Shown in pieces: positions 1 through 64,000 of a stretch of 64,000 nt of DNA. The stretch covers positions 608,673 through 672,672 of the forward strand of contig NMRA01000020.1 in the NCBI GenBank assembly GCA_002633005.1. The letters are read 5' to 3'. This DNA is from Phoronis australis (lineage: Eukaryota; Animalia; Phoronida). Position 1 is the first letter of the stretch; every line of letters starts with the position of its first letter. Both the position numbers and the translations under genes were made by a program. The notes under the pieces are model-generated. The model made no database searches. It was not told the origin of the DNA and worked only from the letters and a program-made list of their open reading frames with translations.

Positions 1-1559
1 CAGCTCAGCACCTGGCAGGTGGTATGCTACAGTCTTGCAATAAATACATAAAGTTGTTGTTCAACACTCAAAGTTTGACATACAGTAAAATCTTACCAAT
101 TTAGGAAAGAATGACTACGTTTATTTTCTCCTTTTTCATATCAAATAAACAGAACCAACAATAGATTTGCCACATTCAGATTTTGCATGACATCAACCAT
201 CACACAGAATTTTGAAAACCTCTGGGCACTCAAAACAATGTAAGAAGATCTTGAAAATTGACAATTGGCAATTATTATTGATGTCCGAAATTGGTGTGAT
301 TTTACCATAATCTCCGATGACTCTGTTAACAAACATACCCCATCAGTCCCATGCAAAACCCATGTTGTTACAGAGGGTATTGTTGCATGTATTGTCACAG
401 GAATTCATTTTTATGGTTGTTGGTATTGTGTCACCTGGCTAGATAGTTTTGATATTTAGTGCAGCAACAACCTTCTATCCATTACGTACAGGAGCAGGTA
501 TAATCCTAGGATTTTAAAACTATGAGCCAATGGGACCCACCATAGCCAAAAACAAGTCATTTTACGAAAAATTTCACAACTACAATACAGTTCCAGAAGA
601 TTTTTTGAAATGGCCTACAAATAACACTGCTCGTGACATGTGTTAAGCCAATGTCAAGATATCTTTTGGAAGACAAAGACAACTTTGCCAATTAAAGCAA
701 AATTTCCTAAAGTATTTGGTTTGCTGGTTATAAAATATTACTTAGAACGCGTAACAAAATAAAACCAATTCCATACTGAACCTTGTGGAAGCGAGATTGA
801 AGAATCGGCAAAAAAAGAAATTGGACAAAAACTGACACTGTATTTCGAACTGAACAGTTGTCATTAGCACTGTCCTGTAATCTATCTGCGTTACACAAGG
901 GTGAAATTTTTGATGAGTAATATTAATTTGATGTCCTATTTTATTTGGCCATTTATTACCCACATAAACTGCTCCAAAACTGAATTATATTTAACTGACA
1001 TGTATAATTTAATATTACGCGACAAGTCAAAAGCCAGTTTTTGCTAATTACCCACAATCTTGTCAGTGATCTTATTGATCACTACATGATATCATAACCA
1101 TTTCAAGACACATTTTGCTGGCTATTTGTATGACCAAGGATCATAAGTGAGTACTGTTTCTTTTTACGATCATTAAAAATGTTCTATTTGAACTGTTGTC
1201 AGTGTCAAACTTGATTAGTGGTGCTTTTTAAAAATTGTTTTATTTTTGGAACCACGGCAACCACATCTCACTTTTGTACATGAATCTTACAAATACATAT
1301 TAATTGTCTTCTTAATTGAAATGACTTGAATTTTGATGAAAAGTGAAGTGATCATCTGAAGAACTGAAAGAATTTAAGCACGGGGACAGTGTATGATACA
1401 CTCATGGTGGTCAATGATGAGCACATCACCATCTCAAAGCAGTTTTAGGAGGACAAACTTTGTGGTGGGCACTGACCAGATAAAGTGGTCCCTGATTTAG
1501 AATTTAGAAACGAGTTTCTACCGTGATTGCCTGAGTCCCTAAATCAGAGACCATTATAT

Positions 1560-1785
1560 TCGAAAAAGTTTCATAACGGGAGTATTTGTTCGAGTTGGAA
1601 GAACTTAAACACATCGACAACCTCCTAAGGTGTTCCTCTATGCGCAAAAGATATTTATAACAACGTGACTTTGATGGTTTAGTCGATGCGAGGCATAATT
1701 CGCCGAAAAGCTTCCGGCGTACAGAGCGCCTATAGCCTCTACACCACCTCTGGTTCGGGCCAACAGAGGCGATGGTCATTGCCTA
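1560..1785 (-). mobile_element. Truncated inverted copy of the 3186-4159 MITE family
   Basis: Reverse complement matches 3186-3243 joined to 3945-4110; one TIR ends at 1785. Confidence 0.85.
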
Positions 1786-3185
1786 ACGCTACCAAAGACT
1801 TCTCGTGATCTCACAAACTAGTGAGCAGGGTATACCACATAATGCATGCTAGAAGTATGTTTCAAAAGATCGCTCCCATGGCGTCACCCACCATGACACC
1901 ACAGGCGACCTAACATCGTGCCTATGTTCTTAATCATAGACTATCCCAAGCCATGGGCTAGCCAAGGCATATGACATGGTGCCTGGTGGTGTAAACTAAT
2001 ATAACTTAAATAAGGCTGATTAGTTTGAAGTTTTGGCAAGGTTAGTAAATAGTACATGATGCGGAACATATGAGTCTCGTGGGTTCCCTTGCTCAGTCAT
2101 ATTTACAGCAATTACTACTCACACCCTCGCAGCATTATATCTGTAATTCAACACTGTAGCTCGCGTCAAGTTGTTTTGCTGGAACAACTTGGAATTAGCC
2201 GGAAGTTATTGTTAGAAGTTAGAAACATTTGACAATTTCGAACAACGATGTTATCGTAAATAAAGAAATAATTTAAAATCTTAAGAGCTTCCATGCAGTT
2301 TGTGATTTACAAAATATTATATTTATGACCCAATATAATGCATGTGAATGTGAAAGAAACATGAATTTGAGTACTCCATTTTCTACGTGTAGCGTGTAGT
2401 CGTGGAGGAGATGAGACAGAAGTGACGTCAACGATCTCCATGTTGAAAATTGTGTGTTGTAACTGGGTAATGCAGGTGAGTTGGAGCGTTTTATCAATGA
2501 CTGTTGTTCTGTGCTTGTCTATGTTTATTCTTGGTTAGTGTTACGGAACTTTCTGAATCAATGAACGAACTTAAGAACCGTTCAGAATGAGGGAGACGCC
2601 ACGAAACAGCACATAGTGAAACGTATTCCGGGAAGCCGCGGCCGGGCACGGAAGAGTCTCGGACTAGACTCCAGAGTCAGTGCCTGTGATCATTTTGGTG
2701 CAAGTGGAACTCTACAGTAACTTGAAAACTCCATTAGGCGGTATCAGCTGACTAGTGCGAAGACGCACTTGTCCAAAGGTCTACAAGGTCAAAGAAGTCG
2801 GAACTGAGCCATAAAAAATTAAAATGCAATTTTTGTCTGCATTCTGCAAAACTCACTGTTGCGCCCGAAAACCATCACGAGAATCAAGTCAATTAGCCGA
2901 ACTAAAAATGTTGTGATTTGAGATTTTTGTAGAACGTCAAAATTCACTTCCATACGTCACCCTTGATGACTCAATTTTTCCTAGTAATGATCAATAGTTC
3001 GTGATCAACAATTCACGCCTTTGTTTAAATTAAGCTTTCTTAGCTTATGGGTGTTTAGTGCAAAGTATCATCTTTGCTTTGATGTCATATGAGTGCAAAC
3101 GCAGTAACATTTTTAAGATTGTTTTTCATTTCCATTCAGTGGTGTATGGAAGAGTCGTACAGAGAAACATGCACACCTTCGGATT

Positions 3186-4159
3186 TAGGCAATGACCATC
3201 GCCTCTGTTGGCCCGAACCAGAGGCGATGTAGAGGCTATAGGCTAGGGACGTGACAAAAAAATTCAAATTCTTGTTTAATATTTAAAAATGCATTGATTT
3301 AAAAAAACATCCAAAACAGATTCAAACAAAAAAAAAATTAACAAATTCCGTTGAGCCGTTGACTTTTTATGAACGTTTGAAGAGCGATAATTAGCCCTTT
3401 ATTTTAGTCCACTGAATACATGTAAATGAATGGGTGTATATGTGACCCAAAATTAGTTTTTTCACAATAACTTCCTCAATACTTTTAATAACAACGTGAA
3501 AATTTCAGGATATGACATTTACTTAGTGAGAGACATTTTTAAGACAACAAAAAATTCCAAATTCCAAAATGGCGGACAATATGGCCACCATTACGACTGC
3601 AAAAACGTCTTATTTTACGTTAACGAACTATATGGTGTGATATACCATTAACGAACTATATGGTGTAATATATCAAATGATAGGTCTTTTCATTGCTTTT
3701 TTGAANTCACATGCTTTAACAAGAATGAAAACACAACAAAGAAAATGACGTATGATTAGAAGAATTTACTGTCTACGTCATCAATAATGTGGTTCCCTGT
3801 TTTCTTGGTTTCTGGAGGAGAGAGAGTGGAAATACTATAGCCACCGTGAAACAATGGCTGTCTAATCGATAATCGCCATTACGCAACATCTGGGAAAAGC
3901 CAATCAGCGTTGAGATAAGACTTTGTCACGTCCCTACTATAGGCGCTCTGTACGCCGGAAGCTTTTCGGCGAATTATGCCTCGCACCGACTAAACCATCA
4001 AAGCCACGTTGTTATAACTACCTTTTGCGCATAGACGAACACCTTAGGAGGTTGTCGATGTGTTTAAGTTCTTCCAACTCGAACAAATACTCCCGTTATG
4101 AAACTTTTTCTTCGAGCAGTCCCTATTTCAGTTCCCAAAATCGCGATGGTCATTGCCTA
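3186..4159. mobile_element. Non-autonomous TIR element (MULE-like MITE), interrupted by a hAT MITE
   Basis: 17-bp TIRs TAGGCAATGACCATCGC / GCGATGGTCATTGCCTA; 9-bp TSD CTTCGGATT at 3177-3185 and 4160-4168. Confidence 0.85.
3244..3936. mobile_element. hAT-type MITE nested in the previous element
   Basis: 15-bp TIRs TAGGGACGTGACAAA; 8-bp TSD CTATAGGC (3236-3243, 3937-3944); the empty site is visible in the sister copy near 1716-1745. Confidence 0.88.
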
Positions 4160-4504
4160 CTTCGGATTAGCCTTGCCCTCGTGCACTTTCGAACAAGTGC
4201 ATCTTTGGACTACTAGGTAACCCCCACTTGGCAATGCGTCTTCCCTCGTCTGTCTTGCAACACTAGTTGTTTGTACTCTATGCACATGTTTATAGCCAAT
4301 ACTTCAGCTCAAACGGCGCTGATCCATCGAAACATTTTTTTTCAAATATCCTCTGAAATGAACAGAGATAGGGAGAAATTCCTGGTGTGGGAACAAAATA
4401 CTTACTGAACGTACAACAACTCACAAAATCAATGGAATCATTAATGGTCTCACTTGCTTATTTTTTGCTTCTTTTCACATCTATGTAATGTGGGGAACTC
4501 CTAT

Positions 4505-4885
4505 CTATAGGCGCTTCATACGCCGGAAGCTTTTCGGCGAATTATGCCTCGCACTGACTAAAACATCAAAGTCACGTTGTTATAAATACCTTGTGCGCAT
4601 AGAGGGATGCCTTAAGAGGCTGTTGATGTATTTAATTGACTTATCGCAAGCTCCGCCCCTTGCGTAATTTCGACAAACAAAACATTAATTTTTTTTCCGG
4701 CAACATGTTTTTGTCGGGTAAAAGGGCGACTTGAAAACGAAGGTGTGTCAAGAATGCTGCATTCTGATAGGTCAGTTAAGCTGTCACTTAAAATACTGGC
4801 GATAGGTCAATTCCTTCCAACTCGAACAAATACTCCCGTTATCAAACCTTTTTTTCGAACAGTCCCTTGGTCAGTTCCCAAAATC
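4505..4885 (+). mobile_element. Third, internally interrupted copy of the same MITE family
   Basis: ctataggcgc...cgccggaagcttttcggcgaattatgcc and cttccaactcgaacaaatactcccg...cagttcccaaaatcg match 3937-4143. Confidence 0.75.
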
Positions 4886-4922
4886 GGTAACTCGCCATTT
4901 TCACTCTGCGCACGCTAGGGGA

Positions 4923-4934
4923 TATGACGTCATA
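4923..4934. promoter_or_regulatory. CRE-type palindrome in the probable GALNT promoter / first-exon region
   Basis: tatgacgtcata in a CpG-containing stretch where the + strand becomes T/G-rich; candidate UTR donor AC|gtaagc at 5385. Confidence 0.3.
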
Positions 4935-7289
4935 CCACCTGCCGCGGTGCCAGTAGATACGTTTGTTAATGTGCAGTGTTAGTGTTACTAACTAGGAGGC
5001 ACTTGTCACTCTGTGGCTGGCAAGCAGGTTCTCCATAGGGTTACATGTTAGGCATTGACTCAAATCAAGTTCCCGCGATTGGTCCAAGCTGGTCCTCGCC
5101 TCAGGTGTTTAGTTCTGGGATCGCAGAACTAAGGCTTCTATGCTTTTCAAAACAAACTCAAGGTCTCTTCAAAACCAGTTCAGCTGTTTAAGTGAAAAAC
5201 TGTCTCGTAAACATCATTTCTTGCACCAGTACGCTCGTGGCATGCACATGCACCATTTGCTATCTTTCGGCAGATGATGTCAAATTCGCTGTTAGCAAAA
5301 ATTGCTCATAAATTCATTTTGTTGGTATTAAACTACTAAAAATCTGAAGTGAAACCAATTCTGATTATTTGTTGTAAAACTGTACGTAAGCGTTTAGAAG
5401 AGCAGTTGCTTGATGAATCAACAAAAAAGAAATTAGCCAATAGGTGACGCTTTATTTCATGCGGTGCAAGCTGAAGCATATTATCCCTCAACAAATTTAG
5501 CAACAGAATTATCATGGTAGCAAGGCCTTGCCTTAGCACTGCTCTAATTTATTTTACACGCAGAGTGGTTTTTAATAACATTAATTTTGTGTCGGATTTC
5601 ATTTGGCTAGGTTTTTACCCACATCATTCCAAAACTGTATTTATGCAGCTCTACATTAAGATTATTTACTGGCATACAGATAACCTTATAATTTCCCTGA
5701 CCATGAAGAAATTCCATATCCTCTGCCAAAAATAACAGTCAGCGACTAAAACTAAATTATTGTAGATGGACTGTATTTTAGTATGCACAAAGTTTATTCA
5801 CAAATTTTTTAATTGGAATGTAGAGGTTCTGGTGATCAAGATTTTGAGAACTGGTTTTTATCCACATAATAACAGGCCTCTTATCCAATGATTATGTGGT
5901 TCTTATAAAAGCAAGGACCACTCTAATTGTGTGAACTGTGCACATCTAAACCTCTTGTGTTTCTAACGGCAGGAGTCTGAATTTGGCAGTGAAACAAGAA
6001 ACTTTCGATCTTGTTAGTACAATTTTAAAGCAACTTTAAATCTGTGTTCTGTCAGTGAAACTAACTAATTGATGCTACTTACTTCTATAACATGTTATCA
6101 ACTTGCTCCTGACTGATATGAGACTTGGTTTCTCATCTTGGAAAAAAGGAGTTGAAAACTGGTGGCAACTGGTCAAGTGACTCCCAGAATACAAACTGTT
6201 GCCTGGCGGGCAATTTTTCTCCTCTTCTAGTCCAACAGAAAATTAAAGCGCATCCCCCTTTCGCTGGCTGTCGTCTTCCCCCACAGGCTCATTATCACAC
6301 AAAGACTCAGCTGTACCAGTACGGACGTGTGATGCAGGCAATCATGAATATGCCCTTCCTGTCCCATCTGTTTACTTCATGTAGTATTTTGAGCCCATGC
6401 TCGGATGTGCGCGCAGTGTCTTCTTGGTGATTTGGCGGCAATTCTGAGTACAGCATTTCAGTGACTTTTCCTTTTTAGGCCAGGTCAAGATCCATGTATT
6501 GCCTGCGTTGCGTGGAGTCAGAATCTATGTGTGTGTGAAAAGCCCATTTCCATGGAAGGGTAGTATTTCTCGTGACACCTGTCTAAAAACGAACAATTTT
6601 TGGTCAGCATCAGGGGTCAGTTCATTAGCTGTTCGAATGTTCATGAAACATGATCTTCGAGTCCTGAAAAGCATGCCGTAAGTAAGTAGCGCAACACTGT
6701 TTAAAGATCTCGCTGACCTAACTTTGGACTGGGCAACTCAATTTTCTGACTCCGTTTCTGAGTTACTGACCTGGCATATGAGACCTAGGTATGTATCTGT
6801 GGTATGAATGTGGCATGAGCATTTCAGTTTTATTCCCATTTCTTGGTCTTTTGTCCCTCTCTGTGATAGCAGACATCACCCACTCCCACTCATCTGTGTT
6901 CAAGATAAGATATCTTTGTAATACCTTTGTTTACTGTAACCTTGGAATTCAATGTTTAGTTTTTGTTCAATATATTTCAGTTTGATTATTGGCAACTGCC
7001 ATACCACAGTTGTGTCAATTTGTTTGAATTTGGGACATTTGTGCATGCAATAAATTGTGGAATACGTCAGCTGTGCAAGGCATTTAAAACGGGACATGTG
7101 CTGTTGCATGGCATGCACTGACAAGGTGTGGTTACACACCTTTCATTATTGATTAGCAGATTTCCATGACACGTTTGCAGTAAGTTGACCTGTTCAAGAA
7201 GGTTTAAAACACCTGTTGGCAAAGGAAACATAACTTAAATTTCGTTTTAATTTAGCATTAGGCAAACATCAAATGAAAGCGCTCCGAGG

Positions 7290-7600
7290 AGCGAAACTTG
7301 GCGAAATTAACTAAAAAGATGACGATAAAGATGATGACGAAGATGACGAATATGACGACGATGGTGGCGAGGATGAACAAAAGAAGTAATAATAACATAC
7401 ACATGACGAACGTAGAAGTCCGAAATCAGTAAGAAAAAGGCTACAGTCTCGAGCGACACTTGGCGAAATTAACGAAAAAGACAATGACGGAGATGATGAC
7501 GAAGATGATGATGATGATGGCGAATATTATGATGGTGGTGGCGATGATGAACAACATCACAACATTCATATGACGAACTTAGATGTCATAAATCAATAAT
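7290..7600 (+). repeat. Two-copy tandem duplication (~165 bp) containing GAT/GAC low-complexity runs
   Basis: acttggcgaaattaac...gatgatgacgaagatga...catgacgaac.tag occurs twice; stop codons present. Confidence 0.7.
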
Positions 7601-7666
7601 AAATAGGCTATGTACAGTCTAGTTCAATAGAAGATAAACCAACATCAATGCAGCAAGAGCGCTCAA

Positions 7667-8931
7667 CAGGGCTTCATCTAGGATTTCGAACATAGGGTGT
7701 CCAAAATGGGGTTCCCAATATTCCAGGGCGTCCATGATTCCAACGCCGCATTACCCCCCCCTCCCCACCCCATTCACCAGTAACCCCCCCCCCAACACAC
7801 ACAGTAAGGTTTTTTTACAATTAAAAAATGCGTTGAACAAGGCTTTCACACCTAAGTTTACAAAAACAGCTCCCTTGTATTGGGCTTTTTTAAGTATTAA
7901 AAAACTGTTGATNTTTTTTTAAGAAATTCAAAGTCAAATAACTCGAAAACGGTAAGTCTGAGAAAAAAATTGTTACAGGCCATTTGAAAGAATATACTTC
8001 AAAGATTTCACATGCAAAAAATCACGTCTTTTTCTCTTCCCGTTTAAAATCGCACTCCAGCACGACTGAAAATGGGTCAACATGTGCCAGATCCGCCATC
8101 TTGTATAATAGCATGTCATAAGAAACTAATACCTGTAACAATTCGAAGGAATTGGTCTTATAATGTGCCCTCTACAGGAGAAAACGTTTTTAAGCCAAAA
8201 TCGAGGTGCGCATGCGCGATCTCCGATATTTCCGCCATCTTTAACCGGAAGTAAACAATTTCCGGTATACTTGTAGAAAACTTCCTGTCCATTTACTGTG
8301 CCAATTCTTAACCTTTTACGTAAAAAATTGTAGCCTCCAGAAGCATTTGAACCTTTAAATGAAAACACAATGGCCGCCACAGCCACCATCTTGGATCCGA
8401 TTTTGACGAAAAACAATAGGCTTCCAGTACTTCCGGAAGTACTTGTTATGTGTAAATTTCGTGATGATCGGACGAAAATTGCGACCTTTATAGTGCGAAC
8501 AAAAAAAAACAAACAAACTTAGTGGAAGAGCAACATACTTGGCGAAATAAATTTCGCCAAGTAATAAACAAGGTTTAAATTTAGTATCACTGATGGCTTT
8601 CATTTTTTGCTGGTGTCATTGTTCGGTCCCGGTCATGTTAACTATAGATTGTACCAGCTGCCTGCTTCTAGTGAAGGATAGCTTAGCAAACTGCTTGAGT
8701 CTTGGTGTGAAAATAGTAGGCTACTTACAATAACAACAGTTGAACAAACTAACTTCTCTATTCAATGGACAGTTCCAACATGTCAATCAAGCTGCTTATT
8801 CCTGTCGTGGCATGGGGAATGCTAATTGCATTAGGATCATCTTCCATATTGTACGCTCATTTGGGATTTCAAAAATAAGTTGTCCAAATGGGCATCTGTG
8901 ACTGATGACGCGTCAGCCCTATTGAAAGCGC
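7667..8931. mobile_element. Composite non-autonomous DNA transposon region (CAGGG-terminus MITE with a nested repeat ending in hairpin tacttggcgaaa..tttcgccaagta)
   Basis: cagggcttcatctaggatttcgaacatagggtgtccaaa matches the element starting at 63911; degenerate right end near 8915-8931. Confidence 0.5.
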
Positions 8932-11476
8932 TGCTGCATTGTGGTATGTTTTTCGGTCTAAAGATCGTTAGTTTTCTCAAATTAAACATTTTAAGTTTTT
9001 TCCACGTATTTGCTTTTGCCCTTTATTCAAATGGCGGTTGAACAATAAATTCTTTTCATTTCGCATAATGTCTTGTTTTTGATCTTCAGTAAATTTCTCA
9101 ATACACATGTGCAGTAGAGGAATCAACCCGTGAAAAATAGAAAATGACAAGTTTGTCAATTGTTTTTACGAGCGTGAAATAGAGGGAAACTGGGCTACTA
9201 AACAACCTGTTCACAAAAAGAAATGGTGTAGAAATGTTACGTTACCAGTATAAATTTCCCCAACTAGAAATTACACTTCCAGTTACATTCTCGATGCTAG
9301 CGTTATTGACAAGGACCCTCTCTCTGTGCTTAGGTATTGTTCTTTTCTTTTATAGCCAAGAGTCTGTGGGGAATGGACGTGAAGTAGACCTACACAATTT
9401 TGGAGATGGGTGCAATTGCGGCAAACCTACATTAAGGTATAAAAAGTTTGAGTTTTACTTTATATAGTTCCATTGATTTTCAATCAAGGAGAGTTTAGCA
9501 AATGTTTTGTGACCTGTTTGTGGTGTTTTAAACCATAATCAAAAGTTCCAACCTTTGGGATATCAAAAATGAGTGTAGTGTTTGGAGAAAGCGCTCGCTA
9601 ACAACAAAAAAACGGTACCAGTAACGTATTGAAAATTTTATTTGATATAAATGTTCAAGATGAGATCTCAAAATGCTGTTACAGTTTTCTAAAATATTTC
9701 ATTTTCATTTCGTGCAGCTTAATTTTTTTCATGAAAATCATAGAAGTCCTATTTTCGATAGCCTCTTATGCAAAAGTTGGTCATTTTAAAACAATTCCCA
9801 ACAGTGTTCTGGAGAACGTTACATGTGAATCTCATGCACCACTTTTGAGATATAATGTTCTCAAGTTTGCCAAATTGGGAATTTTTCTAGGGTCCTACGT
9901 GACCTCGATGTTTTCTAAGGAATAAAGATGCTCATCCAGTTGTGCACATGCCACTTTTTGTGTTGTAAAATTATGATGTGAGAAGGTCAAGGTCACATGA
10001 GTTAGAAATAGAACAGTCATGAAATGTGTTGATTTAGGAATTAGGGAAATTAAACGCATAGTATGGAAGATGGGTAACAATGTCAGGAGTTGAAAAGTGG
10101 ATGTACGAAATGTCGGCGGATATTTGATGAATGGTTAACTACTTAAACAGACCAACAGGCATATCAAGTTGAGATTTGGTGCCTTAATACTGATGGGTGT
10201 GGCCTGTTTTGGCACCAGCCGCATTTTTTTTTGCTTTCATTTTTATTTTTAAAAAGTTAATATGTCCTTGAGATGAACGACAACCTTAAACGGAATCCAA
10301 ATTCTGCTTTCATTGGAAAGTAGCAAAAACATCGGGGACAGTGAATCAGTTACCATGTCGAAGGATTAACGTGGTTTGAGATACCATGGTTACCTGTTGG
10401 TCATTAGTAAACTGTGACCAGGGTTTCAAAACAACACATTGTGAAGAATAAAACAAATTTTTTATTCAATCATTTTAACAAATTTTTTATTCAATCATTT
10501 TAATCAGACTATACTGAATACACTGTAATTTTCTCTTTTTGGAAGATAGCTGGTCTTTGGACCTTAACTGTTGAGTGTTCAACTTGACTTAAAGGGTAAT
10601 TTCCCATTAGTTAAATCTGCTATGTACTTGCTTTCAGTCCCAACTAACTTTTGATTTAGACCTCATGTCTATACAATACTGGTCCCAACCTGGTCCATAC
10701 TGTTAGTGATTTCAGGACTTCTGACTACAACTGATGGTTTCTTGTAATTGAAATAGTTGTAATTATAAGAGGGCATTTCTCAAAGTGTACTGTTTTGGGC
10801 TCAGTGGGAATTCTGAGTACCGTATTGAAAATGAGAAAAGACCAAGTGGGGTCCAATGTTGAACATGTGCAATCCAAGTACAAACCTCCTGGACTATGTC
10901 GTATTCGAAGCATTTCGTTGGGTAAAGTTTCCGTTTTTGCCCATCCTAGCCCGTTTTGTCAAGATAATATCAAGCTTTTTGTGGATGGGACTTTAATTAA
11001 ACTTTTGATACATGTTACTTTCTCAATTACAGGCTGTTATTTCTGAGACCATGTTGGTGTCTTCACAAAGCATTGGCAAATGAGTGCTCTTAGCATAATG
11101 ATGCAAGTCAGGCATCAAAGATGGAGAAACGATGACTTCCACTAAAGACAGCAGCCTGTTGATATCTTGTACATACACATGATCACTCTGTGCCTTAGGG
11201 AATACCAAAAAACAGTGTGTTTACAGGAAAATCAATAATAATATTCCGTTGATCTTGTGTCTGGTTCAGTAAAAAAAGTAGACCACAGGTGGGATCAGTC
11301 TACTCTCTTAGAGCCGCAGCGAGATCAAGCGATTACACTTGGGCTTTATTAGTGGACATGGCGCTTGCCGACAAGTTGAAGTGTGTGTACAAATTACATT
11401 GCTGAGAAAAGTGGCATTGCGAAGTTGGCTCTACTGGTGTGAATTTTGGATTACAAAGGGTTGATTAGAAGTCGAC

Positions 11477-11675
11477 ATGAGGCTGTTCAGATATCAGTAC
11501 TGTAAAGTGATCATAGCCACGTCCTTGGTGTGGTTCCTGCTAGATGTGGCCATACTTATGTACTTCACGGACTGTACGTCTCAGTCGACGACGGACTGCA
11601 AGAACAGTGGCCAGGTTGAGAAGAAGGACTCTCAAAAGAAAGAGGGAGGTTTCCTAGAAAAGCTATTACCCAAAG
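11477..11675 (+). CDS. GALNT1: GALNT coding exon 1 (cytoplasmic tail, type II TM anchor, start of stem)
   Basis: [33 protein letters not shown] closely resembles the GALNT1 N-terminus; donor AAG|gtatg, phase 1. Confidence 0.93.
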
Positions 11676-14600
11676 GTATGCTGTGTGGTGATCGCTGTAT
11701 TTGTATGCTTTGTGTGTAGTTTGAACATCTGGGCTTGAACCAACCAAATCGCTGTCCAGAAACGAATTGTTTGTTGATGCTGTCTGTAGCCTCAACTTGC
11801 GCGTACTTTGTACAACAGAGTGCCCAAGTAAGTGTGTATATTCCTCTAATTCATCTGGATGTGCCTCCGTCCTAGACAGTGGTTCATCTAGTGTGCATAA
11901 TGTTTCAACTTTATGTGGTCACTCATTGGCACCTGGCAAGTGCCTGAAGCTTTCCTGCCTCTTAAGTGCATTGCAAAGTGGTAATAGTCGGATATAATAC
12001 GCCCACATTTTAAGGACCAGTTTGATGTCTGTTATTCAGTGTAGTAAAGTGGTTCATAAAATGCGGGCACGTTGTATCCGACTTTTGCCTCGCAAAATTT
12101 CCTCAACAAACCAACGAGTCTTTTTCTGAACTTTGGCAGCTACCAGTTTTGCTTGTAACAATTCACCTTTAGTCTCACTAAGTGTCAAGGCAAGGCTTTA
12201 ATTCTTGTGTTAAAAGTTAAGTGCAGTCCACCATGAACAGTTCCTGATAAGACTTCCAGACAAGTCCAGTAACAGAGTTAAAGCTGCCTCTCGCCCTGTT
12301 TTGCCATCGAAAAACGAAAATTGAATTGAGCTTTTTACTCCCGTTAAATCGGTTCTGTTCCTTACCATGATACGTTTCCGTTTGCCTTACCAACTCATGT
12401 CGTGGGCAATGCATACAACTCATGTCTTGAGCAATGCATACAACTCATGTCTTGGGCAATGCATACAACTCATGACTTGGGCAATGCATACAACTCATGT
12501 CCTGGGCAATGCATACAACTCATGTCTTGAGCAATGCATACAACTCATGTCTTGGGCAATGCATACAACTCAAGTCTTGGGCAATGCATACAACTCATGT
12601 CCTGGGCAATGCATACAACTCATGTCTTGAGCAATGCATANTGAGTATTTAACGCTGCAGGTAAGAGCATAATCTAAACATTTTCTCGATGATCTAAAAA
12701 ATCTATTTTGGCGCGTAAAAAAGCGAGAAAATTTTGCGACTTGGCATTTACGAATGCGAGCTGGATTTTGAAAATGCGACCTGGGATTTTGGCTAGGTCG
12801 CAAAATGCGACCTGGCGATTTTAATAGCGTCGAGCCCTGATCATGTTGACACATTAAGACATATTACGATACATGTTTTATCAAAGTAAAAGGACTAATT
12901 CAATTTTCGTTCTCAGACAGCTAAAGAGGGTGAAATGCAGCTTTACTTAGGAAACATTGCTTGCCTTTATCTTTCTGCTATTAATTTCCAATGTGGTTGA
13001 CCTACTGATATGTGAATTTTTGAATGTTTTAGTTGGCTAATTCGGGATTTAGGAATTCATGATATCTCTATGTTCAGAGGGACCTTATCAGGAATTCTTC
13101 ATGTTGGAGCCTCCATTAGTCACTATTTTACAGTATTCATTTTAGGTCCATGTAACAATTTTTATGCGCCCACATATTAAATATTTATGGACGCATTACG
13201 TTATCTTGTCTGGTTGATCGGTTGTCAAGTTGTTCTGTATACATTTTAAAAAGCCCCTGGTCGTGTCTTGATGAAATTTGGTGCAATAGTGTGGGGCATT
13301 GTGAGGTCGATGTATTCCACTTTTCAGTATGCCAGGAGGTTAGGCATTCATTGTTTTTGCGAGGAAATAATGTTTCTGGATGATGTCTAGAGAACCAATG
13401 TACAGTCTTCAGTGGAATTTGTTACAGAGGTGTGTGATTGCAATGCTCTGGCCTTGCTTGATTTTCGAGCATATTCGACTACTGCAGCACATTGCATTGC
13501 CATTGATGTCATGACAAAAGTTTTTCTCAGTACTTCTGGGGAAGATTGTTTCCAGACGATATCTAGAAAACGGTTTGACAGATATTTATGAATCTTGACT
13601 TGAGTTAAAGATGTGTGCGAGCACCTCTCCATATATTTTGGCAAATTCACCTGTTGCATCTCACCTTATTTTGGTGTCATTATGGGGCTGTGAGTATGGT
13701 AAAGTCTCACCAATTTTGGACAAAAATGATTTTAAAAATTGCTCTTTTTTATTCTTCGAGGGCTTCTATGGTTATTTTGAAAAATTGTGGGCATTTGCAT
13801 TTGCTGCTGGTAGCTGTGGTGCACAACTTAGTCATCATGGCAAAGCATCATACTAGTATATGATTTATGAAAAAAAATGAGAGAATAAAATTTCACCTGT
13901 GCATTATATTGTATCCTAAATTGATGAGTTTTCTGTACTTTTGGGATAGAAAAGTGTTTCCGGATCATATCTATCTGGAGAACTAATTGACAGAGTCTAA
14001 TGACAATTGACACAGAGGTATGTGATGACAAGGCGCCGACAACAGTTGATTTTGGGCTTAATTGGAGTATTGCGGCATCTCATGGTGGCCATTTTGTCTC
14101 TGCGAGGGGCTCTTCCTGTATTTTTGTGATGGAAGGACATTTCTAGAGGATATCTAAACAACCAATTGAAGGATTTCAATGAAACGTGACATAGAAATGT
14201 GCGACAGTGATGTGCCAGCATCTGTCAATTTACAAGTGGATTGGACTGCTGCAGCATCCCCTTTGGAGATGACGTCAACTACCAGTTTTGGACAGTCCCC
14301 ATTGTGTCCTTTTTGTATATTGTTGTATCTGTCAAATCTCATGAATGTTCTTTATTAAAAGAAGTAGACTACACCTGCTCATTTTAGATTGCTAGTGTGT
14401 TCCATTGTGGCATTTTCATTTCTTTTTCAAAAATGTTGAAAGTTGCTCATTTTTTAAAACTTTTTGATTTGATATTAGTTTAAATGGTAAGGTACCAACG
14501 TCGTCGTGTGTCAATTCTGACTATTGCAGTGATCGTCCAATTGGTGTCTCCTTGTACCTTTCATGAAGTTGATGAGCACCCCTAGAAACATACCGTTTGT

Positions 14601-17600
14601 GGTGTGCTATGGGCACATATCCACGGTTTGCAATGCTTTTGGTTAATAGGAGCTTTCTCACTTTAGTTTCCACCCGCAGCCATGTCTAAGACAAATTTTA
14701 TCTAATTAGAGCTCAGCAACATTACCTAATAGCTTTAACTGTAGACTATTCCTAAAACATTTTCAGACTGGTGAGTTTTGTAATAATTTGGACTTTTTCA
14801 AATGCAGTTAAGTGCTTACAGTTAAAGGTATATTGAGCACTGTTGAGATAATAATGTAAATGTTTTTCATATTAGTTTGGCCTCTGTTTGTATTAAGTTC
14901 CTTTGCAAATTTTTATGTAATTTAACAAGCAGGGTTCTATTGATACAAGTTCTGCCTATTATGTGCCCCCTTTTGTCCATTTTAATTATTTTCGAGTTTA
15001 TTTTTGTCATCGCCTTTCTGTCGGCCAAATCGCTCAAAGGATCTTCCTACTGAAGAGAGCATGGCTCATGTTGATTTTTGTGGCACCCTATACGTCAATT
15101 TTTGTACTTCCTTTGATATCTACCAAGCTTCTTGATACCTCTTTGTGACATGTTTGAGGAAAACGTGACAGGTGTTGATTTTTGGACAGATCTGTACTGT
15201 GCTGCTCCCTTGTGACAAATTGTCGTTGTGATTGCCAGGTTCTCTACCAAGCTGTTCTCTGGATCTTAATGAAATCTCACCGATCTATTCATAATGAGGA
15301 GCGCGTAACCCATTTTGATTTTCAGATGAGTCTGACTACCGTGTAATTATATGAAGAAACAGACACCCTTTAAATGTTATACCATTTGCGGAATGCACAG
15401 CGTGGGCGCATATCAACACTTTGCGTTGCTCTTGTATTCTTCTTTGACTTTCCTCATTTTTTCCGTGGCCCTATCGCTTAGATGTGGTTGTGTGAACTTG
15501 TGTGCCCTTGTAAAATTGTGGTGTATCTTATTTCCTGGGTTCGAGGTCTTGCGGAAAGCTGTTTCTTAATTAACATCCAGAGTTAACATTTCAAATTCAT
15601 TTAACTGTTATCAATTATTAAAAGTTTCTACCAAAATGGCTCATGGTATCTGTCACCATGTAACCTTGACCCTGCTTCTGCGGCTACCTTCATTTGAAGC
15701 TTTCCATTAACCCAAAGTTTCCCAAGGTTTTTGTTCCTTGCCTGTGTAAGCGCACCTGGATGAATGCTGTTTTGTTTTTTCCCTCCTTCCTCTTTTCATC
15801 TCCATGTTGAAAGGAGATCGCATGAAGTGAAGTGTTCTGCATGACTGTCAGTTTGTATTCTCACCTTATTTTCTCTCCGCGTCCTTGTCTAGACGGTAAG
15901 GCAGACATTGGGCATCAGGCTGTGGACAACGGACATAGGCCGACGCCACCTGTTGAAACTATGAAAGTGCCACCGCTGCTACGCAAGGGCAGGCGTAAAA
16001 ATTTGAGGGACCACATAGGTACTACTCCGCGGCCGACGGCTTAGTTGTTAGAGTTAATTGTTGTTGTGGCTTATATGTGTGTTGGTGTGTGTAATCACCT
16101 GTGTACGCAGACCTCGTTTGAATTTTGGTGGTGGTCTTTGGTGTCAAGTGTGAGTACCATAATTTTCTTTGTTAATTTCAACCCTAGTGTTGTGTCTCTC
16201 TCCTTGGTTAGCTCTGAGAATATTTACTTCAATTCTCAGCATACGGAATGGCTGTTGTAGAAGTTCAAAGTTCTCAGACTAGGACATTTGTGACCAGAGC
16301 GATTAGTGTTTAATATCAGTTTCTCGACAATGTTTCTGTCTGTGCATAACTTTCCAGGCCTTATCACCTAGTAGTTTGAAGTTTAAACTGCTGGCAAAGA
16401 CCGACCCAAAATTGAGAAGGACGGATGAAAAATGTGAGATGGGTTGACGTTTTTACTTTGTGATGTCGTGTCGCGTTACTGAATATTATTGTTGTGTCGT
16501 AAGTCAAATGCTAAAATTGTATTCACTTTGCGATAGATGACTACTAAATATGTATGCCCGTATGAAAAACTAGAAAGGTGACTTTCTTGTAAAAATTAAT
16601 TTAACTCCTGAAAATATGTGGTTTGGCGCTAATTCGACACGGTTGCTTAATCTTGCTATTGATTCATTTCAAAAACGGGTATTCACTGTAACTGCTAATA
16701 ATTCTAACAGTGGCCTACTTTCACAGCTCCCTTCTTCCCATTTCACAGCTCCCTCCTTCCCATTTCACAGCTCCTTCCCATTTCACAGCTCCCTCCTTCC
16801 CATTTCTCACCCATCCTTCCCATTTTCTGGGTCTGTCCTTCCATTCAGCAGGTCCTTTCTTCTCATCGGCAAATGGAGCCTCACATTGGGTGATACATGA
16901 AGCCTGTTTTCATCACCACTCAACACTGATGTCTGTTGTTAAGTTAATGCTTTGTTGAACTGGATTATTATCATATATCCACTATATGATATAGGTATAC
17001 ATATTAAGTGACTCTATTTTCAATATTGATAGTTTTGGTATTACACGACTGAGCTTCACTTTTCTGCTGGTATGTCGGTATTAAACATCCCTTTTGTCGA
17101 AGATGACATTTTTCTTTTTTTGTCAAAAAACAGACCCGAAGTGTTGGGGAATGTATCCTCATGGCTATTGTATCGCTTTTTATCTTCTGTGAGTGACTTG
17201 TTAATTAACTTACAAATGATTTGACTGGTGTCTGGTCAGGATCTAGCATTTTTCTCACATTTTAATAAAACCTCAAGCTAGGTCGTGACAGAGTCTGTTT
17301 CTGTGTGATAAGGGTGCACCTGCCAGTCAAATTGTTAATGAAAATCTAAGGCCTTCTCTAGTTCAGCATTTAGAACCACTAGCATTGCTGCATTTGCTTC
17401 ATAGTGCATTTTAAGCAAATTAAAGATAGGTCCCAAGCATGATTATTAAAAAAATTATGAGTTTTTAGATCATTAAAAACTATTGACAATTCATGAGCCT
17501 AATATAAATTTTAGGACCTAGACAGTAGAGTTAAGAAATTGCAAATTTTCAACACTAATCTGTTTTGGTGTGTGAAAACACTACTTCAGTAAAGTTCTGT

Positions 17601-20600
17601 CTTCCCTTTGACTGGTGGGGAAAATGAGGATGGATTTTGTCTGGTCCTTAGTACAAAAGTTAGACTTCATATTTTTGTCAAAGGTCTAGTATGCTGAAGA
17701 AGTTGGTATTTCAGGAAAACGTTTGTGAGCTTGGAGTATGTTATCTTGTTAGGACGTGAAACTGGTATTGCACACGTTGGTTTTGTTTTATGGGACAGTG
17801 TCACTCTTGTCGTACCATCAGCATTTCCTTTGTATTATTGTCACTAGATTTTCTCATGCACCTATTAAAGAAATTATAAAGTAAATACTTATGTATAGGT
17901 ATAGCAAATTTTAAGTCTGGTCAGCACACCGCTTGTGGCCACTGGTGGCGTGCAGACCAGACTTAAAAATGCAATATATATTTTCACAACCTTTAAGAAT
18001 TACATATTTATACATACGTATATGTTTATATGTATATCTTGAAACAGAAAGGTTAAGTCAATCATTTATATAATTAAGTGAAGTCATAGTGCATTCCTAC
18101 TGTAATTATTCCTTCTGAATTATTCCCGTTATCAATTCCTGTGGCCTGTTGCATGAAACGGTCCCTATTAGGGACTCAACTAAGTTCCCTAAATGTTTTA
18201 CATGTTGGTTTCATTCATAGCTCGTACATGTAAGGTTTTACCTTTGTTACAAGCTTCTCTTTCACTAATGACATTTTCAAAGAGTATATCTAAAAACTGA
18301 CCCCTTAATTCAATCAAAACAAATAGGGACTTAATTCTTAAATTTGGGGCGTTGCATGAAAACATGCTTTCTTATTTTCAATACTACTGAGAATGCGACA
18401 TAAGAGTTCACTCTAGATTTGTATCAAATCCAAAAATTGACCCAGTAATGTTGCTCAAACAGTGAAAGGACAATCAATGTTTTCACAAGGCCACAAATAT
18501 ACTGTAGGTTTAGGGAACATGGTTGAGTCCTTATTTGGTACTGTTTCATACAACCGGGCACTGGTTTCCAAGCTCTGTGCTGCACACATTGACGTTTTTA
18601 TTAAAGGGAAAAACAACCATTTTGATGTTAACTTATAAGTGGATTTATTGAAATCCCAGGGTGACTTGGAAAGATATTTTTTCTTTGCCAATGACTTTTT
18701 CCCTGGCCTTCTGCGACTTAACATGCAACAATTAATTATTGATTGCTAGTCATGCAGTCTATGTCAGTCATACTACTGAATTAAGACAGGATTCCAGTCC
18801 TTTTCTGAACCATTTGCATCTCTATTCTATTGTTGCGTGCATAGCCGTAGAGGGCCTGGTAGACATTAATAATGATGAAGAACACCTCTAAGATAACTAG
18901 TGATGCTTGTTTACCAGAAAGAAATTGTTGCTTGTCCCTTTAAAGATTAATAATGCTGTGAGCCTGTGAGGAATACTATAATAGTTGTTAGCAACTTTAA
19001 TCCCATCATCTCAGTGTGTGAATATAATGACAAGGACACAGAATGCATTACAAAAACAAATAACATTTTTGTAGCACATCCCCAGCCTCTTGGGCTTATA
19101 AGTCACCTGATACACTTAAACATGTAAGTGGTTATACACAATACCTGCTACTCTTGCAACAATCTAGTGCCCTAATCAAAAACGCCCCAAGAAATTCTGA
19201 ATAATTTAGAAATAAGTGTAGAATGTGTAGGTGGGCTAACATTTGAATATCATATTACAAGAGTGATCCTTGCATTCAGGATTAAAATTACGAGTAGACA
19301 TTCGCCCTATTGTTTTTTGTGACATTTGGTTTCTGAACACCTACTGCTCACATACAGGGTATTATAGTCAAGATAGTGAAATTTTCCCTAAACCTTGAGC
19401 AGGAGGCCCGTCAGTTATGCATGTTGGACACTGTTTGAATGATGATATGATTTTTCTTGCCTTTGATATTTATGAATCGGTCGATGGCACGTCCTTGTTA
19501 TAGGTTATTTAATATGCTGTTGATTGATTGGCTCGTGTTTCATTAACAAGATACATTTGTTGTCTGTTGTAGTCTTCTGCAATAACGATTTTCACTGACT
19601 GTCACTAATAGCTCAAGGAGGGTGCACTCTTGGCCTGCTCTGTAACTAGAATTGACACGTCACTGTGATTGTGACTGTCAACACCAGTTCTTGCAGTTTT
19701 CCACAATCAGGGGTGAGAAACAACATGACTGCTGGACCCGAAACAGGACCACCAGTCCTCCAAATTGGTCCGACTCTTCACAAAAGGGACCCAGGGGAAT
19801 CGCGTAGGATTTATGGACCACTGTGTTGGTTTTAGAACAAAATGACTGCTCAGTTTGTCCAATTTGACTTTTTAGATTTTTGGGTAAAGTATTGTCATAA
19901 CCGGCATCACACACACAAGAATAGACAACATTTTGTCAGGCAGTCATGTTCAGTCCCCAGCGGTTCTGTTTTGTGGTGGGGGGGGTCATGTTTTTAGGTG
20001 TATCGGTTCCATTTTCTGGTCTGTAAGTCCCATTTGATTCCCTAGGGCCTGTTTGTGGTGAGGCAGTCCAATTTTGAAGACTGGTGGTCCTGTTTTGGAT
20101 CCCGAGGTTATGTTGTTTCTCACCCATGACTATTATTGGTTTAGTCTTACCTGTCTATTGATCAATAGTACACACAGGTTTATAAATTATCAATTGTAAT
20201 GATCTGGATCAGTTGGGTGAAATACAAATACTGTGTTACCAAGTGCTGTACTAAGTGGCTTGATCTTTTAGACTTGAGAAAATTGTTGAGCCAGTGACAA
20301 TATTGCATTGTATTGACATTTGTTTTATAGAAATTACTGCTTATGGTTAGAATCTTGTGTTAGATAGTGAGGTATAAAAGATCTGATAGTGCAGATTGAG
20401 AGGTTGTCTCTTTGTGGATCTCACTGGTTTTCATGGGAATGATTTAGTGTAGATAGCATGTACTGTAGACTGAAAGTAGACGGTAGATGGTTTTAGATGT
20501 CATGGTGGCTTTAATGTGGCATTGGTTGGTTTTGTAAGCAGATTGAACAAAAATTTATCGTAAAACTCAATAAAAATATGCACCATGGTATGACGTGCAG

Positions 20601-23600
20601 AATGCTTGTGTATTGGGAGACGCAATGTTTTTAAATCAATTTCAAGCAAACACATGTTTATTTTTTGTTGTTTGAAGAATTGTTGAATAACAGCAGGTGT
20701 GGTATTGAATGAAGTTTGCTCAAAGCTGTGATAAGTAACTAAATTTTATGTCACATAATATTGAGTTGAAATGTTGGCTTTTTGAACCTTTACTATCTGT
20801 GTCGTCATGGCATCAGTCAGTAGTTTTGTGGTGATGATCGAATGTTGTTAATAGAACTGTTATCCCTTGGATTATAGTTCCTTCCCTGGTTAATTGACAA
20901 TTGAAGTATTTATAGTGCTGTAACTGTTCACTCTTTTTAATGACTAACAGTTGACATTTTTGTGCCAGAAACCTGGAGTGGTACTTGCGTTGGCTGCACT
21001 GTATCTCACCCAAGTGTTAGTCTCGCGGCATGCATGTGTGGTTGTGCCATATATGTATGGTTGTGCCATGTATGTATGGTTGTGCCATGTATGTATGGTT
21101 GTGCCATGTATGTATGGTTGTGCCATACATGTGTGGTTGCGCCATGTATGTATGGTTGTGCCATGTATGTATGGTTGTGCCATACATGTGTGGTTGTGCC
21201 ATACATGTGTGGTTGTGCCATGTATGTATGGTTGTGCCATGTATGTATGGTTGTGCCATGTATGTATGGTTGTGCCGTACATGTGTGGTTGTGCCATGTA
21301 TATGCATCACAAAATGGACTATTGTTATCAGTGGTCAAAAAGCTCTTGTGGAGGGTAACAAATCTGAACCAGTGAACTCCACTGTCATGGTGGGCCTGGT
21401 GTCAAGTTAAGAGTCAAAACTGGCTGTACACACAAACTTTTAAGAAATGTTTCACTGCCATACTCAAACCAAAAGGAAAATTTTTAACGATAGTACTGTC
21501 CATGGCTTTTAATATTTTTATGCTCCCACTTATTCATGGGTGCATGTTTCTGTCATATACCTAAACATCTGGCGTCCACTACTGTGTCCCCTCAATCCCT
21601 TACCACGATCTTAGTGAGATTTTGTAGATGTGCTCCCATGGAGCTGATGACAGATGACGAAAAGTTTCGGACCTATCCGACTACAGCTGTGTCCCCTCAC
21701 GGCAATTTCATTTTTTCCATTTCCTTCTTTATCTTGGACTTCCTTGACGGATTCTCATGAAATTTCGCAAAAGAGGTTTCTGCTAAAAAGACGTCGGATG
21801 GAGCTTATGTACTCTATGCCACCTAGTGGACAATTCGTTTTTGAGTCCATCTCAAACGATCATTATAAAAATCGCCGTATGTTTTCCCGATGAGAAGACG
21901 ACTAATGTTGGTTTTCGAACGAATCTGAGTACTGTGGTGACACTAGTGCATCTGTAGGATCTTTGTGAAATTTGGCAAGTGAATTCTAATGAACTTGACA
22001 ACAGGTACATACAGATCTGACTACCGTTGTGCTTCCTAGTGCCAGTTTTATTTTGACAATTGCTTCTGTATCTTTTGAGTTTCTCGACTAATTTGCATGC
22101 TATGGGACAATAGATTTTCCCATTTTCTGACCAAGTTCAATGTATTCTGCACCATCCATATGATATTGATAAGCACCCATAGAAGCATACCATTTGCTGT
22201 GCAGCCGTGAGTACATTTCAGTGCTTTGCGTTTCTGTTGTTTTGCTCTTCACCAAGTCACACCTTGCATTCATAAATTTGGTATTGTTTGGTCTGTGCCA
22301 CGAGAACATGTACTTTGTCTTTTACATCACACAGCCTCACTTCTCATATGTTCTTACAGCCCTTCAGCCAAGGCGCGTGCCCAACGGCCCTGGAGAGATG
22401 GGCAGGGCAGTGGTGATCCCGCCAGACAAGAAGGCGTATTCTCAAGAGCAATTTAAGATCAACCAGTTCAACCTTGTAGCCAGTGAGATGATGTCACTGA
22501 ACAGAAGCCTGCCGGACTACAGAATGGAGCAGTGAGTACAGCCGCTTAGACTATAACATGCACATAGTGTCTGATTACATGGCAGATTCTCTCATCTTCT
22601 GTCTAAAAAATTTCCGTATATGTTCATCAATCAGTCCGCAGGTGAAGTAGGTGCGTATGATGCGTAGTCAGTGTCACGCATACCGTATTCGCCGTAGTAA
22701 CCGCCCATGCCCCTATAAGCGCCCCCCACGCGTTTTCAGACTTTGCTGAAATAAGCGCCCAGTCCATGAACGTGTACATGCGAACAATGACGTACCTTCA
22801 GTCCTAAAACTCGGCTACAGTAACGTCTTCAATTTATCAACAAAAAAAATTTTCTACGGGTCTTCTAGACCACCAATGGCACTGCTACATTTGTATTTAG
22901 CCGTGACTATACACTTCAAAGTAACACAGCGCTTCAAAAAGAACGCAACAGCGTTGCTACTTTCGCGACGACTGTGTCCCACTATGGTCTGACCTTTCAG
23001 TAGACACATCGACTGTTTAAATAACTCGGTGTTGAATGCACGTGGCCAGAAAGCGCGCGCTACATATATGAACCTAGCTGTCATCAAAGACATTAGTCGG
23101 GAACTATCCATTCATGAAACGGGTAGCATAGCATCCGTAAGAAATGAATATTGGCCCTAATTTCCGACAATTTCTAATACTATAAAACATGTTTGCGTTA
23201 TTTTTTAAAGGGATTGTTTGATTAACCATAATTGATGTTTTTAAACCGAATATCCGATAAAATGACAACTGACAGTGAATGCTTGCACACCCTTACACCG
23301 AAAAATAACTGTCAGATAGTTACGTACGCATCCAGCTACACGGCGACTAATATGGGCGGCATAATATGGGCCTTACCGAAACAAATGTCGAACGTTTTTA
23401 GCACGAGACTGGCAAGTGCTGAATGAAACACGCTCTGGTTTAGGCTTACTGCTTGTGCAAATTTCTTTAGACGCAATGCACATCTAGCTCGTTAGATCGC
23501 GTGGCTCTGGCCAAAAGACGGTCTCTGCTTTGGCAAATGAACTCTGGTTACACGCACGCGCTCGCTTACTCGCAGACGAACTTCAAAACAAACGTCACGT

Positions 23601-26600
23601 GACAACAACATGTGTGTTCGTCCAGACATTTTTCTCGCCATGTTGCCGATCATACATGTAGATGGCACGATGTTGCGCAGATTTGTACTTAAAACTGCCG
23701 TAAATCCAGACTCCACGGGAACTTAAAAAAAGTCTTAGGGACGCTATTTAGAAAACTTAATGAGGATTTCAGGTAATTTGCTTGAGTCGAACCTATTTTT
23801 ATTGAAGCATTGAAGTCGCCATATCGAAGACGGCAATTTTGAGGCAGTCATTCGGCGAGTTTTCGCCCTGGGATTTCAGCACAATTTTCTGTAAAATGAT
23901 CGTAATTTAGCAGCAAAGTTTGATAACAATGCACCACAGTTTTGTTGGAAGTCTTTCATAGATTACAGATACGTCACAGAACGTAAATTTGATGAATCTT
24001 AGCTTCCGATTTCACCCGTTTCGGAGACCGGGTTTCAACCGCCTTGGGTTATAATAAGCGCCCCCCTGAACAAAACTTTTCTAAACGCCCTGGGCAGTTA
24101 TTACGGCGAATACGGTAAACGATGTGCAGCAGTGGCCGCATGGTATGCAGCAGTTGTTGCATGGTGTGCAAGACTTAAGTTAGTGCTGCATTGTTCACTG
24201 AGACTGACTTCCATCTTAATGGATAATTTTTGCCATGCCTGGACACTGTGCACAGTGTATGTGTTTAATTTTCACAGCTTTCTTTATGTGCACTTGCACA
24301 TAGTCTCAGTGTGGCTATTTTGGAGGCGTATAATTAGTCATGTGACATGTCAACTGATTATGTGAAACTAGGTCTGGTTCCGTAGATTAGGGTAGAGGGC
24401 AGCACAGTGTACCACGTATAAATTGAGTACACAACGTTTAGCAAAATCATGCGCGGCTAGCACTACGTAGTGAGACGGCTACATTCAAATGAACGCTATT
24501 TGTAGTTTGGGTTTGTGGTAATTGCACGATTCGTTTGTTAGAATGACAGACATGCACATTTATTTTGCTGCTCAAATTTGCTAGTAGCATGAGCCATTTC
24601 AGTCGCCATCTTGTCGTGTATTTACTATGGGCCGAGTTTGTTGCTGGTTTTTTCAAGAATTTTTGTTGGCATGTGAATGGAATTTGTTGAAAACTTTTTT
24701 GTGTTTATTTAGTCATGAGGAGAGAGTCAGCTGGAAATAGTTGCTTTGAAATTTCACCAATATAAGATGAGACTTTGTTCACTTTTTTGAAAACAACTTC
24801 ATTTTGTACTAAGTCTATGTCTTGAGACCTTTACTGGAATCCATATTCAGCATAATGTTAAAGTGTGCTTGGCTTTTTGGTGTTAAGAAAGGCTTACACT
24901 AATCTGAGAGGTATTTGAAGGTGCAATATATGAGGAGATATCGGACTTGAGGGGACTATTTAATTGTATGGATGGGAATATTTGGGCCTTGAGAATTTCT
25001 TGTGATGTTTAAGTGTTTTTCTAAGGGGAATGAAGTCGATACTTGGTCCCAAAAGTGAGGCCTTGAGGGCCCTGATATGTGCTGTCACCAGTATTTCTCT
25101 TAAAAGGGGAATAGTTGTTGGTAGATGTGTTATAAGTTTCAGACTCACATTTGGACTTCCATTTTCAGGTGTAAGTCCAAAGAGTATAACGTTGAAGAGC
25201 TTCCCACAACCAGTGTTGTCATTGTGTTCCATAATGAGGCATGGACTACGCTACTTCGCACTGTTTGGAGCATTATCACCCGATCACCACGCCACCTGTT
25301 GAAGGAGATTATTCTCGTGGATGATGCTAGTGAACGAGGTAGGTGACTGATGGTGCTTCCACATTGGTGTAGATGACTGGAGTCCCTTAATTGGTGTAAA
25401 ACTCAGTCTATTCATTCAGAAGAATGTTTAACTTTTCTCATGTGGATTTTAGTATACCTTAAAGTAATTAAAGTTTTCAAAAGGGACACAAGTAAACAGA
25501 TGAGTCGGGTGGTTATAAGGGTCACGAAGGGTTGTCCAGGACCAGTTGTCATTTCTTAACCAAATTAAATGGTCCATACTAAAGATTAGCACTATTTTTT
25601 GTATGTAAAAAGGGTGATATGGAGACTGAACTGATTTGTGGCTGATGCTGGAGTCCTATGCATTTAAAGTCGAACAATAGGTCTGGAAATTGACTTGGAA
25701 TTTAGTAATTTGATGCAGTTACACAGTTTTGTGTATGTCTTTTTGATGGATTTGTCATGCCTTGGGAGATAAAGTGTAATGTTTTTGTACACAAATAAAG
25801 TGTAATATGATTGTGTAGTCGAAATTTGCTTCGTCACAACTGAACTCATTGTCACGAACAGCGCCAATTATAAGTGAACCATGACATTGTGCTAGCTCCA
25901 CCTATACGTGAACCATAACATGCTAGCACCATCTTTTGGTGAATCATAACATGCTATTTGCCATCAATAGGTGAACCATGATGTTGTGGTAACAGCATCA
26001 GCAGGTGAACCATAACATCATGTTATCGCCATGTCATATGTGAACCATGTTATGCTAGCGCCATCTATATTTGAACCATAAACTTATACAACCGCCACCT
26101 GTAGGTGAACCATACCATTATGTTAGCACCATCTTTTGGTGAACAACAACGTTATGCTGGCACTGTCTATAGGTGAACCATAATGTTATGCTAGCTCTAT
26201 TTACATGTGAACCCCAACATTATGCCAGCACCATGTATAGGTGAACCACAACATTATACTGGCACCATCTATAGCAGAACTCTTCAGGTATGTTTCATTT
26301 GTTTGTAGATTTCCTGGGCAAGAGACTAGAGCAGTACGTGGCCACTCTGCCCGTATCAGTCAAGGTGATAAGGATGGGCAAAAGGAGTGGATTAATCAGG
26401 GCCAGGTTGACAGGTAAGTGGTTTAATGACCTATGGTCAGGGGCTGACATGACCACAAAGTCATAAGAATAGACAGGCAGTCTATTGGTTTTAGTTTATA
26501 GTTCTGAGCATTTGCTAATAAGTTCTGTTCTCACCGGAATAATGGCATTAACTGATAGCATAGTTCTAGGTTTGGAAAAGCTTAAATTCTTAACATATTA

Positions 26601-29600
26601 TAATGAATGGTAGACAGTAAATGTTTTAGATAGTTGGATACAGAATTGAGAACTTGATTCTGTGAGTATATGAAATCTTGTCAATATTTCTCAGACCCAT
26701 AATGGTACATGTTCAAGTAGCGTCTGTTGTTGCATAATGTGAAGTCTTTATGTGCATTTGCCGTACGTTGTAAAGTCCGGATACACATTTGCCGTATTGT
26801 AAAATTATTTTGTACATTTGTTGTGTAGGTGCTGAGGCTACAAAGGGCAACGTGATCACATTCCTAGATGCCCACTGTGAATGCACAGAGGGCTGGTTAG
26901 AACCACTACTCTATGAAATCTACAAGGACAGGTAAATTATCTGTTGGCTGGTGAAATGTCTTCTCATCATTATGTTTAAATTTGTTGTTGTACCAACTGA
27001 TTAGAATGTGATCAAAGATCAGAAACTCAAATGTGTGAATCGATAATCATCAAATCAGTGCTCATTCTGTAATATGTTTTCAGGACAAATGTGGTTTGTC
27101 CAATCATCGATGTGATCAGCGATGAGACATTTGAATACATCGCAGGGTCAGACATGACGTGGGGAGGCTTCAACTGGAAGCTCAACTTCAGGTGGTACCC
27201 TGTTCCACAGCGGGAACTGACCCGCAGAAACAATGACCGCAGTCTGCCTCTCAGGTGTGTATACGTGCCTCTCAGGTGTGTTTATGTGTGTTTTAGTGTA
27301 TTTTGTGATGTCGTGTGCACTTTGGATTTGTTGTTTTCAAAAAAATGACAAAATTGTAGTGAAATTATTTTGTTTTGTCTAGCCAGTGCAAACATTCTGA
27401 AGAATTGGATTTGGGCTTGAATTTGTTTTTGCGTCATTAAGGACATATTTCAAACAGGTTCGGGGATGGGCCGCGCAAAAAGAACATTCTTTAGTTTACT
27501 CTCAACTGTTAAGCTACTGGAAGCTTTTTAATAACATTTTGGTCATGTCAGAAATTTACTCCCTGGGTATAATCCTCTGGCACTGCCTTCACCTCACTAC
27601 CAGATGGTAGTTCTCAGTGGCATGTCTTAAAATTTTTATTGGCCAACGCAGAAATTATTTAACTGTATTATTCTGCTGTAACAGTGAAGAAGTCTGTGTT
27701 TGATGTTTCTGTTAGCATCATTTGTTTTTTGTTGTAGGTCACCAACCATGGCTGGTGGTCTTTTTGCCATAGACAGGAGTTACTTCTATGAGATCGGATC
27801 CTATGACCCAGGCATGGATATTTGGGGTGGCGAGAACTTAGAAATGTCCTTCAGGGTGCGTCATCTTTTGTAGTAAAGTTTTAGCCCCACGCATGTGTGG
27901 TTTTCTAGGCAGAAACATGCCACTTATCATAATGGAAGTAACTGTATTATGCTGCTGATATAGTTTTCATCCAAATGTTTCGTGCAAGGCAGAATTGGAC
28001 ACTTTATGTTAAGTAATTTGTTGAAATCGGTTTGCTACATGGAATTAAAGTTTGAACGTTCACGTGCCGGTTTCAAATCAACGTTCTGTTAGGCTCAAGC
28101 TCTAAATGCCTAAGGATTGTAGTCTTGGTGTCTTGGTGTTTTTCACTGCGTAATAATTTTTGCTGTCTTGGTTTGGCTTTATGCTGTTACTACAGACACT
28201 AAATGTGATTTTTACGAAATCTCGCATCTAAACTGACTGAAGTTTGGATAGAATGAAAAAATTTGGACTTTCATTTTTATGCGCCCACATATTATATGTG
28301 GACGCATTATGCCGTCATCTCTGTCCGTCCGTCCGGGCGGCGTCCGGCATCCGCTGCTCTATCTCCAAAACCCTTTGACATACGTTCATGAAATTTGTTC
28401 CATTCATGAATGGGACGGCATGTGCGAACTTTCGGACGGATGCGACTACCGGTGTGCCCCCTAGTGGAATTTGGTATGTAGGCACGTATTAGTGAGATGA
28501 TGCTATCCTGCCGTTTTCAGATGGATTCGACATAGTTTGCGTCACCTAGTGGCCATTTTTAGTGTTTTCGAGTCTGTTTTTGTGCGTCCACCCCTCTATC
28601 AACCAAACCGCTCAAAGGATGATTGTGAAAATTGGCATGTATATGCTTACTATGTAGAGGACGGTTGACGATGATTTTCCGACGATTTCGACTACTGTNN
28701 NNNNNNNNNNNNNNNNNNNNNNNNNNNNNNNNNNNNNNNNNNNNNNNNNNNNNNNNNNNNNNNNNNNNNNNNNNNNNNNNNNNNNNNNNNNNNNNNNNNN
28801 NNNNNNNNNNNNNNNNNNNNNNNNNNNNNNNNNNNNNNNNNNNNNNNNNNNNNNNNNNNNNNNNNNNNNNNNNNNNNNNNNNNNNNNNNNNNNNNNNNNN
28901 NNNNNNNNNNNNNNNNNNNNNNNNNNNNNNNNNNNNNNNNNNNNNNNNNNNNNNNNNNNNNNNNNNNNNNNNNNNNNNNNNNNNNNNNNNNNNNNNNNNN
29001 NNNNNNNNNNNNNNNNNNNNNNNNNNNNNNNNNNNNNNNNNNNNNNNNNNNNNNNNNNNNNNNNNNNNNNNNNNNNNNNNNNNNNNNNNNNNNNNNNNNN
29101 NNNNNNNNNNNNNNNNNNNNNNNNNNNNNNNNNNNNNNNNNNNNNNNNNNNNNNNNNNNNNNNNNNNNNNNNNNNNNNNNNNNNNNNNNNNNNNNNNNNN
29201 NNNNNNNNNNNNNNNNNNNNNNNNNNNNNNNNNNNNNNNNNNNNNNNNNNNNNNNNNNNNNNNNNNNNNNNNNNNNNNNNNNNNNNNNNNNNNNNNNNNN
29301 NNNNNNNNNNNNNNNNNNNNNNNNNNNNNNNNNNNNNNNNNNNNNNNNNNNNNNNNNNNNNNNNNNNNNNNNNNNNNNNNNNNNNNNNNNNNNNNNNNNN
29401 NNNNNNNNNNNNNNNNNNNNNNNNNNNNNNNNNNNNNNNNNNNNNNNNNNNNNNNNNNNNNNNNNNNNNNNNNNNNNNNNNNNNNNNNNNNNNNNNNNNN
29501 NNNNNNNNNNNNNNNNNNNNNNNNNNNNNNNNNNNNNNNNNNNNNNNNNNNNNNNNNNNNNNNNNNNNNNNNNNNNNNNNNNNNNNNNNNNNNNNNNNNN

Positions 29601-32600
29601 NNNNNNNNNNNNNNNNNNNNNNNNNNNNNNNNNNNNNNNNNNNNNNNNNNNNNNNNNNNNNGGTGCAATTGTGGGCGCATTTCAACGCTCTGCATTGCTC
29701 TTGTTACGTTTAAGTTTATTTATTCTTTCCTTTGATTTGGACGTCTATTGTTTCTCTCCTGTTGTTCTATTGTCTGTCATCTCTGGATGTCTCCAAACCA
29801 GATCTGGATGTGTGGTGGCCAGGTGCTTATTGTCACGTGCTCCCATGTAGGACACGTGTTCCGCAAGGCGACGCCGTACACTTTCCCCGGCGGCACAGGG
29901 CGCATCATCAACCACAACAATGCCAGGCTATCGGAAGTCTGGCTGGATCAGTGGAAACATTTCTATTACAAAATCAATCCAGGTTAGATAATGCGATAAA
30001 GCATCGCATGCGAATGGTCATGTTTTAGACTTGCCTGCATGGCTATACTTGACTTGTATCTTCAACCGCCTGACTGTTCTCTGACCTCAGGTAGTGCGGT
30101 GTTCACCTAAGACTTGGGGTTGAGGTTACAATGTTATTTGCCGTTGCATGGTAGTTGTGTCTCCGAGGGCAGTACCTATTGTGGTGTTCATTTCCAGGAG
30201 TTAAATGTAATCAAAATAAACAGTTCGTATTTCATATTCATTTGAAGTAAGACTTCACGTGAAGTATTTTGCAAAGCGTACAGTGTCATTTGGATTTCAT
30301 TACTTCCTCGATGCACCACACGTAATGTCCTCAGGAAACATAGTGCATTATTTTGCCTCATTGTGCGGCTGTTCTAAACACGCATTTCTCTCCATCATTC
30401 ATTCATTTCTGCACACAACAGGTGTGGATGTGCGGGGGCTCTGTCTTGATCGCCACGTGCTCCCGCGTCGGACACGTCTTCCGAAAGGTCAGCCCATACT
30501 CGTGGCCAGGTGGCGTTAGTCGCATCCTCAACCACAACACCCAACGCACGGCCGAGGTCTGGATGGACAAATACAAGAACTTCTATTACAAAATCAGCCC
30601 AGGTTCGACCTTTCACTCTTGACCTCTGCCTCTGAGGTCAGACCTTTGACTCAAAGTGTCCTCTCTGGTTAAAGTTGCTGTGTCATTTCAGTGGGCAACA
30701 CCACATTCACTTGCTGTTGCTTAATAAGAAAAACCTTCTTTTTAAACGTATCAAAATAACCTGTTAATAAAAAACTTCATGAGATTCGATTGTGAGTTGT
30801 TTCACTAGCCTCACCCAGTGTATATAATGACTGACTATCTCACTGATGCAGTGGGTCTGATCATGTCGATTAATACTGACTGCATGTATAACATCACCAT
30901 GACTGTAATTAATGGAAGTCATGCCATCTATTTCTTAAATGCCTGAGGAACCTTCTATTAATATGATGATCATAATGACCATTAGTTAAGAAATGTCCAC
31001 TGGATGACATGACAACTTCATGCTTGAATGTGTTTTGCTGTCGCCGTCTGCTTTCAGCTACTAACTTTCATCGTTTCTTCTAATGTTTGCGTTTGTTCTG
31101 TTTTCTAGGTCTGTGCGGCTTATTAACATTTATTAACCAATTGTTGTTGTGTCTGTCTATGAGTTGGCTGCTCACCAATTTGTCAGCATGCATCATATAG
31201 TTAGCTGATCACATGCTACTTGGCATGCTTGTGCTTCAGCTTGAGTTCAAGGGTTACTCGTGCAGCTGATCTCTGTGTGTTTGCATAATATGTGTGTGCA
31301 TGTGTGTGGTAGAATGTGTGTCTGGTTGTTGAAAATTGTTTCACTGTCTTAACACTGTCACTGAACAGCACCAGCCGTGCGCAGTAGAGGGGAATGAGAA
31401 CGCAGTGTTAGATTTCTTTTGGCTGTGTTTAATTGTTAGTCACCACAGTCATGTTCTGCCTTTATTTTGCATCGTTTTATCCAAAATCTTGTTAACTTTG
31501 AAATCATTCTTTACATAGTTTTCTTAATATGAAGTCTTAATATTAAGTGCCTTTCCTTTAAGAGCCAATCAACACCCGTCCATCAATCGATGACATTTCC
31601 ATGGAAACAAAGCCACCACTGTCTAGACTTTACATTGTTCATCTTTGCCTGTACCATTAATTGAGTTAAGATGGTTGCATTCTGTAACCAATCAAATTAA
31701 TTGCATTTTGTTTGGTGCATTGTCAGTTGACTTTCAAGGTTATTACTTGTTAACCCTTTGAAGCAAACGTTGCTGTAATCCAAATACAACAAACAGCATC
31801 ATGTCTATGAAAGCTTAATATGCTATTTTGCACCACTGGTACATAATGGATATCAGTGTCATGAGAGACAAGCTTCGTGCTTGCCTGTGTTAACCATCCA
31901 CTGTTTTTGTGCTAAAATCTTGTTTAGTTTTTCTCCTTTTGTTTTGACTTTTAATTTGCTTGCATTGATGGTTAGTAAACACTGGAGAACTAGACTAAGT
32001 ATCGATTATTTGTGGTCCTCAGTGAAATACTATGGTCACTTGGGATCTATTAGTGTTTTCACTGTTACGGCTGGTGGGGTTTTTGTTATCCAGTTGAGTT
32101 TCAGATTCGCACTGTTTGTTGTGTGTGTAATGTAGTTTGCGTTCACTTGTTTGGTGTTGTTTACTGGCTGTTCTGAGTATTTGTTTTTAGTCTGGACTGC
32201 TGTGGCTGTGATGGTAGTTAGATGTTAATCTTTTTGAATTGTGATTGTCGCTTAAATAACTGGTCTCAAAATTCTGCAGGCCAGGATACTAAGTGATTTC
32301 TAAAATTAAAAAGAAATGGAAGGTCACTAATGATTGATAGAATGCAGTACAGTTATGGGGGGGGGGTCTGCCCTGTCAAAATGCCCTGGGTTGTTGTTGA
32401 TAATCTCTGAATGATGTGTTTTGGGATTGACATATAACTATGGCTGAAGTCTAGTGTCGTGTTATATCATGGTACGGAAAGTTTAAGGTGCGTTTTGTGT
32501 GGTTAACAAATCAGGTGTTTGTTTTAGACAGTGACTTCGAGGATAGGTCCCTGTAACGCCTGCTAATGCTGAGTGATTGGTGTTTATAAACTCTCGTGGA

Positions 32601-35600
32601 GGCTATTTTATTTTTGTTTAAAACGAATCACCTACAGTGTAATAAGGGTGTTTTCACTTAGTCAAAATGTCACCAGTCCCACATAATCAGTCTCCATTGC
32701 TTCTTGAGAGTCTCTCATTGGCTGACCAGTGAGGTGTGTTTTCTGGAAAGCTCAATTTAAGTTAAATCGGACTTTCGGGTGCGTGTCCTAACTATTCTGT
32801 TTGTAATCACATAAGGCTGTGTTTCGATTCTGTTTCATATATTATTTTTCAAAACTGATATCAAGATTTTCAGGGTTTTCCCTCTCCTTTGTGGCACTAG
32901 GACATGTAAGTCGACCAAATTGGGATAGCAGAGGCACATTTCATGTCAGATCTTGCATTCAATTTTTAAAATGAGCCAAACATAATCTTATATAACCTCA
33001 CCCCAGATGTGTTCTTACATGGCCTTGCACCATACATGGTCTTACAATTCCACTGGGTTTGATGAGCTATCTTCCCTCAGATCACCGTTTTGTATTTTTT
33101 AAATCTAAAAGCTGAAATGACAATCCTAAGTACGTTGATGATTTCGCATTTTATAAAATTTCTCAAAATAACTTTTGCTGCATTACATTGAATGGTTTTG
33201 TGAAATATAATCCAGAACAGGGTCGCATTGATTTTAGTAGTCTGTTAGAAAGTTTCGACTATCCTAGCGCTTAGTATGATTTATCCCGTGTTATCGCCAG
33301 GCGTACGGCAGACAGATTATGGGGATGTGTCCGAGCGCAAAGCTCTGAGAGAAAAGCTCAAATGCAAGAGTTTCCATTGGTACTTGGAGAACATCTACCC
33401 CGAGTCACAGATGCCTCTGGATTACTACTCTTTGGGAACAGTGAGTGAAATTATCGTCTGCGATGAATTAGTCATGCTCTAGTCCTGAATTAAATGGTGT
33501 TCATGAAACTGCGCGTAAGTGGAGTTGACATTACTATCTACAGACTGTCTGCATTGAAGCTTGGATGCCTTTTTGAAGTTCTCTGAGGAATGTGTGTGTG
33601 TGTGCGTGCATGCGTGTGTTTGTGTGTGTGTGCGTGCATGCGTGTGTGAACCAGACATGAAGTCAGTTTTATGAAGAGTGACCAAAGTCTTTAGACAGAA
33701 CTTTGGTCTTATACTCCCTATTCACAATTGCTGAATAAGGATAATTATGAGAGCATCACGGTTTACAAATAATACATTCAGCAACTAGCAGTTTTCAATT
33801 GTGTAACTACATTCTTGGAGATTTTGCGTTTTTTTTGCGCAAATGACGTTTAATAGTTTTTCAGAAATAGTTCTGCGTAGCACAAAATCAAATTTCGGAC
33901 TTAAGTCTCATCTAATTCTTCATGAGACAGACCCCTGTTATAGTTTGGACTCTGTAGTTAAATTTGTATTACACGTTTCCATAACGTTTTTGCCTTGAGA
34001 ATGACCTGAGTTGTGTCTTTAACGCACATGTGAGATTCCTCTGATTGACCATAGGAAACCCATTTTCAATTGGCTCATGCTTTCATATAAACTGACAAAA
34101 TGTGCTTGTTCGTAAGGGGTTTGTTGATGTTATGTTCAGCAGCTGTGTTGACTCAAAATCACTTGTCATGTAGAACTATTTACAGTCCTCTGTTACACAG
34201 TGAGCATATGTTTGAAGCAGATGGATCTTGTGGGACCCTGATCACATGTAGAAAATTTAAAATTTGAAATCTTGCAACTTGTTGACAGTTCAGTATCACT
34301 GCATCATTGCTAGTCCATTGAGTATGTATTCAGCTGCTGATGTAGCATTTTAGCTTTGTTGGTGTATACCGTAACCCCTGTGTGATGACTTTCAGATAAA
34401 GAACAAACAAACTGGAAAGTGCCTTGACAGTATGGGTCGAAAGAGTGGGGAGAAACTGGGAATGGTCAACTGCCACGGAATGGGGGGGAACCAGGTATTG
34501 GGATTGTCAGTCGTGTCTGCAGACAAACTTGGAAATTATTATAATCAGTATTCAGACTGTCCGATTGTCAGGCTCACTTGGCAGATAGATTTTAGAGAAC
34601 AATTAAATTTCGAAAATTGCCAAATGTGAAATTTACATGGAATTTACTATGACAATATAGAATGGAAAGGATTTTGTATAAAGGTCCTGTGTGATTAACT
34701 TTGTTAAGTCTTCGCCTATTTAGTGCTTGCTGTGACTGACTAGTCTGATTTTAGTTTGATAAATTTCTCCACAAAAATGTAATGGTTTGAAATGCACAGC
34801 TCTCATTATACAGAACCCAGTGAAAGTTTGCTCGTTGCAAGGTTATCGGCCATTGAAATGATATTTTAACAATTGCCTTGTGTGAAATAGGCGACGAATT
34901 GCCATTAAAGTTTTTAGTGATTATTTGAAGATAAAGAAGGCAATAATGTTTAATCCCATGTCATCCCCTGTCTCATTTACTCTTGAATGTATTGAGACCA
35001 TAGTTTTGTGTGTTTTACTGTCTATTAACTTAAGTGTAAATAATGCATTTCAAGCCACGGCTAGTTGACTTGCTTGATCAGTGCTGAGAGCTGTGCTAGA
35101 ATTGCTGTCATGTTGAGTCGTTCATTGTTTTTTGTACGTTTTTCTCCTGCTGCCAGATTTTCTCGTACTCAAAGAAGAAGGCATTTCAGACAGATGACGT
35201 CTGCATTGATGTGTCGGCCGTCAACGGTCCCGTCAATCTGTTTCAGTGTCACGGGCTGGGGGGAAACCAGCATTGGGAATACAACCGGCAGGTTTGTCAT
35301 GACGCATCACCTTGCATGGTTGATGTCGACGTGTGAAGGATGTAGGGAATCATGGACAGTCTTGATGGCAGGAGGGCTGTTTCACACATTATCTGACTGT
35401 CCTTGTGTGATTTTGAAAATTGTCTTGGAGTTTTGCTTTCCCAGCATGACTTCTGAGATCTTAAAAATGGTCTGTTGTATGAACCATTGAATTTTGTTTA
35501 AAGTTGCCAAATCCTTACTTTTTTAACCAATTTTGATTTTACGAATTGTCACAATTTTTGTTCTGTAAACATGCCTGTTACCAACAGCTAATAAATATCC

Positions 35601-38600
35601 ATTGTATTAGTGCCACATGGACTATATTTCTCAGAATGCAAGGAACACAAACAGATACAGTATGAAACTGGGCCCCTGAACTGTTTATCATTGCACACAA
35701 TATGCAAATATTCTCCCAGGTGTTTGTGTTTGTGTGTAACGGTTTTGAGACTCCACCCTTCCCTCATCTCTCCTGTCCATGATTCGTCGCCATCGTTCAC
35801 GCCCGGCCCCGTCATCTGTATCACTAACACGGCTCGTCGTTTCACCTTCGTATTTTTGCTCTTCAGATTTTTTCTTATGTGGCCACCAAACAAATACAGG
35901 CCGACGACCTGTGCATAGGTGCACAGTACTACACCGCCATACTAATGTCTTGTCACACGGTGTCCGGCGGACAATGGCTTTATGATCGACAGGTAGTGTT
36001 GACGCATCTCCTGGGAAGGGTTTGGGTATCTGGTCTGGAAAACGTTTTAATGTCTGCCAGTTGCGCTGTTCACGCTTTTTCAATTTTTATGAATTTCGTG
36101 TTGAGTTTTGTTCGAAAGCTTTGAATTTTTTTCTCTGTTGAAGAACAATGATACAGTTATTGGGAGCATGTTAATAAAGCATTTTGTTATTATTTAATAA
36201 ACGATGGTCTACTGTGGCAGTCAAATAAGTAGATGTTTTAATTTTTTGATACTTTAAAAAGGAATGACTTTATCCTAATGATATTTATTGCATAATTCTC
36301 CGTAGCACCGGAAAATTCAGGGATTTCATTTATGGCGCTGCTTCTGTATTTCAAATGCATTGTGTGAGGGTTGTCAGTTTGTACTTACTAGGTGATATCA
36401 CAGATTACTTGTTGATGTGTACACAATGTGAAGGAAAACTTGCGCACACGAGAATTATAAGCAAACTCCACTACAACATGTCTTTGGGTGCAAGTGTAAC
36501 AAAATAGCCATCATAGAAGAAATAAACAGTGAAAGTGAGCCTCTAAAGGCATCAATATTTGATTAGCAATTTTTGGCGGAAGATTTTCGAGTCATGCCCC
36601 ATCCAGTCGTTTGGTGTCGGATCTCACCACCTGAAATGCAAATCATGAAACAAGTTATACACCCACAAGTTATCTATGTTGTCACTAGATGTTTATGAAC
36701 TGACAAGTGTCCCACAATGCATTTGGGTAACAACAGCACCGCCACAGGTGAGATTGCCTGAATTGAGTTGTTTGACCAGGTCTCAAATTGTTGTTTGCTT
36801 CTTATTTGTCAAATAGTCGGTGTGGAGTGCTTGGTGCCCTGCTTCTTTAGTTTCTTCTGAATCGTCAAAACATGATTCATGTTAGCCGAAATCCATTTTT
36901 TATCAAGTAATACGGTTGATGAAAGGTTTGTTCAGGTCATGTAGGACTGTGGCTGATCTAAATGAAACTTTTAGACACTTCCCTTATGCGCTACTCTCCT
37001 AAATGCTGTTAGGGATTGGTGTTGAAATTGTCCACCTTTGCATGAGGGCTTTCAAAAACAAGAATGTCTAATAAAATTTGATCATGCTATTAATACTTTC
37101 AAAGTATCATGTTTTTGCTAAAAACTTGGTCATGTGACCTAATGAATGACAGATTTGTAAAAAGTCAAAAATCAAATTCTACAGGCTTACTATGTTGGAA
37201 AGATAAACTTAGAATCTATAGGTTTGTAGATATTTGGCTAAGTATACTAAATATAAAAATAATAATTGCAGGTGGTCTGGTATACGTTGTACCAGACACC
37301 TCAGGTTGGCCCATTGCACTGATCACCTGGAACCATTTTTATGCTTTGTTAATATATAATAGTTAAAATGGAGCCGAGGAGTTAGAGACCTGACTCGAGG
37401 GTCTAGCAGTGTACCCCAGTGAGTCTTGCACCCACGACTTTCAGTTAAAGAAGTAGGCACTTATCCTATAAAGCCACTCTGCCTCTTGTCCTACAAAACC
37501 TTATATCAACCGCAAAATCTTATCACCAGGGGTGGATCCAGGATTTTTAGTTAGGGGGGGCATGGCAGAGTATTAGTCAGGATTTTGCCTGTCAGACATT
37601 CGCACCCCCCATCTGACAAATGTAAACTGGGAGAATTTTAGGGGGGCCATGGCCCCCCTCTAAATCCGCCACTGATCACATCAACCTGATCCTGTTCTTA
37701 ACTTGAGATTGTTGTTTTAGCTGGTGGAATAGATGATGGACCGTTTTGTAGTGTGGGGTACTTGAATGTTTTTGTGGCTAGGATTCCCGTTTCCCTGTCG
37801 CTCTCCTGTGTGTTGGGATGAGCTTGTCTATGTATGCTCAATCCACCTCTATAGAAAATTACGTGGTGGGAAGTTTCTTAGTAGTTTTTTTAGCTAATGC
37901 AATGTAGTTGAAGGCTGCAGTCATCCAGCACAGTTGACTCCTGCAGCTTTGCTTGTTAAAGTTTACTAATTGTTTATTGTGGTCAGTTGTTGGACAGGAG
38001 CTTGTTTGGGATGCTGAGTCCTGCTGTCAGACCAATTATAAAATGAGGGACTAAGTGTTGAAAGTTTTTAAATTTAATTTTGTACTTTTTGGTTCAATAA
38101 TTTGATTTTTTATTTTATTTGGTACATTTTATACTTTTCTAATTAATTGGAGTTTTTGTTGTAATTATTATGTTAATTTTCAGCTTGTTGTTATTCTGAT
38201 CATGATGCCATTTTCCAATCCACCGGTGACTTAAATCATGGACACATCTTGAAAATTAGCCTATTGTCTCTGCATGATTCCCTGTGCATGGAAAGAAATG
38301 TCCCATTCCTACAGATTAGTGACTATTGCTTGACCTTTTCTTGCCCATTTGGAACACGTAATACAGTAACTGTGAATGACCACTATTTCTAGACGTTTCT
38401 GTGTAGGGTTAGTTTACCAGTGAATAGATCCAGATTATTTAGCTTAAGGCTGCATTCCGTCTTGGTTTAGCTGTCGATGTTGAATTCTTAACCAAAGCAC
38501 TTTGTGGTTTTAAAACATTGCCGTGCTCATCTGAGTTATTGACCAATAAATCTCTGAAGCATTTTTTGAGGCACTGATGGTTTCGATGTTCTTGTTGGTA

Positions 38601-41599
38601 ATGGATGTAGAATCGTGTTTTGGCAAGAAGTATGAGACTGAATTTATGACAGTTAAATGTTCCACAGGGTGTAATGCAGCTTTAAAATAGGAAAGAGTTA
38701 CATCACCTGGAGGAAAGCCAATGAGTTTGGTGTTGGTTTTTGACTAGCATACAAATTCCTCGTTTTCTTTAAGACATTTTGCCACTGTTAATTACTGTTC
38801 GCCTCGCCCTAATAACTGTGTAGTATACTTAGTGAAGCGACATTAACGGCTTAGTGAAAAGTCCTCGTCTTGTTTCTGCATTTTCTGGCATTGACTAAAA
38901 CAAAATGGCCATCTCAGTGTTTAAAAATAGCGTTGCACTCCGGTTTCGTGTGTCAGTGCTGTACCCCAGTACAAAAACGTTAATTACCGATATTCTACCT
39001 CCATTTGCCCCTCTATGTACCGAATCGCTAAACGAATCGTGAAAATTGGGAAATGTGTTCTTACTGACTGTAGCAAGACTGACATTCATTGATTTTCAGA
39101 TGTTTCTGACTTCTGTGGTGCCCCCTACTGTCATTTTGTTATGCACCTGCGACTGTATCTCCTAAACCCCTTGTAGGATTTTTGTGAAATTTGACAAAAT
39201 GCATCTCTATGAACGTGACAACGTATGACCACTTCTCTCGAATGAATGTGACTACCACTGTGCCTCCTGGTGATAGTTTTATTTTTTTACAGTTGCCTTT
39301 ACAACTTCAAAGTTCATAGACAGATTTTCATGAAATTTAACAAACGCAATAGATTTCCATAACAAATATGACGGTGCCTTTCCATTTTCAGACGAGCTCT
39401 ATGTATTGTGCGCCATCCAGTGACCATTTTTTGTAATAAACACCTGGGTTGCATTTGTTTTGCAGTCGTGAATGCATTTCAACGCTTAAGATTGCTCTTC
39501 TGCTAGAAACAAAATTTTGAAAGGAACAGGTTACTGATAATAAGTGGAGGTGCAAATGTCATTGGAGAATTGAATTATTAGTTGAGATAACACCAACATT
39601 GACTTTCTTCTCGAAGTGCTGTTCCCTATGGTTACAAAAGACTTTGAGACTACCTGTGTCAGCATCTTGTCTATAATGTCTGGCCCCACTTTTGATCTGT
39701 GGACAAAATTTGCTAGATATTGGCTGATCAGTGAAGTAAGACCATAAAACGTGAATGGCTTTAAAGACTAATATAATCATATAATGAGTAATTTGATAAT
39801 TGTACAGTGTGCAAAAACTTTCTTAGTGGACATATTGCTCAGTGCAAAACTAAGAGAGAAAATAATTTATTTTTTCAAAGAAGCAACTGGATTTCCAGTA
39901 TCATTACTGAGAAATGCTATGATCGAAAAGGTCGAAAATTATCTAAAAAGTGGCGCATGTCAGCTGAGCAAGTGACAGAAAATTTTTTTGGCTAAATAGT
40001 TTTTCATAAGGTTTCCTAATTTCAACCACTAGATGTTGTTCAATTTAAAAAAAAAAATGTCGCTATACCTGCGTTCCACCCACGAAGCAAAATTGTGACT
40101 TGGATCAGTTGCCGCTATGAAAAGGGTGTTGATTAGATCCTTACTGGTATGACAAGCAATTTCTTAATTAGCAAAGAACTGACCAGATGATATTTGCTGA
40201 GACCATGCTCAGCACAATATGACACGTCGTGCCGAGCCAACCCATAGAGCCTGATGTCTAGCAGTCAAGAGACTGTCAAGTCTTTTGAAACGCTGGAATC
40301 ATTTGCAAATTGATTAGCAATGGGAACAATTTGGCTTTACAAGTTGGCTTGTCGCGGTGTGCTATTTTATGCTCCAACCTTTGTTTCATGGAAACCCATA
40401 AATATCACTTCTTATCTGAGTACGGAGTTGTGACAGAATGCATGTTTAAATCACAGGATCACTTATGGCAACATGCCTGCATTCCAGCCCAAAAAAAAAA
40501 CAGCTTGATTTAGACCATCAGAATGGAAAGACTTGATCGGTGTTTATTGCTCGAGACCAGCCTTGATAATTTCGCTTGGAGGGTGGAACACAGATTTACG
40601 GCTGCTTTAACTGCTAGCTGTTAAGTGAAGCTGATGCACTGTGCTTTTACCAAGAGTTTGTGAAAACATATACGACAAATGCATCGGGATGATTTCAGTT
40701 GTGCAGCTTTACCCATGGCAAAATAGTGTCGGTTTTTGACAGTCCACCAACCATGATTTTACTGACAGTGGTGAACATCTATTGACCATGTTCTCCCTGT
40801 TGTTAGAACTCATGTTTCTGATGTCTGACCCATATTCATCTTTTTGCAGACTCTTACAATAATGCACACTAACTCCAAGCAGTGTCTCGACACACCCAAA
40901 CCAAATGAACCTAATGTGCCATCTCTTGGTGAGTTTTAAAACTACTAGGTCACTGAATACTATGCCAGTGTCCATATCATGTATTGAATTTTTTACACTG
41001 CCAGGACTTAATAGTTGATGTGTTCTATGCTTATCATAAATGTCTTTTAAAACAAAAAATGCGGAGTCCCAGATGAACAAATTGGTAAATGATTGAAGGG
41101 TCATAAGTTGGTTGAACTGCTGTCATTGAGTTTAAAGTGAAGGTGTGTACAGCATATCCAAGGGTCACAGCTAGTTTATTGGAACACAGTGCATTTCATT
41201 GTCAAGTCTTGTTCCTATTTAATTCTGCACTTGTTTTAATAATTGAGGCACTGATTAAAAATGAGGCAAGTTTTCTTTAAATTTTTTTCGTTGTTTTTTG
41301 TGGTGGTGGGACATTTTTGAGATGTTGAATTGTTTCAAATGTTTTTCATTTTTGTTAAACTGCAGAGTCATTAGCCCCAAAAGTATTAAGTCTTATTTTA
41401 AGCTACAGTGACAGCTGTTATTGTCATGATGTTAAAATTGAAACACCCGGCTCACGTTTGTGTATGAAATTAAAGTATTCTCATCTTCTGTTGACTTTTA
41501 ACTGTTTTTCACTCATCCAAGACATTTTTTCCAGGACCCTGCAATGGAAGCCCATCACAGCAGTGGATCTTGTCCGACATGGACTGGAACAAGATGTAG
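11477..41599 (+). CDS. GALNT1: Polypeptide N-acetylgalactosaminyltransferase 1/13-like (GalNAc-T, GT27), whole spliced gene span; 13 exon positions, 2 of them duplicated
   Basis: Exons join in consistent phase with GT-AG boundaries: 199+172+170+105+103+171+118+181+140+99+135+79+65 = 1737 nt (578 aa + stop). N-terminal TM anchor, FHNEAW, DAH (DxH), WGGENLE, VGHVFRK and three ricin-type CLD/QxW repeats. Assignment to the GALNT1/13 subfamily is from recalled similarity. Confidence 0.95.
12391..12640 (+). repeat. Minisatellite, 25-bp unit x10
   Basis: caactcatgtcttgggcaatgcata in tandem. Confidence 0.95.
13160..15435. mobile_element. Helentron-associated (HINE/DINE-like) repeats, probably two adjacent copies
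   Basis: 5' tttatgcgcccac..ggacgcat subterminal IR; 3' gtgggcgcat..ttgcgttgctcttgt; same architecture as 28277-29705. Confidence 0.55.
15893..16018 (+). CDS. GALNT1: Candidate cassette exon in GALNT stem region (42 aa)
   Basis: Pyrimidine tract ending tctag|, 126-nt open frame in phase 1-1 ([42 protein letters not shown]), donor ATAG|gtact; GC-richer than the flanking intron. Confidence 0.6.
16718..16830 (+). repeat. Pyrimidine-rich minisatellite (~22-bp unit)
   Basis: ttcccatttcacagctccctcc repeated about 4 times. Confidence 0.85.
18143..18560. mobile_element. MITE (PIF/Harbinger-like termini)
   Basis: ggcctgttgcatgaaacgg ... ctgtttcatacaaccggg imperfect TIRs. Confidence 0.55.
21030..21303 (+). 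repeat. Minisatellite, 19-bp unit x~14 (source of the spurious six-frame ORFs here)
   Basis: catgtatgtatggttgtgc and catacatgtgtggttgtgc variants. Confidence 0.95.
21517..22240. mobile_element. HINE-like repeat copy
   Basis: tttatgctcccac..atgggtgcat start; internal ccacctagtgg/gactac units shared with 28277-29705 and 39100-39500. Confidence 0.5.
22360..22531 (+). CDS. GALNT1: GALNT exon (GPGEMG...NRSLPDYR)
   Basis: ttacag|CC...GAGCA|gtgagt; conserved GPGEMG and [14 protein letters not shown]. Confidence 0.95.
22683..24115. mobile_element. Tc1/mariner-pogo (Tigger-like) non-autonomous element
   Basis: TIRs CCGTATTCGCCGTAGTAACCGCCCA / TGGGCAGTTATTACGGCGAATACGG, TA target duplication, internal ataagcgccc motifs. 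Confidence 0.85.
25169..25338 (+). CDS. GALNT1: GALNT exon ([15 protein letters not shown]...VDDAS)
   Basis: tttcag|G...CGAG|gtagg; GT1 motif. Confidence 0.96.
25860..26275 (+). repeat. Degenerate minisatellite, ~34-bp unit x~12
   Basis: gtgaaccataacattatgctagcaccatctatag-like units ending ~35 nt before the 26309 exon. Confidence 0.85.
26309..26413 (+). CDS. GALNT1: GALNT exon ([10 protein letters not shown]...RSGLIRARL)
   Basis: ttgtag|AT...ACAG|gtaagt; GLIRARL motif. Confidence 0.95.
26829..26931 (+). CDS. GALNT1: GALNT exon with DxH metal-binding motif ([16 protein letters not shown])
   Basis: gtgtag|GT...GACAG|gtaaat. Confidence 0.96.
27084..27254 (+). CDS. GALNT1: GALNT exon ([10 protein letters not shown]...[12 protein letters not shown])
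   Basis: tttcag|G...CTCAG|gtgtgt; a duplicated alternative donor lies at 27275. Confidence 0.95.
27738..27855 (+). CDS. GALNT1: GALNT exon ([11 protein letters not shown]...[11 protein letters not shown]), Gal/GalNAc-T motif
   Basis: ttgtag|G...TTCAGG|gtgcgt, 118 nt. Confidence 0.96.
28277..29705. mobile_element. HINE/Helentron-like element spanning the N gap
   Basis: atgcgcccac (28279-28288) with short IR gtggacgcat, (gtcc)n microsatellite, and distal gtgggcgcat (29671-29680) followed by ttgctcttgtt. Confidence 0.7.
29802..29982 (+). CDS. GALNT1: GALNT catalytic exon, alternative copy A (canonical: [19 protein letters not shown])
   Basis: accag|ATC...CCAG|gttag, 181 nt, phase 0-1. Confidence 0.95.
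30422..30602 (+). CDS. GALNT1: GALNT catalytic exon, alternative copy B ([19 protein letters not shown])
   Basis: aacag|GTG...CCAG|gttcg, 181 nt, same phases as copy A, no stop or indel. Confidence 0.92.
33301..33440 (+). CDS. GALNT1: GALNT exon ([29 protein letters not shown]), catalytic-lectin linker
   Basis: cgccag|GC...GGAACA|gtgagt, 140 nt. Confidence 0.96.
33591..33648 (+). repeat. (TG)n-type microsatellite
   Basis: tgtgtgtgtg..tgcgtgcatgcgtgtgtg. Confidence 0.9.
34396..34494 (+). CDS. GALNT1: GALNT lectin alpha repeat exon (CLDSMGRK...CHGMGGNQ)
   Basis: tttcag|ATA...AACCAG|gtatt, 99 nt. Confidence 0.95.
35157..35291 (+). CDS. GALNT1: GALNT lectin beta repeat exon, alternative copy A (CIDVS...[10 protein letters not shown])
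   Basis: tgccag|ATT...CGGCAG|gtttgt, 135 nt, phase 0-0. Confidence 0.94.
35867..35992 (+). CDS. GALNT1: GALNT lectin beta repeat exon, alternative copy B ([42 protein letters not shown])
   Basis: Branch point cactaac 35822-35828, pyrimidine tract, cttcag|ATT...CGACAG|gtagt; 126 nt, phase 0-0; aligns with copy A (IFSY, DD.CI, CH, QW.Y.RQ). Confidence 0.85.
37365..37482 (-). mobile_element. Possible decayed tRNA-derived SINE
   Basis: Minus strand reads ggcagagtggc...aaagtcgtgggtgcaagactcac, resembling degenerate A/B boxes. Confidence 0.35.
37527..37674. mobile_element. Short MITE (CAGGGGTGGATCCAG ... CTAAATCCGCCACTG)
   Basis: Imperfect TIRs, G/C runs, 5-bp flanking duplication ATCAC. Confidence 0.75.
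40850..40928 (+). CDS. GALNT1: GALNT lectin gamma repeat exon ([16 protein letters not shown]...)
   Basis: ttttgcag|ACT...CTTG|gtgagt, phase 0-1, CLD motif. Confidence 0.9.
41535..41599 (+). CDS. GALNT1: GALNT terminal coding exon ([21 protein letters not shown])
   Basis: tttccag|GA CCC TGC ... CAG TGG ... TAG; final C-x-QQW motif. Confidence 0.9.
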
Positions 41600-44500
41600 T
41601 TGATAGCATTGCCATTGGGTCTTAGTGTTTATTCTTGGAACATTTAATGAATTATTGGTTTAAGCTTTCTCTGGCCAAGGATTGCAGAAGTGGTTGGGAA
41701 AGCACAACTCTTAAGCTTCATGAACAAAGGTGTGTCAAGTGCTATGTTTGTAAGTTGTCAATTTCTACTTAATGATCCACGTAGCTGACAATTGTGATTT
41801 AAGATGTGTAATAAGCAGGCTAGGCAAAAATTCTTTGTTTGACTTAATATAGTGTCTGTCAGTGGCTGAAGACTGAATGGGTGACCTTCAGAAAGCAGTT
41901 GGGGCTCATCACTGTGTACTAGTGACTGGCTGTAGCTGGAGGGGGAAAGTCCCTTTCACAATGTATGGGATTAGATGTGATGGGTTTTAAGTAGAAACTA
42001 TAAAATGTCTCCTCGTCCGCTAGTTGCCACTGGTATCCAGCCCCATCTGATCATTCGGCATGCTGATATTTGAAAGTCTCCCATAAAGGTTTTGTGCTTC
42101 GGGGGGAAAAGTGCTGTAGTTTCTTTTGTAATCGCCATGTGAATTGAGTGTGGTAATCAAGCTTTGTCTCTTAGTCTTGTAGTCACCAGTACTTTGGGAC
42201 ATGAGCGATGAATGCATCTGGAAGTGAGTTCTTCTAAAGCTGATGTAGTGGACTGTAAATTGTATGTACCTGCCTTTGCTTTCAAGCCAGTGCGTATTAG
42301 AGGATATCTCAATGGTTGAATATACCACATCTCTTGTTGTATAGATTTGTTTTGTATTCTGAATACAGACAGTTGTACTTAAGTTGATTTTGGTTGAGGG
42401 GTTGTGTTTATTGTTAGGCTCAGTTGACATGAGCCATCCTTACCTCGCTCATGGATTGTTCTTCAGTGTGGTTTTTACCAAAAGAAATGGCCTTGTAGTT
42501 AGGTAATAGAATCCCAACTTGACCGTCACAGTACTGTAGAGTTCTGCACTTTGATGTACTACAGTATTTTGCACTTTACTTTACTGCACTGTTATGTACT
42601 TTATTAGTGGGCTGTGTGGCACTTGTGCATTTTCTGGGGGCGTTTCCTCACAAAAACAGTGTTGGCGTGTAGATTGAGTATTGTTTTGGTACTCATTTTA
42701 AGATGTCTGGGGAGTTATTGTACTCTTGACTGGTTGGAATACATCTCGTCATTTATACTATTTGGACATTGACGTTGTCAGTGCTGTCTTGTCCTTGGGC
42801 TATGCAAGAATCCTAGTTTTGGATTCGCACTAGGCACTGCACACCATGTTTTGCTTCAAGACATGGTTTTGTTAGAGGCAAAAGTTACAGATCGAGTTGA
42901 TGTTACGTGCCATCTCCAATCTTTGGTGTCTCCCTATTGGCAGCACTGACCTAGTACCTCTATTCGTAATCTCTAGCAAAATTGTATTTGACTGTTAGTG
43001 AGTTAAATGATGTTCCATTGTGTGTGTGAGAGAGAAAATTGCTGCTTTTTACTTGAAGTCACTGGCTGTAGTAGGTTGTTGTAGTTACTGGTACAGAGCA
43101 GTTGGTGAACATGGAGGATTGTTGAGCTGTGTTCACGTTACGAGTTGTCTAGATACAGCAACACGGTGATTAACTGATCTGGCGCAAGTGATTGTCTGGA
43201 CGAAAATTAATTTGCGGATGCAGCTTGAGAGTGATGCGTCAGTTTACCCCACCCTTTCAAGGTGGTCACCGGACACCCTGCCATGTTGTTTCATGGCATG
43301 CTGTGGAGATAACAGTGTGAACCAAGAATAGTTGGCAGCTTGTACCACTTCATCCACAATTTCCTTTCCCAACACCACAGGTGAGCAGAGCCACTTGTTA
43401 AGACTTTAGCCCAGTCTCTGATGGTGTCCGTGTGATCCATGTGCAGCACAGTCAAGTTGCGCCAGGTCAATTTGCTGCTTAGACACTTCATCGGGTATTT
43501 CCGATGCCATTTTACTTAAACGCTTGAATAAGACTTACCTACTTGTATTAAATATAGCAGTGAATAGTTGTTTTGTCAAATAGAATTGAAGCAACGGTCA
43601 ATAGTAGATTGCTGGTATAGTTGAAGTACTGTTGATTGAAATGTGGTAGTCCATCCGTACACATACACTAGTGCCGTGATGCAGTACTATGTCATTGTAT
43701 ATTATATATACACAGGCAGTTGGGGTGATCATAATTTATTATGAAAGATTTTTGTATGAATTTGTGTCAGCCATTTCTATGAATTCGTGTTAACGGTATG
43801 AGATGATGTAAATGGTTGGTAAGAATTCATACAAATAGTCGATATAATTTTTCACGCAGTTTGTTTTAAATCATAATTTATATGATTTGGTATCACTGAG
43901 CATCGATAAATGAACAAAAGAGGTTTTCCGTGATTGATGCCATGAATGTTCATTTATCACCAACCTGATATGAATTCATATCAATTAAAATGGGGGTGGG
44001 ATAGTTGTGGTAGAATAGGTATGAATTATGGTATTTTGAGCACCTGTGAGTTGAACTGGACCGAAATTACCCAGAGGTGTATCTAAGGTTACTTGCCACA
44101 TGTGCCTGAGGTCGTTAGTTGAGGCAGCCACTACTGGGCCTGGGGTCTCATTTTTGAACTCGAAATTGTTGTTGGCATTTTCCGATCTACTTAAGCACAA
44201 GTTCAACCTATCTGTCTACAATTCTATGCTCCCATAAGTTAAAGTAGCTCAAATCTAGCAAACTTGCACTCGTCTGTGTAAACCCTGATGAACTGAAGCA
44301 AGGAAAACTAGATATTTAGCTTGAGTTTCTGTTTAGGTAAGACAGAAAATATATGATTTCGAGTTCTGAGATAATACCCTGGGCCCTGGTCGTTCTTAGG
44401 GCAATATTACACCAAGTGGAAAATGTTGGCAAAAGTAATTTTGACATTGTTTGCCATATGTGTATATATAGTTGATGTGGGGGTAACTGCAATTCAGTCT

Positions 44501-44808
44501 TATGACATTGTATGTAAATATTTTTGGTTATTGTGTGTAAGTCTTGGACCAGATTTGAAGTGACTCTAGGTGCTTGTGAGCTTTAATGGTCAAGGTTTAG
44601 TGCTTTTGGATTATGGTAAGCACGAGAATATAGATTTGGCTCTCAAATCCATAAGGAACCTGCAGCGTGTAAATCAGAATTATCCAGGAGGATATATTTA
44701 TATAATACAGTGGGTAATACTGGATGTTGCGCATTTCGTGCAGGAAAAATGGGATACAGTTACTGTGCATCGTTTGTACATTAAGTGGAGGAAATTGTTA
44801 GTTTTGTC

Positions 44809-44814
44809 AATAAA
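44809..44814 (+). promoter_or_regulatory. Probable poly(A) signal of GALNT (implies a ~3.2 kb 3' UTR)
   Basis: AATAAA followed by a T/GT-rich tract at the end of a T/G-rich region; composition changes after ~44900. Confidence 0.45.
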
Positions 44815-46119
44815 AGTAAAAATTGTGCATTTCACTGCTTTCTTTGCCTATTTGTAGTAAAAACGACTTATTTTCTGTGGTATTTTTTTTTGAGCTCAAA
44901 CCTTTTAAACTTTAAGTGTTAGTCATAACATACACAAACAAACTAATAACCAAATTAATGTTCATGTCTAGCCTCTTTAAAAGTACTCACCGACGTTCCC
45001 TTTCTACTTAGTCCTCTGAGAGCACTAGACAGATAAAAATGTCCTCTCTCCGGAAGTGCTCGCCATTTGCTGCCGTCAGTGTTGTATTGTTAGCCGAAGC
45101 TGTTTGGACATTAAAAGTACTATCGCGCATCCGACCGTTAATTGTTTCTGAATGAGCCAGCATTTCGTATGGTGCAAGCAGTGCGTACATTTCCCATTCC
45201 GCAATTCTAGCGTCAGCCAATTCCTTTAAAATCTGAAGCGTTTTCTCGAGTCTGAGTGTTCTTGTTGGCGACGCACTCAGAATCCTGTCACGGTAATTAG
45301 TACTGTTAGATGGTTGCATGAGGATAACAACAGCTCAATTCGAATTTTGTTTTTTTTGGCCTTGTAAACGGGGCGAAATACAACTTTAAACACTGTGACT
45401 ACTAGAATCGACCAAAAATAGTCGAAGGTGCATTTTTACTGGAAAATGTGTCTGTTTGCTCCCTAACATCAATTTCTTAGAGATTGTTCTAAAACCCCAC
45501 GACCCATTCTACATAAGCTCGACTCCATCTGAACATAGAACAAGCGCTGACTTGCAGGACCAACGAGTTGGGCCGTGAGCTCGACCGGCTGGCATTTCCC
45601 TTTTTTGCTATTAAGAGAGTCGAATTGGAAAATTTGAAAGCCAAAAACAAAACAAAAAAAAACGCGACAAAATCAAATAATGACCTACAAACGTTACAAG
45701 TATGTTCCCGGCATTACATGTATGTAATCGTCTCCTCTGCTCTTCAGTGGATGTCAACTTAAAGCTTTTTTGGCGGGAGAGTGCGAGGAGCCGACGAATA
45801 TGTAATTTTTCAGTAAACACAGTTTGAAAAAACAAAAGGTTAACTAAAAAGTACGTCAACGTTATATGGAATATATTGTAAACGAATATACAACAGAAAG
45901 CAAATAATAAAAATGCAAAATTATGTCCATTCACGTTAACTTTCACCCTAAGTTTAGTAGAGCAGGGCCATTGGTAGCCGCTTACCGTGGAACTATTTCC
46001 ATGACGACGCTAGCACGCTCACAATTCGCTACTTCAGATCATGTTCTGACGCAACTTTATGTTTCAAATCACCAGACTATAGCAAGAGCAGATTCGCGTG
46101 TAGGTAAGTCTTATGGGTA

Positions 46120-47586
46120 AGTCATCAGGTGGACGAGCACACCGACTGGTGTTCCAGTCTCGTATACAGCACGAAAAAAGTCGGGTCACTTAGCGTCTGC
46201 ATCGCCCCCCAGAAGCTTAACAAGAGTCTGAAGCGCTGTCCACAAAAGACACCGACCCTGGAAGAGTTGAATACAGAGTTTGCGGAAGCGAAGTTCTTCA
46301 GCAAACTCGACGCGAAGATTGGATACTGGTCTGTTCACCTCTATAAACAATCCCAAGTCTTGACCACCTGCCATACCCCATTTGGCAGAGTATGTTGGAC
46401 CCGACTTCCATTTGGCCTCAACGTGTATAAAGACATCTTGCAGACAGGACTGGACCAAATTATCGAAGGGCTCAGTGGTGTTGTCAACATGTGGCAGTAT
46501 TTGGTGCCAACGAAGAAAAGCATGATCGCAACCTACGTTGTCTCATGGAAGGATCTGCTCAAACTGGCCCAATATCAAGCTGCTTAGCATTTCCTTCTTC
46601 GGCAACTTGTACACAGACTCCGGAAACAAACCTGATCCTACCAAGATCAGAGACATCCTGAAGATGCCTGCACCTCAGAACAAGGAAGCCCTGCAACGTT
46701 ACGTGGGCATGCTAAACCACCTTTCTCAGTACATTCCCCAATTTGCAGACAAGGCTCTTACACTGCGCAACTTTCTGAAATTGGAAACACTCTGGGTGTG
46801 GGACGAATCATATCAGTATTGTTACGACGAACTCAAGAATCCAGTCTCAACTTATTGCCAGCTGAGTTGTCTTACTACGACCCACGAAAGGCAATTACAC
46901 TCGAGGTTGACGCGTCTCAGGAAGCGTTAGGTGTGGCACTTATTCAATATGGCAAAGCCAGTCGCATCCGGATCTAAGACACTAGGATACTCAAAATATC
47001 GAACGAGAAATTTTAGCCATTCTATATGCCGTACAGAGGTATCACACCAACCTGTATGGAACATATCATTCCTCGTCATAACTGACCATAAGCCGGTGGC
47101 CAGTATATATTTCAAGCCGCTCCACTCAACACCACCACTCACTACAGAAGATGTTACTGCAGATAAAAGGATATAACTTTCAACTAATCAACAGAACATG
47201 TAGCCAGATAACGTAAGCCGATACCAGGAGTAGACTACCAAACCCTGAAAACGGTGAAGCAATCGAGCAAGACAAGGTACGTATTGATGGTGTCAACGTC
47301 AACTTTGACAATCCCCTTGACATCGAAATTAATAGCCATCATAAAAACTTCTCTGACCGGAAAAGAGAGCCACTTAAAGCGGATACCACCCAAGACTCCA
47401 TGCTCAAACTGTCTATCAAGGATGGGCTGACAGTGTGAGGGACGTAGTTAACTTGAAGCAGGCACGTCCATTCTGGGCCTTCAGAGATGAGCTAGCTGTC
47501 GAAACCAGAATCCTGTTTATAGCAAGACAAGTCCTGATACCCGAACAGATGAGAGACGGTATCCAACGACAACTCCACGATGGGAA
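46120..47586 (+). mobile_element. Decayed Ty3/Gypsy pol, 5' part (RT, RNase H, start of integrase)
   Basis: FSKLDAK.GYW, TPFGR..W.RLPFGL, ITDHKP, FWAFRDEL, QLHDG; several frameshifts and stops. Confidence 0.9.
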
Positions 47587-50500
47587 CATAACGCTAAACC
47601 CTCGTGAGAGACTGCCCCGAGTTGGCTGCTGGAGCAACTCGGGGCGGTCTGGGATCAAGCGGAAAAACCACAGGGGTAGATCTGTGGTCGACGAATCTAT
47701 TCGGTCGATTACATTTTATTGCCCGTGAAGCCGCTAAGGGCTGCCTGAAGAAATATGACTCGCGCGTTTGTATTTCGCCTTTTTCAATGACATGTAAAAG
47801 ATTCATCAACAAATTCCTCGTAAAAGTCTGAAAACAAGCGTTTTTCTCCCACGAAAATCGATGAAGTTTTGGCCGAGATATTTCACTTTCGGGTAGCCCT
47901 GCACACTCAGAGAATCGTCACACAAGATTACTACGCGGCAATGCGGTTTCACTGTCAACAAAGGAAGACGTCAAAATCGACTTATAATTGTCATTTTAAA
48001 CTATTTGCATGTTAAATTGTCAAAATGTAAGTAAACTCGTACTCTATATTTAAACAAGAAAACAGCAATTTCATTTTGATGAACATGTCTATAAGGACCT
48101 AACTCGCGCATGGTGGTGAGTAGTGAGTCCGGCCAACACGTGAGGATGGCTGTGTTGTTGTGTTTGCTCTCAACTCAAAAGTAGCCGTTTCAAAATGCAA
48201 GATGGACAGAAAATGCAGGCAGTTGACGAAAACGGCCATTGGAAGGAAGCAATTGAGCGGGGAGTAAATGACAGCGCTGGTAATTCACGTCGGTTTTCCT
48301 GGATGGCCGTCTGAGTTTGACCAGCTCGTCGAGCCGTGATTCGTGAGACGCTGAGCCGATCGACTACGTCGGGCTCGGTACCTGGACCTGGTGAAGAAAA
48401 ACGTAAGTATTTTTTGTCATCCCTTATGCTCGCATGATGCTGTTGGCTGTATAGATAAAGTATACCGTGTTTGCGTGGGATTTTGTGTTCATGAAATTAC
48501 AGACTATNNNNNNNNNNNNNNNNNNNNNNNNNNNNNNNNNNNNNNNNNNNNNNNNNNNNNNNNNNNNNNNNNNNNNNNNNNNNNNNNNNNNNNNNNNNNN
48601 NNNNNNNNNNNNNNNNNNNNNNNNNNNNNNNNNNNNNNNNNNNNNNNNNNNNNNNNNNNNNNNNNNNNNNNNNNNNNNNNNNNNNNNNNNNNNNNNNNNN
48701 NNNNNNNNNNNNNNNNNNNNNNNNNNNNNNNNNNNNNNNNNNNNNNNNNNNNNNNNNNNNNNNNNNNNNNNNNNNNNNNNNNNNNNNNNNNNNNNNNNNN
48801 NNNNNNNNNNNNNNNNNNNNNNNNNNNNNNNNNNNNNNNNNNNNNNNNNNNNNNNNNNNNNNNNNNNNNNNNNNNNNNNNNNNNNNNNNNNNNNNNNNNN
48901 NNNNNNNNNNNNNNNNNNNNNNNNNNNNNNNNNNNNNNNNNNNNNNNNNNNNNNNNNNNNNNNNNNNNNNNNNNNNNNNNNNNNNNNNNNNNNNNNNNNN
49001 NNNNNNNNNNNNNNNNNNNNNNNNNNNNNNNNNNNNNNNNNNNNNNNNNNNNNNNNNNNNNNNNNNNNNNNNNNNNNNNNNNNNNNNNNNNNNNNNNNNN
49101 NNNNNNNNNNNNNNNNNNNNNNNNNNNNNNNNNNNNNNNNNNNNNNNNNNNNNNNNNNNNNNNNNNNNNNNNNNNNNNNNNNNNNNNNNNNNNNNNNNNN
49201 NNNNNNNNNNNNNNNNNNNNNNNNNNNNNNNNNNNNNNNNNNNNNNNNNNNNNNNNNNNNNNNNNNNNNNNNNNNNNNNNNNNNNNNNNNNNNNNNNNNN
49301 NNNNNNNNNNNNNNNNNNNNNNNNNNNNNNNNNNNNNNNNNNNNNNNNNNNNNNNNNNNNNNNNNNNNNNNNNNNNNNNNNNNNNNNNNNNNNNNNNNNN
49401 NNNNNNNNNNNNNNNNNNNNNNNNNNNNNNNNNNNNNNNNNNNNNNNNNNNNNNNNNNNNNNNNNNNNNCTTGACAGTTGCATTTATGTACACGTTGAAG
49501 CCTGGAGAATACAGACTTGATCAGGGCTTGGGATTTCCGTCTTTTAAGAGGAATTCTTTTTTTGGTGTCGATTTTCTCTGATTGGATTTCCAGTTTCCTC
49601 TTTTTATGATTTTTTCGACTTCATTAAATGTTTAGTTCAGGTAAATTTTACATCCAAAAATGTCTATCACCCAAGCCTATTTTTTGTGTATCATACATCA
49701 GCTGGAAATTTCTCCGCTGTTTTTGTTATTGCTCATTCCAATGAGCTATACCAGGGTATAGCTAGCTATACCAGGGTATAGCTCATTGCTCATTCCAAGC
49801 TCTGCTTATTTTTCGTGAAGTAACTAGAATGGATTTCATAACATACCAGTTTATTGTACTGGATTCTTCTTGGGTTTATTAACTGTAAACTAACACTAAT
49901 AGGAGCATAGGATAATAGCCACCCGTCTTAAGTTCGCACAAAAGTAGAGTACAAAATTCCAAACATAATTTCAAGTTCCAATTCCTGGGCCCGGTCTCTA
50001 ATCTTTGTACTCGAAACGAACTCGAAACTATTTTTGGCAATTTCTCTGCTCCTTTTGTGCGAACTTAAGATAACTGGTTATCAGACTGTGCTCGAATACA
50101 TTATAGTTTATGCATAGGAGGTTCTAGCTCAAGTTTGCCCATGAAGACCCTTGTATTCTTGCTACAAACTCGAGTAAAAAAATCGAAATTTCGAGTTCAA
50201 ACTCGAACTTATTGCTTTAATATTGGGTTTACAAACTGTGAACTAGAGGCAATAAATTATCTACGTAAGTTATTGTATACTCGGCCATAGAATAATAGAC
50301 TTTATCGTGAGTTCGCCCAAAAGTAGAGTAGAAAATGCCAAACCTAAATTCGAGTTCCATTTCGAGTAAAAAGATTGGAGACCGGGCCCAGTAAAAAGAT
50401 CAATGACAGGGCCCAGGTATCAATTCCGGTATTTTTGGCACTTAATCATGTTTGAAAGTGTTGTACTGTGTTTGGAAATTTGTTTGAAAGGCTGTTTTTT

Positions 50501-52415
50501 TTCTGCTCAACAGCTTATGACCTTACTGGATTTAAGGGCCCACCAGAGCATTTATAAGTGTGCCCTCCACTCATTTTCAATGTTCTATGTGTATCAAATG
50601 CTTTGAGATGCCAGCAGGGTAGTATTCTACATGCAGCTTTGTTGACCACTGTGGTCAGTGAGAATGTCCTACTCACATGTGTATGAATGCATAGTATGTG
50701 CACCTCTTCATGTACCACATCAGTATTGCCTGTGTGGTTTTGGAAATGTGTAAGCTGCTTGTGTTGTATGGGCATTGTTGAGCTTGAAATGCTAGTTTTA
50801 CTCCTATCAATAGCTCATTGCTCCTATAAAACTAGGGATGTATTTATTGCGACATGTGTCCGTTATTGTTGTTACTAGTTTATTGCTTAACCAGTGTATC
50901 TATTTTGAATATTCTTCAAGCCTTGGATGACTGATCTTTTCAGTTTAGGATAGTTATTGTTTGCATCCCATGAAGTGAATTACATACTGTCTTTTTTAGT
51001 AATTTTATTCAGTGACTCCTGGTGTGGTTTTGAAAATGGTTGTTTTTTAGGCTGAAATGCAGATTTTTTACTAAGTTCTGCAATGACCCTGTCATTTCCA
51101 CATGGTTATCTTGAAAAGCAAATTCTTGTATACATATTATTGTCATCTTGTGAGGTGTGCAATTTATTGCGGTTTTCAGTGACTGGTTTCACCAAGGATA
51201 GCAGTATTGTGCACCTACCGGTACTTTGCTCAAACCCATGTTTCATCTAATTATATTGATAACTTTTCCTCGTGAAGGTAGTGATCTCAGCAGTTATATC
51301 ACTTATGGTGTTTTGTCAAGTAGTAGAACCTTGTACTGCTATGACACAAATTTTNNNNNNNNNNNNNNNNNNNNNNNNNNNNNNNNNNNNNNNNNNNNNN
51401 NNNNNNNNNNNNNNNNNNNNNNNNNNNNNNNNNNNNNNNNNNNNNNNNNNNNNNNNNNNNNNNNNNNNNNNNNNNNNNNNNNNNNNNNNNNNNNNNNNNN
51501 NNNNNNNNNNNNNNNNNNNNNNNNNNNNNNNNNNNNNNNNNNNNNNNNNNNNNNNNNNNNNNNNNNNNNNNNNNNNNNNNNNNNNNNNNNNNNNNNNNNN
51601 NNNNNNNNNNNNNNNNNNNNNNNNNNNNNNNNNNNNNNNNNNNNNNNNNNNNNNNNNNNNNNNNNNNNNNNNNNNNNNNNNNNNNNNNNNNNNNNNNNNN
51701 NNNNNNNNNNNNNNNNNNNNNNNNNNNNNNNNNNNNNNNNNNNNNNNNNNNNNNNNNNNNNNNNNNNNNNNNNNNNNNNNNNNNNNNNNNNNNNNNNNNN
51801 NNNNNNNNNNNNNNNNNNNNNNNNNNNNNNNNNNNNNNNNNNNNNNNNNNNNNNNNNNNNNNNNNNNNNNNNNNNNNNNNNNNNNNNNNNNNNNNNNNNN
51901 NNNNNNNNNNNNNNNNNNNNNNNNNNNNNNNNNNNNNNNNNNNNNNNNNNNNNNNNNNNNNNNNNNNNNNNNNNNAACGTCAGAAAATATTTGTTTTCTC
52001 TTTCTCGCTTATAATGATTTTCAAGGGTTTCCGTTATTCAATTTCGGCAAGGTCGTCGCTTTCTCGCAAAACTACCGATTGGATGATCAATTACGCACTT
52101 ATTTGCTCTCCGTTTTAACGTCGATCATCGTCAATACACCTCCAAAAATTGTACATCGTCTTTGCGCAAACTACATTATGATTTAATTCTCCCGAAAAAA
52201 GTTGACGATCGGATAGTGTTTAAAAGTCTAATTCTAAATTTCTCCAATTAGTGCACAAATGAAGTAAACGAAAGTAGTTCTGCTTGTCGCGTCAGCTGTT
52301 GGTATCATTATCTCGATTTATGACCCACAACGCGTGACTGGACAAAGCCTTTTCAAATTAGCCGGTGGAGCGTGAGACCCCTGAGGTCGAGTCCTCACGA
52401 CAACTCCGCGTTATG
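47587..52415. mobile_element. ~4.8-kb TIR element inserted into the Gypsy integrase
   Basis: Termini CATAACGC-N7-TCGTGAG and CTCACGA-N7-GCGTTATG; Gypsy frame stops at QLHDG before it and resumes with GVEKTRLLSRECVY after it. Confidence 0.75.
49987..50389. mobile_element. PIF/Harbinger-like MITE with long (~90 bp) imperfect TIRs; a related copy lies at ~44133-44387
   Basis: gggcccggtctctaatctttgtactcgaaa ... tttcgagtaaaaagattggagacc. Confidence 0.7.
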
Positions 52416-53445
52416 ACCCAGGCGTCGAGAAGACACGATTGTTATCCCGAGAATGTGTATACTCGGGGTAAACTTCAAAGCGGACATGGAGCGACTAGGC
52501 AAGTCTTTCTTTGTCAGCCCTTCCAGTATGCTAATACTTGACAACCATTCAACCCCAGCCTTCAAGGAATTTGTCACCTCTTGAAGCATCAAACATGTCA
52601 CCAGCTCACCTCATTACCCCCGCAGCAACGATTTCGTCCAACACCATGTAACGGCGTTGTGAAGAAGTGCCTACGACAAAGTCTGACGTCACCGTAGCAC
52701 TACTTGAACTCGGAGCCACGCCGATCGATTCAAAGCTTCCATCACCAGGGGAACTGCTATTTGGCCGACCAATTTTCAAGACTTTACTGAGCCCCTCTGA
52801 GGCTGTTGACGGTGCACATTGCAGAAGATTGGATAAACGAGCTACAAACATGAGGGACCATCATGACAAACGATGCTTGAAACAAACGCTTCCAAGCTTG
52901 TTTCGTGGTTATTATGCTAGAATCCGGGACACAGAAACCAAGACCTGGCGCCCGGGTGCAATCATCATACACCAAGACGGAACCCGTACAGTTATGTTGT
53001 TGAAACCCCAAATGGCACTGCGGTAGGCTTCGCAGCAATAGACACCATCTGCGGGACATGACACCGAAACCTGTCCATTTCAGTGACGACACGCCTCGCT
53101 CACGTAAGACATCAGAGGTTCCTGCTAGTGCACCAGTAGCAGCTAAACCAGAGTCGATCACCAGGAGATCAGAGCGAAATACTTCTAACCGTTTCGCTAC
53201 AAGGATTATGTTTAAATATTTGGACACCAACTCAATAGGACATTTATATACACAATCATACATAGTTATTTAGCAACAACAAGCTCAAGTTGTCATCATT
53301 TGTTACTGTTTTGCAACCCTATTTGCTGGGGGGATGTTGCAAAATCGTATTACTGTGTATTCTGTGAATGAAGTAGTACTCTGGGTTGTTAGTCTAGCCT
53401 CAAATATAAAGATATTGTCTTAAACCTGATGTCTTCATTATCGCC
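52416..53445 (+). mobile_element. Gypsy 3' part: integrase remnant, polypurine tract and 3' LTR start
   Basis: KHVTSSPHYPRSN, LPSPGELLFGRP, G-rich PPT followed by TGTTGC at 53335; LTR end approximate. Confidence 0.8.
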
Positions 53446-56370
53446 TGTTACTCGTCAAAAATGCTTCAATTATCGAGTTTTTCATAGCCCAATTTGGAAT
53501 ACAGAATATTTGACGTCACAAAGCACGTGACGACTCAAACAAAGTAAAGCGACATCATACGGGACATTCGACAGCAATGTCGAATCCACTGGCGTACGCC
53601 TCTACGTTTAGAAGGGTGGCGTTGCCTGGTCATAAGGCCAAGACCAGGAAATCGCCCAGGAAGGAAGTCCCAAAGTGTCCTGCGGAGTCATGGTAAAACA
53701 TTTCTAGGGAAAAACACTCCAGTACATTGCGTTGTTAAAAGGATACCGAACCCGATGATTTTCATCGTCATGTACCACTAGCTCAATTTTGAATCAGAAA
53801 CAAGTGGCTTGTCACCCCAGTTAATCCTCAAATGTTTGGAACAAGTTTAAAAAATACTCTTTACAAGTCCTACCAACTTGACAAGCGCGACTTGTTTATT
53901 AGCGCTTTTGGGTAAATTTATAGACAGCCATGGAGAATCCCATAAACAATTTGGGGAATTAAAACAGATGATCACCTGTGACTGAAAAATTGCTACTTAT
54001 TCCCTCGAGTGAGAAAACCATCATTCAGCTTCTCTGGTTCGAGGTGGGTGGTATCTTTCCAAGAAAGCGTCGATGTACTGGCATCGAGTTTTCAAAGTCT
54101 ACATGCATTTGAAGTCCACTCAGTAGCTGCCAGAGTGGGCAGGTGCTCGCAAAAATCTGCTGCCGCAGGTGGCGAAGCTGGTAAGATATTGGCGAAAAGT
54201 GATAGCGACCTAGGTCGAGTAAAGCTTAAAGTGTCAGAACCTTTAGGCCTGGTATGCTAGCACACGGTATAGTATTCAAATGAGTTAGGTTTAAGCTCAT
54301 TGGTTTGACGCTTGCAATTTTCACGTTGATGACCCTTGGGAGAATTGATTGAATATTCATATTGTGTCAAATTTTGAGATGTAATTCAGTTATTTTCTGG
54401 CTCCAGAGAGCCTAACCTAGAAAATATTGCACGAGAAGGAACTATGCAGAAATGGCATCCCCTACCCCTTAGCGTGAGAAAAAGTCCACTGAAATCGAAG
54501 TAATTTGACGAACAAAATGGAAAACAAAAAAAACATCATGGCATACACTAAATAGCGGATGAAAAGACAACTCGGTACATGTCACACAATTTCGTTTTAT
54601 ATTTCTAATTGAAGTACACAAAATTAATATATTCTTGTTTAAAGTAAGAAAATTGCAAACACCGAAAGGTTACAATTGGCCTTCGGTATTAAAATGAAAA
54701 CCAAGATGGCTGACGAAATGGCCGGCAATTCTATCGACACTAACTTACCCTGTGTAAACTTTTAAACGGTTGTAATAATAACGTTTCAGTCAGTCAGGTG
54801 GAACGACATTTGTTGATTAAGTTACCAAGTATATCCACTACACTGTTGTTTTTGTGGTGGAGGTGGTCCATCAATTAAAGATCCGTCGTGTTCGAAAATT
54901 GAATAGAGATGTTTGATACTGGTCTTATCTTCAGCGGTGAAATGGTAATCAGGTCGAAGATACGCAAAAGTGAAAAGCGAGCGAAAGATTTTGGACTTTT
55001 CATGTAGTTTACTGCACAATGTCAGTTACTCAATAATAAATATGGCAAAGTGACTCAGTCAGACATAATACAAACAGCAGTAGAGAACACGGTACAATCA
55101 TAGCCCACTATATTTATTGCTGATAATACCGGCTCGTTGATTCTCTTGGGCTATCGTGCAACTCCTCAGCTATTTCCCTTTACAAGAGATGGAAAAGCAA
55201 GAGAAGATTCTGGAACACCAATAGATTGCGACCCTCTTTTGGTACCGAACTATGCTCGCTTATACCATTTATGCATGCAATAGTTGGTTGCCAAACAACA
55301 TCCGGGTGTTTGGCATTGACAAAGATCTTCATTTCAAGAAAACTGCTCTTTCGACAACTAAACAAAAACGCTGGGATAGTCTCTAGACCCATGCAGTTGA
55401 GATGGTGAAAGAGTGATTCCCATGCTTTATGGTGTAGCAAGTGCAGAATAGTTGGATGATTTACGACAAACAATTTTACAAAAGGTGCCATCAAGCGTTG
55501 CTCCGGTCCAAGTACAAGCATTACCATGCAACGACTGCTAAAACAACTTAATTTCATGTTGCCAGAGAATACGACCAAGTACAGCAGCACCAAACAACCT
55601 GTTCAAAGTGGCATGATTCTCACCGTGTAAGTCTGAGTGTAGTCTAAGAGATACACGATCAAGAAGGCAGACTTGCCTTGATCGGTTCTATATGGTGGAG
55701 AATGCTGTGTGGAAGTTGCTTTAACTGAAGACAAGCTAAAATTAGTTGCTTGGTTATTGAAGTCTGTGAAGAACAGAATCCATGCTTTATTAAGTTCTTC
55801 CTAAAACAGTTGTTTGGTGACCATCTTGAAAAATGGCGGAAGTCGTAAGCACTTCTAAACGCAATGCATCTGAACGGGCTATTCGATCCAGAAACTCACG
55901 CCAAAATTCTTAAATCAAGACATCATATCTCTTCGTTCGGACGCTGTCTGGGTCTCAGATTTCGACAGCCATATAGAAAAATTGAAAAACTCTCCACTAC
56001 AGTCAACGGATCAGTTGACTCTGAAGGTAACAACTCGTCGCTTGAAGCGGAAGCACCCCTTCATTCAGAAGCTGGGCCTCAAAATATTTCTGGCGGCCAT
56101 TTTGGCGAGCGGAGTCACTACAGGCATTGAATATTACTTTCAGTGGACGTGTTGGGCTAAAGGACTTGGGCAAACACTTTTTTAATTTCCATTCCATCAC
56201 ATCCTCGTCTCCATTTATAGCGATTACTAACCATTCTGGCAGCCATTCGGTCCGCCACCATGAAAAAACAACTTCAACCGCTCCAATTTCGGTGGATTGT
56301 TTTTCCTGTTAGCGGTTTGGAGAAAACCATTCACGTAATAAATCCTTCTCTTGCAATTTCCTTAACAAGG

Positions 56371-56420
56371 ATGAACATTTGGAAAAGTTGGAACAAGTTG
56401 TCCCTCAATATATGCGTCAC
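56371..56420 (+). CDS. PDE10A: Candidate first coding exon of the PDE10-like gene (MNIWKSWNKLSLNICVT)
   Basis: ATG at 56371, donor AC|gtaaac at 56421 in phase 2 matching the phase-2 acceptor at 56511; 91-nt intron; gives 827 aa. Confidence 0.5.
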
Positions 56421-56511
56421 GTAAACTTTAAGTTTACTGAAAGGTCATCGACTTGGATATAATATGCATGTTTTTGGTTTTCTTATCAATTTTGCTATTC
56501 TCGTTACATAG

Positions 56512-58945
56512 GGAAAAGACTGGCAATAATCCAAAGGTCGTTAGTAGAAACCAACTGAAATCAAGCCTGTCTTCAAATAAAGACCGCCTTAAAGCTCTGG
56601 TGCTGAAAAAGATACCTAAAGAAGAACTTTTAACAATTCTGAATAAGAAAAGGGAATTAGAAAAAGCCTTTCAAGGGAAGAGGCAGCTAAATGTATGCTC
56701 TGATAGCTCTAATAACACCACAGAAGAAATTTCAAAGCGATTTTACCAAAACTCTTATAACGCTGGTCGACAGCAAGAACACATTTGTGAACGAGAAAAA
56801 CTCTATGTTGAGTTGAGTATGACTACCCTTAATGCTACAGTGGCAGACAGAGTGGTTCTTTATTTTCTGCAGGCTGTAAAAGAAATTCTCAAGCCTCATT
56901 ACTGTTGGACCAATAGTGTCGTATCCAGAAAGAGTATGTGCACACCAGAAGTGTCTCCAGTCGCGACACACGTTGCGGCCACAAGACAAAGTGTGCTTCT
57001 GAAGGATGCCACGCAGGACAGAAGATTTAATAACAGGTCTGTAGTCAACAATGAACTCTCAGTCATCTGTATTCCTTTAATTAACGTCGACAAGGAACTA
57101 GTTGGCGTTATTGAGTTAAGCAGAGGCCAAGAAAGACCACCGTTTACAGAAAAGCATTACCGTATTGCCGAGGGGTTCATTGTGTGGGCGTGCCTCGGAA
57201 TCAACCAAGTGATGCAAAAGTTTGTCAACAAACAAAAAAAGAAATTGAATACTTTCCTGCTGGATGTTACCAACGACATATTTTACGACGTTAGACAACT
57301 TCACAACGTGATGGCGAAGACAATGACTCATTCTAAAGCCCTCGTAGGCGCTGAACGCTGCGCCGTGGCGTTTTTGGACAAGCTTCACAGTGAACTTTGC
57401 GTGACATTGCGGGACGTGGGTGAACAAGATAGTTCAGGGCAGCCGGTGTACTCGAACCTAGTCAAAAGTCTGAGGTTCCCTGTCAGCGAATCTTTCATCC
57501 AACGCATTGCCAGCTCGGGAAATATATTTGTCCATGACAAAATGGACCAAAAGTTCACCAGTTGCGTTAAGGTTCTAAGTGAGCTTTGCAACGTGGAAGT
57601 GAGGAACATGATTTATAATTTTGTTGTGTACAAAGGCGAGACCCTTGGAATGCTAGCAGTTCTAAACAAGCCAGAAAACGAAACCTTTTGTGAAGAGGAC
57701 GTTGAAATGTTGAAAGTGTTTGGTGGCTATTTCTCGATAGCGCTAAATTACTCAAAAATTTACAGTGAGATGAAAGTGAAAGAAGACTGTGCTAACGTTG
57801 CTATAGAGCAACTTCAAAGCCAGGCTATGAAACAAGACAAGAGTCTGGGAGAGAACTTGATGAAGAATCCTATCACGAAAGACAACGTTCCACAAGATAT
57901 CTACTCTCACTTGTTTTCTATCGAGGATAATATTAAGGGTATATTAGATAGTCTGTTCATCTTCATGGTTCACGATTTATTTGGTAACATACTGGATGAA
58001 GTAAAACTCTGCAGCTTCACAGAGGCTGTGTACCGTAACTACAGAACAGTGCCTTATCACAACTGGCAGCATGCCTTCTATGTCTCTCATTGCATGTACA
58101 TAGTTCTGAAAGACCCCATTATGGTCACAGGTCTTACCGAGCTGGAGCGATTGGGCCTTCTCATTGCTTGCATTTGTCACGACTTGGATCATCGCGGATA
58201 CAATAACACGTTCTTCGAGAAGTTGAACCTTCCGCTCGCTGCCTTGTATTCGACATCCGTGATGGAGCAACACCATTTTCACACGACGGTGCTAATTTTA
58301 CAACAGGATAGTAACACTATTTTCGACCACTTCTCAACAGAACAATATCAGGAGATGCTGGCATTTATACGACACGCTATTATTTCAACGGATTTGTCTG
58401 TTTACTTTGGGCTCAATAAGCCAAAGCTAGAAGGTTTGGTGAAAAGTCAAACATTCGATGTTTCTAACCCTGAACACAAAGATGTGATGATTGCAGTCAC
58501 TATGACTGCTTGTGATTTGTGTGCAGCTGCCAAACCTTGGACGCATCAGGTTAAAAGTGTGAAAGCTCTCTACGATGAGTTTTACGTTCAAGGTGACATC
58601 GAGAAAGATCGTGGTTTCGAGCCAATAGCAATGATGAACCGCGAAAACAACGAGAAACTTGCCGACCAGCAAAGTGGATTCATGAAGTTCGTAGCTGTTC
58701 CTTTATACTCGACTCTTGGAAAAGTGATTCCCGTGGTCAAAGAAATAGAAGCCACCGTCAATGCAAATTTGGAAAATTGGATTAGAATCGGTATGGGGGA
58801 GACGATCCCTCCATGGGAGCCATCAATGACTTCAACCATAGGTACAGACACTGCATGGGCTCACAAAGAATCACTCCGTTCGGTAAAGTCACTGTTCCCA
58901 TTTAACGAGGCAGAAAACATCAATCAAAAACCAAAGAATCACTAA
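56512..58945 (+). CDS. PDE10A: PDE10A-like dual cAMP/cGMP phosphodiesterase (GAF-A, GAF-B, class I PDE catalytic domain), single 2.4-kb exon
   Basis: Uninterrupted ORF; YHNWQH, ACICHDLDHRGYNN, LAALYSTSVMEQHHF, TDL, TACDL, EFY.QGD, QQSGF; PDE10-like N-terminal helix and tandem GAFs; acceptor ttacatag| at 56511. Confidence 0.92.
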
Positions 58946-59122
58946 ATGGAGACTTGGTGAACAGAGTCATAGTTATGTTTTAACTACAGTTAGCATTTAA
59001 GATATTCCTCGCTAAATCAATGTATCTGTATTGTTAAAATGCCTAGACTCCAACGCATTGGAACATCTTCTTAGTTCTGTTATTGCATGAATCAAGTGAC
59101 TTCAAAACGTCGTTGTAAAAGC

Positions 59123-59128
59123 AATAAA
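59123..59128 (+). promoter_or_regulatory. Probable poly(A) signal of the PDE10-like gene
   Basis: AATAAA ~180 nt after the stop codon. Confidence 0.5.
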
Positions 59129-59597
59129 ATAACTTAAAGAAGTACTAAAACTCTTTTAGAGAACAGAAAATTGACTCAAACATAAAGGGGCAGACTACTG
59201 GCAAATTAATCAATCGCGAGATTGACTTTCGCTGTTCCTTCTCGACCACGCCTTAGACAAAAGAATGGCCGCAAGCAATCAAATGTGGGTAAGTGATAGG
59301 CCGGGCGATTTTTGAATATTTGTTACTCTGTAAGCGGTCATTTCAAATTCAAGGACGGCGACTGGCCTGTGAACCTCGCGTTAACTCTTTCAAACTTTTA
59401 ACTTTCCTACTTGAGTAAAGATGGGATATTTGGAAGTCTGTGAGAAGAGACTTTCGATCACGGACAAAAGCCGGGGACAATAGGGTCCACGTTCCATTAA
59501 AAGTTACTCTAAGCGCTTGAATTTAGAACAAAATTCTTCCTGTATTACTGTATTGAATGGCTAATTTAACGTAGAGAAACTTTTCTCAGGCTGGTGG

Positions 59598-61671
59598 TGT
59601 TATAGGATATCACTTCATATGTATGTAGTTTGGTAGTTCATATATGTGATGTAGGAGGGCGCTACACACTATACTCTCTCTCTAGTGTTCACCAAATAAA
59701 TGGCTGAGCTATGGCTACCAGAGTCTCTTGTATTTTATTGAAAATACACAACACAACATAAATACGCAAATACCCAATTCAGTTAACTGAAGAACTTAAG
59801 GCCAAGCTTAATGAAATGCAGAACCTGGGTGTGATAGCAAAAGTGGATGATTCTATGGCTAGTGAATGGGTTAACTCTCTAGCATTTGCTAGAAAACCCA
59901 ATTAATAGCGAATTGAGAGTATTTATTGACCCTAAGGATCTCAACTTGGCTATAAAACGTACCTATCGCAAAACCCTACACTTGAAGAAATTAGCCACAA
60001 CTTGCACGGGTCCACAGTTTTCTCAAAGGTAGATGCAAAGCATGGCTACTGGAGTATCGAACTTGACGAACCCAGTAGTAACCTATGTACTTTCCAGAGT
60101 CCTTTCGGAAAGTACAAATTCTGTAGACTACCCTCTGGACTATGTGTATCGCAAGATATCTTTCAGAAACACATGGATGACGTCATTAGGACAGCTGGTC
60201 ATGGTGTCATAGGCATAGCAGACGACCTAGTAGTCTATGGCAATAACTTAGAGGATCATGACAAAGCCTTGCATAGAGTCATGGCAGCCGCCAGACAACA
60301 TGGACTTGTACTCAGGGCTAAAAAGTGCAAAATTCGACTGGAATCAGTCACCTTCTTTGGCCTTATCTGGTCACGGGACGGCATAAAGCCCGACCACAGC
60401 AAATGCGACGCACTAAAAAGCAAGGATGCACCCAAAAATGTCCAGGAATTACAAAGCTTCCTTGGATTAGTACAGTACCTTGCACCGTTCATACCGCCTT
60501 TTGCTAACAAGACACACATACTAAAATAACTTTGCAAAAAACATTCTGAATCGAAATGGTGTGCCGAACACCAATGAACTGCAAAATGCAGTAAACTGTT
60601 ATATGTAGTTGCAGTATTTTGACCCTAAGACTCCCGTACAGACAGAAGTAGATGCTTCAATGAAGGGTTTAGGAACCGCTTTGATTCAGAACGGCAAACC
60701 CATTGCATTTGCATCCAAAGCCTTGACTCCTACTGAATCCAGATATGCAAACATTGAGGTGAGCTCTTGGTCGTTGTATACGGCCTCGAGAAGTTTCACA
60801 CTTACATGTACGTGTACTGCAAGCTAGTCACAATCTATAGTGACCATAAGCGGCTTGTGAATATCAAGTTGAAACAGCTTGGTAGAGCACCCCCAAGATT
60901 GCATAGAATGTTATTGAGAATAGAGCCCTATGAAGTGAGCCTTTGTTACAGGCCAGGTAACAAAATATGCTATGCTGACTATCTCTCACGAGTGTCCCCA
61001 ACCACTGGATGATTAACTATAGAGATTGGTAAAGCTATACATGTTATTCAAATATCAGAGGGTCAGTTGGAAAACGTGAGAACTGCATCGAGAACTGATC
61101 ATGAGCTTAGTAGTCTAGGTGAACAAATTAGAATAGGATAGCCAGACGAAGCAAAGTTAGTTCCGAAAACTATTCGTAGCTACTGGTCTAACAGATATTT
61201 CCTATCTGTAGAAGATGGATTAGTATTGTATGGCTCTCGACTAGTTATCCCTTCGAGTATAAGGAATGAATATCTTGATCGCATTCACACTAGTCATTTA
61301 GGTCAGACCAAATGTATACTCAGAGCTAAAGAATCGGTATATTGGCCCAATATGACTTCAGATATCACTCAGTGAAGGATTGTACGATTTGCTTACAAAA
61401 CGCCAAAAACAATCCCAAGGAGCCTATAATGGCCCACGAAATTCCTTGTACTCCACAGTGACTACTTCCAGTTGGCAGCTGGTGACAAGTACATCCTGTT
61501 AGTGGATCAGTTCAGTAAAATCCCATTTGTAAGAGCTGTGAAAGATGAGTCAGCCAGAGAAGTCATTAAGTTTTGCAAAGACCTCTTTGCTGCTCACGGC
61601 ATACCCAAAATAATGTACTCAGAAAATGGAGCACAATATGCTTCAGCAGAATTTAGGAATTTTGCTCTTAA
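59598..61671 (+). mobile_element. Second decayed Ty3/Gypsy element: short 5' LTR (59598-59758), gag/protease deleted, pol truncated
   Basis: TGTTA...CAACA LTR containing AATAAA; FSKVDAKHGYW, IADDLVVYG, DASMKGLG, SDHK, H..HLG..KC..RAKESVYWP, ENGAQYAS. Confidence 0.9.
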
Positions 61672-63459
61672 AGGCCTATGGTCCGAGTTATAGAAGAAAA
61701 AAACCTCTTAACGCCGTTTAAGCTGTTTTTTTGATGTGAAATGGAGTTCAAAAAGTTATTAACTTTCAAGTTGTGCAAAAATTTTGAAAAAAATCGTAAA
61801 TACTACAAACGAATGAAATGTTTTGCAAAGAATTTGGTATCCGGGATGCTAAACAGATTATAAACATTGCAACAACGCATGCGCAGCCACAGATCTAGAG
61901 GTCAACAGAATTAATACAAAACAAATGGCGGAGACTAGTAGGTCTATGTAGTGTACGTCCGAAGGCGAAACTGGCAGTCGTCCTGCTCTACAAGATTCAG
62001 AAAAAGACGTGTTAGCCAGTACAAAAAGCGGCATTACCAACAAACCGTGTACCTGTAAGAGACTCGTTCGATAGGTGAGAAACAATGAGGACAAAACTGA
62101 ATGTTCGAACTCGTGAAGGTTTTACATTACAACAAATGAACAATACCAGGCTTTCGATGGACAAGTGTAAGTCAATAAGTGTGCTGTTTGTGAAATGTTC
62201 AATGACTCGTACATGTATACACGGTTAGAGCATTCACTGATGGGTGACTGATCTCAGTCAGCATACATCGGACTCGAATCATTTTGAAGAGCCTAAATTC
62301 GATCAGCTGTTCAGTTTTTGTTCTAATACTACTAGTAGTAGTACTGATTCACGCTGACCCGGACTAGTTGCACCATGTTAGTGTTTTAACAGGTAGTTAA
62401 AACTGGTAAGGCCCTTTAATTCTAACGTCGACATGGCGATGTTTTGGGGGAGTTGCAGTCAGTATGGAGGGTTAACTTCGGTCCTGAATCGAAGTTAACT
62501 GTGCCACTTGACTTCACAGTAGACAAGCGGAGCGTCGATACTGTGGTGTACGGTAGTATGAAGGATCAACATCGGTTATATCGAAGAAGTTATTGTTAGG
62601 GGCCACTGCTATCATCGACAATTACAGGGTAATCCCGTCGCTAAAAGCTGCTCATATTTTGCTCGAATAGTTACTAATCGAATTAGAAGTAGGTTTTGTG
62701 TCCATTAGCACATGTCAATGTTCCCAAATTATCACATTAAAAAATCCTGGTGTACAAGTGTTGCATCTGCACTACGTTGCTATTACTTCGATGACAACAT
62801 CATCAGCTACAGTTTACTTAGACATCCAAAGCCGGTAAAAACGGTTCAATTAACTTTCCAGTTCATGTCGACACCTGCTCAGACCGAAATCAAGTACAAA
62901 AGGGCTTTTAGATCGATTTCAACTAGCACTGTAGCAGGTGGTGTAAAGAATTGTGGCGGGAGAGGGGGGGTGTTTGTAGGATGTGTTAGGGACTTCGCCT
63001 GGCCACGCCAATAGCTTTATTAGAAAGCTCATATCAGTGTTTGTCGTACTGAGTACAGTGGGGGGGGGGGATAAGTCTTGGTCAAGATGGCTATACTTGA
63101 GAATGTCTTATTAGTTTTGCTTTATTTTTTCCAGTTAGGAGAATACTGACCACCTACAGGGGCCCGTGTAACCGTAAGTTGATCTTTCTTATTCCATTAA
63201 GTTTTAAAAGAAAGAATAGGTGTGCTAAACTTCAGTTATTGATGGCCACTTTTCTCTGTATTTCCATCTTAGACTGTGCAGGTTAGGAGAAAATGGTTAA
63301 TTGCAATCTGCATGGTCCAGGTACATTACTTGAACTCACAACCTCAAAAAATTAGCCAGTCAAATCACGTGATTGGAGTACAAATCTTATGTTTTCTCAT
63401 GTCATGGAATTGCTAAATTTTCGTGTTGTGTATCGAATACAGAGATTAGGCTATGGCCT
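61672..63459. mobile_element. Kolobok-like non-autonomous DNA transposon
   Basis: TTAA|AGGCC ... GGCCT|TTAA termini; truncates the Gypsy integrase. Confidence 0.6.
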
Positions 63460-63910
63460 TTAACGTAAGCCGGAATTTTCATCAATTATAAGTCTCTTAA
63501 GTCGCTGTCAGTTTAGAATAATGCTGTCTCAGCTACAAATTTTGCCTTCTGGTAATTAAATCAAAGTTGTTTTAAGCATAAAGGTGTGACAAATTGACTG
63601 AAAGTACATTCTTAAATCTTGTGATTGCTCCTGGTAAAGTGAGTCAAATTGTATTTAAACCCTCCTTCATCATCTGTACTTTCAGAATGAGTGGTTTAGA
63701 CAACGCCCTCTACAAACTTCTTTGCAAGAGTCCCAAACTGGTCATCACCTGAAGAAACCTTGAGGTATTGTTTCATTCATTTCCTTAATATCTCATGGAG
63801 TGACATTTCACATTTTATTCAACTCACAACTCACAATCCTAACCAAAGATATCACTGTTTCATTTACAGTATTTAAAGATGCCTTGTTTAAAGCCTGTTC
63901 AATTTCTATT

Positions 63911-64000
63911 CAGGGATTCACCCAGGATTTCGAAAATAGGGTGTCCAAATGGGATTCTCAATATTTCGGAGTGTCCGTGTTTCCGACAACACATTACTCC
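63911..64000. mobile_element. Left end of a CAGGG-terminus MITE (same family as 7667)
   Basis: cagggattcacccaggatttcgaaaatagggtgtccaaatggg. Confidence 0.6.

What the first reader, a model, noticed from the sequence alone, without database searches (positions are those of the whole stretch)
29802..35992. A combinatorial 'modular' GalNAc-transferase: independent duplicated-exon switches in BOTH the catalytic loop and the lectin domain
Seen: one GALNT1-type gene has two separate tandem exon duplications, each copy intact with its own splice sites and the same phases (181/181 nt catalytic exon; 135/126 nt lectin beta exon). Established: GalNAc-T specificity depends on the catalytic flexible loop (peptide and donor binding) and on the ricin lectin (long-range glycopeptide preference). 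Splice switching of a lectin subdomain is known for Drosophila PGANT9A/B and cassette variants for C. elegans gly-5. I do not recall a case with both modules switchable in one gene, but could not search for one. Inference: at least 2x2 = 4 enzymes (8 or more with the stem cassette) come from one locus, i.e. O-glycosylation diversified by splicing instead of gene duplication.
Basis: partly seen in the sequence, partly recalled or inferred. Interest (0 to 1): 0.88.

Follow-up and report, generated by a model that had tools for sequence, protein, structure and literature searches.

The report
Glycosyltransferase gene with two splice switches
An invertebrate gene for the enzyme that starts mucin-type O-glycosylation carries two pairs of duplicated either/or exons, all four spliced into RNA, one pair changing the catalytic loop and the other predicted to switch a sugar-binding site on or off, so one gene would likely make up to four enzymes.

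Summary
Confirmed and expressed. The GALNT1/pgant5-type gene (+, 11477-41599) has tandem catalytic exons (181/181 nt) and lectin-beta exons (135/126 nt). RNA reads show all eight entry and exit junctions, and no A-to-B junction was listed.

The catalytic switch is not new in kind. Drosophila PGANT5A/B swap the same 60 residues (PMC12776162), although the decisive fly Asp419 is absent here.

The lectin-beta pair is shared with relatives. In 27 of 27 named species with two versions (26 molluscs, one tubeworm), one copy keeps the Asp/His/Asn GalNAc-binding triad and the other breaks it, as here. Copy B is therefore predicted to act like GalNAc-T1 D484A, an on/off switch for one glycosylation direction.

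Both pairs also occur together in an unnamed locus (L041), but there both lectin copies keep the triad.

'Independent' is unproven. No read phases the two choices, and their A fractions move together across three runs (0.85/0.67, 0.22/0.26, 0.38/0.43). The stem cassette was not tested with RNA.

I found no paper on the double switch or the beta toggle (10 searches). New variant of a known kind; interest 0.6.

The parts
11477..11675 (+). first coding exon (ATG, membrane anchor, start of stem)
   Evidence: tblastn with homologues; donor and frame
15893..16018 (+). candidate 126-nt stem cassette exon, in frame; not tested with RNA
   Evidence: AG..GT and open frame; optional stem inserts at the same point in Lineus and Crassostrea isoforms, not alike in sequence
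22360..27855 (+). constitutive catalytic-domain exons 22360-22531, 25169-25338, 26309-26413, 26829-26931, 27084-27254, 27738-27855
   Evidence: tblastn; RNA joints between the last four
29802..29982 (+). catalytic exon A (GalNAc-T1-like loop; equals T1 residues 327-386)
   Evidence: RNA joints
30422..30602 (+). catalytic exon B (lophotrochozoan type: H341R, T350S, F354W, T358V in T1 numbering)
   Evidence: RNA joints
33301..33440 (+). constitutive linker exon
   Evidence: RNA joints
34396..34494 (+). lectin alpha-repeat exon (constitutive)
   Evidence: RNA joints; tblastn
35157..35291 (+). lectin beta exon A; keeps Asp/His/Asn (T1 D484/H498/N503)
   Evidence: alignment to 8v9q; RNA
35331..35802 (+). 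predicted long-range stem (35331-35376 with 35756-35802) in the intron between the lectin copies; candidate mutual-exclusion element
   Evidence: not found in L041
35867..35992 (+). lectin beta exon B; Gly at the Asp and Asn positions, His and both Cys kept
   Evidence: RNA
40850..41599 (+). lectin gamma exons 40850-40928 and 41535-41599 (stop)
   Evidence: RNA joints; frame

Best explanation
This is a GALNT1/pgant5-type O-GalNAc transferase gene in which two tandem exon pairs are each spliced either/or, so one locus likely makes up to four enzymes, with catalytic exon choice predicted to retune peptide preference and lectin exon B predicted to switch off the beta sugar-binding site. Shown: exon structure, use of all four exons, and conservation of each pair in relatives. 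Inferred: lectin A forms would extend glycosylation in both directions from an existing GalNAc, like GalNAc-T1, and lectin B forms would lose the N-terminal direction, like the D484A mutant. Also inferred: the catalytic pair is kept exclusive because double inclusion shifts the frame, and the in-frame lectin pair needs another device, possibly the intronic stem, which would bring the A donor within about 64 nt of the B branch point. All four combinations probably exist, in skewed, partly co-regulated proportions.
For: All eight junctions are seen in stranded RNA reads and no A>B joint is listed. The five SNPs examined in the four exons are all synonymous. Catalytic B forms a 100/99 clade of 23 rows across annelid, brachiopod, bryozoan, mollusc and flatworm proteins, with four changes fixed in 23 of 23. 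A then B in tandem is seen in Lingula P0001 and in loci L039 and L041; L041 also has two lectin exons. 27 of 27 named species with two lectin-beta versions have one intact and one broken triad (Watersipora dropped because its two versions come from different proteins). Triad residues and the 29-fold D484A effect are from PMC10901373. The pgant5 spliced region is the same 60 residues, 398-457 (PMC12776162; numbering checked). One lectin type occurs with catalytic A (P0061, P0297) and with B (P0298) in one 90% cluster of unnamed records. Exon ratios differ between runs (p 0.008 catalytic, 0.034 lectin).
Against: No read phases the two choices, and the A fractions rise and fall together across X1-X3. 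Counts are small, and the read tool drops human-like reads, which may bias catalytic A (9-13 catalytic exit reads against 23-42 at the next joint). No catalytic A plus triad-broken lectin record was seen among the proteins I listed. L041 has two lectin copies that both keep the triad, and L001 and L034 have a single divergent-type copy with it intact, so the toggle is not universal. The fly's decisive Asp419 and Thr457 are absent: both copies have Lys and Pro, so the functional effect of catalytic B is not established. Mollusc models include both-included and both-skipped lectin forms. The stem is not seen in L041 (z +0.8). No enzyme assay exists.
Confidence: 0.62

Rival explanations
1. The two switches are coupled by one splicing programme, so the gene makes essentially two enzymes (AA, a GalNAc-T1-like bidirectional form, and BB), not four.
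For: A fractions at the catalytic and lectin exits are 0.85/0.67, 0.22/0.26 and 0.38/0.43 in X1/X2/X3; equality is not rejected. The spliced catalytic helices contact the lectin domain (PMC12776162 section 9), and beta loops face the catalytic domain (PMC10901373), so matched pairs could be selected.
Against: The lectin entry joints in X2 favour A (10 against 1, plus 3 loose ends) while its catalytic exits favour B. Molluscs pair catalytic B with both lectin copies. Catalytic B with an intact lectin occurs in P0005, P0024, P0028 and P0298. The test has little power.
Confidence: 0.27
2. Lectin exon B is a tolerated, drifting copy that gives a weaker enzyme with no selected role; only the catalytic pair matters.
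For: Second copies are on long branches (up to 2 changes per column), and their monophyly is weak (68/74). Loss of the triad is also what relaxed selection would give.
Against: B carries about a third to a half of pooled lectin junction reads per run, is kept in frame with both cysteines in 27 species, and its one listed SNP is synonymous.
Confidence: 0.1
3. The duplicates are an assembly artefact or dead pseudo-exons.
For: The assembly has a 963-base gap next to catalytic copy A.
Against: The copies differ at 58 of 181 nt with third-position excess, each is spliced in RNA, and each has its own orthologues.
Confidence: 0.01

Closest known systems
Drosophila pgant5, PGANT5A/5B (PMC12776162; abstract, introduction, first part of the results, sections 9 and 10, discussion read)
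   Same: GalNAc-T1 orthologue; the same 60-residue region (flexible loop plus helix-turn-helix) is swapped; arthropod models show the two copies in tandem.
   Different: The fly switch works through Asp419/Lys419 and Thr457/Pro457; here both copies have Lys and Pro. The T1-like copy is second in arthropods and first here. A shared origin is neither shown nor rejected (AU p 0.30-0.47). 23 of 23 arthropod species examined show one lectin-beta version.
Drosophila pgant9, PGANT9A/B (PMC6115407; passages read)
   Same: A duplicated lectin-subdomain exon is spliced either/or and changes substrate preference by tissue.
   Different: It is a different gene and the alpha subdomain, and it works by changing the charge of a loop. 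Here it is the beta subdomain, with predicted loss of the sugar-binding residues.
Human GalNAc-T1 dual alpha/beta lectin (PMC10901373; passages read; PDB 8v9q)
   Same: Exon lecA aligns to T1 467-509 and keeps D484/H498/N503.
   Different: Kumar et al. state that T1 lacks the fly's splice isoforms; the beta-off state is described there only as an engineered mutant.
GALNT13 / Pgant5 / gly-5 tandem duplicated exon substitutions (PMC9741552; two passages and supplement rows seen)
   Same: [quoted passage not shown]
   Different: GALNT13 against Pgant5 is scored 'different region, convergent'. No lophotrochozoan GALNT case and no double switch appear in the passages found. Which gly-5 region is spliced was not seen in any call.

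Membership tests
GT27 polypeptide GalNAc-transferase, GALNT1/13-pgant5 clade | Membrane anchor, GT-A catalytic domain and three-repeat ricin lectin in one frame | tested here: met
   All parts found by tblastn; 575-578 aa open isoforms
GT27 polypeptide GalNAc-transferase, GALNT1/13-pgant5 clade | Closer to T1/T13/PGANT5 than to other GalNAc-Ts | tested here: met
   Constitutive core 74.5% identical to Papio T13, 77.4% to Lucilia PGANT5, 47.2% to a T2; T1 is the best PDB hit for all four exons
GT27 polypeptide GalNAc-transferase, GALNT1/13-pgant5 clade | Asp/His/Asn triad in both alpha and beta repeats | tested here: met
   Met for lectin A isoforms; not met for lectin B isoforms
GT27 polypeptide GalNAc-transferase, GALNT1/13-pgant5 clade | GalNAc transfer activity | not testable with these tools
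   No assay
Tandem duplicated mutually exclusive exons | Adjacent homologous exons, same phases, each spliced to both flanking exons | tested here: met
Tandem duplicated mutually exclusive exons | Never both included | tested here: inconclusive
   No A>B joint listed at low depth; mollusc models contain both lectin copies
PGANT5A/B-type catalytic switch | Same 60-residue region swapped | tested here: met
PGANT5A/B-type catalytic switch | Asp/Lys charge change at 419 and Thr/Pro at 457 | tested here: not met
   Both copies have Lys and Pro
PGANT5A/B-type catalytic switch | Same duplication event as in arthropods | tested here: inconclusive
   No grouping rejected on 60 columns; copy order is reversed
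PGANT9A/B-type lectin switch | Alpha subdomain exon swapped | tested here: not met
   The alpha exon is single; the duplicated exon is beta
Combinatorial 2x2 isoform system | All four combinations present in transcripts | not testable with these tools
   The read tool reports joints, not phased molecules; ratios co-vary

The most novel reading that the evidence does not exclude
Lophotrochozoans have kept, since before molluscs and annelids split, a splice toggle that turns the beta GalNAc-binding site of their GalNAc-T1 on or off, a natural D484A that sets the direction of mucin glycosylation. In lineages like this one it combines freely with an equally old catalytic-loop switch to give four distinct enzymes from one gene, and other lineages have fixed one choice.
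Probability: 0.4. Interest if true: 0.75.

Novelty: new variant of a known kind. Interest (0 to 1): 0.6.

Why it matters
GalNAc-T specificity is usually diversified by gene duplication, and the two studied fly cases tune one module per gene. Here one gene carries both kinds of switch, with RNA support. The lectin pair makes a sharp prediction: a natural on/off version of the recently explained T1 bidirectionality, annotated but apparently unremarked across mollusc genomes. It can be tested at once with the published Muc5AC and MUC1 glycopeptide panels. It may bear on mucus biology in molluscs and worms, and on whether duplicated-exon switches arise repeatedly at the same enzyme positions.

Tried and rejected
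No whole genome is held for this window, so paralogues and gene number in this species were not checked.

No RNA holder was listed by sequence index; the runs were offered by species label.

A protein search with lectin B alone found nothing (1 candidate, weak search). The catalytic A representative search returned 2384 unnamed hits and was not analysed further.

Trees could not settle single against repeated origin of the catalytic duplication or lectin B monophyly (bootstrap not settled).

End-to-end pairing was not found in the intron between the catalytic copies (duplex z +0.8; whole-intron z -2.1). L039 and L041 catalytic introns gave z -2.4 and -2.2, without a shared-motif test.

The idea that the fly D419 charge mechanism applies here was rejected.

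Paper searches found no double-switch, beta-switch or lophotrochozoan GALNT1 splicing paper; I saw listings for most hits. The library lacks most subscription journals; the gly-5 search returned 0 papers, and no primary GALNT13 splice-variant paper was found. PMC8616257 and PMC6272458 (passages) had nothing relevant. The Dscam exon 17 paper was not held and is known to me here only as a title in a reference list. Supplements of the pgant5 and T1 papers were not opened; their alignments might mention other species.

The earlier-findings index returned nothing.
Full report
Observation. The window holds a + strand GalNAc-transferase gene from 11477 to 41599. The catalytic copies share 40 of 60 residues and only 28 of 60 third codon positions, so they are old duplicates; the lectin copies share 20 residues. 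Profile searches of six frames found two copies of each exon and no third, though 963 N lie just upstream of catalytic A. Each single-choice isoform is open (578 or 575 aa). Taking both or neither catalytic exon breaks the frame; taking both or neither lectin exon does not.

Expression. Three raw RNA runs and one contig set, offered by species label, were laid on the region; about 18-19% of each raw run was read, and exon reads are mostly 99% alike. In X1/X2/X3 the joints are catA>next 11/2/5, catB>next 2/7/8, alpha>lecA 16/10/14 and alpha>lecB 8/1/7. Loose ends give lecA>gamma 12/6/19, lecB>gamma 6/17/25, exon 7>catA 9 (X1) and exon 7>catB 3 (X1) and 5 (X3); five loose-end rows were not shown. 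One search shows the lectin exits as GT..AG joints. No A>B joint was listed for either pair. The five SNPs I examined in the four exons, and one in the alpha exon, are synonymous. Exon ratios differ between runs (chi-square p 0.008 and 0.034, small counts).

Independence. This is the weak point. The catalytic and lectin A fractions at the exit junctions are 0.85/0.67, 0.22/0.26 and 0.38/0.43, and equality is not rejected in any run. That fits co-regulation or strict coupling as well as free mixing. Against strict coupling: lectin entry joints in X2 favour A, molluscs combine catalytic B with both lectin copies, and one cluster of unnamed records has the same lectin type with catalytic A (P0061, P0297) and B (P0298). 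I saw no record of catalytic A with a triad-broken lectin. The tool removes human-like reads, which may depress catalytic A counts.

Catalytic pair. Copy A matches GalNAc-T1 residues 327-386. Copy B belongs to a 100/99 clade of 23 rows from annelids, Lingula, bryozoans, molluscs and flatworms (phylum labels from my own knowledge of the source names), with H341R, T350S, F354W and T358V fixed in 23 of 23. A-then-B order recurs in the Lingula model P0001 and in loci L039 and L041. All 125 mollusc proteins examined (43 species) carry only B (the starting query carried B, and three large clusters were listed only in part: 15 of 34, 15 of 27, 15 of 26). Locus L006 runs from the upstream exon to B with no A between. 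The seven nemertean isoforms carry only A. The same region is alternatively spliced in Drosophila pgant5 (residues 398-457, PMC12776162), where Asp419 raises activity on basic mucins; here both copies have Lys at that position and Pro at 457. Arthropod models show their two copies in the reverse order. The arthropod first copy shares T350S (11 of 11) and T358V (10 of 11) with B, but AU tests reject no grouping (p 0.30-0.47), so shared origin against convergence is open.

Lectin pair. Lectin A aligns to T1 467-509 and keeps Asp484, His498 and Asn503, the residues that bind GalNAc in the beta repeat. Lectin B has Gly at the Asp and Asn positions. In T1, D484A lowers kcat/KM 29-fold on a peptide with a C-terminal GalNAc and removes N-terminal-directed glycosylation (PMC10901373); PGANT5 follows the same trend. 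Of 80 named species parsed, 28 had two beta versions. Dropping Watersipora (two different proteins), 27 of 27 have one intact and one broken triad: 26 molluscs and Lamellibrachia. These are database models, some annotated by transfer, and molluscs are not independent of each other. The window's B groups with pteriomorph bivalve B copies (96/86) and has the same 42-residue length, but all second copies together get only 68/74. Exceptions: L041 has both pairs yet both lectin copies keep the triad, and L001 and L034 have one divergent-type copy with it intact. None of 23 arthropod species shows a second beta version.

Exclusion mechanism (inferred). For the catalytic pair, double inclusion gives a premature stop; nonsense-mediated decay is a recognised route to exclusivity (PMC6071210, passages). 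The lectin pair cannot use it. Its 575-nt intervening intron folds better than 100 of 100 shuffles (z -3.2), and its ends pair better than 150 of 150 shuffles; it is the only one of 12 introns of the gene tested to do so. The core helix 35331-35376 / 35756-35802 would leave about 64 nt between the A donor and a CTAAC branch motif 40 nt before B. This is a lead only: L041 shows no such structure, and mollusc models include both-in and both-out forms.

Comparison and novelty. Single-module switches are known: catalytic loop in pgant5, lectin alpha in pgant9 (PMC6115407), and GALNT13, Pgant5 and gly-5 are listed as convergent tandem-exon events (PMC9741552). In ten searches of a library that lacks most subscription journals, I found no report of both modules switching in one gene, of a beta-site toggle, or of this gene's splicing in lophotrochozoans. 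The isoforms themselves sit in RefSeq as X1/X2 models. The organism is a lophotrochozoan: constitutive core 81.6% identical to Owenia and 80.1% to Pecten, catalytic A 88% to Capitella. I did not place it further.

Verdict. The feature is real, expressed and ancient; it is a new variant of a known kind. The beta-site toggle is a specific, cheap-to-test addition. Interest 0.6.

Noticed in passing
window 28290-28698 and 29662-29705: A highly repeated, heavily transcribed element flanks the 963-N gap (read depth over 1000 on one strand); a related piece lies near 39140-39400, and another repeat at 37150-37650.
   Followed up: no
L001, L002, L004, L010, L014, L034: Unnamed loci with only catalytic B after the upstream exon and a single divergent lectin-beta exon; the two Watersipora proteins differ in triad state. 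Possibly splice choices fixed in separate gene copies.
   Followed up: partly
P0080 (Dendroctonus): The gene model holds three catalytic-exon copies.
   Followed up: no
P0001, P0006, P0068, P0076, P0178, P0241, P0151, P0155: Database models that wrongly or unusually string both alternative exons into one protein.
   Followed up: partly
window 46108-46974 (+): Broken open frames that look by eye like LTR retrotransposon reverse transcriptase / RNase H, downstream of the gene (label from recall, not searched).
   Followed up: no
window 12395-12640 and 21030-21300: Intronic tandem repeats seen in the sequence.
   Followed up: no
window 35300-35319 and 36000-36019: A 20-nt direct repeat (80% alike) just after the donors of both lectin copies, a possible relic of the duplication or a shared regulatory motif.
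   Followed up: no
L055:206-1177: Two truncated starts of the catalytic exon precede an intact B-type copy.
   Followed up: no

Follow-up and report, generated by a model that had tools for sequence, protein, structure and literature searches.

Intact tandem exons, likely mutually exclusive, encode the catalytic flexible loop of a lophotrochozoan GalNAc-T1/T13/pgant5-type gene

The window, by which we mean the whole stretch of 64,000 nucleotides that was analyzed, carries a 13-exon gene of the GalNAc-T1/T13/pgant5 type. The gene was modeled by tblastn with relatives together with splice-site inspection, and all of its introns are GT-AG (Table 1). The 578-residue model contains DAHCE, WGGEN, VGHVF, and the lectin repeats in one open reading frame, which identifies the product as a polypeptide GalNAc-transferase (GT27), and exon 1 encodes an N-terminal hydrophobic stretch. 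The product is predicted to transfer GalNAc from UDP-GalNAc to Ser/Thr. Membership in the T1/T13/pgant5 group is indicated by GalNAc-T1 being the best PDB match for the two alternative loop exons described below, here called A and B. Outside the loop exon, the window protein is 70-81% identical to proteins named T1, T13, or pgant5; by lineage, the identity is 76-81% to most of the annelid and mollusc orthologues tested, 68-70% to bryozoan proteins, and 70-72% to arthropod and echinoderm proteins. A FastTree analysis places the window protein among lophotrochozoans, with the phylum not resolved. Elsewhere on the forward strand, positions 56441-58942 hold an 834-codon stop-free frame that encodes a pair of GAF domains and one PDEase_I domain (E 3.1e-68), apparently an intronless cyclic-nucleotide phosphodiesterase and possibly a retrocopy, and two reverse-transcriptase fragments (RVT_1; 46108-46584, E 1.2e-06, and 59936-60526, E 1.6e-19) are likely retrotransposon remnants.

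Table 1. Features of the GalNAc-transferase gene, in window positions.
Feature	Position	Strand	Remarks
Whole GalNAc-T1/T13/pgant5-type gene	11477..41599	+	tblastn and splice sites
Exons 1-3	11477-11675, 22360-22531, 25169-25338	+	
Exons 4-6	26309-26413, 26829-26931, 27084-27254	+	
Constitutive exon upstream of A/B	27738..27855	+	phase 0 end
N run, 963 nt	28699..29661		no strand; unreadable; in intron upstream of A
Alternative exon A	29802..29982	+	GalNAc-T1-like 11-residue loop; 60 codons + 1 nt; AG/GT bounds
Intron between A and B, 439 nt	29983..30421	+	
Alternative exon B	30422..30602	+	derived 11-residue loop; 60 codons + 1 nt; AG/GT bounds
Constitutive exon downstream of A/B	33301..33440	+	linker into lectin domain
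Exon after linker exon, before beta pair	34396-34494	+	
Lectin beta-repeat exon copy 1, 135 nt	35157..35291	+	Asp (= T1 D484), His, Asn kept
Lectin beta-repeat exon copy 2, 126 nt	35867..35992	+	Gly at D484 position, no Asn
Last two exons	40850-40928, 41535-41599	+	after beta copy 1 or copy 2

Exons A and B are each 181 nt long and are flanked by CAG on the 5' side and GT on the 3' side (donor GTTAGA for A and GTTCGA for B). The two copies are identical at 40 of 60 residues and 122 of 180 bases, with no indel and no stop. Both match GalNAc-T1 structures (E 6.8e-29 for exon A and 1.6e-23 for exon B) and align to residues 327-386 of 8v9q_A. The preliminary description of this DNA had quoted a peptide for each copy and had stated that both keep the two Cys residues, the Mn-ligand His of VGHVF, and EVW; the peptides are present exactly as quoted in the translations of A and B, and translation and alignment confirm that all of these residues are retained in each. 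It had also reasoned that 181 is not a multiple of 3, such that inclusion of both exons or of neither would shift the frame, and the gene model bears this out. Either A alone or B alone gives the open 578-residue protein, while a frame with A joined to B ends at residue 438, within B, and one with neither copy ends at residue 361, within the following exon; these stops lie 539 and 408 nt, respectively, upstream of the last junction. The placing of the pair on the catalytic flexible loop holds as well: GalNAc-T2 Arg362-Ser373 corresponds to exon positions 21-32, and 5 of these 12 positions differ between the copies. The N run upstream ends 140 nt before A, and a further copy of the exon could hide there. 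We note that the donor GTTAGA after A (29983-29988, +) is unusual and that the same hexamer occurs in a metagenome locus, L040, at 8746-8751.

The preliminary description had further proposed that the two exons are mutually exclusive, which the frame logic, the conserved tandem, and single-exon spliced forms in relatives all support. One cluster of proteins at 90% identity contains two members with A (P0200 and P0310) and one with B (P0311), each carrying the exon once within the same flanks. These three differ from one another at 0 or 19 of the 60 exon positions and at 21-29 of about 520 positions elsewhere, and the differences outside the exon indicate that they come from related genomes and not from one animal. 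When a tree is built without the loop exon, A-carrying and B-carrying proteins are interleaved, which is the pattern expected of alternative exons and not of two paralogous genes. Taken together, these relatives suggest that A and B are likely spliced in a mutually exclusive manner in the window animal.

At the four alternative exons of the gene the donors are weak, matching 1-2 of 4 consensus positions, and two constitutive donors are weak too. Premature stops that lie well before the last junction make an mRNA a target of nonsense-mediated decay. Exclusion may combine a regulated choice between exons with weak donors and nonsense-mediated decay of the mRNAs that include both copies or skip both, in which case only single-exon mRNAs would remain. 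Steric exclusion of joint splicing was considered and rejected, the 439-nt intron being too long. Local alignments of three intron parts among the window, L038 (a second metagenome locus), and L040 yielded no conserved element that beat all 40 shuffles, and 3 of the 40 shuffles reached the score of the best alignment. Between 29662 and 33300, 14 inverted repeats (15-24 nt, 74-88%), taken without a shuffle control, suggested no docking/selector RNA pair.

The same tandem is present in other animals. Lingula gene model P0003 has A followed by B, and in both L038 and L040 an A-type copy lies upstream of B with the same 181-nt AG/GT bounds; the metagenome scan from which these loci come comprised the best 80 of 410 confirmed loci, 55 of those 80 being B-type. 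A protein search with B gave 155 proteins from 161 candidates, and among the 120 matches listed nearly all of the named ones are lophotrochozoan, with sources that include Owenia, Lamellibrachia, Helobdella, Lingula, many molluscs, and bryozoans. Window A is identical to the Capitella protein P0195 at 53 of 60 residues and to Lingula A at 52, and window B matches Owenia P0008 at 52 of 60. Within the window, the two copies have diverged by pN 0.217 and pS 0.701 (NG86; dN 0.26, dS ∼2.0, near saturation). Between animals, window A differs from other A copies, including those of L038 and L040, by dN 0.12 with dS of 2.2 or saturated, and window B differs from other B copies by dN 0.16 with dS of 1.0-1.4, as compared with dN of 0.24-0.31 when A is set against B. 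From these values, each exon resembles its counterpart in other animals more than it resembles its neighbor, and both are constrained. An old duplication under purifying selection had been suggested at the outset, with a phylogeny of the copies across species as a means of checking the pair; the conserved tandem and the low dN beside near-saturated dS agree with that suggestion, and in the phylogeny the B exons form a single clade (SH-aLRT 99-99.8). The sequences show the structure, frame, age, and constraint of A and B, which are intact, old tandem exons; the duplication predates the split of brachiopods, annelids, and molluscs. As a separate observation, window A (29820-29828, +) starts with GGQVLI, which is typical of B elsewhere, whereas other A copies have GGTLLI; an old gene conversion between the copies is a possible source.

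A switch at this exon is also found in Drosophila, where pgant5A and pgant5B differ within residues 398-457 (Kumar et al., bioRxiv 10.64898/2025.12.22.695686, in the available part of the preprint). Those residues are exon positions 1-60, so that the same 60 residues are swapped in an orthologous gene, and in both animals one copy is T1-like (5B, as A) and the other derived (5A, as B). On balance, we favor an origin of the lophotrochozoan pair independent of the fly pair. The competing explanation, to which we give a smaller though by no means negligible probability, is that B and arthropod 5A descend from one protostome duplication, which would make the window the orthologue of the pgant5A/5B switch. 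A common descent would account for Ser24, shared by B (70 of 70 segments) and 5A (12 of 12), and for Val32 (70 of 70 and 10 of 12, respectively), where T1-like exons have Thr at both positions, and the AU test under an LG+C20 mixture does not reject the grouping of B with 5A (delta lnL 1.17, p 0.434). Under LG+G4, the KH and SH tests of this grouping give p 0.081; however, the free LG+G4 tree joins A with B (SH-aLRT 86), and the AU test rejects B with 5A at p 0.043. All of these trees and tests use 60 columns and 29 rows, 16 rows of a first 45-row set having been dropped. Exon order also argues for two origins. The T1-like copy precedes the derived copy in the window, in Lingula P0003, and in L038 and L040, whereas the derived copy comes first in P0004, P0193, and P0194 (dragonfly, aphid, and millipede) and in the loci L059, L060, L061, and L072; a single origin would require gene conversion, or re-duplication followed by loss, to have altered the order. 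Glu at position 9 is found in at most 1 of 70 B segments, which in this respect are like A, whereas the arthropod copies have Glu or Lys (class A is defined by this position and class B is not). In addition, the first millipede copy has Thr at position 32, and in four chelicerate clusters and one crinoid cluster the 33 of 36 members that carry the segment are all T1-like. The derived copies also differ in that B has a Trp at the position of T1 F354, which is found in 0 of 12 segments of the 5A type.

The consequences for the enzyme can be gauged from GalNAc-T2, in which the flexible loop spans Arg362-Ser373, the peptide is contacted by His365, Ser373, Phe377, and Phe361, and His359 is a Mn ligand (PMC4432651, from the accessible text and, for His359, a figure legend). 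The His of VGHVF aligns with His359 in both A and B. In GalNAc-T1 numbering, the changes from A to B within the loop are A349V, T350S, T353S, F354W, and T358V, with I362L just after it. Among the contacts named in that portion of the paper, the copies differ at the positions of His365 (T in A, S in B), Ser373 (T/V), and Phe377 (I/L); the positions equivalent to T2 Phe361, Tyr367, and Tyr396 are the same in both, and the net charge of the loop is +3 in both. S24 and V32 are present in all 70 distinct Trp-type (B) segments and T24 and T32 in all 21 distinct A-type segments, the classes having been set by position 28 (Trp type) and position 9 (A type). The predicted fold of the B-type relative P0311 is that of GalNAc-T1 (mean pLDDT 77.7; 8v9q_A, E 2.2e-77, TMt 0.90), and low confidence is confined to the stem, the N-terminus, and loop residues 369-377. 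Our literature search turned up no statement about what T2 F369/T1 F354 does.

The loop exon would encode the His that binds Mn, the gating loop, and a helix-turn-helix adjoining the lectin domain. A would retain the ancestral T1-like loop, and B, with three T2 peptide-contact positions altered and a Trp added at T1 F354, would reshape the groove through size and hydrophobicity and not through a charge switch of the fly type. We infer that the acceptor preference or the kinetics of B differ from those of A, and different kinetics are plausible in light of the Drosophila precedent at the same exon. Overall, we consider it probable that A and B are intact tandem exons, likely mutually exclusive, which give rise to a pair of enzymes for which we predict different turnover or a different preference for acceptor peptides.

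It is unlikely, in our estimation, that both exons are spliced but yield near-equivalent enzymes, the pair being kept for expression or stability. Such equivalence draws on the fly data: D419 versus K419 and T457 versus P457 tune the activity of fly pgant5, and the two fly forms behave alike on neutral T-rich peptides (bioRxiv 10.64898/2025.12.22.695686, available part). Unlike in the fly, both A and B have K at position 419 (exon position 22) and P at position 457 (exon position 60), so these determinants do not differ between the window copies, and the loop charge is equal as well. The acidic residue at 419, to be expected in the derived copy if it came from the same duplication as 5A, is absent from B, with Lys also in 68 of 70 B-type segments. 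What tells against equivalence is that the signatures at positions 24 and 32 are held across phyla (70/70 in B and 21/21 in A) and that, on the partial account of GalNAc-T2 used above, the differences include three peptide-contact positions.

A has been retained unevenly. Thirteen B-type genomic loci span both flanking exons, and of these 1 is intronless, 11 have B only, and 1 has A and B; the sampling is redundant, with 10 distinct exon sequences among 12, and some loci may be paralogues. Ten more loci that include the upstream flanking exon only show no A before B. Across ten mollusc clusters, 61 of the 69 listed members carry the segment, and in 61 of 61 it is B; no A isoform was found among these 69 listed members (61 with the segment; for the Mytilus cluster, 15 of 27 members are listed). 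Clusters at 90% identity do join alternative forms, as in a bee cluster that holds both 5A and 5B, and the clusters of Owenia, Lamellibrachia, Capitella, and Lingula are singletons. These counts suggest that A has likely been lost in molluscs and other lineages, and the absence of A from most related loci implies that the A/B switch is dispensable in many lineages. The figures of 11 of 12 spanning loci and 61 of 61 mollusc members with B only could be extended to the window animal itself, with one copy, most likely B, used meaningfully and the other minor or vestigial, on the way to a loss of the mollusc type. We regard this as quite improbable: an unused exon would decay, whereas window A has intact splice sites and remains at 53 of 60 residues with Capitella A and 52 of 60 with Lingula A at dN 0.12 and saturated dS. 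An assembly artefact, a haplotype duplication, or a pseudo-exon, brought to mind by the start of A 140 nt after a 963-nt gap, can be dismissed almost with certainty, as the sequence between A and B is gap-free, the copies share 122 of 180 bases with mostly silent changes, and the same tandem in three other sequences (Lingula P0003, L038, and L040) refutes it.

The gene has a second pair of duplicated exons, in the lectin beta repeat, both with lengths that are multiples of 3. The Asp (T1 D484), His, and Asn that are kept in copy 1 form the GalNAc-binding motif of the beta repeat (PMC10901373, in the text available), and copy 2, with its Gly and missing Asn, is predicted to be unable to bind GalNAc. 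RefSeq isoforms swap the same exon in oysters, mussels, scallops, clams, limpets, abalones, and Biomphalaria. L040 also has two copies (14687-14821 and 15329-15463), both with Asp, His, and Asn, unlike copy 2 of the window. In the Mytilus and Biomphalaria RefSeq isoforms P0140, P0143, and P0168, both beta-repeat exons are skipped in frame. Together, the loop pair and the beta pair would give four isoforms from one gene.

The choice of sites by GalNAc-T isoenzymes is only partly understood, and exon swaps are clean experiments, here of 20 residues on a fixed scaffold. The fly pair is a charge switch; in A and B the charge is fixed while size and hydrophobicity change at contact positions, and the pair would therefore test a second rule. 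The sampled T1 orthologues of oyster, mussel, snail, and bryozoan carry the derived loop, which is conserved across phyla and may bear on mucus and shell-matrix glycoproteins. We offer tentatively, and short of an even bet, a broader reading with an independent lophotrochozoan duplication, convergence on Ser and Val at two of the peptide-contact positions, a Trp unique among the sampled loops, a 2 × 2 set in which GalNAc binding by the lectin beta repeat is on or off, and complete replacement of the ancestral loop by the Trp loop in molluscs. Were it true, the T1 orthologues of molluscs would lack the specificity of T1.

Among known enzymes, GalNAc-T1/T13 (1xhb, 8v9q) matches both exons best, in structure as well as in sequence, and its 11-residue loop is identical to that of A. 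Splice choice in a GalNAc-transferase is also seen in Drosophila PGANT9A/9B (PDB 6e4q, 6e4r), which have a lectin-domain splice switch. The choice between PGANT9A and 9B tunes substrate preference, and the swap lies in the lectin alpha repeat. This case resembles the lectin-beta pair of the window but differs in being another gene and in having its swap in neither the catalytic loop nor the beta repeat. A further case is formed by gly-5 (exons 9a/9b/9c) and gly-6 (8a/8b) of C. elegans, which have mutually exclusive homologous exons, those of gly-5 being 102-111 nt long and multiples of 3, with a 34-nt intron that gives partial steric exclusion (PMC4165533, in the part available). As in the window, mutually exclusive exons occur here in an orthologous or paralogous GalNAc-T gene, but the gly-5 exons of 102-111 nt are not the 181-nt loop exon. 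Tandem-exon events in GALNT13, Pgant5, and gly-5 have been catalogued, with the GALNT13 and Pgant5 events given as “different region, convergent” (PMC9741552 and its Table S5, both in part); if the lophotrochozoan pair is independent, it would add a same-region convergent case to a catalogue that lists these three separately. A literature search that lacked most subscription journals found no paper on the lophotrochozoan loop-exon pair.

The exon switch at this loop is already known from fly pgant5, with both kinetics and genetics, as far as the accessible part of the preprint extends (bioRxiv 10.64898/2025.12.22.695686). There, pgant5A and 5B differ ∼2.7-fold in kcat/KM on Sgs1-MD, pgant5A is dominant in salivary glands and alone rescues the knockdown, and GalNAc-T1 is described as having no such isoforms. 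The beetle Dendroctonus adds a variation: in model P0192, the stretch of residues 381-580 includes the same loop exon three or more times, once with a differing 11-residue loop, and judging from this model the arthropod loop-exon cluster can expand. Function is demonstrated for the fly pair and predicted for the window pair. What differs here, as read from the exons, are the substitutions of B itself and an exon order reversed relative to the mandibulate arthropod sequences that were compared. The window pair likely works like the fly pgant5 switch, with substitutions of its own.

Follow-up and report, generated by a model that had tools for sequence, protein, structure and literature searches.

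Pairing between intronic sequences is an established means of choosing between tandem exon copies. In the insect 14-3-3zeta, Mhc and MRP1 clusters and the Dscam exon 4, 9 and 17 clusters, a downstream docking site is combined with selector sequences (PMC6071210). For Drosophila srp exons 4.1/4.2, downstream pairing is required for the first exon (PMC4691838), and for human ATE1 exons 7a/7b, competing helices together with elongation speed set both exclusivity and ratio (PMC7797038). Message decay contributes as well: in C. elegans, 14 of 19 clusters of non-3n length depend at least partly on nonsense-mediated decay (NMD; PMC4165533).

Members of the GALNT1/pgant5 family of glycosyltransferases, namely GALNT13, Pgant5 and gly-5, are listed among duplicated-exon substitution genes (PMC9741552), and gly-5 of C. 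elegans carries three exons in a cluster of 3n length (PMC4165533). In Drosophila, alternative splicing into pgant5A and pgant5B swaps the same 60 residues (398-457) as the exon pair described below; the two forms differ in substrate preference, and swapping the catalytic exon alters which mucins the enzyme glycosylates (PMC12776162, a preprint). The literature that we searched, with most subscription journals lying outside it, yielded no mechanism of exon choice for fly pgant5 and no report of RNA pairing in the GALNT1/pgant5 family, nor any of lophotrochozoan docking sites.

Either-or splicing of catalytic and lectin exons

We analyzed a window of 64,000 nucleotides from Phoronis australis (contig NMRA01000020.1, positions 608,673 to 672,672), whose + strand carries a polypeptide GalNAc-transferase gene of the GALNT1/pgant5 type. 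The gene has the domain order GT-A catalytic then ricin-type lectin and is nearest to GALNT1/13/pgant5; proteins of this group with PF00535 and PF00652 are the best named matches of the two catalytic exons, A and B. The exons concerned are as follows, with RNA counts given for runs X5, X6 and X7 in that order.

27738-27855, + strand: common upstream exon, ending in phase 0 (RNA joints; its 3' end recurs as the loose end ahead of A and of B)
29802-29982, + strand: exon A, 181 nt (junction reads to 33301: 11, 2, 5)
30422-30602, + strand: exon B, 181 nt (junction reads to 33301: 2, 7, 8)
33301-33440, + strand: common downstream exon (joined in RNA to A or to B)
35157-35291, + strand: lectin exon C, 135 nt, frame-neutral (joints to 40850: 12, 4, 20 reads; Ricin_B_lectin match, E 2.4e-6)
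35867-35992, + strand: lectin exon D, 126 nt, frame-neutral (joints to 40850: 3, 16, 25 reads; 41% identical to C)

Exon A encodes the catalytic flexible loop and helix-turn-helix, has a K-A-T loop as in GalNAc-T1, and is 88% and 87% identical in protein sequence to Capitella and Lingula proteins, respectively. Exon B is a paralogue of A (67% amino-acid identity) with a K-V-S loop, and its protein is 85% identical to one from Owenia. Both donors are weak (GTTAGA for A, GTTCGA for B). A Lingula gene model contains both catalytic exons in the order found in the window.

About 18-19% of the reads of three raw RNA runs bearing the same species label were aligned to 29720-33480; alignment to a 15-kb target was swamped by intronic repeats that hid the A and B joints, which the 3.8-kb target resolved. 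These repeats (window 28250-28698, 29662-29705, 37150-37660 and 39100-39400) are high-copy and abundantly transcribed, with RNA depth above 1000 at 28203-28703 versus about 10 for exons, and a gap of 963 N sits within one of them. By eye, the introns at 21030-21300 and 25870-26270 hold tandem-repeat arrays, with a unit of about 20 nt and a looser one of about 30 nt.

Over the three runs, 18 junction reads joined A and 17 joined B to the common downstream exon. No A-B joint and no loose end for skipping both was found at 3 or more reads in 29720-33480. The loose end of the common upstream exon led to A in 9 and to B in 3 reads in X5, and to A in 4 and B in 5 in X7, with none listed in X6. A and B are mutually exclusive in RNA from samples with NMD unblocked. 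The A:B ratio varies by run (chi-square test: p 0.008 for reads and 0.034 for distinct starts). In a further run, X3, which is listed as probable DNA, a spliced B-form contig is present and no A joint. No loose end at the common acceptor indicates a third catalytic exon, the 963 N upstream of A being unreadable.

An exon of 181 nt is 3n+1, and messages with both exons, with neither, or spliced at a cryptic donor after B all reach a premature stop. Thus NMD alone could keep the choice exclusive, and the RNA data are explicable without any structure.

The lectin pair C/D is also spliced either-or, and since both exons are frame-neutral it escapes policing by NMD. In the three runs the share of the first exon in the catalytic and lectin pairs was 0.85/0.80, 0.22/0.20 and 0.38/0.44, where the C/D counts are those among the joints listed. 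These parallel shifts suggest a shared regulator, as judged from three samples, and do not imply linkage within molecules. Exon D is divergent and has no Pfam match. A second lectin exon copy was not seen in the homologous loci described below, several of which end soon after the first copy.

A candidate docking site with two partners

The first-pass annotation of this DNA had claimed, from the letters, that an element downstream of exon A (30080-30090) is the exact reverse complement of one downstream of exon B (30632-30642), that the latter can instead fold locally with TGACCTC at 30620-30626, and that such docking and selector logic controls the exon pair. The elements are listed here.

29991-30009, + strand: 7-bp hairpin, 9 nt 3' of the A donor (folding)
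30036-30041, + strand: TGCATG, putative Rbfox-type motif (sequence)
30080-30099, + strand: candidate selector for A (11-bp core 30080-30090, G-U at 30091, bulged extension to 30099)
30145-30150, + strand: TGCATG, putative Rbfox-type motif (sequence)
30619-30626, + strand: local competing arm, the 5' arm of a 7-8 bp hairpin (7-nt core common with the selector for A)
30626-30642, + strand: candidate docking site (core 30632-30642; a cryptic GT donor overlaps it at 30637)
30881-30886, + strand: TGCATG downstream of B (sequence)

Both pairings are present. The two 11-mers are exact reverse complements, each unique in the window, and the local hairpin comprises 7 Watson-Crick pairs and 1 G-U pair (-11.7 kcal/mol, z -2.98). 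The proposed extension of the long pair exists as well, although it consists of 6 pairs interrupted by two bulges and not of some 4 pairs behind a single bulge. A G-U pair brings the long helix to 12 bp and -19.6 kcal/mol, or -26.8 with the extension. The candidate selector lies 98 nt after exon A and the docking core 29 nt after exon B, and 30632-30642 can pair with 30080-30090 or with 30620-30626, not with both at once.

When 29980-30700 was folded, the long helix appeared in both the minimum free energy and the centroid structure, at an overall z of only -1.92. Over four folding windows its predicted pair probability was 0.69-0.80, and that of the local hairpin 0.16-0.27. Constrained ensembles came to -252.8 and -251.9 kcal/mol, placing the two states 0.9 kcal/mol apart at 37 C. 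At 10-25 C the predicted long-helix probability rises to 0.93-0.94, a dominance in the cold that would fit the B-rich samples poorly unless kinetics or proteins come into play. For the real A and B splice sites, predicted accessibility changes little between the states, so any effect would act through looping and proximity, as shown for srp (PMC4691838). The search for an upstream helix that loops out A found none (p 0.15 and 0.48), in an intron partly concealed by the 963 N.

Taken together, these elements would allow the following scheme. Pairing of the docking site after B with the selector after A would loop out B and favor A, while pairing with its own neighbor as a local hairpin would leave B usable. 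The hairpin would probably form first during transcription, and its loop, with which the extension of the long helix can pair, may act as a toehold. With their weak donors, both exons would respond to such structure; the balance would depend on tissue-dependent proteins or on the speed of transcription, and NMD would clear messages with both exons or neither. Pairing would in this way tilt the choice, and exclusivity would not depend on it alone.

The annotation had also pointed to TGCATG, which we take to be an Rbfox-type motif, at 30036, 30145 and 30881. All three are there, with a fourth at 31297, but as an indication of regulation they are weak: two copies in the 439-nt A-B intron correspond to p of about 0.024 against the window rate, and the position is inconsistent elsewhere. 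Among the homologous two-exon loci, TGCATG lies at +58 to +73 in L039 and L073, is missing from the first 700 nt in L041, and is absent from the corresponding intron in L059 and L061.

Chance, homologous loci and rival readings

We estimated how often such an arrangement arises by chance. In 1000 shuffles each, the pair alone occurred with P 0.004, 0.031, 0.073 and 0.298 when 100, 300, 500 and 2698 nt of the downstream intron were searched, the last being the whole intron; native window sequence in the same geometry gave 28/1127, 80/1103 and 120/1079 (2.5%, 7.3% and 11.1%). By an ungapped energy score the long helix ranks first among helices between the two introns at 100, 500 and 1500 nt, with p 0.013, 0.033 and 0.066; a bulge-tolerant score gave the window 0.16 and 0.39 at low penalty and 0.016 at high penalty. 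Of 8 constitutive exons in this gene, none reached p<0.05. Single-exon homologues did so in 4 of 15 cases at 500 nt and 3 of 15 at 100 nt, which shows that the shuffle p-values are lenient. The pair combined with an overlapping hairpin, a criterion set post hoc after the case had been seen, was found in 0/2000 shuffles at 100 nt, 0/2000 at 500 nt and 3/500 with the whole intron, and in 0/1129 and 6/1081 native windows. Thus the pair alone is only modestly beyond chance, and the three-part arrangement is uncommon. Since the tract around the hairpin is a local duplication in which one short motif recurs, the hairpin is more likely to have arisen by chance.

Hairpins shortly after the donor were considered as a mark of such exons and rejected: the window has them at 2/2 of these donors versus 0/11 other donors, and elsewhere only 1/10 donors of two-exon loci has one. 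A search of Rfam returned no family, with a sole sub-threshold match (18 versus 58 bits); among viral contigs there was no relative, and among contigs of prokaryote genomes one spurious 9-residue match. In the polymorphism data of X3 both elements are unchanged, but the whole A-B intron has 1 change only, so this is uninformative.

Homologous loci were collected in one metagenome scan (410 stretches confirmed, best 80 loci kept). Two full exon copies were found in six: L039 and L041, with exon order as in the window and 82-83% amino-acid identity for exon B, and L059, L060, L061 and L073, of arthropod type. We dropped L060, whose introns are identical to those of L059, and left out L055, which has exon fragments (at 206-460, the start of the exon is present as two truncated copies, 5' of a complete B-type exon). 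The GalNAc-T1-like exon is second in L059, L061 and L073 and in proteins P0059-P0061, an order opposite to that in the window, Lingula, L039 and L041. In many other loci, among them L001, L004, L010, L014, L021, L034 and L040 only a B-type catalytic exon, with a strong purine +3 donor, lies between the flanking exons; flatworm and bryozoan proteins are likewise of B type, and a Dendroctonus model has at least 2 copies of the other exon type. Support in a tree of the 60-residue exons is too low to order the duplications.

The exact 11-mers occur in none of the best 80 loci, all of them distant, and one-mismatch matches lie outside the corresponding introns or in single-exon loci. Nor do the A-B and post-B introns of the window align significantly with any of the five two-exon loci. 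Such structures are usually lost over long distances, according to the ATE1 paper (PMC7797038). Between the window and L039, an element that the A-B introns seemed to share did not reach significance (p 0.73).

L073 has a helix of the same geometry and unrelated sequence. About 23 bp long and bulged, it scores -32.7 kcal/mol (z -7 to -9) at a pair probability of 0.94; its arms leave exon 2 in the loop and cover the exon-2 donor. It is a stronger candidate than the helix of the window itself. The introns of L073 span 1348-1457 (110 nt) and 1648-1724 (77 nt), and the docking arm is overlapped at its 3' end by a local hairpin. In L061 there are 15 perfect pairs (p 0.02-0.05, pair probability 0.23), L041 has 15 pairs that reach p 0.049 with whole introns only, and L059 has no such helix. 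The helix of L039 (-29.5, pair probability 0.99) was rejected; its shuffling p was 0.13-0.26 and it overlaps a palindrome-like motif found 6 times in the locus.

As controls we picked by eye 15 single-exon loci whose contig includes the upstream exon; 3 of them are GALNT2-like paralogues, and L043 and L044 are near-duplicates. Pairing strength did not differ between the 6 two-exon loci, window included, and 11 single-exon loci (Mann-Whitney p 0.15 and 0.18), a set that leaves out L027, L028, L043 and L044, two of them previously significant. Five combinations of score and window were run for this comparison, and all are reported. A pyrimidine at donor +3 was found in 9/12 donors of two-exon loci versus 0/12 of single-exon loci (p 0.0003, with related species being non-independent).

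The proposed logic is thus borne out in part. Exclusivity in RNA, the downstream-docking layout (PMC6071210) and the predicted population of both folds agree with it, whereas the two-exon loci as a group show no stronger pairing. We consider it plausible, at about an even chance, that the pairing has a real effect on the A/B choice and that this is a new case of a known mechanism.

What competes most seriously is that the complementarity is coincidental, and that splicing proteins acting on two weak donors choose the exon while NMD removes messages with both or neither. This account has a sizeable chance of being right, if short of even. Both aberrant forms carry premature stops and Rbfox-type motifs are present; the A:B ratio shifts in step with that of the lectin pair (12:3, 4:16, 20:25), pointing to a shared trans factor; the frequency of an 11-bp match in native windows (2.5-11%) and of p<0.05 among the controls leaves room for accident. 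A further point against the pairing scheme is the lectin pair, either-or too with no well-supported helix, its best one being 9 bp (p 0.08-0.5, pair probability 0.01) and starting near the second donor (+21). Coincidence is nonetheless disfavored by the rarity of the three-part layout, by the dominance of the helix in the predicted ensemble and by the looping helix of L073, which is clearly non-random.

We regard it as unlikely that the local hairpin alone matters. In that reading a short duplication placed a copy of the weak B donor 34 nt further on, the hairpin would hide this cryptic donor so that B ends in frame, and the 30080 match would play an incidental or secondary part. Between 30634-30652 and the B donor region at 30600-30618, 15/19 letters match, and U1 pairing is predicted to be equal for the B donor and its cryptic copy (-5.5 and -5.6). 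Use of the cryptic donor would lead to an immediate stop, no joint from it (30636) was listed at 3 or more reads in the RNA runs, and it is predicted to be paired in both folds (unpaired probability 0.00-0.05); the hairpin itself has the low z given above. However, NMD would likewise hide products of the cryptic donor, and the perfect 11-nt match after A, stronger than the hairpin, is left unexplained.

It is highly improbable that the sites are DNA-level motifs, either opposite-orientation copies of TGACCT, presumably a transcription-factor-type half-site, or dispersed-repeat remnants: the core is an imperfect palindrome found 3 times within 560 nt, but the window shows no enrichment (hexamer 17 versus 16.4, heptamer 3 versus 2.9), and the sites have neither a repeat-like excess of read or contig depth nor an Rfam family.

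A bolder version of RNA-based control would have A switched together with C and B with D, a hairpin-versus-helix toggle steering the catalytic choice, and equivalent helices of unrelated sequence having evolved independently in GALNT1/pgant5 genes of lophotrochozoans and of arthropods. We hold this combination to be doubtful; if true, O-glycosylation specificity would be tuned by convergently evolved RNA switches.

Comparison with known systems

The exon pair of the window resembles Drosophila pgant5A/pgant5B in that the same catalytic loop and helix-turn-helix region is swapped (PMC12776162). Unlike in the arthropod-type loci, the GalNAc-T1-like copy comes first and the other copy has K-V-S, not D-K-S.

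Like srp and ATE1, this is a two-exon cluster with intronic pairing, here a candidate, but no upstream helix looping out A was found in the readable part of the intron before A, and the srp and ATE1 pairings are backed by conservation and by compensatory mutants. ATE1 may serve as an illustration of how helices and trans inputs can combine (PMC7797038).

The layout is close to the duplicated stem-loop arm model of Ivanov and Pervouchine 2018, in which an arm after each exon copy is complementary to the other arm, and is the mirror image of Figure 3a in that paper (PMC6071210). If proven, it would provide a clean two-exon test case for the model. It differs in that the two selectors share a 7-nt core only, at 98 and 18 nt from their donors, and common descent of the arms does not follow, the exon duplication being old (Lingula, L039 and L041 share it).

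With regard to the insect docking clusters, there are two exons only, the docking site has its competing partner 7 nt away in a local arm, the host is probably lophotrochozoan, and the pairing is a prediction from sequence and folding. If proven, the case would carry downstream-docking control beyond insects to a glycosylation gene of a lophotrochozoan, an incremental gain given that the mechanism class is established. The likeness to those clusters lies in the tandem duplicated exons, in a complementary element after the last alternative exon with its partner after the upstream exon, and in a pairing that is predicted here to loop out the downstream exon.
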